From: Myxococcota bacterium
GTDB lineage: Bacteria; Myxococcota_A; SURF-8
DNA length: 64,000 bases
Assembly: GCA_963674735.2 (NCBI GenBank)
Contig: CAXXQS010000001.1
Location: 1,792,001 to 1,856,000 of the forward strand
Direction: 5' to 3'
The notes under the pieces were generated by a model. It had not been told where the DNA came from. It made no database searches and was given only the letters and a program-made list of their open reading frames with translations. This document shows positions 1 through 64,000 of the stretch, piece by piece. The translations under genes and the position numbers were made by a program. Positions within the stretch are counted from its first letter, which is position 1. Each line of letters starts with the position of its first letter.

Positions 1-67
1 AGGCTGTATAAACAGAGTACATTTACAAATGATAGGCATTGATCTCTAACATATATGGAGAATGGGA

Positions 68-826
68 ATGTCCGGACACAATAAATGGAGCAGTATCAAA
101 CATAAAAAAGCCGCCGTGGACGCCAAACGCGGCAAGGCTTTCACCAAATTCATTAAAGAAATCACCATTGCAGCCCGAACGGGCGGCGGTGACCCGAATG
201 CCAATCCCCGTCTGCGTACCGCCGTAGCAACGGCGAAATCGGGTGGAATGCCGAATGACAATATCGATCGTGCCATCAAAAAGGGAACCGGCGAACTCGA
301 CGGCGGCCAAATGGATGAAATCATCTATGAAGGTTATGGACCCGCCGGCATCGCGATTTTGCTTGAGTGCTATACGGACAACCGCAACCGAACCACGGCC
401 GATATCCGCCATATCCTGAGCAAAAACAACGGGAACCTCGGTGAAAACGGCTGCGTCGCTTGGATGTTCAACCGCCGTGGTGTTATTGAAATAATCGGCG
501 AAAATCTCTCTGAAGACGATGTCATGGAAACCGGTCTCGAACTCGAAGGTTTCGAAGATCTCGAAGTTTCAGAAAATGCCATCACTGTTTACACCGATCC
601 GACCGCGCTTTACATCGTTCGCGAAGGACTGGCTGCCAAAGGCTTCGAAATCGAAGAAGCGAAAATCGGCTTTATCCCGCAGAACACCATCAAACTGGAA
701 GGCAAGAAAGCCGAACAGATGCTGCGTTTGATGGACATGCTCGATGATAACGACGACATCACCGATGTGTATTCCAATTTCGAAATTGACGATGCGGAAA
801 TGGACCGTATCGCCAACCAGCGCTAG
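68..826 (+). CDS. yebC: YebC/PmpR (TACO1) family regulator
   Basis: MSGHNKWSSIKHKK N-terminus, NPRLR and YEGYGP motifs; SD GGAG at 57-60; upstream of ruvCAB. Confidence 0.95.
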   Translation: MSGHNKWSSIKHKKAAVDAKRGKAFTKFIKEITIAARTGGGDPNANPRLRTAVATAKSGGMPNDNIDRAIKKGTGELDGGQMDEIIYEGYGPAGIAILLECYTDNRNRTTADIRHILSKNNGNLGENGCVAWMFNRRGVIEIIGENLSEDDVMETGLELEGFEDLEVSENAITVYTDPTALYIVREGLAAKGFEIEEAKIGFIPQNTIKLEGKKAEQMLRLMDMLDDNDDITDVYSNFEIDDAEMDRIANQR

Positions 827-838
827 CTTGCTTGACAT

Positions 839-1345
839 ATGGCTGTCGGGCGCAGTGTACGGACCATCGGTATCGATCCGGGTAGCCGTCTGACAGGCTA
901 TGGAATCGTCGAGAAGCATCAGGCAAACTTGCTTCATATTGACTGCGGCGTAATTGCCCCACCGGCAAAAGCGTCGCTTGCCGATCGGTTATGTTTCATC
1001 CAGGACGAGCTGGAAAAGATCATCGACACTTACAAGCCCTTGGCCGCCGCGGCCGAAGGTGTCTTTTTCGCACGTAATTGGCGTAGCGCTCTTAAGCTCG
1101 GACAAGCCCGTGGCGCGGCTCTAGCCGCCCTCGCTCGGCGTGGGTTGTCTGTTGAAGAATACCCGCCCGCGACGGTCAAACAAGCGGTGGTCGGTTATGG
1201 GCGCGCAGACAAGCAGCAAGTCCAGCAGATGGTCAAAATCTTGCTTGGTCTGCCCGAAATACCGGAGGAGAATTCGGCGGATGCGCTGGCTGTAGCCATC
1301 TGCCACATACACGGCCCCGGCCCCAACCTGAAGGGATGGCGATGA
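839..1345 (+). CDS. ruvC: Holliday junction endonuclease RuvC
   Basis: IGIDPG, VKQAVVGYGRADKQQV and ADALAVAICH motifs. Confidence 0.95.
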   Translation: MAVGRSVRTIGIDPGSRLTGYGIVEKHQANLLHIDCGVIAPPAKASLADRLCFIQDELEKIIDTYKPLAAAAEGVFFARNWRSALKLGQARGAALAALARRGLSVEEYPPATVKQAVVGYGRADKQQVQQMVKILLGLPEIPEENSADALAVAICHIHGPGPNLKGWR

Positions 1346-1941
1346 TCGCAGGTCTCCATGGAATCATTCACACCCGTACACCCGAGAGTGTCCAGTTGGA
1401 CATCCATGGCGTTCGCTACCAATGCACCGTCTCACTGACAACATTGACCGACATCGGCCAGATTGGTGAAGAAGCCGATCTTCACGTGCATACCCATGTC
1501 CGTGAAGATGCCTTAACGCTCTTCGGTTTCTCCACTCTTGAAGAGAAAAAGACCTTTCTGGCCTTGATCGGTGTATCCGGTGTCGGCCCTAAACTGGCGA
1601 TCAATATTCTTTCGGCCATCCCGGCTCACGATCTGGGGCAAGCCGTGGTCAACGGGGATGTAGCGCGACTCACTGCCATTCCCGGCATCGGGAAAAAAAG
1701 TGCCGAACGTCTTGTCCTCGATCTACGCGACAAACTGACCAAGATTCTGTCGCTCACCCCGCAAGAACCTCGCGAAAGTCGACGTTTCGCCATCGAAGAC
1801 GAACTGGTATCGGCACTTAGCAGTTTGGGCTATAAACCCAAACCGATCGAACGAGTCGTCACGAAACTGGCCTCAAAACTACCGCTGGATAGCCCTGTTG
1901 AAGAGTTGATCCGCGCCGCACTCCGGGAGCTACAATCATGA
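1342..1941 (+). CDS. ruvA: Holliday junction branch migration protein RuvA
   Basis: HVREDALTLFGF, GVGPKLA and PGIGKKSAERLVLDL motifs. Confidence 0.95.
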   Translation: MIAGLHGIIHTRTPESVQLDIHGVRYQCTVSLTTLTDIGQIGEEADLHVHTHVREDALTLFGFSTLEEKKTFLALIGVSGVGPKLAINILSAIPAHDLGQAVVNGDVARLTAIPGIGKKSAERLVLDLRDKLTKILSLTPQEPRESRRFAIEDELVSALSSLGYKPKPIERVVTKLASKLPLDSPVEELIRAALRELQS

Positions 1942-2993
1942 ACGAGCGGGACACCGAAACATTGAGCCCCGGTCTTCTCTCCGATGAGCACTCCCAGGAA
2001 AATTCGATCCGGCCACAAAATTTCGACGAATACATTGGCCAGACACGCATCATCGATAATCTGAAGGTGTTTATCCAAGCCGCCAAAAAACGTCAGGACG
2101 TGCTCGATCATTGCCTGTTCTGGAGTCCGCCCGGGCTTGGAAAAACCACCCTGGCCCACATCGTCGCCAACGAATTGGGGGTGGATATCTACCCGACCAG
2201 CGGTCCCGCCATCGACCGAAAAGGAGACTTGGCGGGTATCCTCACCAATCTCAAACGTGGAGATGTTCTGTTTATCGACGAAATCCACCGGCTCAATCCG
2301 ACCATCGAAGAAAACCTGTATCCGGCCATGGAGGATTTCACCTTCGACATCATCATTGGGGAAGGTCCGCACGCCAAAAACATCAAGCTGCCCTTGCAAC
2401 CCTTCAGCCTCATCGGCGCAACCACACGCACCGGCATGCTCACATCCCCCTTGCGAGACCGCTTCGGAATTTTGTCTCAACTCGACTACTACACACCGGA
2501 TGATCTGGTGTGTATCCTCACCCGGTCGGCACGAATCCTCGACATCCGTATCGATGAGGATGCCGCTTGGGAACTGGCACGCCGCTCACGCGGAACCCCA
2601 CGTATCACAAACCGTCTGCTGCGGCGCGTGCGTGACTTCGCCGACGTTGCGGGCTCGGATGTCATCACCCTGGATTTGGCACGCTCAAGCCTGACCAAAC
2701 TCGACATTGACACTGTCGGTCTCGACATCACCGATCAACGCATCCTGCAATGCATCATCGAAACCTTCAACGGCGGCCCCGTCGGTCTCAACACCTTAAG
2801 CGCCGCGCTATCCGTCGAAAAAGACAGCCTGGAAGACGTCTACGAGCCTTACTTGATCCAGCAGGGCTTTTTACAGCGCACCCCCAAAGGTCGTATCGCC
2901 ACCGAACGAGCATTCCGACATATGGGCGTTACTTTGCCGACCAACCAACCCGATCTTTTCAACTCGCATGCGGTTCCGGATGACAACGATTAG
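1938..2993 (+). CDS. ruvB: Holliday junction helicase RuvB
   Basis: PPGLGKTT Walker A, FIDEIHRL, SPLRDRFG, EPYLIQQG. Confidence 0.97.
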   Translation: MNERDTETLSPGLLSDEHSQENSIRPQNFDEYIGQTRIIDNLKVFIQAAKKRQDVLDHCLFWSPPGLGKTTLAHIVANELGVDIYPTSGPAIDRKGDLAGILTNLKRGDVLFIDEIHRLNPTIEENLYPAMEDFTFDIIIGEGPHAKNIKLPLQPFSLIGATTRTGMLTSPLRDRFGILSQLDYYTPDDLVCILTRSARILDIRIDEDAAWELARRSRGTPRITNRLLRRVRDFADVAGSDVITLDLARSSLTKLDIDTVGLDITDQRILQCIIETFNGGPVGLNTLSAALSVEKDSLEDVYEPYLIQQGFLQRTPKGRIATERAFRHMGVTLPTNQPDLFNSHAVPDDND

Positions 2994-3798
2994 ACAGACC
3001 CTTGCCGGTGCCATCGAGTTCACGGGTATCGGCGTACACAGCGGAATGCCCTGCCATCTCACGTTGAAACCTGCCACAAGCGGGGGTATCCGCTTTCTCT
3101 CGGGCGAAACCGTGATTCCGGCTAGTTTACACCATCTTTGTGCCGCCGATTACGGCGTCCGCCTTACGAAAAGCGGGAAACAGATTGCCGTAGTCGAGCA
3201 CCTTTTATCCGCCTTGTCCGTACTCGGAGTCACGGATATCCTGGCTGAAGTCGAGGGTCCGGAAATTCCCATTCTGGACGGCAGCGCGTTTCCTTTCGTG
3301 GAGGCTATCGATAAAGTTGGCCTGTTCTCCCTCGACAAACCGATAGAACCGATCCGTCTTGAGCGAACACTCACCCTTAGCAACGGCGACCGGACTCTCA
3401 CGGCTTCTCCGGCCGAGCGGCTCTCTCTACTCGTCACAATCGAGTTCGACCACCCCGCCATCGATAGCCAACAGTGGCAGGGTGAACCAACAGCTGATCT
3501 TTACCGCCGTGAACTCGCTCCCGCGCGCACGTTCGGCTTCGAGCGCGACGCAGCCTCACTCCACCACGCAGGACTGGCACTCGGCGCCAATCCGACCAAC
3601 ACACTCATTTTCGACAACCAAGCTCCCCGGTCGCCCTTTCGCTTGAAGGACGAACCGGTTCGCCACAAAGCGCTCGACCTCCTGGGAGATCTTGCATTGC
3701 TGGGTCGCCCGCTCCTCGCTCACGTTCATTCCCATAAAGGCGGCCACACACTCAATACGTCACTCGCGAAACTGATCCTCGACTCTCTCGCATCCTGA
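2980..3798 (+). CDS. lpxC: UDP-3-O-acyl-N-acetylglucosamine deacetylase
   Basis: GIGVHSG, VEHLLSAL, EIPILDGSA, ARTFGF, HKALDLLGDL and GGH motifs. Confidence 0.93.
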   Translation: MTTIRQTLAGAIEFTGIGVHSGMPCHLTLKPATSGGIRFLSGETVIPASLHHLCAADYGVRLTKSGKQIAVVEHLLSALSVLGVTDILAEVEGPEIPILDGSAFPFVEAIDKVGLFSLDKPIEPIRLERTLTLSNGDRTLTASPAERLSLLVTIEFDHPAIDSQQWQGEPTADLYRRELAPARTFGFERDAASLHHAGLALGANPTNTLIFDNQAPRSPFRLKDEPVRHKALDLLGDLALLGRPLLAHVHSHKGGHTLNTSLAKLILDSLAS

Positions 3799-3915
3799 TC
3801 CCGCCTTCTGCCGATCGACCTCCCCGCTCCCGGTATCGGCACATCTTGTTTCAGCCCAACCGAAAAAAGCGGAGTCTTCAACCAAGGCGGAAGCACGAAA
3901 AAGTGCCGCGAGGCA

Positions 3916-3944
3916 TTGCATTTACGGCAATCACCCATTATGAT
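3916..3944 (+). promoter_or_regulatory. Putative sigma-70 promoter of purB-thiE-thiL
   Basis: TTGCAT-17 nt-TATGAT upstream of SD GGAGG and ATG 3981. Confidence 0.5.
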
Positions 3945-3980
3945 ACGGCGGTTTCGCGAACCCCCATTGGAGGATGTACT

Positions 3981-5282
3981 ATGATTGAACGTTACACCAC
4001 GCCCGAAATGGGCCGTGTTTGGGATCTTCAGAGCAAATATGAAACCTGGTTCGAAGTCGAGAAAGCCGCTTTGGAGAGTATGGCCGAAGCCGGACTCGTT
4101 CCCCAGGATGCCGTGGAAGCGATAAAAACGGCGAAAGTCACTATCGATCCGACGCGTATTGAAGAAATCGAGCAAACCACCAAACACGATATCATCGCTT
4201 TTCTGACTCATCTCGAAGAGCAGATTGGAGAACCGGCACGCTGGATTCACTACGGCATGACCAGTTCGGATGTTCTCGACACCGCTTTTGCGCTGCAACT
4301 CGGTCGTGCTTCCGACATGATTCGGGAAGACTTGCTGGCCTTGCGCACGGTGATCAAGCGGCGGGCCTTCGAGCACAAGACCACGGTCATGATCGGTCGT
4401 TCCCACGGCATTCACGCCGAACCCATCACCTTCGGCTTGGTGCTGGCCATCTGGTACGCTGAGATGTCACGCAACCTCGACCGTTTCGACCACGCACGCG
4501 AGTCGGTGCGCACTGGGATGATCTCGGGAGCCGTCGGCACTTTCGCCAATACCCCACCAGAAGTCGAAGCCTCGACCTGTCGCCGCTTGGGTCTCGAACC
4601 CGAACCGGTTTCCAATCAAGTAATCCAGCGTGACCGCCACGCGGAATATTTTTCCACTCTGGCGATCATTGCGGCAAGCATCGAAAAAATCGCCATACAA
4701 ATCCGACATCTGCAACGAACCGAGGTCCGCGAAGTTGAGGAAGCCTTCTCCAAAGGTCAGAAGGGGTCGTCGGCCATGCCGCATAAACGCAACCCCATTG
4801 GTTCGGAGAATATTACGGGGTTGGCCCGCTTGGTAAGATCGAACGCTCTGGCTGCGCTTGAAAACGTTGCGCTCTGGCACGAACGCGATATCAGCCACAG
4901 TTCTGTGGAACGTGTCATCGCTCCCGATAGCACCATCCTGATCGATTACATGCTGAAACGCTTAACACGCATGCTGGACAATCTCGTGGTTTACCCAGAA
5001 GCCATGGAGCGCAACCTCAATCAGATGCGCGGTCTGGTTTTTTCGCAGAAACTACTGCTCGATCTGGTCACCAAAGGTCTGCCGCGCCAAACCGCCTACG
5101 AGGCCGTACAACGTAACGCCATGCGTGTCTGGCAGGAACCGGGGCTGCACCTCAAAGACGCCTTGTTGGCCGATGCCGAGCTGATGGCCAAACTCAAACC
5201 GGAAGATATTGAACAGAGCTTCGACCTGGGGTATCATCTCAAGCATGTAGACACGATCTTCGACCGAGTGTTCAACAGCTAG
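3981..5282 (+). CDS. purB: Adenylosuccinate lyase
   Basis: MIERYT start after GGAGG; GRSHGIHAEP and GSSAMPHKRNP signature. Confidence 0.97.
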   Translation: MIERYTTPEMGRVWDLQSKYETWFEVEKAALESMAEAGLVPQDAVEAIKTAKVTIDPTRIEEIEQTTKHDIIAFLTHLEEQIGEPARWIHYGMTSSDVLDTAFALQLGRASDMIREDLLALRTVIKRRAFEHKTTVMIGRSHGIHAEPITFGLVLAIWYAEMSRNLDRFDHARESVRTGMISGAVGTFANTPPEVEASTCRRLGLEPEPVSNQVIQRDRHAEYFSTLAIIAASIEKIAIQIRHLQRTEVREVEEAFSKGQKGSSAMPHKRNPIGSENITGLARLVRSNALAALENVALWHERDISHSSVERVIAPDSTILIDYMLKRLTRMLDNLVVYPEAMERNLNQMRGLVFSQKLLLDLVTKGLPRQTAYEAVQRNAMRVWQEPGLHLKDALLADAELMAKLKPEDIEQSFDLGYHLKHVDTIFDRVFNS

Positions 5283-5294
5283 AAAGAGTCCGCC

Positions 5295-5942
5295 ATGCCG
5301 CTAGTATCGCAGCAATGCCGCCTGTGCCTCGTCACCGACCGTCGGTTCTCATCGCGTTCGCTTGTCGATCTGGTAGCCGAAGCGGTCGAGGGCGGCGTCA
5401 CCCTGGTTCAGTTGCGTGAAAAAGACAGCGAAACTCGCGCTGTTTTTGAGCTCGGCCAGGATTTGAAGGCCCTGCTTGATCCACTGGGCATACCCTTGAT
5501 CGTTAACGACCGCCTGGACCTGGCCTTGGCCCTCGATGCCGCAGGGGTGCACTTGGGCCAGAACGATATGCCGATCAGCATCGCTCGGGCTCTCCTGGGA
5601 GGCCGTAGAATCATCGGGGCCACCGTCAATACCCTGCAGCAAGCCAAAGAAGCGGTACTGGAAGGAGCCGACTACCTGGGAGTCGGTGCCATTTATCCTA
5701 CCGCGACAAAAAGCGACCATAGCCCCGTTATCGGTCTTGATGGCTTGACGCGTCTCCGTTCGGAAGTCGCGCTTCCCATGATCGGCATCAGCGGAATCAA
5801 GGCGGAAAACGCGCGGGGAGTGCGAATGGCCGGAGCGGATGGTGTCGCCGTTGTGTCGGCGATCCTGGCTGCAGAAAACCCTCGTAGCGCGGCTGCCGAA
5901 CTTTTCAAAGCCGTAACACTTCCGGAAGATGAATCCGCATGA
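5295..5942 (+). CDS. thiE: Thiamine-phosphate synthase
   Basis: VQLREK, VNDRLD, GVHLGQND, TATK and AVVSAI motifs. Confidence 0.95.
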   Translation: MPLVSQQCRLCLVTDRRFSSRSLVDLVAEAVEGGVTLVQLREKDSETRAVFELGQDLKALLDPLGIPLIVNDRLDLALALDAAGVHLGQNDMPISIARALLGGRRIIGATVNTLQQAKEAVLEGADYLGVGAIYPTATKSDHSPVIGLDGLTRLRSEVALPMIGISGIKAENARGVRMAGADGVAVVSAILAAENPRSAAAELFKAVTLPEDESA

Positions 5943-6940
5943 CCCCCCGTCGTCACAAAACCATTGCCGAATTGGGGGAATTCGGGCTGATTGCCAAACT
6001 GACCGAAGCTTTACCGGTCCATCCGGCTCTTGAATTGGGAATTGGCGACGATGCCGCCATCCTGAAGCGTCATCCGGAGCGCCTGCTGGTCACCACCGAC
6101 CTTTTAGTGGAAGACGTCCATTTTCGACGCAGTACCACCTCAGCCGCCGATCTTGGACACAAATCATTGGCGGTGAACTTGAGCGATATCGCGGCGATGG
6201 GAGGACGTCCCCTGGCTGCTTTTATTTCGTTGGCGTTGCCGAAAAGCTTGCCCGTAAGTTGGGCTACAGCTCTATATCGCGGAATGCGCAAGCTCGCCGA
6301 TGAATGCGGAGTGGCGTTGGCGGGAGGTGACACCACCGGCAGCCCGGGTCCGATCATAATCAACGTCGCACTTATCGGAATGGCCCAAGGCAAAACGATC
6401 CTCCGGCGCGATGGCGCCCATCAAGGGAATAGTCTGTGGGTCTGTGGCGATCTAGGCTATTCCGCCGCCGGCTTACATGCTCTCGAAAACGGACTTCGAG
6501 CCCCTGCCGCCTTCCGTCTCGCCCACAAGCGTCCCCAGGCGCGCCTTGCGGAGGGACTTGCCCTCGCCAAAAGTGGTCGCTGCACGTCGTGCCTGGACGT
6601 TTCGGACGGTTTGCTGGGCGATCTTCAACATATCCTTGACCGCAGCGGAATCGGCGCGGAAATCGACTTGGCAGCATTGCCGATCCCGGCAAATCTACAA
6701 CGTTTCGCCAACCGGCACAAGCTCGACCCTCTGCAACTAGTTCTCAATGGCGGTGAAGACTACGCCCTCCTATTCACCCTCACCGGCAAGCGCGCCCCTA
6801 CCCCCTGGCCGAAAACGGCCGCCCAACCGCGGCGTATCGGTTGCATAACGGAAACGAGTGGACAAGCAACAGCTTTGCTACCCGATGGTCAGCGGATCCC
6901 GCTATCCTCATCAAGTTGGAACCATTTCACAAACGATTGA
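5939..6940 (+). CDS. thiL: Thiamine-monophosphate kinase
   Basis: GEFGLI, GIGDDAA, VNLSDIAAMGG, GGDT, DVSDGL and GGEDY motifs. Confidence 0.95.
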   Translation: MTPRRHKTIAELGEFGLIAKLTEALPVHPALELGIGDDAAILKRHPERLLVTTDLLVEDVHFRRSTTSAADLGHKSLAVNLSDIAAMGGRPLAAFISLALPKSLPVSWATALYRGMRKLADECGVALAGGDTTGSPGPIIINVALIGMAQGKTILRRDGAHQGNSLWVCGDLGYSAAGLHALENGLRAPAAFRLAHKRPQARLAEGLALAKSGRCTSCLDVSDGLLGDLQHILDRSGIGAEIDLAALPIPANLQRFANRHKLDPLQLVLNGGEDYALLFTLTGKRAPTPWPKTAAQPRRIGCITETSGQATALLPDGQRIPLSSSSWNHFTND

Positions 6941-7077
6941 TTTTATGGCGATTTTTTTGGAATGGCTTTGCTTGCCCTTGCATTTCTCGTCTTGCTCGGA
7001 AATATTTTCCCAGTTGTTTTGCAAATTAATGCTTAATTATGTGAAATAGTTTCTATTATTTATGAATTTTTGGTATA

Positions 7078-7398
7078 ATGTCGGAGAAAGGAGCTACCGG
7101 TCCATTCATCATGCTGTTTTTCTATCGACTTACACGACGACTCGTGCTCGCATCGATGGTTGCCCTGTTACTCGTGCTGATTCATCGAAGCGTTGACTGT
7201 GTCATTACCTACCGAGACGTGGAAACAAACCACGACAAACTCTCTGCGCGCATGGAAGATCTTCAACTCCGCAATGCCGAGTTGGAACAAGAATGCAACC
7301 GATTGGCTACGGATTTCAGCTATTATGAGCAGCTCGCACGTGAAGAATTCGGATATGTCAAGGCCGATGAAGTGATCTATCTCGTTCCACTTCACTGA
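7078..7398 (+). CDS. FtsB/DivIC-like septum formation initiator
   Basis: Single TM helix, coiled coil, C-terminal EQLAREEFGYVKADE motif; start uncertain. Confidence 0.7.
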   Translation: MSEKGATGPFIMLFFYRLTRRLVLASMVALLLVLIHRSVDCVITYRDVETNHDKLSARMEDLQLRNAELEQECNRLATDFSYYEQLAREEFGYVKADEVIYLVPLH

Positions 7399-7421
7399 TT
7401 CGATACACAAAAATCTGCAAC

Positions 7422-7451
7422 AAAAAAGGGAGGCCCGCAAGCCTCCCTTTA
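7422..7451. terminator. Bidirectional Rho-independent terminator
   Basis: AAAAAAGGGAGGC-ccgcaa-GCCTCCCTTTT between convergent genes. Confidence 0.85.
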
Positions 7452-7468
7452 CTTATCGGAATCCCACT

Positions 7469-7792
7469 TTACTTCAGGATTTCCTGGAGCTTGAGGGACA
7501 GAGGCAGGTTACCCTGCACTTTGAGCTTCTGGCTCATGTAAAGCTGCATGGGGTTGGCGGTTTTGTTCATCATCGCCTCGAAGTCTTCACCCTGGAGAAT
7601 GATGACACAACCCGGATTATCCGCCGGGCCTTCAGTTACCGAACCGGGAGCGCTGGTCAGATCCAAGGTCCAGGTACCGCCATTGTCGCCTTCGATGTTG
7701 AACTGGAACACCGCATTGACGTTGCCCGCGATATCGGGGTTGGCCTGAAGCTTTGCATCAATTTGGCTGATCAATTCTTGGGGAGTCGCCAT
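7469..7792 (-). CDS. SCP2 sterol/lipid-binding domain protein
   Basis: VFQFNIEG..GTWTLDL and NPMQLYMSQKLKVQGN SCP2 pattern; start at MATPQE after a purine-rich SD. Confidence 0.88.
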   Translation of the reverse strand: MATPQELISQIDAKLQANPDIAGNVNAVFQFNIEGDNGGTWTLDLTSAPGSVTEGPADNPGCVIILQGEDFEAMMNKTANPMQLYMSQKLKVQGNLPLSLKLQEILK

Positions 7793-7882
7793 TTCCTTTT
7801 CCTCCACGTTTTCTGGGTTTGCAAATGCGGGTAACGACCGCATATCGGCTCTTAAATGAATGATCGTTCACTCGCTGGCATT

Positions 7883-7911
7883 TTTATAGTACACGCCCCC
7901 GATGGTGTCAA
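7883..7911 (-). promoter_or_regulatory. Sigma-70 promoter of the SCP2 gene
   Basis: Minus strand TTGACA-17 nt-TATAAA. Confidence 0.65.
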
Positions 7912-8071
7912 GTGCTTTTAGTTTCGATGCGTTGCGTGATTTCCAAGCCTTATGGAATTGACAAAAACGGTAATCCATCAATCCAACCGGTCCCCCCCTT
8001 CTTTTTTCAAAAATTGCAGAACTCAAAACAGAAACGGGAACCGTCATCGGGAACAAAAACAGCATCAGCCT

Positions 8072-9097
8072 TTAATGGTCATACCCATCCTCGGCCAAGT
8101 TTACTTTGCCGCGAAAGGCCCGGTAGAACCAAATCGTATATCCCAAAACGATCGGCATGCCGACAAGAGCGATTCCCAACATCCAGCTAAGCGTGAGTTG
8201 AGATGATGACGAGTTGAAGATGCTCAGGCTGTTAGCCGCGATGTTATTGGCAGGTAATAAATTAGGGTAAACTGCCGCGGCAACCAAAAGGAAATTGAAG
8301 GCAATGCCCACCGACGATGCAATAAAGGCTTTCACCAGTTTGCCTTTCATATTCAACAGCGGAATCGCCAGCACCGTTATCGCCGCCAAAACAGGTAAAC
8401 TCCACAAAGCCGGTACCATAGTATAATTGACCCAATGCTGTTCCTGTATCGCCAAACTCACCACCCCCGACAAAAACCATAAGGCAACGTACGTAAACAA
8501 ACTGATATTAGACCACTTCCGCGCTCGCAGAGCCAGCTCTCCGTCGGTTTTAAGACGAATATAGAGCGCTCCGTGCCCGGCAATCATCGCCAGTCCCGTT
8601 ACGCCGATTAAAAGACTGTATGGATTCAGCAGCCCCAGAAGACCTTCCCGGTAATTCCCTTCAGCATCCAGCGGTACGCCGTTGAGCACGTTGCCGATCG
8701 CCACTCCAAAAATCAAGGCCGCCACGATGGAACACACAGAGAACACGACATCCCATCGTCCTCGCCACCTCGGGGTCTCTTCCAAATCACGAAACTCGAA
8801 GCTGACGGCCCGGAATATGAGCGCGAACAGCACAATCATCAGGGCCGCATAAAATCCACTAAACACGGCTGCATACACCATCGGAAAAGCGGCAAACAGC
8901 GCTCCGCCGCCCGTGATCAACCACACCTCGTTACCATCCCAAAAAGGCGCGATACTGCGCATCATCGTCCGGCGCTCGTCATCGCCTTTCGAAAAAAGAT
9001 GCCAAAAGCCGACACCCAGGTCGAAGCCGTCGAGGACGGCGTACCCAATCAACAGAACCGCCACCAGAGCAAACCAAATGATCTGTAAGGTCGCCAT
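8072..9097 (-). CDS. cydB: Cytochrome bd oxidase subunit II
   Basis: LDGFDLGVG, PFWDGNEVWL and FRAVSFEFR motifs. Confidence 0.96.
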   Translation of the reverse strand: MATLQIIWFALVAVLLIGYAVLDGFDLGVGFWHLFSKGDDERRTMMRSIAPFWDGNEVWLITGGGALFAAFPMVYAAVFSGFYAALMIVLFALIFRAVSFEFRDLEETPRWRGRWDVVFSVCSIVAALIFGVAIGNVLNGVPLDAEGNYREGLLGLLNPYSLLIGVTGLAMIAGHGALYIRLKTDGELALRARKWSNISLFTYVALWFLSGVVSLAIQEQHWVNYTMVPALWSLPVLAAITVLAIPLLNMKGKLVKAFIASSVGIAFNFLLVAAAVYPNLLPANNIAANSLSIFNSSSSQLTLSWMLGIALVGMPIVLGYTIWFYRAFRGKVNLAEDGYDH

Positions 9098-9107
9098 GAT
9101 TTCCTCC

Positions 9108-10433
9108 TTAAGCCTGCGTGGCGTCGTACGGGTCCGGCCCCTTCGCGATCAACTTCTTCAGCATGTAAATCCAAAGCGTAAACAGGATGCCGTAAGCAAC
9201 CACAAACGCAATCAGAGAAACCAGCACGGCCCCAGCATCCACATTGGGCGAAATAGCATCACGGGTACGAATGACATGGTAAACCGCCCAGGGCTGGCGC
9301 CCGACCTCGGCAACGATCCAGCCGAGCAAATTGGCAACGTGCGGCAGCGGGATCATCAGCACCGCCAGTTTTAAAAACCATTTATTTTTGTCAAGCAGGT
9401 TTTCGTATTGCAGATACAAGCCCCACACCACGAAAGCCACAAAAGCAAATCCGATCAGCACCATGAAGTGGAAACCGAAAAACGGCAGGATCACCGGAGG
9501 TCGATCTTCTTTCGGAAATTCTTTGAGGCCGGTCACCACACGATTCGAGTCACCATGAGCCAGGATGGAAAGAAACGGGGGCATTTCAATTGCAAAATAG
9601 AATCTCTCGTTCTCGACATCGGGAATACCGAACAATTTGAGAGGAGCACGGTTCGTGGTTTCGAAATGCCCTTCCATGGCCGCCAATTTCTCCGGCTGCG
9701 AATTGACCACCTGCACCGCATGCCAGTGACCGAAAGCAACTTGCGCTAACGTCGCGAAAAAAGCGATGAACAGCGCCATTTTCATGGACTGCGCAGCAAA
9801 ACGCATATGCTTGTTTTTAAGCAGATACATGGCACTGATACCCATCACCATGAATGCCCCGGTAATCAGCGCGGCATCGACTGTGTGGAAAAAGCGTGGA
9901 GCAGTGGAAGGGTTGGCGGCTGCAGCCCAAAAATCGGTCAGAACCGCCCGGCCATCGAGAATCGTATAGCCATCAGGAGTTTGCATCCAACTATTGGCAA
10001 TCAAAATCCACAAAGAGGACAATGTGGACCCGACGGCCACCATCAACATCGAAAACCACAACAATCGGGGTGAAAAGCGTTTCCAACCAAAAACCAGGAC
10101 ACCAAGAAAGGTGGATTCAAGGAAAAAAGCGAAAATCCCCTCGGCAGCCAATGGCGCACCGAAGATGTCCCCAACAAAGCGCGAATAGTCAGCCCAATTC
10201 GTGCCGAATTGAAATTCCAGAGTCAGTCCGGTAGCCACACCCACAGCGAAGGTCGCCGTAAATATTTTTATCCAAAAATGTGCCGTCGTATACCAGAAGT
10301 CCGAACCGGTGTTCTTCCAGCGAGTCATCATCCAAACGATCACCCAAGCCATCCCGATCGTAATGGGCGGGAAAATGAAATGGAATCCAGCCGTAAAAGC
10401 GAATTGGATCCGAGCAAGTAAAGCGGCATCCAT
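9108..10433 (-). CDS. cydA: Cytochrome bd oxidase subunit I
   Basis: LARIQFAFT..FHFIF, EFQFGTNW, NSWMQTP, QPEKLAAME and EVGRQPW motifs; start MDAALL after GGGGAGG. Confidence 0.96.
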   Translation of the reverse strand: MDAALLARIQFAFTAGFHFIFPPITIGMAWVIVWMMTRWKNTGSDFWYTTAHFWIKIFTATFAVGVATGLTLEFQFGTNWADYSRFVGDIFGAPLAAEGIFAFFLESTFLGVLVFGWKRFSPRLLWFSMLMVAVGSTLSSLWILIANSWMQTPDGYTILDGRAVLTDFWAAAANPSTAPRFFHTVDAALITGAFMVMGISAMYLLKNKHMRFAAQSMKMALFIAFFATLAQVAFGHWHAVQVVNSQPEKLAAMEGHFETTNRAPLKLFGIPDVENERFYFAIEMPPFLSILAHGDSNRVVTGLKEFPKEDRPPVILPFFGFHFMVLIGFAFVAFVVWGLYLQYENLLDKNKWFLKLAVLMIPLPHVANLLGWIVAEVGRQPWAVYHVIRTRDAISPNVDAGAVLVSLIAFVVAYGILFTLWIYMLKKLIAKGPDPYDATQA

Positions 10434-10480
10434 AACGGTATCCTCCCCGAAGAAATGATGACGACCAAAATGGTTGGCCA

Positions 10481-10508
10481 AGCATACCAAAGCCGGACAA
10501 TCTGTCAA
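10481..10508 (-). promoter_or_regulatory. Sigma-70 promoter of cydAB
   Basis: Minus strand TTGACA-16 nt-TATGCT with TG extension. Confidence 0.55.
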
Positions 10509-10684
10509 GTTATAGCCATTACATTTTAGATTATTGCTTTTTTCTTTCATGAAGTTCCCACTGATTCTCCCTCATTTTAATCGATTGAAGGTTGCAATTG
10601 CATATGGCTTATGGCAAAAGAGAACAGCAAGTTAAGCTCCTAAACTAGCCTACAAACGATAATTGAATCTAAGGAGATACAGAA

Positions 10685-11461
10685 ATGAACTTCCATACTC
10701 GCTTCGGATTGGTTTTCTGCCTGATTCTCATTCCCGGCCTGTTATTTGCGCAAGACGCAGCCAAAAAACAAACAACTCCGGCAAAACTTACCGCACAAGA
10801 AATTGCGGAAAAAATGGACGACACCATCAGTGGTTATGACGACCAATCGATGGATGTGTCGTGGGACATCGTTGACGTAGACGGCTCAGTCAAAAAATAC
10901 GGGCTCTCCGTTATCCAGAAAGGATCGAAAAAACGCCTGATTCGCTTCACGTCCGGTGAAGTGAAGAATATGTCGATTCTCATCGATGACCGGAAAATGT
11001 ATGTGTATTTGCCCGGATATCGCAAGGTACGCCGTGTAGCCGCTCATAACATGAACCAACGATTTGCCGGTTCCGATTTCACCAACGATGACATGGCAGC
11101 GGTACGCTGGTCCGACGATTGGGATTTCAGCATCACCAAAGAGGACGATGCCAATTGGATTATGCGCGGGGATGCCAAACCGGGAAAGGACCTGAATTAT
11201 CACCATATTTACATTACAGTCGGCAAAGCGGAAAACCGACTGCAGTTGGCTGAATACTACAATAAAAAAGATGAGATGGTGAAACGCTACGAGTTACGCG
11301 ATGTAAAAACCTTCCCGGGTGGAGCCAGAGGCGCTTCTTTAGTACAGATGAGCGATCCCCGCACTGGCCATAAAACAATCTTGTATGTTCACTCCATGGA
11401 AGCCAACCAAGGACTCGAAGATAAAAAATTCACCGTTCGCAACCTGCAATGGGGCCGCTAA
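10685..11461 (+). CDS. Outer-membrane lipoprotein-sorting (LolA-like) periplasmic protein, paralog 1
   Basis: Signal peptide; YLPGYRKVRRV..FAGSDFTNDDM motif typical of the LolA-like family. Confidence 0.8.
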   Translation: MNFHTRFGLVFCLILIPGLLFAQDAAKKQTTPAKLTAQEIAEKMDDTISGYDDQSMDVSWDIVDVDGSVKKYGLSVIQKGSKKRLIRFTSGEVKNMSILIDDRKMYVYLPGYRKVRRVAAHNMNQRFAGSDFTNDDMAAVRWSDDWDFSITKEDDANWIMRGDAKPGKDLNYHHIYITVGKAENRLQLAEYYNKKDEMVKRYELRDVKTFPGGARGASLVQMSDPRTGHKTILYVHSMEANQGLEDKKFTVRNLQWGR

Positions 11462-11537
11462 GCAATTGCTTTAATTTATCATTCACTTTCCAAGGGGAAA
11501 GTTTCGGTATTGAGTGGATTTCTTTGGTAGATTTCAC

Positions 11538-11596
11538 TTGACAAAACCTTTTGCATAACTAGAATGGCGTGTCAGCTACTGACTGACACGTCGGTC
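11538..11596 (+). promoter_or_regulatory. Sigma-70 promoter plus candidate TetR operator
   Basis: TTGACA-16 nt-TAGAAT (11538-11565), then CGTGTCAG..CTGACACG inverted repeat (11568-11590) overlapping imperfect palindrome GACTGACACGTCGGTC (11581-11596). Confidence 0.6.
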
Positions 11597-11612
11597 TAGC
11601 CGAGGAGAGGAC

Positions 11613-12272
11613 ATGGAACCGACCGAACGGCGACATAGCATCTTGATGGCGGCCAAACGCGTTTTCGCACGCCAAGGGTACCATGCAGCCGGAGTGGCCG
11701 ACATTATCGCGGAGGCCGGTATCGCTCGCGGCACCTTTTACCTGTACTTTAAAAGCAAGCGCGAAATCTTTTCGTCTCTTTTAGAGCACATTTTTAAAGC
11801 GGTCGGAGAGCAACTGCGCGATTTTCCGAAAAATGAGCCGCATCAGATTTTACAGACGATCCTGAGCAATGTCGAACGCATCAAAGACTTTTTCTTCCAG
11901 GACCCCGACCTGGCCAAGATTCTCATTAGGGAATCGACCGCTCTTGATGCCGACTCTTCGGAACGTTTGCAGGAAATCCGTCGAGTTCTAGCCATTCGTC
12001 TTACGGAACTTGTCCATCACTGGCAGAAAATCGGAATCCTCAGGCCGCTCGATCCGCAAGTGATCGCCTACGGAATCATCGGAGCCGTCAAGGAACTCAT
12101 CGAGCAATCGTTGATTTCCGGAAATTTGTCGACCGATGGCGGCCGGATCACGGAAGAAATTTTCGAGGTTTTCCTCTTCGGTATCGTATCGCCCGAACAC
12201 AACCAATTGGCGGTTGAGCATATTGAAGAAATCGGCGGTTTGAACCCCGGAACCAATAAAGACCTTACATAG
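11613..12272 (+). CDS. TetR/AcrR family transcriptional regulator
   Basis: HTH motif FARQGYHAAGVADIIAEAGIARGTFYLYFKSK. Confidence 0.93.
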   Translation: MEPTERRHSILMAAKRVFARQGYHAAGVADIIAEAGIARGTFYLYFKSKREIFSSLLEHIFKAVGEQLRDFPKNEPHQILQTILSNVERIKDFFFQDPDLAKILIRESTALDADSSERLQEIRRVLAIRLTELVHHWQKIGILRPLDPQVIAYGIIGAVKELIEQSLISGNLSTDGGRITEEIFEVFLFGIVSPEHNQLAVEHIEEIGGLNPGTNKDLT

Positions 12273-12337
12273 CGGCGTCCAGACAGCCATCGGAACCGGA
12301 CGTCGCGGAATTCAACTCGATACTGAAGGAGTCATCG

Positions 12338-13105
12338 ATGTTTTATCCTCACGCGGTCGCCCGGCGCAGACTGATTCCAGCCATCATCTTTATCGCCCTG
12401 TTTACGGCCTTATCGGCTCAGGCAGCCAACACACCGGACGTAGTCGAAATCCTGCAAAAAATGGATGCCACCATTAGCGGATATGACGACCAAACCATGG
12501 ATGTTGAATTCAAAATCATCGGCACAGACAAATCAGAAAAAAAATACCAGCTTACGGTGCATCAACTCGGCACGCAAAAAAGACTGATCAAAATCGGATC
12601 GGGCGAATTGAAAGGCTTGCGTACCCTCATCGAAAGCCGCGACAGGATGTATGTCTTTCTGCCGGGTTTTCGCAAAGTCCGCCGCGTTGCCGCCCACAAC
12701 ATGAACCAGACTTTCGCCGGCTCGGATTTCACCAACGATGACATGGCCGCCACCAAATATGCGGATGACTACGAAGCATCAATCGACTCGGAAACCAAAA
12801 CCCAATGGCGATTACGCTGCAAGCCTAAAAGCGAAAGTAATTATTCTTACCTGATCATAACCGTAGAGAAAGACACCTTTAGCCAATCGGGCATCGAATA
12901 TTACGATAAAAGCGGCACCTTAGTTAAAGTATTCAAGGCCTGGAACTACACCACATTTGAAAAAGGTGCAAAGCGGTTCGGGATGGTATCCATGTCGGAC
13001 CCGCGTACCGGGCATGAAACATTTATGGAAATCAAAGACTTCCGCGTAAATGAGGGACTAACCAAGTCCATGTTCACGACGCGACATCTGCAATGGGGGC
13101 GTTAA
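12338..13105 (+). CDS. Outer-membrane lipoprotein-sorting (LolA-like) periplasmic protein, paralog 2
   Basis: Signal peptide; FLPGFRKVRRVAAHNMNQTFAGSDFTNDDM; clear paralog of 10685-11461. Confidence 0.8.
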   Translation: MFYPHAVARRRLIPAIIFIALFTALSAQAANTPDVVEILQKMDATISGYDDQTMDVEFKIIGTDKSEKKYQLTVHQLGTQKRLIKIGSGELKGLRTLIESRDRMYVFLPGFRKVRRVAAHNMNQTFAGSDFTNDDMAATKYADDYEASIDSETKTQWRLRCKPKSESNYSYLIITVEKDTFSQSGIEYYDKSGTLVKVFKAWNYTTFEKGAKRFGMVSMSDPRTGHETFMEIKDFRVNEGLTKSMFTTRHLQWGR

Positions 13106-13108
13106 ACT

Positions 13109-14653
13109 ATGTTTTCGATTTGTAGAGTTAACTTTCGAGTTAAGACGGTTGTGGGATTAGGCCTATTTCTGGTCGTCTGGCTTCTCTCATACTCTTCGGC
13201 ATCCGCCGAGAACTGGACAGACAAGGTTGAGTTCTCCGGCTTCGTTCAAAGCGATATCCGGTACAACATCGATGATTATCGCGGCGCAGACCATGAAGAA
13301 GATTACGCCTTCCAGATGAACCGCAACGATGTCCGCTTCAAACTCGACATTTTCCCGACCGACAAGGTGATGACCGTCATCGATACGCGGTTGCGCTTTT
13401 ACGGCTTCAACGAAGCCGACGAATTGTCGCAGTATTCCCGCCGCAATCAGGTCGATCCCTGGAGCCTTCACCTGGACGAAGCCTACCTGATGGTGAAAGG
13501 TTTCTTATGGGAAAACATGGACCTGAAAATCGGGCGCATGATCCAGAACTGGGGAACGGTGGATCAATTCAACCCCACCAACAACCTCAACGCCATGGAT
13601 CTTTCCGATCCGCTCGATTATTCGGCCAAAGTTCCGAATGAAATGCTCGAAATCGACCTTTACCCGGCCGATTGGATCTCGCTGCATTTTATCTGGATTC
13701 CCTTCTTCAAACCAGCCATGCTTCCTCCCTCGGCTCCCTTGGCTTTCGCTGTGGAATATGAGGATAACGGTTGTTTCAAAAGCGCCCCAACACCGCCGCT
13801 GAAATCAGATCAAGTTCAGCAACTCATTGACTTATTCGGCTCTCTCAACGCCTGTGATCTGAACTTCGAAACACCGATCGTCAATACCATTCGCCCCAAA
13901 ATGAACATTCAGAACAGTCAGGCAGCCGCCAAGGCGCAGTTCCGCGTCGGCGATCTCGATTTTTCACTGAGCTATTTCTACGGTCGTTTCCAATTCCCGA
14001 TCCCGGTTACGGCGGTTGCGGATGTCGACAGCGACCCGGACAATCCAAGCAAGTTGAACGTTCTTTATCAAGCGGAAGTCATGTACCCGAAAATGCATGT
14101 CGCCGGTTTCGACTTCAGCTACTCGGCCCCGTGGTTCTTCGACGTGGGCTTCTTTGGGGAGGTCGCGGCGATTTTCCCTGAAGAAATCGTTTTCGCCATG
14201 CGTGCATTCCAAAACGGCACGGAATTGACCGATCTGCGCCTTGCGAATACCGTGCTGAAAACCGATCCGTTCGTGAAGGCCTCGGGCGGTTTCGATTACG
14301 CCTTCACCCAGTGGCTGTATTTGAACGTCATCTATGTATACGGCTTCTTCGATGAATTCAACGAGGTATTCGGTCTTCACCACTATGTATCGACAGCCGT
14401 GGAAATGAAATTCTTCGAGAATGAATTTCAGATTCGCCTGGCCAACGTCATCAGCGCCAGCGATCGTTCCGATGCCCTGTTCCCGCAAATAACCTGGATC
14501 GTTTACCCATCCGTAGAGCTGATCGGCGGTGCGTTCTTCTATTTCGGGAGCACCAAGCTGTCGGACCCGAATGATTACGGCAGCAAAACTTACTTCGGGC
14601 AAAAAGCTTCGGGGCGTAACGTGGCCTTCTTGAAGGCCAAGGTCAGTTGGTAG
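13109..14653 (+). CDS. Outer-membrane beta-barrel protein (DUF1302-like)
   Basis: Signal peptide, LDEAYL..DLKIGR..WG..DQFNPT motif, amphipathic strands, C-terminal aromatic residue (VSW). Confidence 0.65.
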   Translation: MFSICRVNFRVKTVVGLGLFLVVWLLSYSSASAENWTDKVEFSGFVQSDIRYNIDDYRGADHEEDYAFQMNRNDVRFKLDIFPTDKVMTVIDTRLRFYGFNEADELSQYSRRNQVDPWSLHLDEAYLMVKGFLWENMDLKIGRMIQNWGTVDQFNPTNNLNAMDLSDPLDYSAKVPNEMLEIDLYPADWISLHFIWIPFFKPAMLPPSAPLAFAVEYEDNGCFKSAPTPPLKSDQVQQLIDLFGSLNACDLNFETPIVNTIRPKMNIQNSQAAAKAQFRVGDLDFSLSYFYGRFQFPIPVTAVADVDSDPDNPSKLNVLYQAEVMYPKMHVAGFDFSYSAPWFFDVGFFGEVAAIFPEEIVFAMRAFQNGTELTDLRLANTVLKTDPFVKASGGFDYAFTQWLYLNVIYVYGFFDEFNEVFGLHHYVSTAVEMKFFENEFQIRLANVISASDRSDALFPQITWIVYPSVELIGGAFFYFGSTKLSDPNDYGSKTYFGQKASGRNVAFLKAKVSW

Positions 14654-14662
14654 GAGAGAGTC

Positions 14663-15562
14663 ATGACAAATACATACACAATGATCAGTACGTTTCTCGT
14701 TTTATCTTTCCTGCTGGCGGTTCCGGGATGTGGCTGGAAAACGGACGGTGCCGAGCGCTTGTCCGACCGCTATGACACGGATGGCGATTTGGATGCAGAG
14801 GAGGAAATCGAAGCAATCGAGCTAGAAAAAGTCGAAGGCGAAGGCTTGGTCGGACGCTGGGCCGTGCGGATGGTTCTTCACGGCACGATGGCTCCTCTGG
14901 GCTCGCCCTGGGACATCACGTTGAACAACTTGTTTATCGCCGATATCTCGGAAGATGAGACCGAGATGACTTGGACTTTCTGCAACCAGGTCGTTAATAT
15001 CGACGCGGGCGATGGCGGAAGCGGAAGCACTCCTTTGGGCACTAATGAAATCCCCGTTGCCCTACGCGACGCGCTCGCAAATGCTCCTATCACCTTCATT
15101 CTGCCCGGTGACGGCACGATGCCGGATCAACAAATGGGCTGGACCTGGGGACTGAAAGATATGGATGACATCATCAACGATCCGCTCCCCAGCGACGATC
15201 CCAATGGGCCTAAAATATGGGACCAGGATGAGGACGGCCATACTGGAGCCACCGTTCATGTTTTGAATCCCGAAGGCGACCGCTACATGATCCGCCGGGC
15301 CGTGTGGGATATCGCAGAAGCCCAGCTAAGCGATGATGAAACCTGGATAACATCTACCGTCGTTTTCCAGATCGACGAACACGCCTTTGAGGGCACGACC
15401 TTCGGCCTCGACCAGGTGGCGCCGATTACCGCCACGGAAGTAACACATCCCATCCACTATTTGCGTGTACCGGGGGAAGAAGCAGGAGAAAATGCGTTCA
15501 CCTGCGAAACCTTGCGCAATGACTACCAAGGGCTCTTCCTGAACGCACCGGAAGTTGAATAG
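14663..15562 (+). CDS. Acidic lipoprotein of unknown function
   Basis: Lipobox-like VPGC after a hydrophobic stretch; DGD acidic linker; DQDEDGH Ca-binding-like loop. Confidence 0.65.
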   Translation: MTNTYTMISTFLVLSFLLAVPGCGWKTDGAERLSDRYDTDGDLDAEEEIEAIELEKVEGEGLVGRWAVRMVLHGTMAPLGSPWDITLNNLFIADISEDETEMTWTFCNQVVNIDAGDGGSGSTPLGTNEIPVALRDALANAPITFILPGDGTMPDQQMGWTWGLKDMDDIINDPLPSDDPNGPKIWDQDEDGHTGATVHVLNPEGDRYMIRRAVWDIAEAQLSDDETWITSTVVFQIDEHAFEGTTFGLDQVAPITATEVTHPIHYLRVPGEEAGENAFTCETLRNDYQGLFLNAPEVE

Positions 15563-15593
15563 CTGACCTTCAATTTGTTAGCGAGGAACGGTC

Positions 15594-18272
15594 GTGGCGA
15601 TTGCAGACAAACCGAATAAGGGACTGGCATCTTTGTGGCGGCGAATGGGAGAATGGTCAATTAAACGCAGGCTTTTGTGCCTAGCTCTCACGATCCTGAT
15701 CACGGTGTTCTCGATCTCCATTGCTCCCAGCATCCCATTTAGTACCGATCCGGCAGAATTCATGCCGCAGACCGACCCGGATGTCAAGTTCTGGCTCGAT
15801 TTGACCCGCCGATTCGGCGCTCTCGACGTTCTCATGGTCGGGTTGGAAGAACCGGATACCCCCCTGACTTCAGACAGCCTCATGACCGTGGCACGCATCA
15901 CTGACAAACTGAGTGAGCTTAAAGCCGAAGGTGTCTTGCTGGCTCGTAGCCTGACCAACGTTGAAACGCTCCAGGAGGACGAGTTCGGCACATTAAACGC
16001 CATGTTGCTGGTGTCGTCCATTCCACGCACCCCCGAAGCACGCAAGTGGCTTTCGGAACGTATTCTGGCCGACACCCAGGTTCCCGGCTCCCTGGTCAGC
16101 AGCGATCTGATGGGTTACGTGCTCATCATCAGGACTGATTCACGTAAAGACGGACCAACAGTTGCACGTATCGTGCAAAAGCTGGTTGAAGCCGAAAAGG
16201 GCGACATGAAAGCCTTTTATTTCGGCGCGCCCTTTATCGCCAATCTGATTTCCGACCACGTTTACAAGCAGTTACCTTGGCTGGCCCCCTTGTTCGCCTT
16301 GTGGGTTCTCCTCGTACTCTTGATCCGCCTTCGCCGCCCGCTGGTCGTGTTTACCGTCCTTTTAGGATCCGGCTTACCCCTGTTATGGTGGTTCGGCTTG
16401 TTGCGTATCTTCGCAATTCCACTTACCACCACATCCCTAAACGCGATCCTGATAACCCTGGCGGCAGGTTTGGCCCTCAACGCGCGTGCCGCCGAGCGGC
16501 ATCTATACACCTCGAAGTCTCCGGATTCTCCCCTGCCCTTTTCACATGTCGATCTGCGGTTGCTTCTTGGCGGCGCTTTGGCTTTTTTCGTCGTATCGAT
16601 TTTTACAACCGCTTACCTATCGGCCTTCATGTTGACAACAGCCGTGGGTTTCATCGCCATTGCCCTTTTTGCCTGGATCGGCTATTTACCCTTGCTCAGT
16701 TGGCTTCACCCATCGGAGGAAGCCGCCAAGCTCGTCAAACCGTTCTCTCGCAAAACAGCTCGTTACCTGCGTATTTCAGCCATTGTTCTGCTACTGATCA
16801 GTATACCGTTAACTGGCCATCTCCGATTTTTCCTGCAACCATCCGAACTGTTTTCGGAATCCGACGAAATCGGGCAAGGTGTCGAGTTTTTCAACCGACG
16901 CTTTGGAGGATCGGATTTCCTGCAAATCAGTGCACGGGGAGATTTCCGAAACCCGGCCCATGCGGCACGCCTGATGCGTTTGACCGACCAATTGGAGGGA
17001 AGTCCCCAATTTGTAGATATCCGCTCCATCACTCAAATTCTGGGTTTTCTCGGCAAACAGTTCAGTGGCCAGCATCGCATTCCGAACGACCCCGGCGCTC
17101 TTCAAAATTTATGGTTCTTCATCGATGGCAACCCTGATATTCGGCAACTGGTCTCCGAAGATCGCAAAGAAGCCATGATCGTTGCGCGCGTCCCGGGAAA
17201 ATCCGACCTGACCGCCGACGAATGGACCGCCGCCGCCCGCAAAGCGGTTGAAGACTCGAAACAAATGAACGCGGAAGCCACTCGCCAACGTCTCGAAGCT
17301 CTTTTACATCGTTACAAGCTAAAATTCGACACATCGGAATTTGAGGCAGCATTAGCCAAAGCGACGGCATTACAGCGAAAAGACCTTCCACCCGATTTTG
17401 TAAACACCGCACACACTAAACTTCACGATTTCATGAATTCGCCTGAATCCCCCTTTGTCCCCAGCGACGAAGAGTGGGCTCAAATTCAAAATAAACTGAC
17501 AATCGACGGACAGCAAGCCCACGACTCATTGGGTAAACTGATTCGCTCTTTGCCATCCTTCAAGGAACTTGAATATCCCGATTCTTTATCAGACCAGTTA
17601 GCAGACACCTTGCTGGTCCGTTTTGCAGACATACAAATATCCCTTTTATGCGATAAAATGGTCACCGAGCTTTCAAACAGCATACATACGGAGACCATCC
17701 CCGGCGCTTTCCTGTCACGTGCCAAGGGTGTATTCATCGATCAGGTACAGCCGCAAGCCAACAACGGCAGCGAAGTCGCTTTCACCGTCAGTGGATACCC
17801 GGCGGTGGCTCCCATCGCCGAGAAACAACTGCTGGGCAGTCTTTTCAAAGGGATGCTCGGTATCGTCTTTTTGTGGGCGCTCTTCGTCTGGCGACGCGAC
17901 CGTTCCTGGGCTCTAAATACCCGACGGCTTTGTGAAGCGCTTCTAGCCGCCGGTCTGACCCTCGCTTTCGGGGTTCTTTTCGCCATACACGTCGATTCCG
18001 GCTCGGCCACCCTGTATTTTGTCGCACCCACTTTGGCTATAATTCTATCCCCGACCAGCCGAGCCGGTGCTCTTGGGACACCGATTCCCAATACCCGCTT
18101 CGCACCCACTTTCTCTGTCGCGCTAGCCATCGGCTGCCTGACTCTCCTGCTGGTCGGCATTCCTCCGGTCATGCGGGGAGGAGCGGTTATCGCCAACGGT
18201 CTGATTACGGCGGCACTGATCGCCTACCTTGCAGCGAAAACACCCAGTGATTCCGGAGACAATGTGGCATAA
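15594..18272 (+). CDS. MMPL/RND family membrane protein (divergent)
   Basis: TM-periplasmic loop-5TM twice; RRFGALD, FFNRRFGGSD and FTVSGYP features of MMPL repeats. Confidence 0.75.
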   Translation: MAIADKPNKGLASLWRRMGEWSIKRRLLCLALTILITVFSISIAPSIPFSTDPAEFMPQTDPDVKFWLDLTRRFGALDVLMVGLEEPDTPLTSDSLMTVARITDKLSELKAEGVLLARSLTNVETLQEDEFGTLNAMLLVSSIPRTPEARKWLSERILADTQVPGSLVSSDLMGYVLIIRTDSRKDGPTVARIVQKLVEAEKGDMKAFYFGAPFIANLISDHVYKQLPWLAPLFALWVLLVLLIRLRRPLVVFTVLLGSGLPLLWWFGLLRIFAIPLTTTSLNAILITLAAGLALNARAAERHLYTSKSPDSPLPFSHVDLRLLLGGALAFFVVSIFTTAYLSAFMLTTAVGFIAIALFAWIGYLPLLSWLHPSEEAAKLVKPFSRKTARYLRISAIVLLLISIPLTGHLRFFLQPSELFSESDEIGQGVEFFNRRFGGSDFLQISARGDFRNPAHAARLMRLTDQLEGSPQFVDIRSITQILGFLGKQFSGQHRIPNDPGALQNLWFFIDGNPDIRQLVSEDRKEAMIVARVPGKSDLTADEWTAAARKAVEDSKQMNAEATRQRLEALLHRYKLKFDTSEFEAALAKATALQRKDLPPDFVNTAHTKLHDFMNSPESPFVPSDEEWAQIQNKLTIDGQQAHDSLGKLIRSLPSFKELEYPDSLSDQLADTLLVRFADIQISLLCDKMVTELSNSIHTETIPGAFLSRAKGVFIDQVQPQANNGSEVAFTVSGYPAVAPIAEKQLLGSLFKGMLGIVFLWALFVWRRDRSWALNTRRLCEALLAAGLTLAFGVLFAIHVDSGSATLYFVAPTLAIILSPTSRAGALGTPIPNTRFAPTFSVALAIGCLTLLLVGIPPVMRGGAVIANGLITAALIAYLAAKTPSDSGDNVA

Positions 18273-18390
18273 TCGCCGAGCAAAACAAAAGCCCTTCGCT
18301 TCTGTTACTTGCAAATCCACTGGTTTCGTTCTAACCTTGATTTACAAGGACATTTTGGACGATTGGGACTTGAAAAGAGTTTCTTTTCGC

Positions 18391-18419
18391 TTGAACGGTC
18401 TGCCCTTTTAAGATACACT
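18391..18419 (+). promoter_or_regulatory. Putative sigma-70 promoter
   Basis: TTGAAC-17 nt-TACACT. Confidence 0.45.
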
Positions 18420-18482
18420 GAAACCTGGATCGTCACAGACGACCCCGTCTCGTGTTGAAGGCCGAAAGTCGAGGATAGAAGG

Positions 18483-19523
18483 ATGGGCGGTATCTTCAAC
18501 CATAAAGCGGGGGAGGATAACCACACCGCAGTACCCCTCGCGGTAATGCCCGGGGCTTTAGCAACCAGCTCTTCAAGCTTACTGAACCTTTACCAATCCC
18601 ACAGTTTGAGAGAATTGCAGCAAGAGGTTATGAGACGACAGGGTTCGCCTTATACCGGTAAAATCGACACCTGTGCCAGCGTGAACATATCCAACCACTG
18701 TCGTTTTGCCTGCGCCCACTGTGACTGGCAGGGAGGACCGGGAGCAAAGCGTCTATATCGAATGAAACTCGATGAAATCGTAGCGCTTGTGCAAAAGCTG
18801 GACCATCAGGGAATGGGTCACCTCATTCTTCAAAGCGGCTACGACGTGGCCTACTCCCCGACCATGATCGCCTCATTGATCGAACGGATAAGAGCAACAA
18901 CTTCTTTACATATCACACTGGCCATGGGTGACCGCCCAATCGAATCCCTTAAACTCTGGAAAGATGCGGGAGCCGATAGTTACTTATTCCGTTTCGATCC
19001 TCCAGGCTATAATTTATACAGTCAAATCGCATCACATGGAGAAGCCCATCACCGGCAAAACACCCCCAGCCTCTTATATGACCTTGGTTATGGCATCATT
19101 GGCGGAATGGTGGTTGGTTTACCCGGAGTTTCCATCGATCGATTATTCGAAAACTTCGCCCTCGCTCTCAAAAATGAGTTGGATGGCTTTGTCTTCGCTC
19201 TTTTCCAACCCAACGCCATCAGCAATCCCAGCCTCAACATGAATGATAACGTGGAAACCGCTCTCAAGCTGGTCTCACTCACCCGCCTGATCGACTCAAA
19301 CCTGGCAATTTCGGTTCCAACTCCTTTGTCAGAAACGTTCCGTGGATTCGAAGCAAGTATCCGAAGTGGATCCAGTCTTCTGTTGCTTGATGCAACTCCA
19401 TCCGGATATCAACGCTACACACGAAATACCTCATTACATCGACGTAGCCGCCTGTTCCGTGCCGTCGTAGAAAACGCAACCAAACTCGCGCAACGCACCG
19501 GTTACGAATTGCGTCTACGTTAA
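18483..19523 (+). CDS. Radical SAM protein, HydE/BioB/PylB-like (divergent)
   Basis: ISNHCRFACAHC cluster motif; LILQSG, ITLAMGDR, WKDAGADSYLFR and GMVVGLPG match the HydE-like fold; start uncertain (18483 or 18546). Confidence 0.7.
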   Translation: MGGIFNHKAGEDNHTAVPLAVMPGALATSSSSLLNLYQSHSLRELQQEVMRRQGSPYTGKIDTCASVNISNHCRFACAHCDWQGGPGAKRLYRMKLDEIVALVQKLDHQGMGHLILQSGYDVAYSPTMIASLIERIRATTSLHITLAMGDRPIESLKLWKDAGADSYLFRFDPPGYNLYSQIASHGEAHHRQNTPSLLYDLGYGIIGGMVVGLPGVSIDRLFENFALALKNELDGFVFALFQPNAISNPSLNMNDNVETALKLVSLTRLIDSNLAISVPTPLSETFRGFEASIRSGSSLLLLDATPSGYQRYTRNTSLHRRSRLFRAVVENATKLAQRTGYELRLR

Positions 19524-19622
19524 AAGCAAGCTTGCCCCACACAATATTGCATGTTGCAAAAACAAACGTACGGATACATAATACCCGTCAATGCTTCCTT
19601 CCCGGATTATCGAGGTTTTGTC

Positions 19623-21026
19623 ATGGCTGTTCGTATTCTTTGTCTGTTTCTCTTTTTGCTGATCATGATCGGTTGTTCTTCGTCTGGAGACGATGCTGCA
19701 GATGGAGACCGCGAGAGCGAAACCGGGAACGAAGAAGGCGGGGATCGTGATTCCGGTGACCAAGACGAAGAAACAGAAGACGGATGCAGTCCGGGCGACT
19801 GTGGAGATGGGCTTGTCTGTGATCTGCAAGACGGCCGTTGCAAGCGCTGTACGACAGACCTAGACTGCGGTGACCCGGACCCCATAACCGGGATCACGCC
19901 ATCGTGCCTGGACGGTCGCTGCGAAGATCTCGTCTGCGGTTCACGCGCGAATATTTCTGCTCCATCAGACGGGGCCGATCTCCCCTCCTCACCTCTTCAG
20001 CCGACTTTCGATGCAACCGGAAGATTGTCCGTAAACAACACCCCCATTTTCCCAATTGGGATACAGCCAATCGATCCATCCCGATTCGAAGAAGCCAAAG
20101 CCGCAGGTGTCAATCTTGTTTTAAGCAACCACAACTGTTGCGAAAACACGACAGAGCTGAATTATCACATGCAGACGTTTCTTCCTCAAGCACAAGCCGT
20201 GGATCTATTTGCGGCAGTTCGCGCGTTCTGGCCACCGCAGCAAATCAACACCGGCAATCGACTCACCCTCCTGCAATCCATCGTAGATCGAGGAAACCGA
20301 GTCCCCTTGCTATTCTGGATCGGAGCCGACCGAGCAATTTCTTCTGGTTGGGCTGATGATATTCCGGCGGTGTGGACATTCGGGGAAAATCAGTTCCCAC
20401 CAAAACCTTTTGCTATTATGGAAGATAGTCAGCAGCAGGACGACCAACTTGATCAGATCGCTCAACTATACATTGCAACGCTCGATCCATCTCAATCAGA
20501 AGCCGCCCTGGAAGTCAGTGTCGCCCGCAATCGACTTGGAGATACTCCCGTATGGGTTCGCATCCCGATAAGCGGGCTTTCAAGCCAACGGCTCAAAGCT
20601 CTGGCCATCCACGCTATTGCGTTCGGCGCAACCGGGATCATTTTTGATGCCGGTGAAATGGACCTTTCTCACAAAGATACATGGGAAACGCTAACCGAAG
20701 CCACCCGCTATCTGCGTGACCGAACGCCCCTCTGGCTGGCTAATCGAGACGATAATGCCGCAGGTCTGGCCGAAGCACCGGTGGATGTCACACTGTTATC
20801 GGTTCGTTACGAGAACAAGACTGTCATCACTTTTATTGTTAATTCCGGCAATTCAGATGAAACCTTGACCGTTTCTCTAGCCAGTGAACAACTGCCATTT
20901 TGCCTCTCGGAAGACAGCGAGGATACCTCGCTTCGTCTGACCCGTGAACAATCCTTCACGATTAACCTAGAACCGAACGGTATCGCCGAAATTCACTCTG
21001 CGCAAGCCTCACCGGCGGGAGGGTGA
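19623..21026 (+). CDS. Lipoprotein with acidic linker, Cys-rich domain and glycoside-hydrolase-like TIM barrel
   Basis: MIGC lipobox, DGD-rich linker, multiple Cys; NNTPIFPIG..KAAGVNLV and AIAFGATGIIF GH-like segments. Confidence 0.6.
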   Translation: MAVRILCLFLFLLIMIGCSSSGDDAADGDRESETGNEEGGDRDSGDQDEETEDGCSPGDCGDGLVCDLQDGRCKRCTTDLDCGDPDPITGITPSCLDGRCEDLVCGSRANISAPSDGADLPSSPLQPTFDATGRLSVNNTPIFPIGIQPIDPSRFEEAKAAGVNLVLSNHNCCENTTELNYHMQTFLPQAQAVDLFAAVRAFWPPQQINTGNRLTLLQSIVDRGNRVPLLFWIGADRAISSGWADDIPAVWTFGENQFPPKPFAIMEDSQQQDDQLDQIAQLYIATLDPSQSEAALEVSVARNRLGDTPVWVRIPISGLSSQRLKALAIHAIAFGATGIIFDAGEMDLSHKDTWETLTEATRYLRDRTPLWLANRDDNAAGLAEAPVDVTLLSVRYENKTVITFIVNSGNSDETLTVSLASEQLPFCLSEDSEDTSLRLTREQSFTINLEPNGIAEIHSAQASPAGG

Positions 21027-21027
21027 C

Positions 21028-21795
21028 ATGTTCGAAAGCCTGATACGAAAATTTCTCTATCATCCGATAATCCTGAACCGCGACGCCCCTCTTCCCGCCT
21101 ATGCCGCAGACGCCCTGGAAGCCTGGATACCTTTATCAAACGGATTGACAATCCATGGGCTTTACTGGCCTGCCGACATCGATCGACCGACCCTTTTATA
21201 CTTTCACGGCAACGCACAATCCGTCTACGACTGGGCTCTAGTCCGTGAAGAGTTGACTCCTTTGGAAGTGGGACTGCTACTGATCGACTATCCTGGTTAT
21301 GGCAAAAGCGAGGGACATCCCACCGAGGATCTGCTCTATATTTCGGGACTTGCATCTCTTGAATGGCTTCGGATTGAGCAAAATATCCCTCCGAATCAGA
21401 TCGTCATTTTGGGAAAATCTCTAGGGGGCGGAGTTGCAACGGAAGTCGTTCGTCACACCCCGGTAAAAGGGTTGATCCTGGAGTCGACGTTTCAATCGAT
21501 TCCTTCCGTAATGCGTAATCTCATTCCCATGGTCCCAAGCAACACGATCCTAAAATCCGAACGCTACGCGTCGATTGAAAAAATTCCGCACATTCATACC
21601 CCGATTCTGGTCGTACATGGCGGTCGCGATGAACTGATCCCACTGGAGGAGGCACGCTCGCTATACAAAGCCGCCAACAATCCGAAATCCATCTATATTG
21701 TAGAAGAAGCCGGCCATAACGATGTCTCGTTATTTGCCGGCAGTGATTATGGACAACACCTACGACAATGGCTCAATGAATTGGGAGACGGATAA
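21028..21795 (+). CDS. Alpha/beta hydrolase (ABHD17/Bem46-like)
   Basis: YFHGNA, DYPGYGKS, GKSLGG nucleophile, HGGRDE, AGHND. Confidence 0.9.
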   Translation: MFESLIRKFLYHPIILNRDAPLPAYAADALEAWIPLSNGLTIHGLYWPADIDRPTLLYFHGNAQSVYDWALVREELTPLEVGLLLIDYPGYGKSEGHPTEDLLYISGLASLEWLRIEQNIPPNQIVILGKSLGGGVATEVVRHTPVKGLILESTFQSIPSVMRNLIPMVPSNTILKSERYASIEKIPHIHTPILVVHGGRDELIPLEEARSLYKAANNPKSIYIVEEAGHNDVSLFAGSDYGQHLRQWLNELGDG

Positions 21796-21803
21796 GAGGT
21801 TTG

Positions 21804-23237
21804 CTAACGTAGAGGTCGTTCACCGATTTTTCGATTTTCCCAGTCTACAAAATACTCGACATGTTGAGTGTCGGTTTTCACTTCGTGGGCAAAATTGTTG
21901 ATCCGGATCAACACTCCAGTATAAACCTTGCCAATAACCCGGATCTTGGAATTCTGACATTTTTCGGAATCGTGATCCTGTAGCCACACAGACAGTTCCT
22001 TGATACGCGTTTTCAAGTGTTTGAGCTTTGCAAGGGTCTGCAGAAACACCTTCTTTTCAGCCGCGGCAAGAGTCTCATGCAGGTCGGGTTTTTCCAAATA
22101 CGGATTAACATTTTCACTTAGTTTATCCAAAATTTCTTTAAATGATTTAATTTCATGCATCACGTTATCCAGGCTATACGGCGCTTTTTTACAAAACCCC
22201 GCACAAACCTCGGTCTTGACTGCCCCCGGTCCGCCAAGTTCTTTCGCCTCAACCCCGTAAGCGCCATAAGACAGTCCTCCAACCAACGCCCCGCCTTTAA
22301 CGACCAGCTTTCCATGGGCAAGTACGGAGGAATGGAACAATCCGCTTTTAAATTCACAGTCGTGATGGCAAAAAATATCCGCTTGGTTCGCATACCTGGC
22401 TTCGATGTTCTTTTCCGATTCGACGCTTTTTCCGGTTTCTCCGATAATTCCCTCTTTCACCACGAGGTTTCCACCGGATTTCAGGTTGGCTCCCTCGGAA
22501 GTCCCGTGAATGATGATATCTCCCCCCGCGTAGATCCCGAAATTCTGGATCACCTGGGATCCAACTTCAACCGAACCGGAAAAATGCAAATCTCCACTGC
22601 GCCAATCTTCCACGTTATCGATTCGGAAACTTTCACTAACGGACAAAGACTCCCCATCAATTTCCAAACAACCTTCGAGAGAACTGATGATCTCTCCCTT
22701 TTCGTTTTCGCTCACTCCTTTTCCGGGTTTCAGAGACACGATCTTCCGTTGTTCGTGTTCAAAGACATTTCCAAACACATCGCTGATGGACAACAATTCG
22801 GCCATCCTGGCGGCATCCAGTTTTCGGGCGATAATACCGGGTTTGACGAGAATCAAGGGGAGTTTCGGAGGAAATTTTGGGCGTGAATCCGCCACTCGTT
22901 TTGCGAAATATTTACGTATTTCTTCGTGATTGTCGAAAAAATCAAGGTCCGGCATCGGACAATTCAAACGCTTCTGATCTGCAATCAATATAGGCACGTG
23001 CTCAGCGATCAACCCCTGAAGCTTTTCTTTTTCATCATATATTTTCAGATCAAGGGGCGTTACCACATCCAGATCACGGAGAATTTCCTGAAACTGCTCC
23101 TTCTCAATAAACAATGAAAACGCCACATACAGCTTTTGCGTGTTTTTTGAGACCAAAACCCTAAGGCCGTAATCGCTTGGATCCACAACCTCATTGGGAG
23201 GAACCTGGATCAAATTATGCGGCGTATCAGGTGGCAT
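21804..23237 (-). CDS. FapA/DUF342 family protein
   Basis: DVFG..LKPGKGV, SGDLHFSGSVEV, beta-helix-like repeats, coiled coil, GKVYTGVLIRI. Confidence 0.8.
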   Translation of the reverse strand: MPPDTPHNLIQVPPNEVVDPSDYGLRVLVSKNTQKLYVAFSLFIEKEQFQEILRDLDVVTPLDLKIYDEKEKLQGLIAEHVPILIADQKRLNCPMPDLDFFDNHEEIRKYFAKRVADSRPKFPPKLPLILVKPGIIARKLDAARMAELLSISDVFGNVFEHEQRKIVSLKPGKGVSENEKGEIISSLEGCLEIDGESLSVSESFRIDNVEDWRSGDLHFSGSVEVGSQVIQNFGIYAGGDIIIHGTSEGANLKSGGNLVVKEGIIGETGKSVESEKNIEARYANQADIFCHHDCEFKSGLFHSSVLAHGKLVVKGGALVGGLSYGAYGVEAKELGGPGAVKTEVCAGFCKKAPYSLDNVMHEIKSFKEILDKLSENVNPYLEKPDLHETLAAAEKKVFLQTLAKLKHLKTRIKELSVWLQDHDSEKCQNSKIRVIGKVYTGVLIRINNFAHEVKTDTQHVEYFVDWENRKIGERPLR

Positions 23238-23350
23238 GATCTGTCTTTCTATCCTTCGTTTATTACTACCAAAACTCCTTACATTAAAAGAGATCGGATA
23301 TCATTGGATATTCTTCAATTTAATTGTGATTCCGGATAAGATTTACTGCT

Positions 23351-25495
23351 TCAATTCTGCGCAAGCTGCAAAGCATTGGATAAATCTTCGGAACGATTGA
23401 TGGGGTTTTGGCACGCGTGGTCCGTGCAAATATACAGGGTGGTACAATCGTCAATCGGAACCTGTTCCAAAGTAAATGGTGCTAAATTACAGATGGCATC
23501 AACACCTGGACCATCAACGGGGCGAGCCAACCGCACTAGCCTTGGAATGTAGTGCAATTCTAATTCGTTACACATTTCTTTAAAGTCGGATTTCTCCGAA
23601 TCACCAACAAATACCACTTCCTGACAAGGACCGATCAGCCAGTCAAGCCCCATTAGAAACTGTGAAAAATTCCAAGGATCTTGGCGAACCTGTTCCGAAA
23701 AGGCACGCACGATTCGCTCGGCGATACTTTGCCATTTTTCATCACCGGTCAACCGATAGAGACGCGCATAATTGGAGATGGCCACGGAGTTGGCCGAAGG
23801 AGCCGCCCCATCGTAGATTTCTTTTGACCGGATCAGAAGAGCCTCTCCGTTGACAGGAGACAAGAAAAAGCCACTCTGCTTGGAATCCCAGAAGTCTTCG
23901 GCCATCGCGTCGCTGCATTTAATCGCCCACTGTAGAAATTCCACATTGAATCCGGCTTCATAAGCATCAAGCAAAGCCTGGATGAAAAACGCATAATCAT
24001 CGGCAAAGCCATGAATCTCCGCCTGACCGCTCTTGTAGCGGTGCAGCAAACGCCCATCGGAACTAACCATATTTTTTAATAGGAATTCTAAGCCCTTAGT
24101 TCCGAGTTCAAGATATTCCGGTCGATCGAAAACACGCCCTGCACGCATAAAGGCCGAAATCATCAAGCCGTTCCAGTCAACCAGGATTTTCTCATCCCGC
24201 AAGGGACGAATGCGCCCTTCACGCCGCTCGAAAAGCTTGCCTCGGATCAGTTCCCATTTTGCAAGCAGGTTCGCTTCCGATTCACCTTCCGAATCGGCAA
24301 GAGACTCCCAACTGCCGCGACGATGGAGAATGTTCTTCTTTATCGCTTCTCCCGTCGCTTCTTCCATAAAGTTTCCACCCGCCTGGGCATTCATCCACCG
24401 GGCAACATTTTGAGCGTCGTTTTCTCCCAATATCTCTTTCAATTCGTCCCAAGTCCAAACGTAGAATCGACCTTCTTCACCCTCGCTATCGGCGTCTTCA
24501 GCTGAGTAAAAAGCTCCGCCTGGATGCGTCATATCTTTCTGAACATACTGGAGTATTTCCTCAGCAGTTCGCTTAAATCGGTCGAATCGGGTCACCTGAA
24601 ATGCCTCCACATAAGCCATTACCAATAAGGCTTGGTCATAGAGCATCTTTTCAAAATGGGGCAACAACCACTGCCGATCAGTGGAATAGCGGTGAAACCC
24701 ATATCCCACATGATCGAAAATGCCACCGCGACGCATCGCATCAAGCGTGTGAACCGCCATAGCCAAGGCGTTTTCATTTCCTGTTCGTTTCCAATACCTT
24801 AGTAGAAACAAGATCTTATGCGGTGTCGGAAATTTTGGCCGGTCTCCAAATCCTCCAAATTCAACATCGAAGAAACGCTCGAACTGGCTGAAGGCCTTGT
24901 CGAAAACGGTTTTATCAAGAAAATCACCAGCCTTCGTTGATTGCGTCTGGCCAAGCGCTTCCACGACACGGTGAGTCGATTCGTCAATTCGCTCACGTTC
25001 ATTTGTCCAGATTTCTTGGATCCGTGGAACCAGTTCAAGCAAACCGTTACGCCCGTAACCGGATCGCTTCGGGATGTAGGTGGCAGCAAAAAATGGTTTT
25101 TTATCGGCAGTCATGAAAATAGACAATGGCCACCCGCCTCCACCGGTGAGCAGGTGACAAACAGTCATGTAAACCTGATCGACGTCGGGCCGTTCTTCAC
25201 GATCGACCTTGATGTTGATAAAGGTTTCGTTCAAAAGACGAGCGACCTCCGGGTCTTCAAAGCTTTCGTGGGCCATGACATGACACCAGTGGCAAGTAGA
25301 ATAACCGATGGATAAAAAGATCGGTTTATCCTGCTCGCGCGCCGCCTTGAAGGCTTCGTCGCCCCAGGGATACCAGGAAACGGGATTACTTGCATGTTGT
25401 TGAAGATACGGACTTTTTTCATCGGCTAAACGATTGGACGTTAGCTGCGTCTCGATATTTAAAGGTGCATCTGACTTGTTATCGGAAAAGCTCAT
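23351..25495 (-). CDS. Thioredoxin-domain/(alpha/alpha)6 protein YyaL/SPATA20 (DUF255)
   Basis: [36 protein letters not shown] and PHFEKMLYD motifs. Confidence 0.93.
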
Positions 25496-25682
25496 GAACG
25501 TTTCTCCCAGAGATCAGCAAGCGCAAAGCGTCACGGAACGCTACAAACTACTTGCAAAATCAGGCAGCTTCAGAGTTGAACGCCTGCGGTGTTCGTAGTG
25601 GGAGAGACCCCGCAGTAAAGCCTTATTCCATAATGCAAATACAATCACTAACCAGAGGAGACAAACCGTGGATAAAAGTGAG

Positions 25683-26348
25683 CTAATCAGCCAAATCCAA
25701 CTTCTCTTTAAACGCTTCAATCCCGATTTTATCGATCCACTTCCCGAGACGACTACGCACGTTTTCCTTCGTGAAAAGATCCACGACCTTATGACAAAGC
25801 GCAATCGCTTCATCGTCCGTCAAATCGGACGCGATCTCCTGGGATAAACGTGGAGAAACTCCACCGGAACCGCCGACCTGCACCTTCCAGCCATCCTTCG
25901 TCCCTTGCAAAGCAAAATCTTTGATCGCATTTTCGGCACACTGCATCACACAACCCGAAACACCGATCTTAAATTTGAATGGCAGGGGCATAGCGTGAAA
26001 ACGCCGGTCAAGCTCCAACCCCACCCTCATCGCATCTTGTTTAGCATGGGGACAATGTGTCGTACCGGGACAAAACTTGATACTGCGGATGCACATGCCG
26101 ATAGCGGCACCCGGAGTTTCCTGCAAATCTTCCCAAGCCTCATCGATACGGTCTTCGTCAATGCCAAGAAGAGAAATACGTTGTGCGCTCGTCAATTTGA
26201 TTAAATCAACCTGATATTTTTCCGCCACATCCGCCACTTTGCGTAATTGGCCGGGGGTAATGATTCCACCGGGGAAATGCGGAGCAATTCCGTAACGACC
26301 GCTAACCTGCGCGATCGCGGCCTTCTCCATGATGTTTCGTTTCGCCAT
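25683..26348 (-). CDS. Short nitrite/sulfite reductase-domain (siroheme/4Fe-4S) protein
   Basis: KLTSAQRI, IKFCPGTTHC and KFKIGVSGCVMQCAE motifs. Confidence 0.85.
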   Translation of the reverse strand: MAKRNIMEKAAIAQVSGRYGIAPHFPGGIITPGQLRKVADVAEKYQVDLIKLTSAQRISLLGIDEDRIDEAWEDLQETPGAAIGMCIRSIKFCPGTTHCPHAKQDAMRVGLELDRRFHAMPLPFKFKIGVSGCVMQCAENAIKDFALQGTKDGWKVQVGGSGGVSPRLSQEIASDLTDDEAIALCHKVVDLFTKENVRSRLGKWIDKIGIEAFKEKLDLAD

Positions 26349-26597
26349 ACCCGTTCTCCTGTTCAATCCCATTCAATTCCGAGCGATATCTTAACATTGA
26401 CCGCCTTCCGCCGCAACTCCGCTCAGCCGAAGCCTTATGAAAACAAGCTGTCTCGGCTCTGCGAAACCGGCTCGTTCAATCAACCATTCAAGTTTTGGTT
26501 GAGCCGAAGAGCGTTTTCCGTTATGCTCTTTTTGTACTTGCTATCGCCATTCCGGCAATAGCCGCGTTTAAGCTAAAACCCCGCAATATCGGAGAGC

Positions 26598-27128
26598 ATG
26601 ACCATGCATTTCGAAGTGATCGATCATCTTCCTTTCCCTCTTAAAGATGTTTTCACCACCATGCGTGACAAGCTCCCGGAACTGGTTCCACACCTACCCG
26701 ACGTTCGAAAAATTGAATGTGTCGAACGTACAGAACTCGGCCCCGGCAAACTGCGCTTGGTCAACCACTGGTATGCTGAAGACAAGATACCGGGAACACT
26801 GAAAAAATTCATCAGCGCCGACCAACTCGGCTGGATCGACTACGCCGAGTGGGACGATGCAACGATGTCGGTCAGCTACCGATTGGAGATGATGTTTTTC
26901 CGTGAATATGTGGATGTTCGCGGCAAAAACACGTTCGCCGGTGACGATAAAGAAAGCACGGTCACATTGAACGGCGACCTGAATCTCGATCTCGCCAAAC
27001 ACCCCATGATTCCTCGTCTTTTGGCCAGAACGATCACGGGGCAAGTCGAGAAACTGGTCCTGGCCTTGATCAAGCCGAATCTGGTGAAAGTCAATCGAGG
27101 AATCGAGAAGCATTTACGCGGCGAGTAA
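26598..27128 (+). CDS. START/SRPBCC-like (Bet v1 fold) protein
   Basis: RDKLPELVPHLPDV..WIDYAEWD pattern; C-terminal helix. Confidence 0.55.
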   Translation: MTMHFEVIDHLPFPLKDVFTTMRDKLPELVPHLPDVRKIECVERTELGPGKLRLVNHWYAEDKIPGTLKKFISADQLGWIDYAEWDDATMSVSYRLEMMFFREYVDVRGKNTFAGDDKESTVTLNGDLNLDLAKHPMIPRLLARTITGQVEKLVLALIKPNLVKVNRGIEKHLRGE

Positions 27129-27182
27129 GCAAATCAAGCTTAAAAAGCACGCTGTAGATTTGATTTCCGGAAAACCACATAT

Positions 27183-27512
27183 TCAAGGGGTGAGTTCGTC
27201 CCAATCAGCATTGAAAGCTTCAAGAATTCGAGCTTGTAGATCTGACTTTTCCTGGCGAAGTTCTTGTAGACGCGTCAAACTATCCGAAATAACACGCCAT
27301 TTTCGCTCGCTATAGATGCACAAATCATCTGCCCGCAACAAACGGCGTTCGCATGGGGGCGCGCCGCATGGCACGTCGTCCACGGCAACCCAATACCAAC
27401 GCGAACTGTCGGACGGCTCACTTTCATTCTCGATACGCCCCGATCCCCAGTTTCCCAGATCGTTGAAAATCACCCGATCATCTTTTTTCCAATCACGCCT
27501 TTTTCGGGCCAC
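27183..27512 (-). CDS. Hypothetical protein (beta-rich N-terminus, coiled-coil C-terminus)
   Basis: GTG start after AGGAG; co-oriented downstream of pgeF. Confidence 0.6.
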   Translation of the reverse strand: MARKRRDWKKDDRVIFNDLGNWGSGRIENESEPSDSSRWYWVAVDDVPCGAPPCERRLLRADDLCIYSERKWRVISDSLTRLQELRQEKSDLQARILEAFNADWDELTP

Positions 27513-27558
27513 CGTACCACTCCTGTGTTCCTATTGCCGAATCATTTCGGGGCCATGA

Positions 27559-28326
27559 TCAACACAAACCAATGTAATTGTACTGACGCCCCGCGCGTTC
27601 GCGTTCGCGACGCCATGAATAAAAAGTCGGATCGACCGAACAAATCGTGCAATGTGCCGCATGATGAATGTGATGGGGCAAAACTCCATACTCTTCGGCC
27701 TGAATGCGATTGATCGTGGGAAGATCCAGACTGGCTTTACCGGCCTCGCGCCATACCGCCTTATCGCCGAACAACACGGAGAATTCATCAGCCAATTCCG
27801 CTGAAACCTCGTAACAACACGGTCCGGCGGAAGGTCCCAGAGCAACCAGCAACTCTTCGGGTTGACTACCGAATTCCTTCATCATCCGATCGATAACGTG
27901 TCGAATAATGCGCTGATGAGTCCCTCGCCACCCCGCATGTATCGCGGCCACCGCCGGGCGCCTTGGGTCGAAAATGAAAATCGGTAAGCAATCCGCCGTA
28001 CGAATACCGATCATCAACCCCACACAATCCGTAACGATCGCATCGCAACGAATCGTGTTGGCGGGCGGGATAAAACGGTCGTTCCGCCGTACAACCAAAG
28101 TATTTGCCGAATGGATCTGTTTGACCGTCAGGACGTCCTTGAAGACAGGTCCGGCTTCAGAGCAAGCCCGTTTTATAGCGGTAGCAAAGCTGGTCGCCCT
28201 GACACGCCGATTTATCGTTTCAGTATGTTCCGCTCCCACATCAAGATCGAAAGCGGCGGTCCCAAAGCCATGGGCCAGTGCGCCAATGTCGCTGAAAGCC
28301 GGAACGTTGATGAAGTCGGACATCAA
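27559..28326 (-). CDS. pgeF: PgeF/YfiH purine nucleoside phosphorylase (laccase domain)
   Basis: QIHS, TADCLP, HAGWRG, GPCCYEV and CTIC..FYSWRR motifs. Confidence 0.93.
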   Translation of the reverse strand: MMSDFINVPAFSDIGALAHGFGTAAFDLDVGAEHTETINRRVRATSFATAIKRACSEAGPVFKDVLTVKQIHSANTLVVRRNDRFIPPANTIRCDAIVTDCVGLMIGIRTADCLPIFIFDPRRPAVAAIHAGWRGTHQRIIRHVIDRMMKEFGSQPEELLVALGPSAGPCCYEVSAELADEFSVLFGDKAVWREAGKASLDLPTINRIQAEEYGVLPHHIHHAAHCTICSVDPTFYSWRRERERAGRQYNYIGLC

Positions 28327-29306
28327 GATGCTCCATAATAAGACGCCAAAACATCAAGCAACTGCTGCATGTCGGTCGGATAACCTGAAACAAAGCGCAA
28401 TTGAGAACCAAGAATTGGATGTGTAAACCCTAAAACACCGGCGTGCAACATCTGCCGTTTGATACCGGCAACCGCATCATGCACCGTTTTATCGATCACG
28501 CGCCGCGCCCTGCGTGACGGACAATAAAGCGGGTCACCCACGACCGGATACCCTTGATGCGACAGGTGCACCCGGATCTGATGGGTACGGCCGGTTTCCA
28601 GTTTGACGCGCAGGTGGCTTATCTGACCATATATCGCCAAACATTCGATGTGGGTCACGGCATGTTTGCCATGCCCGTCAACCACGGCGAAACGTTTGCG
28701 GTCCTTGGAATGACGACCGATATTCGCTTCGATACGAGCCACTTCCTCGGGATATTGCCCGTAAACGAAAGTTTCGTAGACACGCTCGATCGAATGCTCG
28801 GCAAACTGCTCGGCCAGCCCGTTTTGCGCCGCATCATTTTTGGCGGCCACGATGAGACCGGACGTGTCCTTATCGAGCCGATGGACGATTCCGGGACGTA
28901 TGACTCCCCCTATACCGGCGAGATCGGAACAGTGCGCCAAAAGCGCATTCACCATAGTCCCATCGGGATTTCCAGCCGCCGGATGTACCACCATCCCCGC
29001 CGGTTTGTCAACCACGATCAGATCGTGATCTTCATAGGCGACACTGAGCGGAATTTCCTGAGCGATAGCTTCGAGGGGTTCGAGAACAGGTTCCTGCCAT
29101 TGAACCACCTGCCCGGCCGACAGCTTCACCCCGGCTTTGACCGCGATAACACCATCAACCACAACCAATCCCTGGTCGATGTGGCGACGAATCTGGCTCC
29201 GTGCCACACCAGCCACAGACGCGAGGAAGGCATCAAGACGGAGGGAGGCGCAACCACGCTCAAGGGTAAACACACGGATTCTGTCGTCGGTTTGTGTGAC
29301 AGGCAT
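28323..29306 (-). CDS. rluD: 23S rRNA pseudouridine synthase RluD
   Basis: S4 domain, DKPAGMVVHP, RPGIVHRLDKDTSG, TGRTHQIRVH. Confidence 0.93.
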   Translation of the reverse strand: MPVTQTDDRIRVFTLERGCASLRLDAFLASVAGVARSQIRRHIDQGLVVVDGVIAVKAGVKLSAGQVVQWQEPVLEPLEAIAQEIPLSVAYEDHDLIVVDKPAGMVVHPAAGNPDGTMVNALLAHCSDLAGIGGVIRPGIVHRLDKDTSGLIVAAKNDAAQNGLAEQFAEHSIERVYETFVYGQYPEEVARIEANIGRHSKDRKRFAVVDGHGKHAVTHIECLAIYGQISHLRVKLETGRTHQIRVHLSHQGYPVVGDPLYCPSRRARRVIDKTVHDAVAGIKRQMLHAGVLGFTHPILGSQLRFVSGYPTDMQQLLDVLASYYGAS

Positions 29307-29357
29307 AAGTGATTTTCATCTTTGAAATGGGGGTCGAATACGGAGAGCGGATAACGC

Positions 29358-29624
29358 TTACCAGATATCGGTTTCGACGTCGGCTTTGTACTTGACCAAA
29401 ATATCGACAATGGCGCGTTCGTAGTAATTACTTGTAACACGTAATTCCTCGTCCACGCGCGCTTCATAAAGATCGCGACCCTCTTGAATTTCGGCCTTCA
29501 TGACATCGAAAAGGTTGTCGTTCTCCAACCCACCGATGATCTTGTCTTCATTGTAAAGCGACACATCGGATGCAATGGCGCGAGCCAGTCGACGCGCAGC
29601 TTCGGGACGATCAATCTTGGCCAT
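29358..29624 (-). CDS. Small helical hypothetical protein
   Basis: SD AAGGGAGG; ARRLARAIASDVSLYN motif recalled from deltaproteobacterial proteins. Confidence 0.75.
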   Translation of the reverse strand: MAKIDRPEAARRLARAIASDVSLYNEDKIIGGLENDNLFDVMKAEIQEGRDLYEARVDEELRVTSNYYERAIVDILVKYKADVETDIW

Positions 29625-29879
29625 ATCCAGCCTCCCTTTCCTAACTTGGCCAACCATTCTATCACAATCATCCGCTCACGGGCAAGCATACGAAAATCGA
29701 AAAACGAATTCGTTCGTGATTCTTCAATTTCACAACTCGCTCCCCAAAAACTGAAAAGTCCTCCGAACGTCCTTCCAACACCCAAGTTTCAGTTGCGGTC
29801 GATTTTTTTAACCCATTCTGTCCTCAAAACCGCGGAAGAGTTGTCTAACGGGAAACAATGGATCGAAGGATGATAATTC

Positions 29880-31697
29880 ATGAATCGAAGTGGCCGGATG
29901 TTGGTGCATTCTCACGCGCGTGCAATGCCGTCTCAGGCTGCATTTTTTGTCCAAGTGGAAAGCGCATCGGCGATCCACGACCGTTATCGCCTGGGGCTGA
30001 TCGCCTGCTTAGGCTTTTTTCTACGAATCCCGACCTTGATGCACGACGGTTACTGGTTGATCGATGAACCCTCCTGGCGCATTCTCGGAAACCTGATGAA
30101 CAACGGCCAGATTCTTTACAGGGACATCGTCGTCCAGCTTCCGCCTCTCATGCTGTTCATCTACTCATGGATTGCACGCTTGAGCGATCCGTGGATCAGC
30201 AGCTCGGTGTATCTCTTCGGGGCTGCTTGGGCGATGCTCACCACGCTCGCGCTCGGATCCGCCTTCTTCGTCATTGGAGCACGTAAAGCAGGACTGGCCG
30301 CAGCTTTCCTTTATGCGATTTTTTCAACCTTTTATCGTGGTAGCGAGTTTTTAAGCGTCAATGGCGAACTGATCGCCAACGGTTTCTATGCATTGGCGTT
30401 TTTGTTTTTCGCGCTCTTTTTGAAAAATGAAAAAGAAAACCGTCATCCTGTTCAGCAATTATGGCCATTATTCATCATGGGAAGCTGCGCTGCGCTAGCG
30501 GCTGCGGTTAAAAGTCAGTCCGGAGTCCTCTTTTTAGCGGCGGTGTTGTATTTCTGCCTACGGCCGATTGTTTCACCCCAACTGAGAAAACGCTTCGGAC
30601 AAGCGCTGGCATGGCCGCTGACCGCCTTGTGCTGCGGTTTCCTTTTACCGGTTGCAGCCCTGGCTATCTATTTTTTCCTGCATGACGCTTTCGCCCAAGC
30701 GCTGCATTTCGTTCTCGAAAATCAAATGATCCATGCCGCCGAACACAACCACTATTCCTTCGCTTATTTCTTTTTAAAACTGATCCTTCGCTGTTTTCAG
30801 ATCGGTCTACCCGCATGGCCGCTTTGGTTATTGGCTGCGTTGTCGCTACGGACACTGCTCAAGTCGGGAGACGTGAAGAACCTCTCGCACCAGATGATGT
30901 TTTTCGCCGCCATTACGGTGTTGGCCACGTGGATTCCTACTTCCCTCGGCGCACGATTCCTGCCACATTACTTTGTTCTCTTTTTAACCCCATTATCGGT
31001 GTTGGCCGCTCCCACAGCCGCGCGTTTGCTCATTTCATCCCAATGGGCCTACGGCTGGCGTAGCCGCCTTCGCCAAGTCATCGTCGGCTTTTGCTTCGTT
31101 TCCAGCCTGGTGTGGTTCGGCATCAATCTCTCCGGGTACAGCAAATTCAATGAAAATATCCCGGATACGTTGAAAGCGCATATCCTTCAGACCAGCCGAT
31201 CCGACGACGCGATCTTCATTTGGGGTTATGCCCCACAATGGTATCTCGATGTGCGTCGGAATCCTTTTGCCGGCTTTTACAGTTTGAAACAACTGGTCGG
31301 CGCCAAACATGGCAGCAAAGGCATGTTTCTGGACGCAAACGCTTCGGCGCTCGACCGACTTCGGGCCGATATCAAAGGCGGCCGGGATCGACGCGTACCG
31401 AACGATCCACACTATATTTCCGAAGTGGCGTGGCGGATTTTCGAACGCCGCTGGAAAGAGGCTCCTCCCAGCCTTTTTATCGACACAAGTCCGATCGGAT
31501 TTCGCGGATACGATTTTCCCGCGCGAAGCATCCCACGCATGGCGACGCTGCTTGAAGATTACAGCGCACCGATTGAAATCGACGGCATGCAGGTTTTTCA
31601 CCGAAAAGCCTCGGAAAAGCTGTCCACAACACCCACGATAAGCTTCGAATGGACAAAAAATCGGCTTGAGGAGAAACGGGATAAAGAAATAAACTGA
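29880..31697 (+). CDS. GT-C (ArnT/PMT-like) membrane glycosyltransferase
   Basis: DE motif, LYRDIVVQLPP, many TM helices, PHYF and DAIFIWG motifs; start uncertain. Confidence 0.75.
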   Translation: MNRSGRMLVHSHARAMPSQAAFFVQVESASAIHDRYRLGLIACLGFFLRIPTLMHDGYWLIDEPSWRILGNLMNNGQILYRDIVVQLPPLMLFIYSWIARLSDPWISSSVYLFGAAWAMLTTLALGSAFFVIGARKAGLAAAFLYAIFSTFYRGSEFLSVNGELIANGFYALAFLFFALFLKNEKENRHPVQQLWPLFIMGSCAALAAAVKSQSGVLFLAAVLYFCLRPIVSPQLRKRFGQALAWPLTALCCGFLLPVAALAIYFFLHDAFAQALHFVLENQMIHAAEHNHYSFAYFFLKLILRCFQIGLPAWPLWLLAALSLRTLLKSGDVKNLSHQMMFFAAITVLATWIPTSLGARFLPHYFVLFLTPLSVLAAPTAARLLISSQWAYGWRSRLRQVIVGFCFVSSLVWFGINLSGYSKFNENIPDTLKAHILQTSRSDDAIFIWGYAPQWYLDVRRNPFAGFYSLKQLVGAKHGSKGMFLDANASALDRLRADIKGGRDRRVPNDPHYISEVAWRIFERRWKEAPPSLFIDTSPIGFRGYDFPARSIPRMATLLEDYSAPIEIDGMQVFHRKASEKLSTTPTISFEWTKNRLEEKRDKEIN

Positions 31698-31769
31698 CTA
31701 AAGGCATTGGAGACTCCATGAAGAACTGGCTTAGACGCATTAAATTATGTTACATAAAGTGAAGGTCAG

Positions 31770-32423
31770 ATGAGGGAGAAATCCCCTAACAAAATTGCCG
31801 ATGTAAACGAGGGGACAAACGTGGTTTCGTTCGGCTTTGCTAACGATGTCGCCATCTTGAACGGTATTCGCGAAGGCCATTCGGGAGCTTTTCGAGCTCT
31901 TTACGACCGGTATGTCGATCGTGTTTATCGTTTGGCCTGGCAACACTTTCAAAACGACTCCGACGCCCAGAATGCCTCCCAGGAAGTCTTTCTGTTGATC
32001 TTTCGCAAAATCCATGGATTTCGCGGCGATGCCGAACTGGGCACCTGGATCTATCGGCTCACCTGCAATGCCTGCCTCAACGAACTCAAACGACGGAAGC
32101 GGCGAAATCTCCTTCACGGCCTCTGGCGGCAGAAATTGGAAAATGATACAATTCCTGAAAAAATTCAGGCTTCCGCCTTGGCACGGGAAGAGATTTCACG
32201 CGTCATGGATACCGTGTCGTCAATGGATCAGCGCAAACGCGTGACATTCCACTTGTATTATGTGGAAGAACTGACGGCGGATGAAGTCGCGATCGCTCTT
32301 GAGGAGAAAAAAGCGACGGTACTCAAGCGTCTTCAACGTATCCGCAACCAGTTGATCGAACAGGCCACCCGAGAAGATCAGAACAGTGATCTCACCGATC
32401 AAAAACAGGTAGGTTGGACATGA
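31770..32423 (+). CDS. ECF RNA polymerase sigma factor
   Basis: AFRALYDRY, QEVFL, FRGDAELGTWIYR and region 4 HTH. Confidence 0.92.
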   Translation: MREKSPNKIADVNEGTNVVSFGFANDVAILNGIREGHSGAFRALYDRYVDRVYRLAWQHFQNDSDAQNASQEVFLLIFRKIHGFRGDAELGTWIYRLTCNACLNELKRRKRRNLLHGLWRQKLENDTIPEKIQASALAREEISRVMDTVSSMDQRKRVTFHLYYVEELTADEVAIALEEKKATVLKRLQRIRNQLIEQATREDQNSDLTDQKQVGWT

Positions 32424-33640
32424 CAAGCAATAAAACTCAACCCTGCCGCCCCGAACAAATACTGGATTACATTGCCAAACGGCTTGGTTCGAGTAAAGCC
32501 CGCGAGATGGAACGACACCTGCAGGAGTGTGCCAAGTGTCGGCGAATTTTCGACGAATACCAAACATTGGGAAACGAGCTCGATGACCTGCGAAGCCAGC
32601 GATTGGAGCCGGAAGCCAAATCGGCGATCTGGCGAAACCTACAGCCAGAGATTGAACGATCGCAAAATCGGATCCAAACGCGCTATGCATTGAATATCAT
32701 AAGAAAATCTCCCAGACTAGTTGTCGCGGCCTCGTTAACGGCGTTTATCGTGACCATTGGCTTTCTCTACATGATACAAAGTCATAACAGGCCGCCAAAC
32801 CCAGGAGGACGCATTACCGTTTCTCAGGAAACGAACAAATCTTTCCATTTCCCGGTTGGTGCCGACGTGTCATTTTCTCCCGAATCGACGGCGATCATCC
32901 AAGCGGCAGACGAAACGAGCGGAATCATCATGCTGGAAAGCGGTTCTATCACCGCTAACGTAGACAAATTGAATAAAACAAAGCATTTTCAGGTACAGAC
33001 GGAAGACGCCATCGTAACGGTTAAAGGCACGCAATTCAGCGTGCGCAAGCTTTCGCCCCAGGCGACACGGGTTTCCGTTAGCGAAGGTCGAGTGTGGGTG
33101 GAGCCGAAAGGAAAACACCGTGAGCGCTTGGTTTTAAATGCGGGAGATTCCACACGTATTCTGGGGCAGACAGCGTATTTGGCCGATCTTAGAACGCAGG
33201 GTGAGCAAGCCATGGCCGACGACGACTTCAAGAGCGCCGCCGATTTCTTCAATCGCTACCTGCAATCGGCGGCGTCAAACAGCGGACAAGAAGTGGGTTT
33301 CTTGCTGGCCGACGCCTATGAACGAGCCGGACGCCAAACAGAGGCCGTTCAGGTCTATGAAATACTCATTCAAACACAGCAAGCTTTGCAGGCAGAGAAT
33401 GCTTTTGCCGGAATGGCCGCATTGTATGATCGCCACAGCGAAGGAAGCCGCGCCTGTGCGGTATGGAAACGCTATCTTCACCGTTTTCCTTCTGGAAACT
33501 TCCTTTTCGAAGCACTCTATCGACTGGCGAAAGAAGAGTGTCGTCATCCATCAAGGCCCCACTTTCGCAGATTCATGGAACAATTCGGCGATACCGAGTC
33601 TGGGATCGTTTTACGACGTCAGTGCCCAACCGGGAATTAA
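32420..33640 (+). CDS. Anti-sigma factor with zf-HC2, TM, FecR domain and TPR
   Basis: HLQECAKC zinc finger, TM helix, VTVKGTQFSV..VSEGRVWV FecR motif, YLHRFPSG TPR tail. Confidence 0.85.
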   Translation: MTSNKTQPCRPEQILDYIAKRLGSSKAREMERHLQECAKCRRIFDEYQTLGNELDDLRSQRLEPEAKSAIWRNLQPEIERSQNRIQTRYALNIIRKSPRLVVAASLTAFIVTIGFLYMIQSHNRPPNPGGRITVSQETNKSFHFPVGADVSFSPESTAIIQAADETSGIIMLESGSITANVDKLNKTKHFQVQTEDAIVTVKGTQFSVRKLSPQATRVSVSEGRVWVEPKGKHRERLVLNAGDSTRILGQTAYLADLRTQGEQAMADDDFKSAADFFNRYLQSAASNSGQEVGFLLADAYERAGRQTEAVQVYEILIQTQQALQAENAFAGMAALYDRHSEGSRACAVWKRYLHRFPSGNFLFEALYRLAKEECRHPSRPHFRRFMEQFGDTESGIVLRRQCPTGN

Positions 33641-33646
33641 TGATCG

Positions 33647-34930
33647 ATGTATTCGGATATGCGCTGGATAACCTTTTTCGTTTGTCTGATGATGGTATGG
33701 TTTCTCGTATCCACCACTTCTACCGGCGCTGAAACACTCGAATTTTGTGTCACGATTTCAAGTTCATCTTCTCCAACCCAAAACGAACTGGACGACGACC
33801 AGATAAAAGATGCCATAGCCAGGCGCAACACCGGACGTTATGAAATACGCTGGTGTCAGTCTCCGGAAGCGATATCCAGCCAGCAACAAAACGGTTGCCG
33901 TTTTTTTCTTATCGCGATCGAATCCGATCGTATCGTAATCGAACGAAAGAACGGGAACGGGAAGCCGACTCCCGTCACTTGGCTGACGATCGATGGGCAA
34001 GAGTCCCCTTTCGATATCGCACAAGCTCTGTCACTCAAACTCATGCTCGCGATAGAGCGCGTGGCCGACGCGGAATCGCACCTCGCTCCCGCCTCGGGAA
34101 GAACAACTTCCACCTCACAATCGAGTAACACGGCACAGCAGAAAGAGCGGGTAATTCCAGCAGAGACGACAGCCCCGCAAACACCAGCCTCCCTCCCTCG
34201 ACCGGAGGAAGCTGTATCCATTCCAGACCAGTCTCAACCAAACGAGTCGACCCCAACAAACGAATCCCTGCCCCCCCTCGTCAGCCCCCAAATGGGAGCT
34301 AGCGCACAGCCTATTTATTTTATCGACACCTCATCCACTCCCTATCACCTTCATGTATCGACTTCTTACATGACCGGTTTTACAAAAACAGCCAACGCGA
34401 TAGGCGTCGATTTCGGTTTCGCCTACCAAGTTTATGAACCAATAGCCTTACGCCTGGACCTCGGAATCTATCCCTCTTTCGAGAATACAAAGTGGAAAAC
34501 TTCAAAAACATATTCCACTTCAATGGCTGTTTCCATGCATTTCATGTTGCTTCCAATCAGCCTTGGCATAGGCTACTTGAATTCCTTCGACGATTGGTAT
34601 GTCGGCGTATACGGCAACCTTCAGTTAATGCAAGCCTGGATCTGGAGCAAAACTGATAATCTCGATGGGACGTTATCCGCTTTCAATGTTGGCTTTTCCA
34701 TGACTTTCGAATCCGGATATAATTTCGAAGATTGGCTTTCCTTCGGTTTCTTTCTACGCCCTTCCATTCTCCCCGGCGGTATGCACAAACACGTAGTGGA
34801 ACGATTCGTCGTTTATCCTGAAGAGGTTTCAACCATGGGTGAAGTGCAAACCGTCACCGATGATGTACCCGTATTTTGGTTGCCGGTGGTGCAACTAAAC
34901 CTTGGCGCGACTGTTACGTTTCATTTTTAG
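33647..34930 (+). CDS. Secreted protein with Pro/Ser/Thr linker and C-terminal outer-membrane beta-barrel
   Basis: Signal peptide, low-complexity linker, amphipathic strands ending in TFHF. Confidence 0.6.
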   Translation: MYSDMRWITFFVCLMMVWFLVSTTSTGAETLEFCVTISSSSSPTQNELDDDQIKDAIARRNTGRYEIRWCQSPEAISSQQQNGCRFFLIAIESDRIVIERKNGNGKPTPVTWLTIDGQESPFDIAQALSLKLMLAIERVADAESHLAPASGRTTSTSQSSNTAQQKERVIPAETTAPQTPASLPRPEEAVSIPDQSQPNESTPTNESLPPLVSPQMGASAQPIYFIDTSSTPYHLHVSTSYMTGFTKTANAIGVDFGFAYQVYEPIALRLDLGIYPSFENTKWKTSKTYSTSMAVSMHFMLLPISLGIGYLNSFDDWYVGVYGNLQLMQAWIWSKTDNLDGTLSAFNVGFSMTFESGYNFEDWLSFGFFLRPSILPGGMHKHVVERFVVYPEEVSTMGEVQTVTDDVPVFWLPVVQLNLGATVTFHF

Positions 34931-35139
34931 GCAATCTGCAATGAATGCACATAGTTTAACGATATATGCAGGTCGATTACCATTGCGCCACTGATAGCAC
35001 TTATCGAAGCCCTCCTTCCAAGACATCCAACTAATATTTTTTCTAACATTACGAAAATTTCGGCATTTTTCGGGATTTTTTGCCCATCTTAACGGCAAAT
35101 TGTGCTAGGTTGCCCTCTTTGAATTGACGAGATGAAAGG

Positions 35140-35574
35140 ATGAACATGACTATCGTGAAATCGGGAGATACGGTCCGCGTGCACTACACCGGTACACTGG
35201 CAGACGGCAGCACATTCGATTCGTCGGCCGGCCGCGATCCTCTGGAATTCAAAGTCGGTGAACATCAAGTGATTCCCGGCTTCGAATCCGCCATCGAGGG
35301 CATGACAGTCGGTGACACGAAAACCATCACCATACCGGTGGCCGAAGCCTACGGCGACTACCGTGACGACATGGTCATGAAGGTGGAAAAATCGCAGGTT
35401 CCCCCGGATGTTACGCCGGAAGTCGGGATGCAGCTACAGCTTCAAAGTCCGGAAGGCCAGGTTCTGGTCGTGGTCATTACCGAAGTCGCTGACGATTACA
35501 TCGTGCTCGACGGCAATCATCCCCTCGCGGGCAAGGATTTGACCTTCGCTCTCGAACTGGTTGAAGTGGTTTAA
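35140..35574 (+). CDS. FKBP-type peptidyl-prolyl isomerase (SlyD/FkpB-like)
   Basis: VHYTGTL.DG..FDSS, EAYG and DGNHPLAGKDL motifs. Confidence 0.93.
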   Translation: MNMTIVKSGDTVRVHYTGTLADGSTFDSSAGRDPLEFKVGEHQVIPGFESAIEGMTVGDTKTITIPVAEAYGDYRDDMVMKVEKSQVPPDVTPEVGMQLQLQSPEGQVLVVVITEVADDYIVLDGNHPLAGKDLTFALELVEVV

Positions 35575-35609
35575 GCTGTCCTACCGGCCCTCACTCAAGC
35601 AGACAATAT

Positions 35610-35644
35610 GGTCTGGACAGGCGCTTCGGTCTGTCCAGACCTTT
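35610..35644. terminator. Hairpin terminator between convergent genes
   Basis: GGTCTGGACAG..CTGTCCAGACC inverted repeat followed by TTT. Confidence 0.6.
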
Positions 35645-35704
35645 CGACCATCCAAAGCGGCGAAGCCAGCCCTCCCGGCTCGGTTCTTTACGTGGGGGTT
35701 ATTC

Positions 35705-36280
35705 TCAAAAAGCCATCTGCAATTTGGCCACGAACGTCAGATAGAGCGGATCTTGGTTGAAATCGGTAACGACCAGATGAGCACGCGCTTCGATTCCGAT
35801 CGCCATCAGTGAACTAAAGGGATAAACCAGAGCCCCCATGATATGCCAAGCCGCCTGGGTATCCCAATCGTGCCCTTCGTAGCGGCGAAACAACGGCCCC
35901 ACTCCTGTTCCGATACTCGGAATAACCCAAAGAACATCAATGTCATAGTTGAATCCAAGGGCCATTTCGAGAAACCGGACTCCCGGATCACCTTTCGCCA
36001 GGCCGAACTGGCTGTAATCCAGGTCGAGTTTCAAGCTCAAACTGTCGTAAAAACGCCAGCCCGCCATCGCCCCGACTGTCGCACCATGGCTATTATCTCC
36101 ACCGTCGGTTAAATAGGCGTATCCGGGGCGCACTTCCACCCGCCATTCGCGGGCATCCCAATCGGGACTTTCCTGGGCATGAAGCATGCCACCGATAAAC
36201 AAAACAACCAGACACAGCGTCCCCATCGCCAGTTGGCGGAAACACAGAGATGGGCGGAATCGGTGATCACAATACGTCAT
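35705..36280 (-). CDS. Small outer-membrane beta-barrel protein
   Basis: Signal peptide ending AQE, about 8 amphipathic strands, C-terminal Phe; start uncertain. Confidence 0.65.
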   Translation of the reverse strand: MTYCDHRFRPSLCFRQLAMGTLCLVVLFIGGMLHAQESPDWDAREWRVEVRPGYAYLTDGGDNSHGATVGAMAGWRFYDSLSLKLDLDYSQFGLAKGDPGVRFLEMALGFNYDIDVLWVIPSIGTGVGPLFRRYEGHDWDTQAAWHIMGALVYPFSSLMAIGIEARAHLVVTDFNQDPLYLTFVAKLQMAF

Positions 36281-36426
36281 GTTCGCCAGTGTACAACTAG
36301 AGCCGATACGAGGCAATTCAAAAGTCGCGCAGATCGCGCAAAACGCGTCGCGAGCGCTTGCATTGCCTCCCAATCCTGCTATAGTGGCGTCTCGCAATGA
36401 TGGACCGATCTTGGGATGATGAACAC

Positions 36427-37377
36427 ATGAACTTGAGTGAACGCGTTTTACAAGGCGATCTACGAGCAGCCGCACGCCTAATGCGGCTGGTGGACGACGA
36501 CTTCGAATCGGTCGTGGACGAGATGAAAGCCCTTTATCCACACACCGGTCGAGCCGCCATTCTGGGCGTCACGGGTAACCCCGGGGCGGGTAAATCTTCG
36601 TTGGTTGACCACATCATTACACGCTACCGCGAACGTGGAAACAAAGTAGGCGTGGTGGCCATCGACCCCACCTCCCCTTTTTCCGGTGGTGCGATTATGG
36701 GCGACCGCTGCCGCATGGAGCGTCACTTCACAGACGACGGTGTTTTTATCCGCTCCCTGGCCACGCGCGGCCACCTGGGCGGGCTATCCAAATCTACAGG
36801 CGAAGTGATTCGCGTGATGGAAGCCTGGGGAGCCGATCCGATCATCGTGGAAACCGTCGGTGTGGGTCAGGACGAGGTTGACGTAGCTAAGATGGCCCAC
36901 ACATCACTCGTGGTGATGGTGCCCGGTCTGGGAGACGAAATCCAAGCCATCAAAGCCGGAATAATGGAAATCGCCGATATCTTCGTGGTTAATAAAGCCG
37001 ACCGCGAGGGCGCCGAAAAAGTAATGAGTGAAATCAAAATGATGCTTGAGTTGGTCCATCCCGAAGAAGGCAATCCCTGGATCCCTCGCATTCAAAGAAC
37101 GGTGGCATTCAAAAACCAGGGAATCGACGAAGTCGTCGCGTCTATCGACGAACATCAGACCTGGCTGGCCACCACCCACAACCTGGAGACCAAACGCCGT
37201 CAAAACGCTGAATTGCAGTTTTACGATCTTTTGCTCGATCGTTTCCGACTGAGGGTGGAAGCATTGCTGGAAGCCCCCGAGTTTACCGATTGGGCCGAGC
37301 ACCTCGGCCAACGCACACTCGATCCCTATTCCCTGATCGACCGACTCGAATCCCGGCTGACGCCGCCCAAGTCCTGA
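36427..37377 (+). CDS. meaB: Methylmalonyl-CoA mutase-associated GTPase MeaB/ArgK
   Basis: GNPGAGKSS, DPTSPFSGGA, ETVGVGQDE and NKAD motifs. Confidence 0.93.
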   Translation: MNLSERVLQGDLRAAARLMRLVDDDFESVVDEMKALYPHTGRAAILGVTGNPGAGKSSLVDHIITRYRERGNKVGVVAIDPTSPFSGGAIMGDRCRMERHFTDDGVFIRSLATRGHLGGLSKSTGEVIRVMEAWGADPIIVETVGVGQDEVDVAKMAHTSLVVMVPGLGDEIQAIKAGIMEIADIFVVNKADREGAEKVMSEIKMMLELVHPEEGNPWIPRIQRTVAFKNQGIDEVVASIDEHQTWLATTHNLETKRRQNAELQFYDLLLDRFRLRVEALLEAPEFTDWAEHLGQRTLDPYSLIDRLESRLTPPKS

Positions 37378-37385
37378 ATCTTGCC

Positions 37386-40043
37386 ATGGCCAAATCGTCT
37401 AAAAAAAGCCTGACACCCGCCTCAGCCACGACACCGATGATGCGTCATTTTCTCGAAATTAAGGCGGATCATCCCGACAGTCTGATTTTCTACCGTTGCG
37501 GCGACTTCTACGAAACCTTCTACGACGACGCGGTTACGGCTGCGCGCGAGTTGGACATTACTCTCACATCCCGCGATAAAAACAGCGAGAACCCCGTGCC
37601 GCTGGCGGGCGTTCCTTACCACGCGGTTCAGGGTTACCTGTCGCGCCTGGTCGACAAAGGTTACAAGGTCGCCATCGTCGAACAAGTGGAAGATCCCAAG
37701 CAGGCCAAAGGGATGGTCAAGCGCGAAGTAGTACGAATCGTAACCCCCGGCCTGGTCATGGATGGTGACAATCTGGCCGCCGACGAAAATAATTTTCTGG
37801 TATCGATTTTCGGACACGAAAAGCGCTTCGGTCTCGCTCTACTCGACATCAGCACCGGCGAATTTCGTTGCACCGAGCTGAACGACGAAGCGGAATTATC
37901 CAATGAAATGGTCAAATTGACCCCACGCGAAATCCTCTTCCCGGATGCTTGGCGCGACTCCGAAGAAATCGCTCGCTGGTTGCCCTGGAACGCCCGGCCC
38001 CTGATCGACTACCGCGCCGATGTGGAATTCGATGCCCGGCGCGCCGAGGAATTGTTGTGCCGCCAGTTCCAGACATCCAACCTGAAGGGTTTCGGAGTTG
38101 ACGGTCTACCGCTCGCCTTGCGTGCAGCCGGTGCACTCATGAGTTACGTACAGGAAACACAGCGCCAACGGGCGGAGCACATAACCGCTCTTACCCCGTA
38201 TTCATCCAAGGAATTCATGGTCCTTGACGAGGCCACCAAAGTTAATCTCGAACTTGAGCGCACCATTCTCGATGGACGTAAGCGAGGATCTTTATTAGGT
38301 ATTCTCGACCGATGCCGAACACCCGTGGGGTCACGCACACTCAAACGCTGGCTCAATTACCCGCTGATGGACGTCGCCCGTATCCGCGAACGTCACAACA
38401 TTGTGGAAGAATTCTTTTTACATGGCACCTTGCGCGCCGAGATTCGGGAACTTCTGGCCCGCGTGGGCGATCTCTCCCGCTTGTCGGGACGCATCACGAT
38501 GGGGCATGGCAACGCCCGCGACCTTGTCACCTTGAAAGAAGCTCTGCAAGCCTGCGCCGAACTGAAGGTTTTCCTCGACCAACAACGTCCCGATCTCTTT
38601 GTCGGCTTTTCTCAGGCCGTAGATCCGCTGCCCGATCTGACCGACCGGCTATGCCGAGCCATCGTAGATGAGCCTCCCGCCACCGTGCGTGAAGGACGTA
38701 TGTTCAAAACGGGTTACCATTCCGACCTGGACAGTTTGATTTTAATGTCGGAGCACGGCAAAGACGAGATTCTGCGGATCGAAGCCAAAGAGAAAAAAGC
38801 TCTTGGTGTGCCGTCACTCAAGGTACGTTACAATCGGGTTTTCGGTTATTATATCGAGCTGACGAAGTCGCATGCCGATAAAGCCCCAGCACATTATGTC
38901 CGTAAACAAACACTTACCAATGCCGAGCGCTACATCACTCAGGAATTAAAAGAGTTCGAGGACCAGGTCCTTAACGCCGAAGACCGCCGCCACGAACTTG
39001 AATACACCTTGTTCGAGGAACTGCGCCGGTTTGTCACCGACCAGACCGCGTCCCTGATGCTGACGGCCGAAACCATCGGCATTCTCGACAGCCTTTCCAC
39101 TCTGGCAGAGGTGGCCGCCCTTAACGATTACGTGCGCCCTAGCATCGACGCCTCGGATGCCATTCACATTGAAGACGGCCGCCATCCGGTTGTCGAAGCC
39201 CTCCAAAAAAACGAAAGCTTCATCCCCAACGACACGCATCTTGATTGCAGCGATCGTCAGTTGTTGCTGATTACCGGTCCCAATATGGCCGGTAAGTCAA
39301 CGGTTATCCGCCAGGTAGCCTTGATTGCCCTGATGTCGCAGATCGGGAGTTTCGTGCCGGCCCGGAAGGCCGATCTGAGTGTTGTCGACCGCATTTTCAC
39401 ACGTGTCGGCGCGGCCGATAACCTAGTGCGCGGCCTCTCGACTTTCATGGTCGAAATGACCGAAACCGCCAACATCCTGCACAATGCCACGTCCAATAGC
39501 CTGATTATCCTTGATGAGATCGGGCGCGGCACGTCCACCTACGATGGGCTTTCCATCGCCTGGGCCGTAGCCGAATATTTGCACGATCACCTGCGCGCCA
39601 AAACCATGTTCGCCACCCATTACCATGAATTGACCGAACTGACTCGCGCCAAACCACGTGTACACAACCTCAACATTTCGGTGCGCGAATGGAAAGACCA
39701 GATCATCTTTTTGCGTAAACTGATAGAAGGTCCAGCCAACCGCAGCTACGGCATCCAGGTCGGACGCCTGGCCGGACTACCCGACCCCGTTATTCAACGA
39801 GCCAAACAGGTCCTGCACATCCTAGAATCGGGCAAGCCTGACCGCCTCTTCGATGACCGTCCGTCTAAAAGAAAACCAGCATCGTCCCCCAACCAACTTT
39901 CGTTATTTTCCGTGCGCGAAGTTGAACGCGATCACCCGATCATCGATGAACTCGATCAACTTTCCCCCGAATCGCTGTCGCCGATCGAAGCTTTGACCAT
40001 TCTTTTCGATTGGAAAAAACGCCGCAGTAACGAGAATCCGTGA
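37386..40043 (+). CDS. mutS: DNA mismatch repair protein MutS
   Basis: TPMM, GDFYE, TGPNMAGKST, STFMVEM, DEIGRGT, ATHYHEL. Confidence 0.98.
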   Translation: MAKSSKKSLTPASATTPMMRHFLEIKADHPDSLIFYRCGDFYETFYDDAVTAARELDITLTSRDKNSENPVPLAGVPYHAVQGYLSRLVDKGYKVAIVEQVEDPKQAKGMVKREVVRIVTPGLVMDGDNLAADENNFLVSIFGHEKRFGLALLDISTGEFRCTELNDEAELSNEMVKLTPREILFPDAWRDSEEIARWLPWNARPLIDYRADVEFDARRAEELLCRQFQTSNLKGFGVDGLPLALRAAGALMSYVQETQRQRAEHITALTPYSSKEFMVLDEATKVNLELERTILDGRKRGSLLGILDRCRTPVGSRTLKRWLNYPLMDVARIRERHNIVEEFFLHGTLRAEIRELLARVGDLSRLSGRITMGHGNARDLVTLKEALQACAELKVFLDQQRPDLFVGFSQAVDPLPDLTDRLCRAIVDEPPATVREGRMFKTGYHSDLDSLILMSEHGKDEILRIEAKEKKALGVPSLKVRYNRVFGYYIELTKSHADKAPAHYVRKQTLTNAERYITQELKEFEDQVLNAEDRRHELEYTLFEELRRFVTDQTASLMLTAETIGILDSLSTLAEVAALNDYVRPSIDASDAIHIEDGRHPVVEALQKNESFIPNDTHLDCSDRQLLLITGPNMAGKSTVIRQVALIALMSQIGSFVPARKADLSVVDRIFTRVGAADNLVRGLSTFMVEMTETANILHNATSNSLIILDEIGRGTSTYDGLSIAWAVAEYLHDHLRAKTMFATHYHELTELTRAKPRVHNLNISVREWKDQIIFLRKLIEGPANRSYGIQVGRLAGLPDPVIQRAKQVLHILESGKPDRLFDDRPSKRKPASSPNQLSLFSVREVERDHPIIDELDQLSPESLSPIEALTILFDWKKRRSNENP

Positions 40044-40120
40044 CACACCCAAAATAGGCCTATAAAAATTCGCTTGACTTCAACAGCCAAGAGTGATAGC
40101 AGTGACTCACGGAGGAAGGC

Positions 40121-40858
40121 ATGCCTAGCACCGAGTCGAACAAAAACCTGACCAACGCTCTTGAAGACTACTTGGAGACGATCCAACATTTCGTCGATGA
40201 AAAAGGATTTGCCCGCATTCGGGATATTTGCGATGCAAGAGGTGTCAAATCCGGATCTGCCTCTCCTGCCGTAAAACGCTTATCGGAAATGGGATTGATC
40301 CATCATCAGCAGGGAGAATTCATAACCCTGACGAGCAAGGGCGAAGCGATCGCGCGTCGTACACAAGTGCGTCACGATTTACTGGTAAGGTTCTTTAACG
40401 GTTTCCTTCGCGTCGATGCCAGCCAGGCAGAAAAAGATGCCTGTGCCATTGAGCACCATCTCTCGGATGCAAGCATGGATCAGTTGACCCGACTGTTCGA
40501 ATTTTTACAAAATTGCCCCGAGGGCCAAAATGATTTTCTGAAGAATTTCCACAATTGCCCGATCGTCAGTACGGATAATAAAGCTTGTGACCATCACTGC
40601 AAAACTCATAACCGAAAAAAAGGAGCGGCTATTTCAAAAGGGCGGCTGCTTAGCGATCTTGAGATTGGTGAACAAAGCTCGATTACCCGCGTCAATGCTC
40701 CGAACGAAATCCGTCATAAACTTCTCAATCTCGGGTTCATTCCCGGGGCGAAAGTCGAATTGGACCGGATCGTACAAGAGAAAGGAATTAGACTTCTTTT
40801 GAATAATCACCCCGTCCACTTGACTATGCAGGAAGCTCGGTCCGTAAAAGTACAATAA
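40121..40858 (+). CDS. DtxR/MntR family metal-dependent regulator with C-terminal FeoA domain
   Basis: LEDYLETI, AEKDACAIEHHLS; C-terminal KLLNLGFIPG FeoA/SH3 domain. Confidence 0.92.
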   Translation: MPSTESNKNLTNALEDYLETIQHFVDEKGFARIRDICDARGVKSGSASPAVKRLSEMGLIHHQQGEFITLTSKGEAIARRTQVRHDLLVRFFNGFLRVDASQAEKDACAIEHHLSDASMDQLTRLFEFLQNCPEGQNDFLKNFHNCPIVSTDNKACDHHCKTHNRKKGAAISKGRLLSDLEIGEQSSITRVNAPNEIRHKLLNLGFIPGAKVELDRIVQEKGIRLLLNNHPVHLTMQEARSVKVQ

Positions 40859-40863
40859 TTTTT

Positions 40864-40890
40864 TTGACCTATGTGCTAGTTGCGACTAGC
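40864..40890 (+). promoter_or_regulatory. Candidate -35 and DtxR-family operator for the feo operon
   Basis: TTGACC followed by inverted repeat GCTAGT-tgcg-ACTAGC. Confidence 0.4.
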
Positions 40891-40918
40891 GCTGTTAGGC
40901 GCGATTGCAGGAAGGAAA

Positions 40919-41515
40919 ATGAACAAAAAAACGAAACATCATTTTGCCCCGCACCTTGGTGGAGGTGGCTATCCGCTAACCATGGCCGCTCCAGGAGAAT
41001 CGGTTGTGGTTCTTTGTTGCAACACCCGCGATCCGGACCTGAACCGACATCTGAGTGATATGGGAATCAGCCCTAGTGGAGTTCTTCAGATACTGTGCAA
41101 TGAAAATGGCCGTTTGACCGTTTTAACCGGTGATGCACGTATCGGAATCGATTCGGAGTTAGCAAGAAAAATCAATGTATCTCCCGCATGCGGCAGGCAC
41201 CATTGCCATCAGCATGAAGGTCACTGCCACAGACATCCATGTGCCTGCGGCGCAAAAAACGAAAGGAGTAAATCGGTGAAAGTTTCAATCAGTGCCGATG
41301 CCCTGATGAAAGGTCAGGAAGGAATCGTCAAACAAGTGAAAGGCGATCGAGCCGTCAATCGCCGGTTGCGAGACATGGGGTTGACGCCGGGGTCCCGCAT
41401 CCGCTGTGAAGGGAAAGCGCCTCTGGGCGATCCGATCGAGTTGGCGATTATGGGATACAAATTGACGCTTCGTAAAAGCGAAGCGGTCGGTGTTCTGGTG
41501 GAGGTGGAGGAATGA
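40919..41515 (+). CDS. feoA: Tandem double-FeoA protein with His/Cys-rich linker
   Basis: Two FeoA motifs (HLSDMGI; RLRDMGLTPG..APLGDP..LRKSEA). Confidence 0.88.
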   Translation: MNKKTKHHFAPHLGGGGYPLTMAAPGESVVVLCCNTRDPDLNRHLSDMGISPSGVLQILCNENGRLTVLTGDARIGIDSELARKINVSPACGRHHCHQHEGHCHRHPCACGAKNERSKSVKVSISADALMKGQEGIVKQVKGDRAVNRRLRDMGLTPGSRIRCEGKAPLGDPIELAIMGYKLTLRKSEAVGVLVEVEE

Positions 41516-43641
41516 GCAGCTTCACCATCGCCTTGGCAGGCAATCCCAATAGCGGTAAAACGACTATTTTCAATGCGCTGACGGGTGCCCGGCAACACGT
41601 GGGTAACTATCCGGGAGTGACCGTCGAAAAGAAAAGCGGGACGTTTATAGAAAACGGACACCCCATCGAAGTGGTGGACCTTCCCGGAACCTATAGTTTG
41701 ACGGCCTATTCGGAAGAAGAACAAGTGGCCCGACGCTTTGTTCTTGGTGAATCCCCCAACCTCATCGTTGATGTTGCCGACGCGTCCAACCTGGAACGAA
41801 ACCTTTACTTGGCGGTCCAGTTTATGGAAATGGGACAGCCGCTTGTGCTGGTTCTCAACATGCACGACGTCGCCGCAAATAGAGGAATTAAGATCGATCA
41901 TCAACGCCTTTCCTCCTTGTTAGGTGCGCCTGTCGTGCCGACGATCGCCAGCCACGGAAAAGGGCTCAATGTACTGAAATCAACCGTTCTCCACCGCGCG
42001 GAACGGGATAACAGCTTAAATTCGACAAAGCTTTCATACGGGGGCGATATCGATGCGGCACTCGATGAATTGGAGCCTCTTCTTGCAAACGATTCGTTTT
42101 GCCGGGAACGCTTCAATCCTCGTTGGCTGGCGCTTAAACTGATCGAACATGATGAAGAATTGACTGAGCTGGCACAGAACAATCTAAAACAGAGCGAAGA
42201 TGTTTTCGCTATCGTAAAACGTGTCACGATACACATCGAAAGCACCTTGGATGACTTACCCGAGAATGTGGTATCGGATTACCGTTACGGCTTTATCACC
42301 TCTGTCATCAAAGAATGCGTCACGCGTCCGGAAGTGGATCGTCGTACATTATCGGACAAACTCGATAAAGTACTAACTCACCGCATGCTGGGTCCGATAT
42401 TCCTGCTGGCGGTCATATGGGCCTTGTACGAGTTTGTCTTTACGGCCAGTGAAACTCCCGTTGGTTGGGTTGAAACTATCTTTGGCTGGCTCGGCTCTGC
42501 CGTTGAAACCGGCATGGCCGACGGTTTGCTCAAATCCATGATCGTATCGGGCGTCATCGACGGCGTCGGCGGTGTTTTGGGCTTTGTCCCCTTGATCATG
42601 TTCATGTTTTTCTTTATCGCCATCCTGGAGGACTCGGGGTACATGGCGCGAGTTGCGTTCATCCTTGACCGTGTGCTGCGTAGTTTCGGCATGCACGGCA
42701 ATTCGATGGTGGCCTTGATCGTATCCGGCGGCATCGCGGGCGGTTGCGCGGTACCCGGCGTGATGGCGACACGGACTCTGCGCGACCCGAAAGAACGACT
42801 GGCTACGATCCTCGTGGCGCCTTTTATGAACTGTGGAGCGAAGTTACCTGTGTTTGCCTTGTTGATCGCGGCTTTCTTCTCGGCACATCAGGGCACGATG
42901 ATGTTTTTGATCACGCTGCTGTCCTGGGCTTTCGCCTTGATCGCGGCTCGAATTTTGCGTGGCACGATCATCAAAGGAGAGTCTTCGCCGTTCATTATGG
43001 AGCTTCCTCCCTATCGGATACCGACCTTGCGAGGACTGCTGATCCACATGTGGGAACGAACCTGGCAATACATCAAAAAAGCGGGAACGATTATTCTGGC
43101 CGTCTCCATTCTGCTTTGGGCCTTGATGACATTCCCATCCCTGCCGGAAGAAAAAGCCACTGCAATTGAAGCCGAGACGACCCAAGGGGTTGCGGAAGAT
43201 GTCGTCGCCAACAAGCTGGCCGAAGCAGAGTTGGCACATTCCGTCGCCGGACGTGTCGGGAGAGCTTTGGAAGCGATTACCCAACCCTTGATGGGTTTCG
43301 ATTGGCGTACCAATATCGCCCTTGTCGGCGGATTTGCGGCAAAGGAAGTCGTCGTTGCAACGCTCGGTACCGCCTATTCCCTGGGAGAGATAGATCCCGA
43401 AGAGTCCGAATCACTTTCGGAAAGGCTGGCGAACGATCCTGGCTGGACACCTTTGTCCGCCTTCGCCCTCATCCTGTTTATTATGCTGTATGCCCCTTGT
43501 TTCGTGACGGTAGCAGTGATCAAACGCGAAACCCAGAGCTGGAAGTGGGCGGGTTTTTCAATGCTGTACACAACCGCAGCGGCGTTTGTCATTGCGACAG
43601 CCGTGTACCAGGTCGGCTCATTTTTGGGGATCGGAGTTTAA
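41512..43641 (+). CDS. feoB: Ferrous iron transporter FeoB
   Basis: GNPNSGKT, VGNYPGVTVE, DLPGTYSL, LEDSGYMAR, FMNCGAKLP, MELPPY. Confidence 0.97.
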   Translation: MSSFTIALAGNPNSGKTTIFNALTGARQHVGNYPGVTVEKKSGTFIENGHPIEVVDLPGTYSLTAYSEEEQVARRFVLGESPNLIVDVADASNLERNLYLAVQFMEMGQPLVLVLNMHDVAANRGIKIDHQRLSSLLGAPVVPTIASHGKGLNVLKSTVLHRAERDNSLNSTKLSYGGDIDAALDELEPLLANDSFCRERFNPRWLALKLIEHDEELTELAQNNLKQSEDVFAIVKRVTIHIESTLDDLPENVVSDYRYGFITSVIKECVTRPEVDRRTLSDKLDKVLTHRMLGPIFLLAVIWALYEFVFTASETPVGWVETIFGWLGSAVETGMADGLLKSMIVSGVIDGVGGVLGFVPLIMFMFFFIAILEDSGYMARVAFILDRVLRSFGMHGNSMVALIVSGGIAGGCAVPGVMATRTLRDPKERLATILVAPFMNCGAKLPVFALLIAAFFSAHQGTMMFLITLLSWAFALIAARILRGTIIKGESSPFIMELPPYRIPTLRGLLIHMWERTWQYIKKAGTIILAVSILLWALMTFPSLPEEKATAIEAETTQGVAEDVVANKLAEAELAHSVAGRVGRALEAITQPLMGFDWRTNIALVGGFAAKEVVVATLGTAYSLGEIDPEESESLSERLANDPGWTPLSAFALILFIMLYAPCFVTVAVIKRETQSWKWAGFSMLYTTAAAFVIATAVYQVGSFLGIGV

Positions 43642-43652
43642 GGAGAAAACAT

Positions 43653-43826
43653 ATGCTTGATTGCATTCTGATCGGTCTTGTCGTGCTTATGGCCATTTCC
43701 TACTTGGTTTTGGCTCTACGAAAAAAATGCAGGGCCGTATCGACCCCTTGTGCTACGGGCTGTAGCAACTGCAATGGCTGCTCCGTTCGGATCCAAGAAC
43801 AAAATCAAACGGATAATCGCCAATGA
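43653..43826 (+). CDS. FeoB-associated Cys-rich membrane protein
   Basis: SD AAGGAG; TM helix then CATGCSNCNGC; directly after feoB. Confidence 0.85.
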   Translation: MLDCILIGLVVLMAISYLVLALRKKCRAVSTPCATGCSNCNGCSVRIQEQNQTDNRQ

Positions 43827-44023
43827 AAGTAGCTCCCGATAGCCTCGACAAGAGTTTCTGTACCAAAACCGATGAACTACGTTGTGAGTGTCATCGTCTG
43901 TTGGCGCGGATAAATGGTCACAACCTTGAGTTGAGATGTCCGCGCTGTAAACGAAAACTTGAAATTGACTTGGACGAATTAGCGAAAACGCAATCGATAC
44001 CCCTGTCGCTTCATCTCAGATAA
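43823..44023 (+). CDS. Mu Com-like zinc-ribbon protein
   Basis: ELRCECHRLLAR..LELRCPRCKR matches the Com zinc-finger pattern; start overlaps the previous stop codon. Confidence 0.8.
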   Translation: MKVAPDSLDKSFCTKTDELRCECHRLLARINGHNLELRCPRCKRKLEIDLDELAKTQSIPLSLHLR

Positions 44024-44094
44024 ACGACCAAAATCATTTCAGTGGTCGGAGACCGGTTAGAGTCCAGAGCCACGAAGCTTAAAGGAGACAAGAA

Positions 44095-44886
44095 ATGCTG
44101 AAGAGTGGACTGCGAATCGGTTTAGCCATGATGTTCATGATGATTTGCTCTGTCGCCCAAGCGGCGGACACCACTGAAACCTTCGATGTAGGAGCCACGG
44201 ACTTCGAATTTTATATGGGTCTTGATGGCGTCGGTCTGAGTAAATACAACGGAACCATTGCGGGAGAAGCCCTGATCGGTTACGGATTTATGGACCGGTT
44301 TTCCGGCTACCTGACTGCCGCCGGTGAATCCAATGAATACTTTGGGGAAGGCAGCGGAAGCCTGGCTTTCGGAATTTTCGGAACTCCCGTCGATTCCGAT
44401 CATTTCGATCTCGACCTTTTCCTCGATGCGAGTTTCTCCCCCGATGAGTTCGGTTTGACTCCGGCACTTGAGTTGAACTTCGACCTTGCTCCCGACCTTG
44501 AGGTTTGGGGAGTCTATATTCGTGTGGAGGAAGGTTTTTCCGGTCGCGACGAGTCCACGGAAGACGATCCGGCCACGGTCGCTGTCGACGAATCCGAAAC
44601 CAAGTTCGTCCTCGCGCCCACAACCGGCTTAACCATCGGAACTTATTGGACGGTTGCGGAAAATCACCAGTTGCTGCTTGAATATGATATGAGCATCGCC
44701 AACAATGCCGAAGACGGTGAAGACGCGGTGGAAATCGGCTCTGCGGCTCTGGGGTACAACGTCATGCTGTCCGACTCCATCGAAATGATCAACCAGATCA
44801 CATTCGATATTCCGCAGAACGATGAAGACTTCTCGCTCGGTATCAGCACCGGTATCATCGTCACATTACCGACAGTAGGAGAGTAA
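44095..44886 (+). CDS. Acidic exported protein, probable outer-membrane beta-barrel/porin
   Basis: SD AAGGAG, signal peptide ending AQA, alternating hydrophobic strands, very Asp/Glu-rich. Confidence 0.65.
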   Translation: MLKSGLRIGLAMMFMMICSVAQAADTTETFDVGATDFEFYMGLDGVGLSKYNGTIAGEALIGYGFMDRFSGYLTAAGESNEYFGEGSGSLAFGIFGTPVDSDHFDLDLFLDASFSPDEFGLTPALELNFDLAPDLEVWGVYIRVEEGFSGRDESTEDDPATVAVDESETKFVLAPTTGLTIGTYWTVAENHQLLLEYDMSIANNAEDGEDAVEIGSAALGYNVMLSDSIEMINQITFDIPQNDEDFSLGISTGIIVTLPTVGE

Positions 44887-44911
44887 GAAGCACGAAAAGG
44901 CGCCTGAAATG

Positions 44912-44940
44912 GACGGAGTCGATCGCGACTCCGTCTTTTC
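44912..44940 (+). terminator. Rho-independent terminator ending the feo operon
   Basis: GACGGAGTCG-atcg-CGACTCCGTC-TTTT. Confidence 0.85.
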
Positions 44941-44978
44941 ATTTATACCTGCCACCCCGCTATCGTTTACAAACGCCA

Positions 44979-45007
44979 TTGACAGTCATGTCAACCGGGT
45001 TTACTCT
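44979..45007 (+). promoter_or_regulatory. Sigma-70 promoter with palindromic -35
   Basis: TTGACA-17 nt-TACTCT; TTGACA-gtca-TGTCAA inverted repeat. Confidence 0.55.
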
Positions 45008-45039
45008 CTCGGCAACAGTCATCGAACAACGTGAATGTC

Positions 45040-46332
45040 ATGTCTTACAAGCCCGTTCATCCTCTGCTTGCCTATCTCGCGCCGATCAGGCCCGGTCATC
45101 GCTTTGCTGGACATTTCCGCCTCAACGATATCCAGGGCGAACACGACGCCGTCCTGCAATTGACGGATGAACGTAAAGGAAAAGTTTTCGCCATTCATGT
45201 TCAACCCGCCGACCGCAAGGGTGGAGCATTGATACGTACACCTCGCCTTAAACTGGCCTGGCCCAATCCCTATCCACCTGACCGTGAAACCGAGCGTCTG
45301 GTACGCGTAATCGGCCGGATTCTGGAACAAAACCTCGTTTCGACTTCCGAAGCGGAGTTCCAGGCACTCTTCACACAATCACCGGGTCCATCAGAACTTG
45401 TCCCTGTCCCCGCCGAACAGGTCATGGAGCTCTTGGTAGGATTGGAATGCAGTTCCAATTGCCTTTTTTGCTCTGATCGCCCGGACACTCGTCCCGGTCC
45501 TGAAAAAGCGCACCTCCTCGATGTCTTGCAAAAAGGTTACGAACAGGGGTTTCGCGGACTTGAATTCGGAGGACTGGAACCCACTTCACGTCGGGACTTG
45601 CACGATCTAATCGCAGCGGCTCGCAGTATCGGCTTCAAGAGCATTCAGGTTATCTCCAACGGTGAACGTCTCGCCGACTCCGGCTATCTACGAGAACTTT
45701 TCGATGCCGGATTGAGCATGCTCGTATTGTCGATCCACGCAGCAGACGAAGCCACCGAAACCACGCTCACCCGCTGCCCCGGCCTCTTCGCCAAAAAGCA
45801 GCAAGCGCTTAAAAACCTGCAGGAACTCCTCGGCAGCCGAGCGGCTCAACGTCAAACCGGTCGTTTTTTCCGCAGCAATACCGTCCTTGCTCGACCCAAT
45901 CTTGAGGGACTGCAGACTTTGATCGACTGGCTGGACACCTACGAACCCAGCGCTCTTTTTCTGCATTATCCATGGATCAACGGACAAGCCCAGCGTCACT
46001 TCGCAGAGATCGTCCCAAGCTACGCAGACGTGGAAATAGCACTCGGACCCTTGAAAGCTCGCCTCAACGACGAAAACGGTCGTCTATCGGTATTAAATCT
46101 CCCCCCCTGCATCGGTCGTGCCTTCGCTTCGCGTCAGATTACACACAAAAATATTCTGGTTAACTCGGAGAGCCGGATGAACAGCTCTTCGGATGAAATC
46201 TGCACAGATCCCATGGACAGCAGTCTTACCCACGCCGAACCCTGCCGACGTTGCCAAGCCGTCGTCACCTGCCCAGGTATCTCGCGACATTACCTATCTC
46301 GCTACGGGGCTGACGATCTCCGGCCTTTCTAA
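45040..46332 (+). CDS. Radical SAM protein with N-terminal extension and C-terminal CxxCx5C (HxsC-like) domain
   Basis: CSSNCLFC, GGLEPT, ISNG; C-terminal CRRCQAVVTCPGISRHYLSRYG. Confidence 0.8.
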   Translation: MSYKPVHPLLAYLAPIRPGHRFAGHFRLNDIQGEHDAVLQLTDERKGKVFAIHVQPADRKGGALIRTPRLKLAWPNPYPPDRETERLVRVIGRILEQNLVSTSEAEFQALFTQSPGPSELVPVPAEQVMELLVGLECSSNCLFCSDRPDTRPGPEKAHLLDVLQKGYEQGFRGLEFGGLEPTSRRDLHDLIAAARSIGFKSIQVISNGERLADSGYLRELFDAGLSMLVLSIHAADEATETTLTRCPGLFAKKQQALKNLQELLGSRAAQRQTGRFFRSNTVLARPNLEGLQTLIDWLDTYEPSALFLHYPWINGQAQRHFAEIVPSYADVEIALGPLKARLNDENGRLSVLNLPPCIGRAFASRQITHKNILVNSESRMNSSSDEICTDPMDSSLTHAEPCRRCQAVVTCPGISRHYLSRYGADDLRPF

Positions 46333-46379
46333 ACTCGATTGAGTGTTAATATTTCAGCTGACACAGGAGGAATTTAGGC

Positions 46380-46419
46380 AAAAAAAAATGGCGAGAGTTT
46401 GGGGGAGGCCTCTCGCCAT
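46380..46419 (-). terminator. Rho-independent terminator of the minus-strand ncRNA
   Basis: RNA AUGGCGAGAG-GCCUCCCCCAAA-CUCUCGCCAU followed by a U run (A9 at 46380-46388 on the + strand). Confidence 0.9.
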
Positions 46420-46487
46420 ATCCGTTACCCCGATACTGCAGGTAACGAAAGTGCCGGTTCGAGCTAGGGGGCTTCTCGAACCAACCT

Positions 46488-46593
46488 CGTAGGGTCCAAC
46501 GATACTGCTGTCGAACTCTACGATGCGGAATTCGACGATACTGCTGCCGAATCCCACAATGCGAAACCCAACGATACTGCTGTTGAATTCCAC
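46488..46593. repeat. Three 36-bp tandem hairpin units
   Basis: GATACTGCT cores start at 46501, 46537 and 46573; a fourth GATACTGC is at 46432. Confidence 0.9.
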
Positions 46594-46683
46594 TTGGACA
46601 GTCGCCGGTAGGGGGAACCGGCTAAATCCTTACTGAGGGCAAATGATTCAATGAACAGATCAAATCAGTCGAGCAATTGTTAT

Positions 46684-46699
46684 AGCAAACATGGTGCCA
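46684..46699 (-). promoter_or_regulatory. Sigma-54 (-24/-12) promoter
   Basis: Minus strand TGGCAC-CATGT-TTGCT versus consensus TGGCACG-N4-TTGCW, with exact spacing. Confidence 0.85.
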
Positions 46700-46829
46700 A
46701 CTTTAGAATATTCATCACGTAATCACATGAAAACGAAATTATATCTGTCATATCAGCCATATGTAATTCCTGCAAAAATGGATCTCGACGTTATTCCTTT
46801 TCAACCAACCAACCATCCAAAGCTGGCAC

Positions 46830-46844
46830 GTGCATATTATGCAC
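46830..46844. promoter_or_regulatory. Candidate enhancer (UAS) palindrome
   Basis: GTGCATA-T-TATGCAC about 160 bp upstream of the sigma-54 start site. Confidence 0.5.
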
Positions 46845-46901
46845 TTTCCTCCAGACGCTCTCGCACTCTGCGCAATTATTTCGCTATTCCTCGCTTTTTC
46901 C

Positions 46902-46930
46902 TTGCTCCAACTCTTGAAAACCGCTAATCT
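46902..46930 (+). promoter_or_regulatory. Putative sigma-70 promoter of the response regulator
   Basis: TTGCTC-17 nt-TAATCT. Confidence 0.4.
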
Positions 46931-46965
46931 GATTCAGGTCAGGCACAGATTTCGGAGAATCAATT

Positions 46966-48366
46966 ATGCCCTCTTTGACAAAGAAAAGGGTCCTCGTCAT
47001 CGACGATGAGGCCTTGGCACGTTCCACAATCTCATTCTATTTACAGGATGTTGGCTATGATGTAGTCGAAGCGGCCAGCGCCGAGGAGGGCTTGCGGCTC
47101 ACCCTGGAACATACTCCCCAGGTTGTTGTGTCGGACATTCGTCTGGAAGGTATGTCCGGCATTGAACTACTTGGAAAAATTAACGAAATACATCCCAACA
47201 CCTTGGTTATTTTGATTACCGCCTACGGCACCATCCAGGAGGCGGTTAACGCCATGAATCTGGGGGCTGAAAACTATCTGACAAAACCCGTGAATTTATC
47301 GGAACTTGAACTTATCGTCGACCGCGCAATCGAGAAAAGTAACCTCATTCAAGAAACGCATTATTTACGTCAACAGCTTCGTGCCACCAAGAAATTTGAG
47401 CGTTTGGTGGGTAATCATTCCAACATGCAAGACGTGTTCAAGATCATCGAACAGGTGGCTCCATCGATGGCCAACGTCCTTATCTATGGCGAATCCGGAA
47501 CCGGTAAGGAACTGGTTGGAGAAGCCATTCACCGCCTTTCCAGCCGGGCAGACGGTCCATTCATTAAAGTTAATTGCGCCGTTTTTTCAGAGACTTTGCT
47601 CGAAAGTGAATTGTTCGGCCATGAGAAAGGGGCCTTTACCGGCGCCTACACACGCCGTGAAGGACGCTTCGAAGCCGCAAACGGAGGAACGCTATTTCTA
47701 GACGATGTCAACGTCATGCCCGAAGTCACCCAGGTGAAAATTTTGCGTTTCCTCCAGGAACGCGAACTGGAGCGCGTCGGCGGCACGAAAACCATCAAAG
47801 TTGATGTGCGTGTCATCGCCGCAACCAACCGCCCCCTCAATGAAGAAGTACAACTGGGCAATTTCCGCGAGGATCTCTACTATCGCCTCAACGTCATCCC
47901 CGTGAACCTCCCGCCGCTACGCGAACGTAAATCGGACATCCCACTTTTAGTCGGTCATTTCGTCAAAAAATACGCAGAAAAGAACAACGCTAGCGTCCGT
48001 GATATCGATGACGACGCCTTGGCATTGTGCATGAATTACGATTGGCCGGGCAATGTTCGAGAACTCGAAAATATCATCGAACGAGCCGTTATCATGACAC
48101 GTGGAGAAACGATTCAGCGCAAACATTTCCCGACTCTCGAAAAAGACTCACCCAGTTCGGATGATCACGGCATCATAGTGGGTCGCACAATGGATGAGAT
48201 CGAAAAAGAGGCTGTGTTAAGAACTTTAGCTGCTTTTCAAGGAAGTACTAAAAAAGCGGCTGAGACTCTAAACGTCAGCGTACGAAAAATTCAGTACAAG
48301 TTAAAACAATACCGAAAAGAAGCCATCGCCAGCGGAGAACCGCTGGACGAAATCCTAAAAAAGTGA
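46966..48366 (+). CDS. Sigma-54-dependent response regulator (NtrC/AtoC family; REC-AAA+-HTH)
   Basis: IDDE/SD/TAYG/TKP receiver, GESGTGKE, GAFTGA, FREDLYYRL, WPGNVREL, Fis-type HTH. Confidence 0.96.
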   Translation: MPSLTKKRVLVIDDEALARSTISFYLQDVGYDVVEAASAEEGLRLTLEHTPQVVVSDIRLEGMSGIELLGKINEIHPNTLVILITAYGTIQEAVNAMNLGAENYLTKPVNLSELELIVDRAIEKSNLIQETHYLRQQLRATKKFERLVGNHSNMQDVFKIIEQVAPSMANVLIYGESGTGKELVGEAIHRLSSRADGPFIKVNCAVFSETLLESELFGHEKGAFTGAYTRREGRFEAANGGTLFLDDVNVMPEVTQVKILRFLQERELERVGGTKTIKVDVRVIAATNRPLNEEVQLGNFREDLYYRLNVIPVNLPPLRERKSDIPLLVGHFVKKYAEKNNASVRDIDDDALALCMNYDWPGNVRELENIIERAVIMTRGETIQRKHFPTLEKDSPSSDDHGIIVGRTMDEIEKEAVLRTLAAFQGSTKKAAETLNVSVRKIQYKLKQYRKEAIASGEPLDEILKK

Positions 48367-48462
48367 GACAATACCCATTCCCTATCGGAATTCCTATTGC
48401 GAAGGTCGGTCTTCGCTTCATACAACCGGGTTGAAGTTCCCGGATGCCGTCGGAGCAACGCA

Positions 48463-50604
48463 ATGAAAGCTAAATCAACGTTTGTCAGCGTTTTATTGGT
48501 CTCGCTGATTCTTCTGATTTCTGCCTGTGGCGGAGACGACTCTTTTTCTCCGGATCCTGATGACTCCGATGGCGATCAAAACGGAAACACCGAGACACCC
48601 GATGAAGACGAAATTTCTCCGGATGGTGACGACGTCACCCCAGACGGCGATGCAGACGATACGGGAGAAGAGGGGGAAGCCCCCCCCGAACCCGGCCCGA
48701 TCGATATCGATGAAGTAGCCGGATTGATGCATGCATTTGATTTTACAGATGATTCCTATTTGTTTTCAGCCCCTTTCCCAAACGATTTCTATATCGGGGA
48801 GGATGGTCTTGTCGATCTACCCGGTTTCCCCAACCCGAAGAACAGTTCGATGGCCAGTGACTTCATCGCAGCGGCCGAAGACCTTCTGGACGGCTTTGGC
48901 GTCAACACGCCCTCCTACTGGGTTTTCGAAGCCCCCCTCGATCTCACTTCGCTTCCCGCCGATCCAGCCGATACCCTGAGTTGGGATTCTTCTTTGCTGT
49001 TGATCAATATCGACCCCGCTTCCCCGCGTTACGGCAACCTCAACCCACTGGAATGGCATTGGAATCCTGAAGCCAATGTATACGAGGTGGCCAACATGCT
49101 GGCCGTCGCGCCCTACGATGGCTTTCCCCTTGACCCTCTGACAACTTACGCCATGGTTCTAACCGACAGTCTAACGGACGTTGATGGCAATCCGCTTGGC
49201 CGCCCCAAGCTTCTGGCTGATTTACTCTCGGGACGCGAAGACGGAGCCCTGGCCGATGCCTACAAACCGCTGGCCAACTGGCTCGGTCTCGACACCACTC
49301 CCCTCGTCCCGGAACGGGTGCGAGCGGCCACCGTCTTCACCACCCTGGATACCATCGGCGAGGTGAAAGCCATCCGCGATTATCTGGTTGATGAATATCC
49401 CAATGGAGCCGTCTCCGGGGACTTGGTCGATTGCACCTTCGATCATGCCGAAAATGGTTACCTGATCTTCAAGGGGCACTACACCGCCCCGAATTTTCAG
49501 GAAGGTGACGTTCCTTATGCCAGCGAAGGCGGCAACATCTATTTCGGTGAAAACGGCGACCCCATCGTGCAGATGACCGAAACCCTGCGTTTCGCCGTTA
49601 CCATCCCCATGAACCTCGACGTCCCAGCCGCCGGTTGGCCGATCGCCATGATCTCCCATGGTACGGGCGGGCGCTACAATTCCTACATTCGCGGTGGAGG
49701 CCGCTCCCGCTCGGTTCTCCTCACGGAAGCCGGACTCGCAACCATCGGAATCGACCAGCCGCTACATGGCGACCGTGGCAACGAAGCCACCAACGTCGAG
49801 CTGCATACCTTCAACTTTTTCAACCCCGAATCGGGCCGCAGTGTGTTCCGGCAGTCTGCCATCGATACGGTATCACTCACCCGACTCATCGTGGCAGGTG
49901 TTTTAAGGCTCGATAAATCGGTTTGCGACAGTTGGCCGACGGAAGCCGTCTATACCGGTCCCGATGAAATCGTTTTCGATCCGGAACTCATCTCTTTCCA
50001 TGGACACAGCCAAGGCGGCATGAGTGGTTCGCTGGCGGCAGCGGTGGAAGACGACGTGCAAGGTTGGGTTCTGTCGGGTGCGGGCGGTCGCCTCGCCATC
50101 ACCGTACTCGAACGCGAAGATCCGGACCTCCTGGGACTCATGACACCGATGATCGGTATCCAGGTCGAAGAAGCTCACAAACACCACCCCATCGTCGGCT
50201 TGCTGCAATGGCTAACCGAAATCACCGATATGATCAACTATGCCCCTTATTGGATCGGCTATCCCCACGACGGACGTCCCAAACACATGATGCTGACCAG
50301 TGGCTTCGTCGACCCTTATACTCCCAAAAACACAGCTTTCGCACTCGCGGTAGCCGGTCGCGTCCCGCTCCTTGAAGAAGTCCATGAAGCGATGCCCGGA
50401 CTGGAATTACGCGGTCTGAGTGCGTTCGCTCGTCCAGCAACACTGAACATCATGGCGCCTAACGGTCAACGCGCTACAGCCGGTTTCTGCCAGTACCCGG
50501 AGGATGGCCATTTTGCCGTGTTCGACAACGATGACGCAGCCTGGCTCTACCAGGAATTTCTGCGCTCCCTTTCTTACGCACAGGCACCCGTACTGGGCTA
50601 CTGA
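48463..50604 (+). CDS. Lipoprotein alpha/beta hydrolase (lipase-like) with N-terminal Ig-like region
   Basis: ISAC lipobox, DGD acidic linker, PFPND, HGTGG, DQPLHGDR, GHSQG nucleophile, GHF. Confidence 0.8.
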   Translation: MKAKSTFVSVLLVSLILLISACGGDDSFSPDPDDSDGDQNGNTETPDEDEISPDGDDVTPDGDADDTGEEGEAPPEPGPIDIDEVAGLMHAFDFTDDSYLFSAPFPNDFYIGEDGLVDLPGFPNPKNSSMASDFIAAAEDLLDGFGVNTPSYWVFEAPLDLTSLPADPADTLSWDSSLLLINIDPASPRYGNLNPLEWHWNPEANVYEVANMLAVAPYDGFPLDPLTTYAMVLTDSLTDVDGNPLGRPKLLADLLSGREDGALADAYKPLANWLGLDTTPLVPERVRAATVFTTLDTIGEVKAIRDYLVDEYPNGAVSGDLVDCTFDHAENGYLIFKGHYTAPNFQEGDVPYASEGGNIYFGENGDPIVQMTETLRFAVTIPMNLDVPAAGWPIAMISHGTGGRYNSYIRGGGRSRSVLLTEAGLATIGIDQPLHGDRGNEATNVELHTFNFFNPESGRSVFRQSAIDTVSLTRLIVAGVLRLDKSVCDSWPTEAVYTGPDEIVFDPELISFHGHSQGGMSGSLAAAVEDDVQGWVLSGAGGRLAITVLEREDPDLLGLMTPMIGIQVEEAHKHHPIVGLLQWLTEITDMINYAPYWIGYPHDGRPKHMMLTSGFVDPYTPKNTAFALAVAGRVPLLEEVHEAMPGLELRGLSAFARPATLNIMAPNGQRATAGFCQYPEDGHFAVFDNDDAAWLYQEFLRSLSYAQAPVLGY

Positions 50605-50640
50605 GAGATCCCGTTCTACACACGACACCTTGCGTTAACG

Positions 50641-50678
50641 AAAAACGCCCCCTTCTCGCTGAAGGGGGCGTTCGTTTT
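50641..50678. terminator. Bidirectional terminator
   Basis: AACGCCCCCTTC..GAAGGGGGCGTT between convergent genes. Confidence 0.8.
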
Positions 50679-50692
50679 GCAAGCAACGTTTT

Positions 50693-52324
50693 CTACTCGT
50701 CGTTCATATGTGGATACCGGTAGCTTTTAGCCGGAACGAAGGTTTCCTTGATCGAGCGAGGCGAAGTCCAGCGCAGCATATTGAGATAGCTGCCCGCCTT
50801 GTCATTGGTTCCCGAAGCCCGTGCACCGCCGAAGGGCTGTTGGTTGACCACGGCTCCGGTGGGTTTGTCGTTGATATAGAAATTGCCTGCAGCGTTACGC
50901 AACGTCTTGAGCGCCAGATTGACTGCCCGGCGATCTTGACTAAAAACCGCTCCCGTCAACGCATAAGGACTGGTACGATCACAAACACCTAAAATCTTTT
51001 CGTACTCATTGTCAGGATAAACAAAAGCCGTCACAACAGGGCCGAAGATCTCTTCGGTCATGCTTTCGTAATCCGGTCGAAGCGCCTGGATCAGGGTTGG
51101 GGAAATGAAATAACCTTCGGAGGCATCCCCTTCCCCGCCGATAAGCACCTTCGCTTTAGGCGATTTTTTCGCGCGGTCGATATAGCCCATGATCTTGTCG
51201 AAGCTCGACCGGTCGATTACGGCACCCATGAAGTTCGAAAAGTCGGTCGGATCTCCCATTTTGATCGTTGCGATTTCAGCTTCCAGCTTTTTCAGCAAAC
51301 GCGGCCAAAGCTTCTTGGGAATGTACAGACGGCTCGCGGCCGAACATTTCTGGCCCTGAAACTCGAAAGAGCCCCGTAAAATGGCAATGGCAAGCGCGTC
51401 CAGATCGGCAGAAGGATGCGCAACGATAAAGTCTTTACCACCCGTCTCACCCACAATACGCGGATAAGAACGATAATTCTGGATATTGTTTCCCACAGTT
51501 CGCCACATACTCTGGAAGGTAGGGGTCGATCCTGTGAAGTGAATACCGGCCAGATCGGGATGCGGAAGCACTTGTTTTCCGATCATGCTTCCCGGTCCAA
51601 GCACGAGGTTGATGACTCCATCGGGAAGCCCGGCTTCTTTGAGGAGCTGCATAAGGAAATGCGCGGCGTACACACCGGTTGAAGCCGGTTTCCAGACAAC
51701 CGTGTTACCCATAATGGCAGGCGCTGTGGGTAGGTTTCCGGCGATCGAAGTGAAATTGAAAGGAGTAACCGCAAAAACGAAACCTTCAAGCGGTCGATAC
51801 TCCGTACGATCCCATATGCCGGGTGCCGATGCGGGTTGTCCCTTCATGATGTCACAAGCATACGAGACATTGAAGCGGAGAAAATCAATCAACTCACAGG
51901 CGGCATCGATTTCCGACTGAAACGGCGTTTTACTTTGCCCAAGCATGGTGGCGGCATTAAGCGTATCGCGCCACGGTCCGGCCAGCAAGTCGGCCGCTTT
52001 CAAAAATATGGCTGCCCGCTCTTCCCAAGACCAATCCGCCCAATCCGCACGCGCCTTAGCCGCTGCTTTGATCGCGGCCTCCACCTCGGCCTGTCCGCCT
52101 ACATGGTAGCGCCCTAGAAGAAGATCATGCTTGTGTGGAGATCGCATCTCGGCCAGTTTTTTGGTGCGTACGTGGCGTCCTCCTATCACTAACGGAGCCT
52201 GTATCGGCCGCGCAGCCATTCGAGCGATTTTCGACTGTAACGAACTACGCTCCGGAGTACCGGGAGCATAAGATTTAATGGGCTCGTTATCGACCTTGGG
52301 AGGAATGAACTGACCAAAACTCAC
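50693..52324 (-). CDS. pruA: L-glutamate gamma-semialdehyde (P5C) dehydrogenase
   Basis: NEPIKSYAPG, EIDAACELIDF, GETGGKDF, FQGQKCSA, NDKPTGAVV; GTG start after AAGGAGG. Confidence 0.93.
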   Translation of the reverse strand: MSFGQFIPPKVDNEPIKSYAPGTPERSSLQSKIARMAARPIQAPLVIGGRHVRTKKLAEMRSPHKHDLLLGRYHVGGQAEVEAAIKAAAKARADWADWSWEERAAIFLKAADLLAGPWRDTLNAATMLGQSKTPFQSEIDAACELIDFLRFNVSYACDIMKGQPASAPGIWDRTEYRPLEGFVFAVTPFNFTSIAGNLPTAPAIMGNTVVWKPASTGVYAAHFLMQLLKEAGLPDGVINLVLGPGSMIGKQVLPHPDLAGIHFTGSTPTFQSMWRTVGNNIQNYRSYPRIVGETGGKDFIVAHPSADLDALAIAILRGSFEFQGQKCSAASRLYIPKKLWPRLLKKLEAEIATIKMGDPTDFSNFMGAVIDRSSFDKIMGYIDRAKKSPKAKVLIGGEGDASEGYFISPTLIQALRPDYESMTEEIFGPVVTAFVYPDNEYEKILGVCDRTSPYALTGAVFSQDRRAVNLALKTLRNAAGNFYINDKPTGAVVNQQPFGGARASGTNDKAGSYLNMLRWTSPRSIKETFVPAKSYRYPHMNDE

Positions 52325-52399
52325 AGCGAACCTCCTTATCATACAGTTTACTTGCAATCCATAATTCAGGTCTGTGGAATATCACATCAGACCGTCAGC

Positions 52400-52428
52400 A
52401 TGCTAACGTAGCCCATGTGCTTCGTCAA
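52400..52428 (-). promoter_or_regulatory. Putative sigma-70 promoter of pruA
   Basis: Minus strand TTGACG-17 nt-TAGCAT. Confidence 0.5.
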
Positions 52429-52489
52429 GCCTTGTCCTGCAAGCATGCGATAAAGTTTCTTTAACTGTTTCCTCATAATTTTCGAACGT

Positions 52490-55400
52490 ATGCCATATTT
52501 TGACATGTTGGCCATGTACACTGATTCTGATAGTGAAAAGGGAATCATTGTGTTAAACTTTTACAGTCAATTCTATCATCAACAAACAGACAACATCAGT
52601 AAACGAGCCATGCAAGTCTCGAAATTCTTCAAGCACGATTATATCCGGGAAAAATGGTTCGGCCTGTTGCCAGCCATCTATCTCCTTTTGGGGATCATTG
52701 CAATTATCATCGAGCTGAACCTAACCACCGGCGCTTGTATTAATAGTTTCCGGTTCATAGCCGAAATCACCGCCGTCATCCTCACGGCCCTCCTCTTTTT
52801 TGTTTTTCTTAGAACGCTGAAAAAACAGATACAACACTCAATCTCAGCAGTCGGTGCTGCCAATCAACGATTCACTTCTCTGACAGACAGTTTAAATCTT
52901 CCCGTTATCGAAACGGATACTGCCGGCAACATCCTCACTTCGAACGACAAAGCCCAAGGCTGCCTGTCGCTTTTTAAAAACCCCGAGGAACATCCCTGTA
53001 TTTTCAATCGTTTTTACGGCTCAGATGGAGAAGCGGCACAGGCGTTTTTCATTGACTGTGTCAACAAACAGATCCCAACCTTCACCTACAACCAGTTGAT
53101 CGAGCGATCGGACGGCTTAAAGCGAACCTTTACTTTCACCCACCATCTATGGGTCGACTCATTATCTCGACAAACACGAATACTGATCAGCGCAACGGAC
53201 ATAACGGAATCACTCCAATCCAAAGCGAAACTAGACCTTCTAAACCGCATCGCCGAACAGATCGGCGAAGGTGTGGCCGTGGCTGATTTATCCGGAAAGC
53301 TAATTTTCATCAATGACGCGTGGGCCCATATGCACGGTTATACCGTAACCGAAATGCTGGGACAAAATATCGCGATCAGCCACACAAGCGAACAGATTGA
53401 AACCGATGTCCTTCCGTTCAACGAATTTGTCAACAAGTATGGCTCCCATCGCGGCGAAGTTGGACATGTGCATAGGGATGGAACAACTTTTATTACCGAA
53501 ATGACCACCACCGTCTTACGTGATGACAACGATGAAGCTTTCGGATTGATCGGTATCGCTCAGAATATATCTCAGCGTAAAAAATTGGACGCACTTTTTC
53601 AACACCGTATTCGTGTCGAACGCGCGGTTGCCCGGGTATCTAAAACATTGTCTGTTTACAAAGAAGCGGACATCAATGCCTGCCTGGCCATGCTCGGAGA
53701 AGCAGTTGAGGCTCACCGGGCCTACATTTTCACCTATCACGATGACAATCGAAAATGTAGTAACACTCATGAGTGGTGCAGCCAAGAAACTCAACCGGAA
53801 ATTGAGAATCGACAAAACATCGACATCCACAGGTTGAAGGGGTGGGACGAAGCTCTGCGGCACGATGAAAACATCGTCATCCCATCTGCAAATGAACTTC
53901 CCCAAGACCAAAAAACAATTCTTGCATTAGCAAAGAATCAACCTATCCAATCGCTGTTGATCGTACCCATGTGGTCGGACAAGCGGCTCTATGGATTCCT
54001 TGGCTTCGACGATGTCAAACAGAAGCGTCTCTGGTCTGACGACGACTTGATCTTGTTGCGTACTGCATCCGAAATCCTCATGGCACACTTCGAACAGGTG
54101 GAAGCCGCAAACCAACTACGCAACAATGAAGCCCTTTTCAGAACAGCTTTTCAGCTCATTCCAGATTCGGTCGGCCTGCAACACTTTGATAATGGTCACT
54201 TTGTTCGCATCAACGCCGCGTTCCAAGAAACATTCGGTTATGATCTTGCGGAGGTACTGGGAAAAAGCGATCTCGATATTGGAATATGGGAAAATCATGC
54301 ACAGCGCCGATCGGCGCGACAAATCATTGAAGCCCATGGCGAAATTCGCGAAATGGAAGCCGTATTTATCCGCCGCGATGGTAGCCGCTTCGTGGGCAGC
54401 ATGTCGGCTCGCAGGCTCGACCAACAGGATGGCCGATTCGTCCTTGCCATCATACGCGATATCACCGCAGCCAAAGTTTCCGAGCGTGCCTTGAGACAAT
54501 CGGAAGAAAACTATCGGTCCATTTTCGAAGCAGTTAACGATGCCATTTTCGTCCACGACCTTGAAACCGGCAAAATACTAGATGTGAACCGCAAAATGAT
54601 GGAAATGTATGGCTACAACTATGAAGAGGCTACCGGATTGGTTATGAAGAACGTGTGCGACGATCAAACACCCCATACCGCTGAAAACGCTATGACATGG
54701 ATTAAAAAGGCTGCGGAAGGCGAACCGCAGGTTTTTGAATGGCGTGCCAGGCGTAAAGATGGCTCTCTGTTCTGGACCGAAGTCAGTTTGAAACGCGCGA
54801 TTGTCGCCGGTGAAGGTCGCCTGTTAGCTTCCGTTCGTGACATTAGCGACAGGAAAAAGAACCTTGTAGAAAAAGAAAACCTCGAAATGCAACTCAGGCA
54901 AAAGCAGAAATTGGAATCGATCGGAACCTTGGCAAGCGGAGTTGCTCATGAAATCAACAACCCCATCAATGGAATTATGAACTATGCACAGTTGATTTTC
55001 GATCGTCTTGGCGAATCGCATCCTCTATCCGAATTTTCCCTGGAGATCATCCTCGAATCCGAGCGGATTGCAACAATCGTACGCAATCTACTCGCTTTTT
55101 CGCGTCAGGAGAAAGAGCCACACAACCGTTCCTCTATCCAGGAAATCGTCGATGCGACCTTGACATTGGTTAAAACACTTCTGCGTAAGGATACGATACG
55201 AATCGATGTCGAGTTGCCTTCCGACCTCCCATATGTTTATTGCCGAACCAAACAAATTCAACAGGTGCTAATGAATCTCATCACCAACGCGCGCGATGCC
55301 CTTAACGAAAAGTTTCCCGGACCTCACCAAAACAAGATCATCCGTATCAGCAGTTGTGCAGTCATGAAGCAAGGTCAACAATGGGTGCGCATAACGGCAG

Positions 55401-55606
55401 AAGATAACGGCTCCGGTATTCCACAAGAAGTACTTCCGCGTATCTTCGATCCTTTCTTCACAACCAAGTCACGCGATATCGGGACAGGACTCGGACTTTC
55501 CGTCAGCCATGGAATCATCGCCGAGCACGGCGGGGAATTCACTGTTGACAGTAAAAGGGGCGAATTTACACGGTTTTCATTCGATCTAAAAGCGGCAGAG
55601 AAATAG
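52490..55606 (+). CDS. Membrane-anchored multi-PAS/GAF sensor histidine kinase
   Basis: 2 TM helices, about 4 PAS domains, GAF (NTHEWC..GFLGFD), AHEINNP H-box, NARDA, DNGSG, GTGLGL; start uncertain. Confidence 0.92.
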   Translation: MPYFDMLAMYTDSDSEKGIIVLNFYSQFYHQQTDNISKRAMQVSKFFKHDYIREKWFGLLPAIYLLLGIIAIIIELNLTTGACINSFRFIAEITAVILTALLFFVFLRTLKKQIQHSISAVGAANQRFTSLTDSLNLPVIETDTAGNILTSNDKAQGCLSLFKNPEEHPCIFNRFYGSDGEAAQAFFIDCVNKQIPTFTYNQLIERSDGLKRTFTFTHHLWVDSLSRQTRILISATDITESLQSKAKLDLLNRIAEQIGEGVAVADLSGKLIFINDAWAHMHGYTVTEMLGQNIAISHTSEQIETDVLPFNEFVNKYGSHRGEVGHVHRDGTTFITEMTTTVLRDDNDEAFGLIGIAQNISQRKKLDALFQHRIRVERAVARVSKTLSVYKEADINACLAMLGEAVEAHRAYIFTYHDDNRKCSNTHEWCSQETQPEIENRQNIDIHRLKGWDEALRHDENIVIPSANELPQDQKTILALAKNQPIQSLLIVPMWSDKRLYGFLGFDDVKQKRLWSDDDLILLRTASEILMAHFEQVEAANQLRNNEALFRTAFQLIPDSVGLQHFDNGHFVRINAAFQETFGYDLAEVLGKSDLDIGIWENHAQRRSARQIIEAHGEIREMEAVFIRRDGSRFVGSMSARRLDQQDGRFVLAIIRDITAAKVSERALRQSEENYRSIFEAVNDAIFVHDLETGKILDVNRKMMEMYGYNYEEATGLVMKNVCDDQTPHTAENAMTWIKKAAEGEPQVFEWRARRKDGSLFWTEVSLKRAIVAGEGRLLASVRDISDRKKNLVEKENLEMQLRQKQKLESIGTLASGVAHEINNPINGIMNYAQLIFDRLGESHPLSEFSLEIILESERIATIVRNLLAFSRQEKEPHNRSSIQEIVDATLTLVKTLLRKDTIRIDVELPSDLPYVYCRTKQIQQVLMNLITNARDALNEKFPGPHQNKIIRISSCAVMKQGQQWVRITAEDNGSGIPQEVLPRIFDPFFTTKSRDIGTGLGLSVSHGIIAEHGGEFTVDSKRGEFTRFSFDLKAAEK

Positions 55607-55632
55607 TGGTGTGCGAAAAGATCGGCCCCGAA

Positions 55633-56112
55633 TCAGGCAACAAGTAACCCTGCCACTTTTTCCAGAAACTGTTCGTCGTCCTCGTTAAAGGCGCTCACCT
55701 CATCACCATCGACGTCAATCTGCCCCTTCACTTCTCCCGAGGAGGGATCACGGATCAAAACAACGATTTCCGAACGTGTTTTCAGGCTGCAAGCCAGATA
55801 ATTTCCGAGCTCACGCACGTCCTGCACGATTTGGTTTTCGCCGGTTGCAATCGCCGTTCCACAGACCCCCTGACCAATGGCTATACGTGTGTGTTCGGTA
55901 GCTTCACCACGATACGGGCCTAAGACCAGATGATCGCCCTGTAGCCAGTACACGCCAACCCACTTGTAGGAAGGCAGGGAGTCGTAAATAATCGCCACCG
56001 CCATGTCAGCCACAACCGTTGTATCGGTAGTGCGACTCCGTACAGCCTCTATTTTTTTTATAACACGCCCGAAATCACCTTGTGACAATTCCGCCTCCCC
56101 ACCCGTTTTCAA
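55633..56112 (-). CDS. GAF domain protein, free methionine-R-sulfoxide reductase-like
   Basis: WVGVY, LGPY.G, GVCGTA, YLAC..RSEIVV, DVD. Confidence 0.8.
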   Translation of the reverse strand: MKTGGEAELSQGDFGRVIKKIEAVRSRTTDTTVVADMAVAIIYDSLPSYKWVGVYWLQGDHLVLGPYRGEATEHTRIAIGQGVCGTAIATGENQIVQDVRELGNYLACSLKTRSEIVVLIRDPSSGEVKGQIDVDGDEVSAFNEDDEQFLEKVAGLLVA

Positions 56113-56130
56113 GGAGAGCTAAAGCCCGAT

Positions 56131-57699
56131 TCAGTGCAGCAGACCACCAATAATCTGACTCACCCCGCGCACGCGCTGCGCAAGCTTTCGGCCGAACAAA
56201 ACTTTTACCCCGCCCAACAGAGCGCGGTACATTTTATCCGAGTAAGGGTGCCAAAACGGACTCGCTGGCGGATGAATCAGGTTTTCCTCGTTGATATGAT
56301 AAGGATAGCACAAGTCGACCAAGCCCTGGTCGGAGTGTACCTTGCCGGTTCCACTTAACTTAACACCCTGCCAAGGCGTCTCGGGCAAACCGTGGGTCAG
56401 CAGAACTTCATTAACCATCACCGTTCCGGCTTCCAGTCGCTGGGCGATTTCGCGTCCCCGTTGACGATCACGGGTGAAAATAGACGCCGTGAGACCATAG
56501 ATGGAATGGTTGGCGCGCTCGATGGCTTCTTCGTCGGAACGAACCTTCATAATCGGGATCACCGGGCCGAAGGTTTCATCCCGAATGACCTCCATATCCT
56601 CCGTCACATCCACGAGAACGGTCGGCTCGAAGAAGTTCCCCGGACCGTCGATTCGTTTCCCGCCGGTGAGCGCCTTGGCACCATTGGCCAGAGCATCCTT
56701 AACCTGGTGTTCGACGATGCGTAGCTGATTCTCGTCGACCATCGGCCCCATATCCATTTCACCAAGCTGTGGATCACCGACACGAAGCGCCTGTACGCGC
56801 TCGGTTACTTTCGCTACGAGCTCATCATATATTGACTCATGCGCATACACCCGTTCGACCGAAGCGCAAGTTTGACCGGCATTGCACAATCCGCCCCACG
56901 TAATGGCGCCAGCCGTATAATCCAAGTCGGCATCGGCCCGCACGATAACGGGATCCTTGCCGCCCAGTTCCATGCTGCTGGGTATCATCAGGCGACCACA
57001 CAACATCGCCACCTGACGTCCGACTTCGGTAGAACCGGTGAAGTTAACGTAGTCCACACCCATCTCGATCATCTGCGAAGCAATCGATCCCGAAGTCGTA
57101 ACGACTTGGAATAAGTCGCGATCCAGGCCTGCTTCATCCATCAACTCGCGCATTTTGAGCGCAATCAGGGGGGTCAGGCTGGCCGGCTTCTGGATAACTG
57201 CGTTACCGGCTAGAAGCCCCATGACAATGGCTCCGGCAGGAATCGTAAGGGGATAATTCCAGGGAGAAATCACCAACATCACGCCACGTGGACGGTATTG
57301 AATGAAACTGCGTCGATGCTTGAGAAGATGCATCCCGATCGTCTTGTCGGCCAGAATTTTTTTCGCGCGTTTCGCGAAATAAGCCGTCAGATCGATCACC
57401 GGCAGAACTTCCGTAACCATGGCTTCCTGCAATGGCTTGCCGTTTTCCTTTGAAATCAACTCACAAACTTCGGCAGCCCGTTCGGTTAGGATATGCTGAA
57501 AGCGGCGTAAAACCGTAATGCGATCATCCAAGGATTGTGACGCCCAGAGTTTCTGGGCCGTTTTGGCACGATCCAAAGACTCACGGGCTTCTTCCAGTGA
57601 GAAAAATGGGGCTTCTCCGATAACGTCACCGTTGGCAGGATTGCTGCTGATGATCGATCGAGGGATCGTGGCTGAATCCGGGACCGGTTTAAGCGACAT
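56131..57699 (-). CDS. Aldehyde dehydrogenase
   Basis: PWNYP, FTGSTEVG, MELGGKD, NAGQTCAS, ETFGP. Confidence 0.93.
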   Translation of the reverse strand: MSLKPVPDSATIPRSIISSNPANGDVIGEAPFFSLEEARESLDRAKTAQKLWASQSLDDRITVLRRFQHILTERAAEVCELISKENGKPLQEAMVTEVLPVIDLTAYFAKRAKKILADKTIGMHLLKHRRSFIQYRPRGVMLVISPWNYPLTIPAGAIVMGLLAGNAVIQKPASLTPLIALKMRELMDEAGLDRDLFQVVTTSGSIASQMIEMGVDYVNFTGSTEVGRQVAMLCGRLMIPSSMELGGKDPVIVRADADLDYTAGAITWGGLCNAGQTCASVERVYAHESIYDELVAKVTERVQALRVGDPQLGEMDMGPMVDENQLRIVEHQVKDALANGAKALTGGKRIDGPGNFFEPTVLVDVTEDMEVIRDETFGPVIPIMKVRSDEEAIERANHSIYGLTASIFTRDRQRGREIAQRLEAGTVMVNEVLLTHGLPETPWQGVKLSGTGKVHSDQGLVDLCYPYHINEENLIHPPASPFWHPYSDKMYRALLGGVKVLFGRKLAQRVRGVSQIIGGLLH

Positions 57700-57755
57700 A
57701 GTATACTCCTTTTCTATATCATCCTAAAATCCCAAGGACATCTGATAGAGTTCTA

Positions 57756-59051
57756 TCAGCCTGAATCTCTTCCATTTTCCGGATGAAATCGTCGGTCGAT
57801 CACCGCGGCACCGACACTGTCTCCCCAGACATTCGTAGCCGTGCGAAAACGATCAAGTAACCAATCGACCGACAACAAAATCCCGATGCCCTCAACCGGC
57901 ACGTTGACCGCCGTAAGAACCATGACCATTGTAACCAATCCCGCCTGGGGAATCGCTGCAGCACCGACAGCCGCCAAGGTCGCAGTAAGCAACACGACCA
58001 CCAACTGCACGCCAGAAAGCTCGATTCCGTAAGCCTGCGCAATAAACACCGCCGCAACAGCCTCATAAAGAGCGGTGCCATCCATGTTGACAGTCGCACC
58101 CAGCGGTAAAACAAAGCGACTGCTTTCGGGTGACAGGTTTGCATTTTCTTCCGCGTTGCGGATCGTGATAGGCAAGGTCGCGGCACTTGATGCCGTGGAA
58201 AAAGCGGTCAAGACGGCTTCGGAGAAATGGGCGGCATGGCGCAATGGATTGCGACGAGCCAGCAACCATAATAGCAAGGGCAACACGACAAAGGCGTGAA
58301 AACCGAGCCCGGCCAGCACAGTGATGAAATATCCGGCCAACCGGCTCAACTCCGTCCAAACCGCCTGTCCACCTCCGGCCTGCCCCACGCGGTCGGCTAC
58401 CAACCCGAGAATGCCCAAAGGAGCCACCCAAACCACACCACGGACAATACGCATCAAGATATCGTTGACGGTCGACGTCAATTCCACCAGTTTTTTCCCG
58501 CGTTCGCCCAAGGTGTTTAGCAACCCGCCGAATATCAAGGAAAAAACCAGCAATCCCATAATCCGCCCATCGGCAGCGGCCTTGAACAGGTTTGGCGGAA
58601 CAAGTCCTCGCACCATGTTAAACAAGGCATCATACCAGGCAAGAACCGCCACGGTGGGCGCCTGCCCCGATCCGGTCAAGCCCGATCCGAGTCCCGGTCG
58701 AAAAGTAGAAACAAGAAACAACCCGATCCCAACCGAGATCAAGGTCGTAACGAGGTAATACCCGAAAGTGAAGGTGAAGATCGAACCGATACGACGGCGT
58801 TCGCCCAGAGCCGCCATCCCCACAATCATGCTGCAGACAATCAGCGGAACGACGACCATCTTCAGCATGTTCATGAAAAGATCGCCTAAAAGGCGCAACA
58901 GACCGGTAAACACAGGCCAATCGTTCGCCGTCCAATGCTCCCCCCACACACCACCAATGACGAACCCGAGCGCCGCACCCGACATCAGCAACAGGGGCAG
59001 AAGAGACTGAGAAACCAGACGATTAGACGTAATCCGATTGGCGGATATCAT
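57756..59051 (-). CDS. Dicarboxylate/amino acid:cation symporter (GltP/DctA family)
   Basis: AFSTASSAATLP, GATVNMDGTA and DRFRTATNV motifs. Confidence 0.93.
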   Translation of the reverse strand: MISANRITSNRLVSQSLLPLLLMSGAALGFVIGGVWGEHWTANDWPVFTGLLRLLGDLFMNMLKMVVVPLIVCSMIVGMAALGERRRIGSIFTFTFGYYLVTTLISVGIGLFLVSTFRPGLGSGLTGSGQAPTVAVLAWYDALFNMVRGLVPPNLFKAAADGRIMGLLVFSLIFGGLLNTLGERGKKLVELTSTVNDILMRIVRGVVWVAPLGILGLVADRVGQAGGGQAVWTELSRLAGYFITVLAGLGFHAFVVLPLLLWLLARRNPLRHAAHFSEAVLTAFSTASSAATLPITIRNAEENANLSPESSRFVLPLGATVNMDGTALYEAVAAVFIAQAYGIELSGVQLVVVLLTATLAAVGAAAIPQAGLVTMVMVLTAVNVPVEGIGILLSVDWLLDRFRTATNVWGDSVGAAVIDRRFHPENGRDSG

Positions 59052-59090
59052 ACAGATCCTGCAAGCTATGTACCGCTAAACGGCACGGGT

Positions 59091-59690
59091 TCAGAATGTC
59101 ACTTTCGGAGTCGCTTTGGCCGCTTCTTCGATTTCCAAATATTCGGCGGTTTGAACCCCGGTCATGGAAGCCCACCACTTACCGGGGATCCCGCGAATGT
59201 AGGAATTCAGTTCCTTGACCGCATCGTTATAACGTTTGCGCTCCACGGCAATTCGGTTTTCCGTTCCTTCAAGTTGATCCTGCAAGCGCAAAAATCCCTG
59301 ATTGGCTTTTAGGTCAGGATAAGTCTCTTTAAGCAAAAGAAGCCTGGAGAGCATGTTTTCCATCCCCTTCGCAGCTTTTATTTTTGCGTTGCGGTCGGGA
59401 GCACTGAAGTAAGACTTGCGCACTTCGGCAATCTGCGTAAGCAGTTCTTTCTCGTGTTTGGCGTATCCTTTAACCGTTTCCACCAGATTAGGAACTAAAT
59501 CGTAGCGTCGTTTAAGTTGAACTTCCACCTGGGCCCATTGCGCACTGACGGTCTCTTCCAGCGCGATGGTTTTGTTGTAGCCGCAACCGCTTAGCGACAA
59601 CAGCAAAAGCAGGATGGCCATTCCGATCGAAACGGGGTAACGATTGAAACGAAACCCTCGGATCACACGCTGCGTTCGACTATCAAACAT
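59091..59690 (-). CDS. lemA: LemA family protein
   Basis: QLKRRYDLVPNLVETVKGYA, YPDLKAN, TENRIAVER. Confidence 0.93.
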   Translation of the reverse strand: MFDSRTQRVIRGFRFNRYPVSIGMAILLLLLSLSGCGYNKTIALEETVSAQWAQVEVQLKRRYDLVPNLVETVKGYAKHEKELLTQIAEVRKSYFSAPDRNAKIKAAKGMENMLSRLLLLKETYPDLKANQGFLRLQDQLEGTENRIAVERKRYNDAVKELNSYIRGIPGKWWASMTGVQTAEYLEIEEAAKATPKVTF

Positions 59691-59738
59691 GGTCTTGCTC
59701 CATTACCGAAATAATACGTGATTGTTGTTTTCCATAAT

Positions 59739-60584
59739 CTACCAGCTTCCCCCGGCTCCACCGCCACCAAAGCCTCCGCCGAAGCCGCCGCCGAACGATC
59801 CCAAGCCGCCCCCCGAACCGCCGAAACCCCCGCCTCGGTATCCGCCACCGCGCATTCCGGACCCGGCACCCAGCAGAAAGAGCCAGAAAGGAACATTTCC
59901 ACCACGCCAGCGGCTCGCTCCGTAGCGCGAACGCCTGAAAAAACCGCCGATCATGGATGAAAACATAAACAGCATAAAGATAATTCCACCGATGCTTCCA
60001 CCCCAGGACGGTCGGCGTCGCATGGATGGCAGCTTCGGCATTCCACTGATTTCCACCTGGTAATGCTGGGCCAGAGTTTGGACAATTGTCAAAACCGCAA
60101 CCGCAATTCCCTGAGATGCATCACCCTTTTTCATGTACGGCAACATGCGTTCCCGTGCCACCGAACCCAGATATCCATCGGGTAGTACGCCTTCGAGACC
60201 ATACCCCGTTTCGAAACGATACTGGCGATCGGCTTTGGACAACATGAATAACAGTCCGTCATCTTTGCCTTTGTGTCCCAGTTTCCACTTCTCAGCTAAC
60301 CCCAAAGTGAACTGTTCTTTGGGAATACCTTCCAGGCTCGGGGTTGTAACCACAAGGAATTGGACCGCGGTCTTCTGTTCCAACTCTTGCAAAAAGCCAT
60401 TGAGCGCCCGCTCCGTATCATCACCAATCATGTCTCCCCGATCAGTGACATAGCGCGCCGGCTTGGAGGGCCATCCCGCGAGAAACCCGTCTTCGCCGGC
60501 AGAAGCCAACCAGCTGGCGAAAATACCCAGAATAATCAAGACAACCAGCCAGATCGTCCGTGGTTGACCGCTTCTACAACGCAT
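59739..60584 (-). CDS. TPM domain protein (YgcG-like) with Gly-rich tail
   Basis: YVTD, KWKLG..DDGLL, ETGYGLEG..PD, GGFGGGGAGGSW. Confidence 0.9.
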   Translation of the reverse strand: MRCRSGQPRTIWLVVLIILGIFASWLASAGEDGFLAGWPSKPARYVTDRGDMIGDDTERALNGFLQELEQKTAVQFLVVTTPSLEGIPKEQFTLGLAEKWKLGHKGKDDGLLFMLSKADRQYRFETGYGLEGVLPDGYLGSVARERMLPYMKKGDASQGIAVAVLTIVQTLAQHYQVEISGMPKLPSMRRRPSWGGSIGGIIFMLFMFSSMIGGFFRRSRYGASRWRGGNVPFWLFLLGAGSGMRGGGYRGGGFGGSGGGLGSFGGGFGGGFGGGGAGGSW

Positions 60585-61326
60585 CGATTGTCTCCACCAG
60601 TTTTCCGACCGAAATCAGCCAGGCTTCGAAAACACGTCTAACATCGGCCCTATCGATGGTCTTACCGGCTTTGTGCCGCTCCCATACAGTGATAAAAGCA
60701 TCCCCATCGATGGGAGCGAGACTCACCAGCCGTTTCACCGTATCGGTGTTTCCGGCATAGGCATCACCTCCCAAAAGATCCAGACTGGCCCTAAGTACGG
60801 GAAAAACATCCGTTACCCGTTCTTGAAACCACTTGGCCAACCAGGTTTCGTCACCAGCGGCGCGAAGATAGTTCTGTCTGAGTTGAACCCGCCAGGTGCG
60901 TAGTTCACGCTCAACTTGTAGGCGTAGATGCTCGCGATCAACCAAGATGTCGGCCAACTGATTCGCCCCGTAAAGACAGATGTGCGCCCGGCTAAGATCC
61001 AGAAATTCCATCGGAAAGACGTCTTGCCCACCACTTAGGTAATCAAGCGTCAGAAGCAAAGGAGCCCGCAAGCCTTTCGAACCAAAACGTTTCCCCAAAG
61101 CGGCTATGCCATTAAGTAGATCGATCGAAATCGTCTCGTAGATAAGAACCAGCTGAATATCTGGGTTATTATCGAGGTACTCGCCGCGCGCAGCCGGACC
61201 AATAAGATAAGCCGAAATCAGGGAGTCTTTTTCTTCACCCGAAATACCGATCAAAGCCTCACAAAACGGTTCGATGCGCGAAGCCACCTGTTTGTCGACA
61301 CCGGAGAAGTCAAACGATTGCGACAT
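60574..61326 (-). CDS. Nucleotidyltransferase-like protein
   Basis: YLIGPAARGEY..DI NTase-like motif; DVFPMEFLD..LRLQVERELR. Confidence 0.65.
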   Translation of the reverse strand: MSQSFDFSGVDKQVASRIEPFCEALIGISGEEKDSLISAYLIGPAARGEYLDNNPDIQLVLIYETISIDLLNGIAALGKRFGSKGLRAPLLLTLDYLSGGQDVFPMEFLDLSRAHICLYGANQLADILVDREHLRLQVERELRTWRVQLRQNYLRAAGDETWLAKWFQERVTDVFPVLRASLDLLGGDAYAGNTDTVKRLVSLAPIDGDAFITVWERHKAGKTIDRADVRRVFEAWLISVGKLVETIDAL

Positions 61327-61505
61327 ACATTCCTCCCAAGGGCTCAGGCCCCGTATTCCGAGTTCATACCCCCAGCCGGTCCAAGACCGGCGGTGTTGTC
61401 AAGCGCGAACAGTTAAACACGAATCCACTGGAATTTCAAATCTTTCCGAGAAAAGACGCCTACTCGAAAGTAGCCTGAAATCGCCCGGTCAAAATACACC
61501 GAGTC

Positions 61506-61549
61506 AAAAAATAAAGGCCCTCGTCCTGGAGTAGACGAGAGCCTTTTTT
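61506..61549. terminator. Terminator downstream of the peroxiredoxin gene
   Basis: AAAGGC-C-CTCGTC..GACGAG-A-GCCTTT flanked by A and T runs. Confidence 0.7.
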
Positions 61550-61583
61550 CCTCACAAAACGGTGTTAAAACACCATCTTCAGA

Positions 61584-62180
61584 TCAATAATGGGACTTGC
61601 CAAACGCCTTCAGGCCTTCGGGATCGGCCTTCATCGTGTCGCCACCCGGTTGCCAGTTGGCCGGACACACTTCGCCGGTTTTCTTGGTGGTCTGGAAAGC
61701 CTGGATGGTACGCAGAGTCTCATCTACACTGCGACCCACGGCCAAATTGTTGATAGTAGCGTGCTGGACAACTCCCTCTTCATCGATCAGGAACAGGCCA
61801 CGCAGCGCAACCCCGCCACTCAGCACACCGAACTTGTCGGCGATATTCTTGTCGATATCGGCCAGCAAGGGGAAATTGAGCGTTCCCACGCCACCGTTTT
61901 TCCGGTCGGTTTCCGTCCAGGCCAAGTGAGAGAACTGGCTGTCCACCGAAACACCGTAAACTTGCACACCCAGCTCGCGAAACTGATCGTTGGCGTCGCT
62001 GAAAGCGATGATCTCCGTCGGACAAACAAAGGTGAAGTCGAGCGGATAAAACAACAGCAAGGTCCATTTACCATCGGTCTGCGGCAAGGTGTATTCCTTG
62101 AAACCACCATTGATAACGCCGGTAGCAGTAAAGTCGGGGGCTTTTCCTCCAACCAAAGGCTTATTCGCATCACAACTCAT
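61584..62180 (-). CDS. ahpC: 2-Cys peroxiredoxin (AhpC/Prx1)
   Basis: [13 protein letters not shown] and GEVCPANW. Confidence 0.95.
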
Positions 62181-62384
62181 CAGAATTTCCTTTCCTAAAG
62201 TTTTCAGAATTCTATGTAAAGGGGTGCTTGGCACCGTCATCTAAAATCATTTCAAACAAGATGCACAAGTAGTCTGTTCTATTCCTACCATTTTAAATGT
62301 TTTTCATAACGCCCCAAGAAACACCTCAGAAAGTGATAATAGATATAAGTAGCTGTTATATTAACGTTTTTGCAGTCTACTTAA

Positions 62385-62413
62385 TTGACAAGCCAATCGG
62401 CTTCCAGTAGCAT
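62385..62413 (+). promoter_or_regulatory. Sigma-70 promoter of cmk
   Basis: TTGACA-17 nt-TAGCAT. Confidence 0.6.
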
Positions 62414-62434
62414 GGCATCGTTTAGGAGTCACCG

Positions 62435-63118
62435 ATGAACGCATTTACAGTCTGTATCGATGGACCAGCGGGATCAGGAAAAAGCACCGTCGCCCGCCAA
62501 GCAGCCAAAGAAATCGGTTTCCTGTACCTTGATACGGGGGCGATATACCGCAGTCTGGCTCGATTGGCGCATATACGGAACATCGACTGGGAAGATGGCG
62601 ATGCCTTGGCCGAATTGGCTTCCAATCTCCCTATACGCTTTTTCCCGGGGCCGGACAACCAACGGGTGCTAGTAGATGGCGAGGATTTCACTCAGATCAT
62701 CCGCAGCCCGGAAATCAGCACGGGAGCCTCGCAAGTCAGCCGCCATCCGGCAGTTCGCAACGCGTTGCTTGATTTGCAGCGACGCATCGGACACTCCCAT
62801 AATTGCATAGTCGAAGGCCGCGATACCGGCAGCGTGGTTTTTCCTGAAGCCCAGCTGAAGGTTTTTCTTATCGCGGATGTTGATGTTCGTGCAAAACGGC
62901 GAATGCTCGAGCATCAACAACGAGGGGAATCAGTGAGTTTCGAAGACATCCGTGCAGCCGTCATCGAACGGGACCGGTGCGATACGGAACGAGAAGCGGC
63001 CCCCTTGGTCAAGGCTCATGACGCCGTCGCCATCGACACCACGGACCTGACACCCAAGCAGGTTGTGGCGCATATTATCAGGCTTATCGAGGAAAAACGT
63101 GGCGAGAAAACCGTTTAA
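62435..63118 (+). CDS. cmk: Cytidylate kinase
   Basis: IDGPAGSGKST, LDTGAIYR, EGRDTG..VFP. Confidence 0.96.
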   Translation: MNAFTVCIDGPAGSGKSTVARQAAKEIGFLYLDTGAIYRSLARLAHIRNIDWEDGDALAELASNLPIRFFPGPDNQRVLVDGEDFTQIIRSPEISTGASQVSRHPAVRNALLDLQRRIGHSHNCIVEGRDTGSVVFPEAQLKVFLIADVDVRAKRRMLEHQQRGESVSFEDIRAAVIERDRCDTEREAAPLVKAHDAVAIDTTDLTPKQVVAHIIRLIEEKRGEKTV

Positions 63119-63647
63119 ATTCAAGTGCACAGCCTGCGGGCGGTGCTGTCAATGGGGCGGCTGGGTCTGTCTCTATCCTGAAGACGTCCGGCGTTTGGCG
63201 CAATTCTTCAATCAATCGCTGCAAAGCTTTGTCGATCAATACACCAAACATGTCGCCGTCGAGTTTCACTCCAACCGTGAATCCATCGTCATTCCCTACC
63301 TGGCGCTTAAACCGGGTAAAACCGGCTGCATTTTCCTGGTAGACAAGCTTTGCACCGTCCACGAGCAAAAACCGGTTCATTGCAAAGCCTCGCCCTTGCT
63401 GGCGGAATTTTTGCTCGATCAGGAAGGTTGGGAAAAATTCACGACGGAATGCGAAGGAGTCGGCCAAGGTCCGGTCATTACACGACCCGAAATCGACAAA
63501 GCCCTGCAAGAACAAGCGGAACGCGATATGGCTTACGAAGCCGCATTGGAAGAGGCAGGATGGAACCTTGGCCAATTACTGGGTGTAACGCTGCCCGAGC
63601 CGGAAATCCTGCCGGATTTTGGAATGGAAGTCGAGATCGAAGAGTAA
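63099..63647 (+). CDS. YkgJ family cysteine-cluster (CxxCxxCC) protein
   Basis: FKCTACGRCC, CIFL..CTVH..KP.HC, CEGVG; GTG start inferred. Confidence 0.85.
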   Translation: MARKPFKFKCTACGRCCQWGGWVCLYPEDVRRLAQFFNQSLQSFVDQYTKHVAVEFHSNRESIVIPYLALKPGKTGCIFLVDKLCTVHEQKPVHCKASPLLAEFLLDQEGWEKFTTECEGVGQGPVITRPEIDKALQEQAERDMAYEAALEEAGWNLGQLLGVTLPEPEILPDFGMEVEIEE

Positions 63648-63675
63648 AATCGAGTTTCCTCCGATGATTCAACAT

Positions 63676-63712
63676 AAAGAACGGGCGGCACAAGGCCGCC
63701 CGATTTTATTTC
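63676..63712. terminator. Terminator between convergent genes
   Basis: CGGGCGGC-acaag-GCCGCCCG followed by a T-rich tract. Confidence 0.75.
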
Positions 63713-63727
63713 ACTGAACTCTCGACG

Positions 63728-64000
63728 TTATTTGCGTTCAAGAAACTTCAAGATGTATTTCCCGTCTTTCACTTCCTTCAACTCTCCAACCACCTTGTCA
63801 CCCTTCTCCATGAAGAAGATACCGACGTGCGGAACATTTTCCTGCTTTTTCATGCAGGGTTTGCCGTCCTTGTTGAGCGCCCAATCCACGCTGAATTCGT
63901 AAACCTGACCTTTTTTAAGTTCTTTATGCGGGGCTTTTTTGGCAGACGGAGCCTTGGTAATCTTCACTTTCAGCTGTTTGACATTCGGAAAATCTTTCTC
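63728..64000 (-). CDS. C-terminal part of a Lys-rich hypothetical protein (runs off the window)
   Basis: Frame stays open to the window edge and ends at the shared terminator. Confidence 0.6.
   Translation of the reverse strand, partial: EKDFPNVKQLKVKITKAPSAKKAPHKELKKGQVYEFSVDWALNKDGKPCMKKQENVPHVGIFFMEKGDKVVGELKEVKDGKYILKFLERK

Follow-up and report, generated by a model that had tools for sequence, protein, structure and literature searches.

A putative small RNA with C-rich loops and a multiplied accessory hairpin, divergent from a sigma-54 activator gene, in an uncultured class of Myxococcota

The minus strand between position 46380 and about position 46673 of the window, by which the whole analysed stretch of 64,000 nucleotides is meant, appears to encode a stand-alone, putatively trans-acting small RNA (sRNA) of about 294 nt. 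It is very probable that this is a real RNA gene and that it represents a previously undescribed family. Regarding its function, the best explanation overall, which is put forward tentatively and from sequence evidence, is that of a sigma-54-dependent sRNA in which a core of C-rich loops would act by base pairing and to which an amplified accessory loop module has been added. The elements of the locus, in window coordinates, are the following:

46380..46419, minus strand: intrinsic terminator AUGGCGAGAG-GCCUCCCCCAAA-CUCUCGCCAU followed by U9, whose loop has CCUCC and then more C (RNAfold)
46421..46449, minus strand: fourth GCAGUAUC hairpin, UUCGUUACC-UGCAGUAUC-GGGGUAACG, with a stem unrelated to those of the other three (RNAfold)
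46456..46482, minus strand: hairpin GGUUCGAG-AAGCCCCCUAG-CUCGAACC, with the second C-rich loop (RNAfold and homologue comparison)
46488..46593, minus strand: three tandem hairpins with a period of 36 nt and the loop AGCAGUAUC in each (fold, motif count, tandem-repeat and covariation analysis)
46604..46622, minus strand: hairpin 1, GCCGGU-UCCCCCU-ACCGGC, a C-rich loop and the family-wide core hairpin (RNAfold and homologue comparison)
46631..46656, minus strand: conserved 5' box GUUCAUUGAAUCAUUUGCCCUCAGUA, mostly unpaired, a candidate additional seed (alignment A3)
46684..46699, minus strand: promoter of sigma-54 type, TGGCAC-N5-TTGCT (-24 GG, -12 GC) (exact pattern match and homologue conservation)
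46830..46844, no strand: GTGCATAATATGCAC, a perfect palindrome 145 nt ahead of the promoter, candidate for the proximal activator-binding site (UAS) (palindrome search)
46870..46884, no strand: imperfect palindrome GCGAAATAATTGCGC, a candidate distal UAS (sequence reading; binding presumed)
46966..48366, plus strand: divergent gene of a response regulator of the NtrC family, a sigma-54 activator presumed to act on the sRNA promoter (Pfam)

On the minus strand, an exact sigma-54 -24/-12 motif, TGGCACCATGTTTGCT, is read directly at 46699-46684, and the interval 46380-46699 contains seven hairpins and a terminator made of a hairpin with U9, with hairpins at 46622-46604, 46593-46561, 46558-46524, 46522-46488, 46482-46456 and 46449-46421. 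The promoter, the hairpins and the terminator had all been proposed in a sequence-only reading of this DNA, with which direct inspection agrees; moreover, RNAfold reproduces exactly the hairpins that it listed, with a minimum free energy of -118.5 kcal/mol, a z of -6.37 (0 of 100 shuffles fold equally well) and unpaired spacers of only 1-6 nt between hairpins. The plus strand reaches a z of only -0.76, and 24 of 100 shuffles fold equally well; the structure is therefore strand-specific, as the same reading had argued from the G-U pairs. The terminator was missed by a simple terminator scanner because its 12-nt loop is longer than the 8 nt to which the scanner is limited. The gene downstream is convergent and the terminator of the transcript faces it, so that there is nothing to regulate in cis. 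No second copy of the sRNA is found elsewhere in the genome (G000). The four entries listed for public runs are DNA or of unknown kind, none being recorded as RNA, and the contigs of three runs aligned to the locus show no variant letters.

The divergent gene encodes a protein that combines a receiver, an AAA+ sigma-54 interaction domain and an HTH of the Fis type (Pfam Response_reg, 8.4e-27; Sigma54_activat, 6.2e-71; HTH_8, 3.1e-08); no NCBIfam equivalog is matched at its cut-off. The earlier proposal of a stand-alone structured RNA gene, behind a promoter of sigma-54 type and adjoining a sigma-54 activator, is supported. Orthologues of this regulator are present in all nine other genomes of the class and on the metagenome contig L121 (72.8% identity), with identities of 64-73% except in G007, where the value is 54-59% depending on the tool. 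They adjoin an sRNA homologue in eight of these nine genomes and on L121, the exception being G007. Of the 11 sRNA homologues with upstream flank, 10 (9/10 class genomes plus L121) are arranged divergently to the orthologous regulator gene. The distance from the sRNA promoter to the regulator start is about 266-280 nt, as measured in G000, G006, G008 and G009.

Counting motifs does not in itself single out the promoter, as the window holds two matches to the sigma-54 pattern with at most one mismatch against 1.72 expected, which is chance level. Its support comes from conservation, since an equivalent element is found in all 11 homologues whose sequence includes the 5' end. Palindromes lie upstream of the sRNA promoter in homologues as well, among them related GCGAAA-N3-5-TTTCGC palindromes at -182 to -185 in G002, G005, G006 and G009. 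The genome has one rpoN gene, so that the features by which a sigma-54-dependent gene would be recognised from sequence, namely a GG-N10-GC promoter, rpoN and an enhancer-binding protein with candidate upstream sites, are found together. Control of the sRNA by sigma-54 and its activator is likely, and the divergent NtrC-type regulator would probably act on the promoter via the palindromic sites that precede it by 130-185 nt. On the same strand, about 40 nt upstream (46767-46738), there is also a sigma-70-like site, of a quality expected by chance. As for feedback on the regulator, reading the sequence revealed no complementarity between the sRNA and the regulator leader, and this candidate interaction was rejected.

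Homologues of the sRNA were found in all ten species genomes of the class and on two metagenome contigs, L121 and L118, giving 12 sequences. A BLASTN search of 41 related genomes with the sRNA returned G000 itself and only the terminator of G004; DNA similarity being too weak, the homologues were located through the regulator orthologues. In all six genomes of the same family there is a homologue whose parts follow one another in the same order, and homologues are also seen in the other four genomes of the class, where those of G006, G008 and G009 were identified by visual inspection and that of G007 by a weak match (E 0.0015) to model R1. This model, comprising the promoter, the 5' box and hairpin 1 and built from the six same-family genomes, matches its own six training sequences and, weakly, G007, its scope being too limited to cover the remaining families. 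Of 46 stretches of metagenome contigs with the terminator pattern, 44 are chance matches without U-run, promoter or C-rich loops, and among regulator homologues outside the class (50-54% identical, in 11 genomes), a divergent promoter followed by C-loop hairpins was found in none of the six examined. Sequence comparison thus places the sRNA in an RNA family that, within the search, is confined to one small class of bacteria.

As defined by these comparisons, the core of the family consists of a 5' single-stranded box, at least two hairpins with loops of the CCCCCUA(C) type and a terminator with a C-rich loop. The 5' box, which the sequence-only reading had missed, stands out in alignment A3 of the six same-family genomes as the transcribed block with the highest conservation, and a similar block is found on L121. 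In the same alignment, 6 of the 13 predicted pairs stay paired through changes on both sides. In the 12 homologues the terminator stem takes five different sequences, each of them paired, and the terminator loop always contains four or more C in a row; alignment A5 of the terminators sets stems of unequal length out of register, and pairs were not counted on it. No Rfam family accounts for the RNA, as had been supposed: at the gathering score, Rfam 15 gives no match in the whole window or in nine homologue loci, and with E up to 10 the only match in 46200-47000 is HIV-1_SL4 (E 2.4), which corresponds to the upstream palindrome at 46830..46844 and is spurious.

The C-rich display loops, which had been pointed out in this RNA alone, turn out to be common to the family. 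Runs of at least four C occur 3-6 times per homologue in all 12, located in hairpin loops, and loops of the [U/G]CCCCUAC type recur in G004, G001, G006, G007, G008, G009, L121 and L118. Two or more exposed C-runs, the feature that defines C-rich-loop base-pairing sRNAs as a functional class, are thus present. Several such sRNAs are known to act against Shine-Dalgarno sequences, including RsaE/RoxS from Firmicutes, sX13 from Xanthomonas and the CcsR or 'cuckoo' RNAs from alpha-proteobacteria; in these, several C-runs, in hairpins or unpaired, serve as redundant seeds for G-rich sites in mRNAs, and some are independent of Hfq. Their sequences are unrelated to this sRNA, which has no Rfam match, and we know of no member of the RsaE/RoxS, sX13 or CcsR families under sigma-54 control with a dedicated divergent activator. 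By analogy, the C-rich loops here would be exposed seeds for mRNA regions that are G-rich or contain a Shine-Dalgarno sequence, and pairing may alter translation or stability of the mRNA without Hfq, which was not found in the genome (94% complete). The search for targets returned 56 genome sites for GUAGGGGG, which lies at the ribosome-binding site of five long open reading frames in G000. For the two of these five candidates that were examined, the sequence is absent upstream of the orthologues (0/8 for an RND transporter gene and 0/9 for a pilin-like gene), and UAGGGGG is enriched 5.5-fold at start sites against 5.4-fold for AAGGGGG, that is, without excess. The chances that the C-rich loops act by base pairing are judged to be even.

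The second kind of loop is confined to some lineages. The motif AGCAGTATCG occurs three times in the window, always at this locus, where 0.05 occurrences would be expected (none of 100 shuffles has three), and the loop of the fourth motif hairpin reads UGCAGUAUC. The first three of these hairpins form a tandem array with a 36-nt unit (2.6 copies, 76% matches), the units being identical to each other at 23-28 of 36 positions. Over the 12 homologues, the degenerate form GCNGUAY is found 13 times against 1.27 expected (maximum of 5 in 1000 shuffles), but in only six of them, and it is multiplied only in G000 (four copies) and on L118 (at least five copies, as GCUGUAUC); on L121, a single motif hairpin lies between C-loop hairpins. 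The earlier proposal of a repeated GCAGUAUC loop therefore stands for this RNA and not for the family, and the loop is a lineage-restricted accessory; being absent from 6 of the 12 homologues, the motif cannot be the core function of the family.

The proposal that the stems of these hairpins covary around a constant loop can be upheld. In a set of nine GCWGUAUC hairpins, pairing is kept in 92.1% of cells, compared with 50.3% in shuffles (none of 500 reaches the observed value) and 17-52% in slid controls, and all seven stem pairs have changed on both sides while six loop positions are invariant, counts that refer to paralogous and hence non-independent hairpins. The fourth base of the GCNGUAUC / GCAGUAUC loop, in turn, varies by lineage and is A, U or G. 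Descent combined with tolerance would explain this variation no less well than co-evolution with a partner would. The expansions in G000 and on L118 are apparently independent, as judged solely by the dissimilarity of their stems. The GCNGUAUC hairpins are a lineage-specific addition, presumably for a second partner, in which a single hairpin has given rise to four in G000, where three go back to a recent tandem triplication of 36 nt, and to five or more on L118, so that each transcript would display the same loop more often. A phylum-wide scan for two GCWGTATC motifs 18-36 nt apart gave 59 of 401 genomes, nearly all with short-period tandem or coding repeats, which were discarded, and hairpin-type paired GCWGTATC was seen only in G000. 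The loop motif does not recur as a repeat throughout the genome, and a literature search for it returned only primer-sequence noise.

With respect to what the GCNGUAUC loops bind, neither pairing with an RNA nor binding of a protein is more likely than not, the RNA partner being slightly the likelier of the two. An RNA partner may be contacted by loop-loop or loop-linear pairing, as for NrsZ. The complement of the GCAGUAUC loop is not enriched genome-wide (114 sites against about 161 expected), and no plausible complement of the loop was found near start codons in the genome. This failure to find an RNA target is one of the points in favour of a protein sponge or decoy, in which the GCNGUAUC hairpins, and perhaps the C-rich loops, would titrate a sequence-specific RNA-binding protein whenever the regulator is active, in the manner of CsrB/RsmZ or CrcZ and with a new motif. 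These RNAs are multi-hairpin protein sponges with a repeated short motif, of which CrcZ is sigma-54 dependent. Titration would also account for the identical 9-nt loops on differing stems, with the loop invariant and the stems covarying, for the copy numbers (four here and at least five on L118 against one on L121), which are those expected from selection on dosage, and for the tolerance of variation at loop position 4, as at a base that makes no contribution to protein recognition. The resemblance does not extend to the motifs themselves, since GGA occurs five times in the 320 nt but in none of the eight predicted loops of the G000 RNA, so that CsrA, although present in the genome, is not the partner; there are likewise no AAnAAnAA motifs of the kind found in CrcZ, and no Hfq was found. 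The argument from dosage is further weakened in that the independence of the two expansions is read from the stems. As a whole, this explanation is considered rather unlikely. Its fullest form, slightly less likely again, is a sponge or decoy in Hfq-less Myxococcota, in which a class-wide C-loop core would have been independently loaded with 4-5 or more GCNGUAUC hairpins in at least two lineages, titrating a protein or partner RNA under a dedicated sigma-54 regulator.

The closest architectural analogue of the sRNA is NrsZ from Pseudomonas aeruginosa. According to PMC4253122, NrsZ depends on sigma-54 and NtrC, is transcribed from an intergenic region next to the gene of the regulator, has three conserved stem-loops with one and the same loop, and is cut into modules of about 40 nt. 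The NrsZ loop is presented there as the seed, and the loops of the repeated hairpins as acting by kissing an mRNA leader (PMC4253122). The likeness, which is one of architecture only, comprises repeated stem-loops with one loop, short spacers and a sigma-54 promoter beside an NtrC-type regulator. The two differ in the loop, ACAGGCAG in NrsZ against GCNGUAUC and CCCCCUA here, in the presence here of two loop classes and a conserved 5' box, and in the divergent orientation of the sRNA with respect to its regulator. An NrsZ-like precursor, cut between hairpins into active single-hairpin modules whose yield is raised by the tandem array, would fit the architecture described for that RNA (PMC4253122) and the separation of the hairpins by only 1-6 unpaired nt; yet neither in sequence nor in loop motif is there any relation to NrsZ, with no Rfam match, and processing would be compatible with both the base-pairing and the sponge readings and excludes neither. 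This possibility is regarded as improbable.

That the locus encodes no trans-acting RNA, and is instead a set of DNA palindromes or a repeat element, a cis leader or a small protein gene, is hardly credible: a 79-codon GTG open frame at 46354-46593 and the tandem 36-nt repeats speak for it, but only one strand folds significantly, there is neither a further genome copy nor a genome-wide repeat of the loop motif, the terminator faces a convergent gene with no gene in cis downstream, and from one of the 12 homologues to another the longest frames change in phase, in start codon and in sequence, most of them running off the end, so that they share no conserved reading frame, against the possibility raised beforehand that a peptide might be what is conserved.

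A comparison within the phylum is provided by Pxr from Myxococcus xanthus, which had been cited as an example of an sRNA next to its activator. Pxr is described as a multi-stem-loop sRNA with an essential first loop, a predicted sigma-54 promoter and an upstream enhancer region, located beside the gene of the NtrC-like PxrR (Nla19) and immediately downstream of it (PMC5684412), and as confined to the Cystobacterineae, according to PMC5568312. As compared by description only, the likeness is loose: both are myxobacterial sRNAs with a predicted sigma-54 promoter, an NtrC-like neighbour and several stem-loops, but the sRNA described here is about three times longer and lies upstream of and divergent from the regulator (9/10 class genomes and L121).

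The principle is not new, as sigma-54-dependent sRNAs beside their activators (NrsZ and Pxr) and C-rich seed loops were already known. A further sRNA of this kind is Qrr, beside luxO. To our knowledge, few regulatory RNAs have been described from Myxococcota and none from this uncultured class; Pxr was the only one encountered in the literature searched. The locus represents a compact conserved circuit, made up of a response regulator, upstream palindromes, a putative sigma-54 promoter and an sRNA, and the family illustrates how an sRNA may gain a module, with a fixed-loop hairpin being tandemly multiplied while its stems drift and compensate. If the sponge or decoy reading were true, one transcript would join base-pairing regulation with titration. 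Whatever binds the GCNGUAUC loop would, once identified, either give the RNA a second class of targets or reveal a new RNA-binding protein.

Judged from its sequence, the minus-strand locus at 46380-46699 very likely represents a real sRNA family, undescribed as far as Rfam 15 and the literature searched show. The promoter, hairpins and terminator that the sequence-only reading had placed here are borne out by the minus-strand sequence, and the hairpins and terminator are also recovered by RNAfold.

Elements of the RNA locus (promoter from the sequence read; all others from the sequence read and RNAfold)
46699-46684, minus strand: sigma-54-type promoter TGGCACCATGTTTGCT
46622-46604, minus strand: hairpin with loop UCCCCCU
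46593-46561, 46558-46524 and 46522-46488, minus strand: three hairpins, each with loop AGCAGUAUC
46482-46456, minus strand: hairpin with loop AAGCCCCCUAG
46449-46421, minus strand: fourth GCAGUAUC hairpin, its stem unrelated to the other three
46419-46380, minus strand: terminator hairpin (loop GCCUCCCCCAAA) and then U9

The structure is strand-specific, as had been claimed: the minus-strand fold reaches an MFE of -118.5 kcal/mol (z -6.37, with 0 of 100 shuffles as stable), against an unremarkable plus-strand fold (z -0.76, 24 of 100 shuffles as stable). The three AGCAGUAUC hairpins form a tandem array (36-nt period, 2.6 copies, 76% matches) whose units share 23-28 of 36 positions pairwise, and AGCAGTATCG occurs 3 times in the 64 kb, with 0.05 expected. 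The locus is present as a single copy, and a genome-wide check rules out GCAGTATC as a dispersed repeat. Sigma-54 motifs with at most one mismatch occur at chance frequency within the window, and so does a second such site, TGGAACGGCGATTGCA (55846-55861, minus strand, one mismatch). A simple scanner places a sigma-70-like site, also at chance level, 40 nt upstream of the sigma-54 site, and misses the terminator because its loop exceeds the scanner's length limit.

Beyond the window, a DNA similarity search picks out just one relative's terminator. Class and order comprise an identical set of 10 species genomes, and the NtrC-type regulator divergent from the RNA has an orthologue in all nine others, with 64-73% identity in eight of them and 54-59%, depending on the tool, in G007. 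In 9 of the 10, a sigma-54 element and a hairpin-rich stretch of 128-294 nt ending in a terminator lie upstream of the regulator gene and divergent from it; in G007, a candidate RNA occupies a separate genome position, away from the regulator (E 0.0015 with R1, a model of promoter, 5' box and hairpin 1 from six genomes of the window's family, followed by sequence inspection). Scanning metagenome contigs with the terminator pattern returned 46 stretches, two of them true homologues: L121, which has a divergent regulator (72.8% identity) and a convergent radical-SAM gene, and L118, incomplete on its 5' side. In a sample of 111 genomes of the phylum from outside the class, 11 encode a regulator homologue (50-54% identity), and none of the six such loci inspected carries the RNA. 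Rfam gives no match in nine homologue loci or in the window, the region's sole weak match (HIV-1_SL4, E 2.4, 46850-46869), which adjoins palindrome GTGCATAATATGCAC, being spurious.

The locus is shown to be conserved, strand-specific, structured, single-copy and non-coding, and the RNA, with its conserved sigma-54-type promoter and upstream palindromes, is paired with one regulator orthologue. The promoter element is found in all 11 homologues whose 5' end is available, the promoters are preceded, at a distance of 85-205 nt, by palindromes of the form GCGAAA-N3-5-TTTCGC or TGCA-N-TGCA, and no reading frame is common to the homologues. A largely unpaired 5' box, UCAUUGAAYC-UUUGCCCU, is nearly invariant in the six same-family genomes and L121. 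In hairpin 1 and its outer helix, 6 of 13 predicted pairs keep pairing despite changes on both sides, and the terminator stem pairs in each of its five sequence versions. The C-rich display loops expected from the window are present in every homologue, with 3-6 runs of at least four C in each of the 12, located in hairpin loops including that of the terminator; the loop type [U/G]CCCCUAC turns up repeatedly in different families. In G001, G002, G003 and G005 (L004, L006, L005 and L009), a CAAU(U)-loop hairpin, a third recurrent loop type, occupies the position of the GCAGUAUC hairpin.

As for the second display loop, its repetition on stems that differ and still pair is upheld by covariation, while its occurrence throughout the family is not, GCNGUAY being found in 6 of 12 homologues. 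It occurs 13 times in these 12 sequences, where shuffling predicts 1.27 (at most 5 in any of 1000 shuffles): four copies in the window and one each in L121 and G004 have A as the variable base, one in G001 has G, one in G007 is unpaired and at least five in L118 have U. In L121, a single hairpin, GGAAUCCU-AGCAGUAUC-GGGAUUCC, flanked by two C-loop hairpins, lies in the same place as the window's tandem triple. The nine hairpins aligned comprise the window's four, the single one of L121 and the four that are complete in L118, where a cut fifth was omitted. Their loop does not vary at six positions, each of the seven stem pairs has changed on both sides, and pairing holds in 92.1% of cells, compared with 50.3% in shuffles (none of 500 gets as high) and 17-52% in slid controls, although these covariation counts, which mix paralogues and orthologues, overstate independent events. 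Despite this non-independence, the pattern of a fixed loop on a free yet compensated stem is clear. The L118 stems are far less similar to each other than the window's tandem units, which suggests separate expansions in the two. Elsewhere in the phylum, many short-period arrays contain GCTGTATC or GCAGTATC (G255, for instance at L131; G135; G380/G205); G255 has 46 matches, with an array unit of ~19 nt, CGCTGTATCGCCTTCGGCT, and G380 and G205 carry dispersed 49-nt elements with the octamer on their flanks. By appearance, these arrays and elements look unrelated to the sRNA.

The surroundings of the RNA include the following features.

Features around the RNA locus
37290-40043: MutS, just upstream of an iron-uptake cluster (40121-43641, plus strand)
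40121-40858, plus strand: DtxR/MntR-type repressor with C-terminal FeoA domain
40880-41515, plus strand: 211-aa protein with two FeoA domains
41512-43641, plus strand: FeoB
46830-46844: candidate activator palindrome GTGCATAATATGCAC, upstream of the promoter
46870-46884: imperfect palindrome, upstream of the promoter
46966-48366, plus strand: regulator of 466 aa with receiver, sigma-54-interaction AAA+ and Fis-type HTH domains
48397-50604, plus strand: 735-aa ORF immediately 3' of the regulator, with no Pfam match
52490-55606, plus strand: 1038-aa PAS/GAF histidine kinase

No NCBIfam equivalog reaches its cut-off for the regulator. The 735-aa ORF is matched weakly and in part by the NCBIfam model of VolA/Pla-1 family phospholipases (6.1e-16, far short of the cut-off); homologues with 54-57% identity stand behind the regulator in G001 and G003, and none was found in the examined stretches of other relatives. 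The orphan response regulator may have its cognate sensor in the histidine kinase, which lies 4 kb away past a convergent P5C dehydrogenase gene.

Regarding its function, the sRNA promoter would be activated by the divergent regulator. Because the downstream radical-SAM gene (45031-46332) is convergent, there is no gene that the RNA could control in cis, and it would probably act in trans. Its C-rich loops, in which it presumably resembles the sRNAs RsaE/RoxS, sX13 and CcsR, may base-pair with regions that are G-rich or hold a Shine-Dalgarno sequence; the GCNGUAUC hairpins are a putative amplified accessory display module. CCUCC is present in the terminator loop, and the Shine-Dalgarno sequence preferred by the genome is AAGGAGG. 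GUAGGGGG has 56 sites in the genome, five at the ribosome-binding site of long ORFs; for two candidate target genes, 0 of 8 and 0 of 9 orthologues keep the motif, and the enrichment of UAGGGGG at starts does not exceed that of AAGGGGG. For the second loop, whose partner may be an RNA or a protein, the search gave no convincing complement. The genome encodes one rpoN and one csrA, and Hfq was not found in it (94% complete); since the second loop has neither GGA nor A-rich motifs, a CsrA-type or Hfq/Crc-type role is unlikely.

Among known systems, the closest architecture is that of NrsZ, described in PMC4253122 as an intergenic, RpoN- and NtrC-dependent RNA beside ntrC, with three conserved stem-loops, one identical loop kissing the rhlA leader, and processing into modules. 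Pxr shares the phylum label, a sigma-54 promoter and an adjacent NtrC-like regulator but, according to PMC5684412, lies downstream of pxrR, and it is reportedly restricted to Cystobacterineae (PMC5568312). By sequence, the RNA belongs to none of the families compared, Pxr being set apart by published description rather than by sequence comparison. The family adds no new principle, a sigma-54 sRNA with repeated identical loops beside an NtrC-type regulator being already known in NrsZ; what it offers is a clear regulatory setting and an instructive case of modular expansion.
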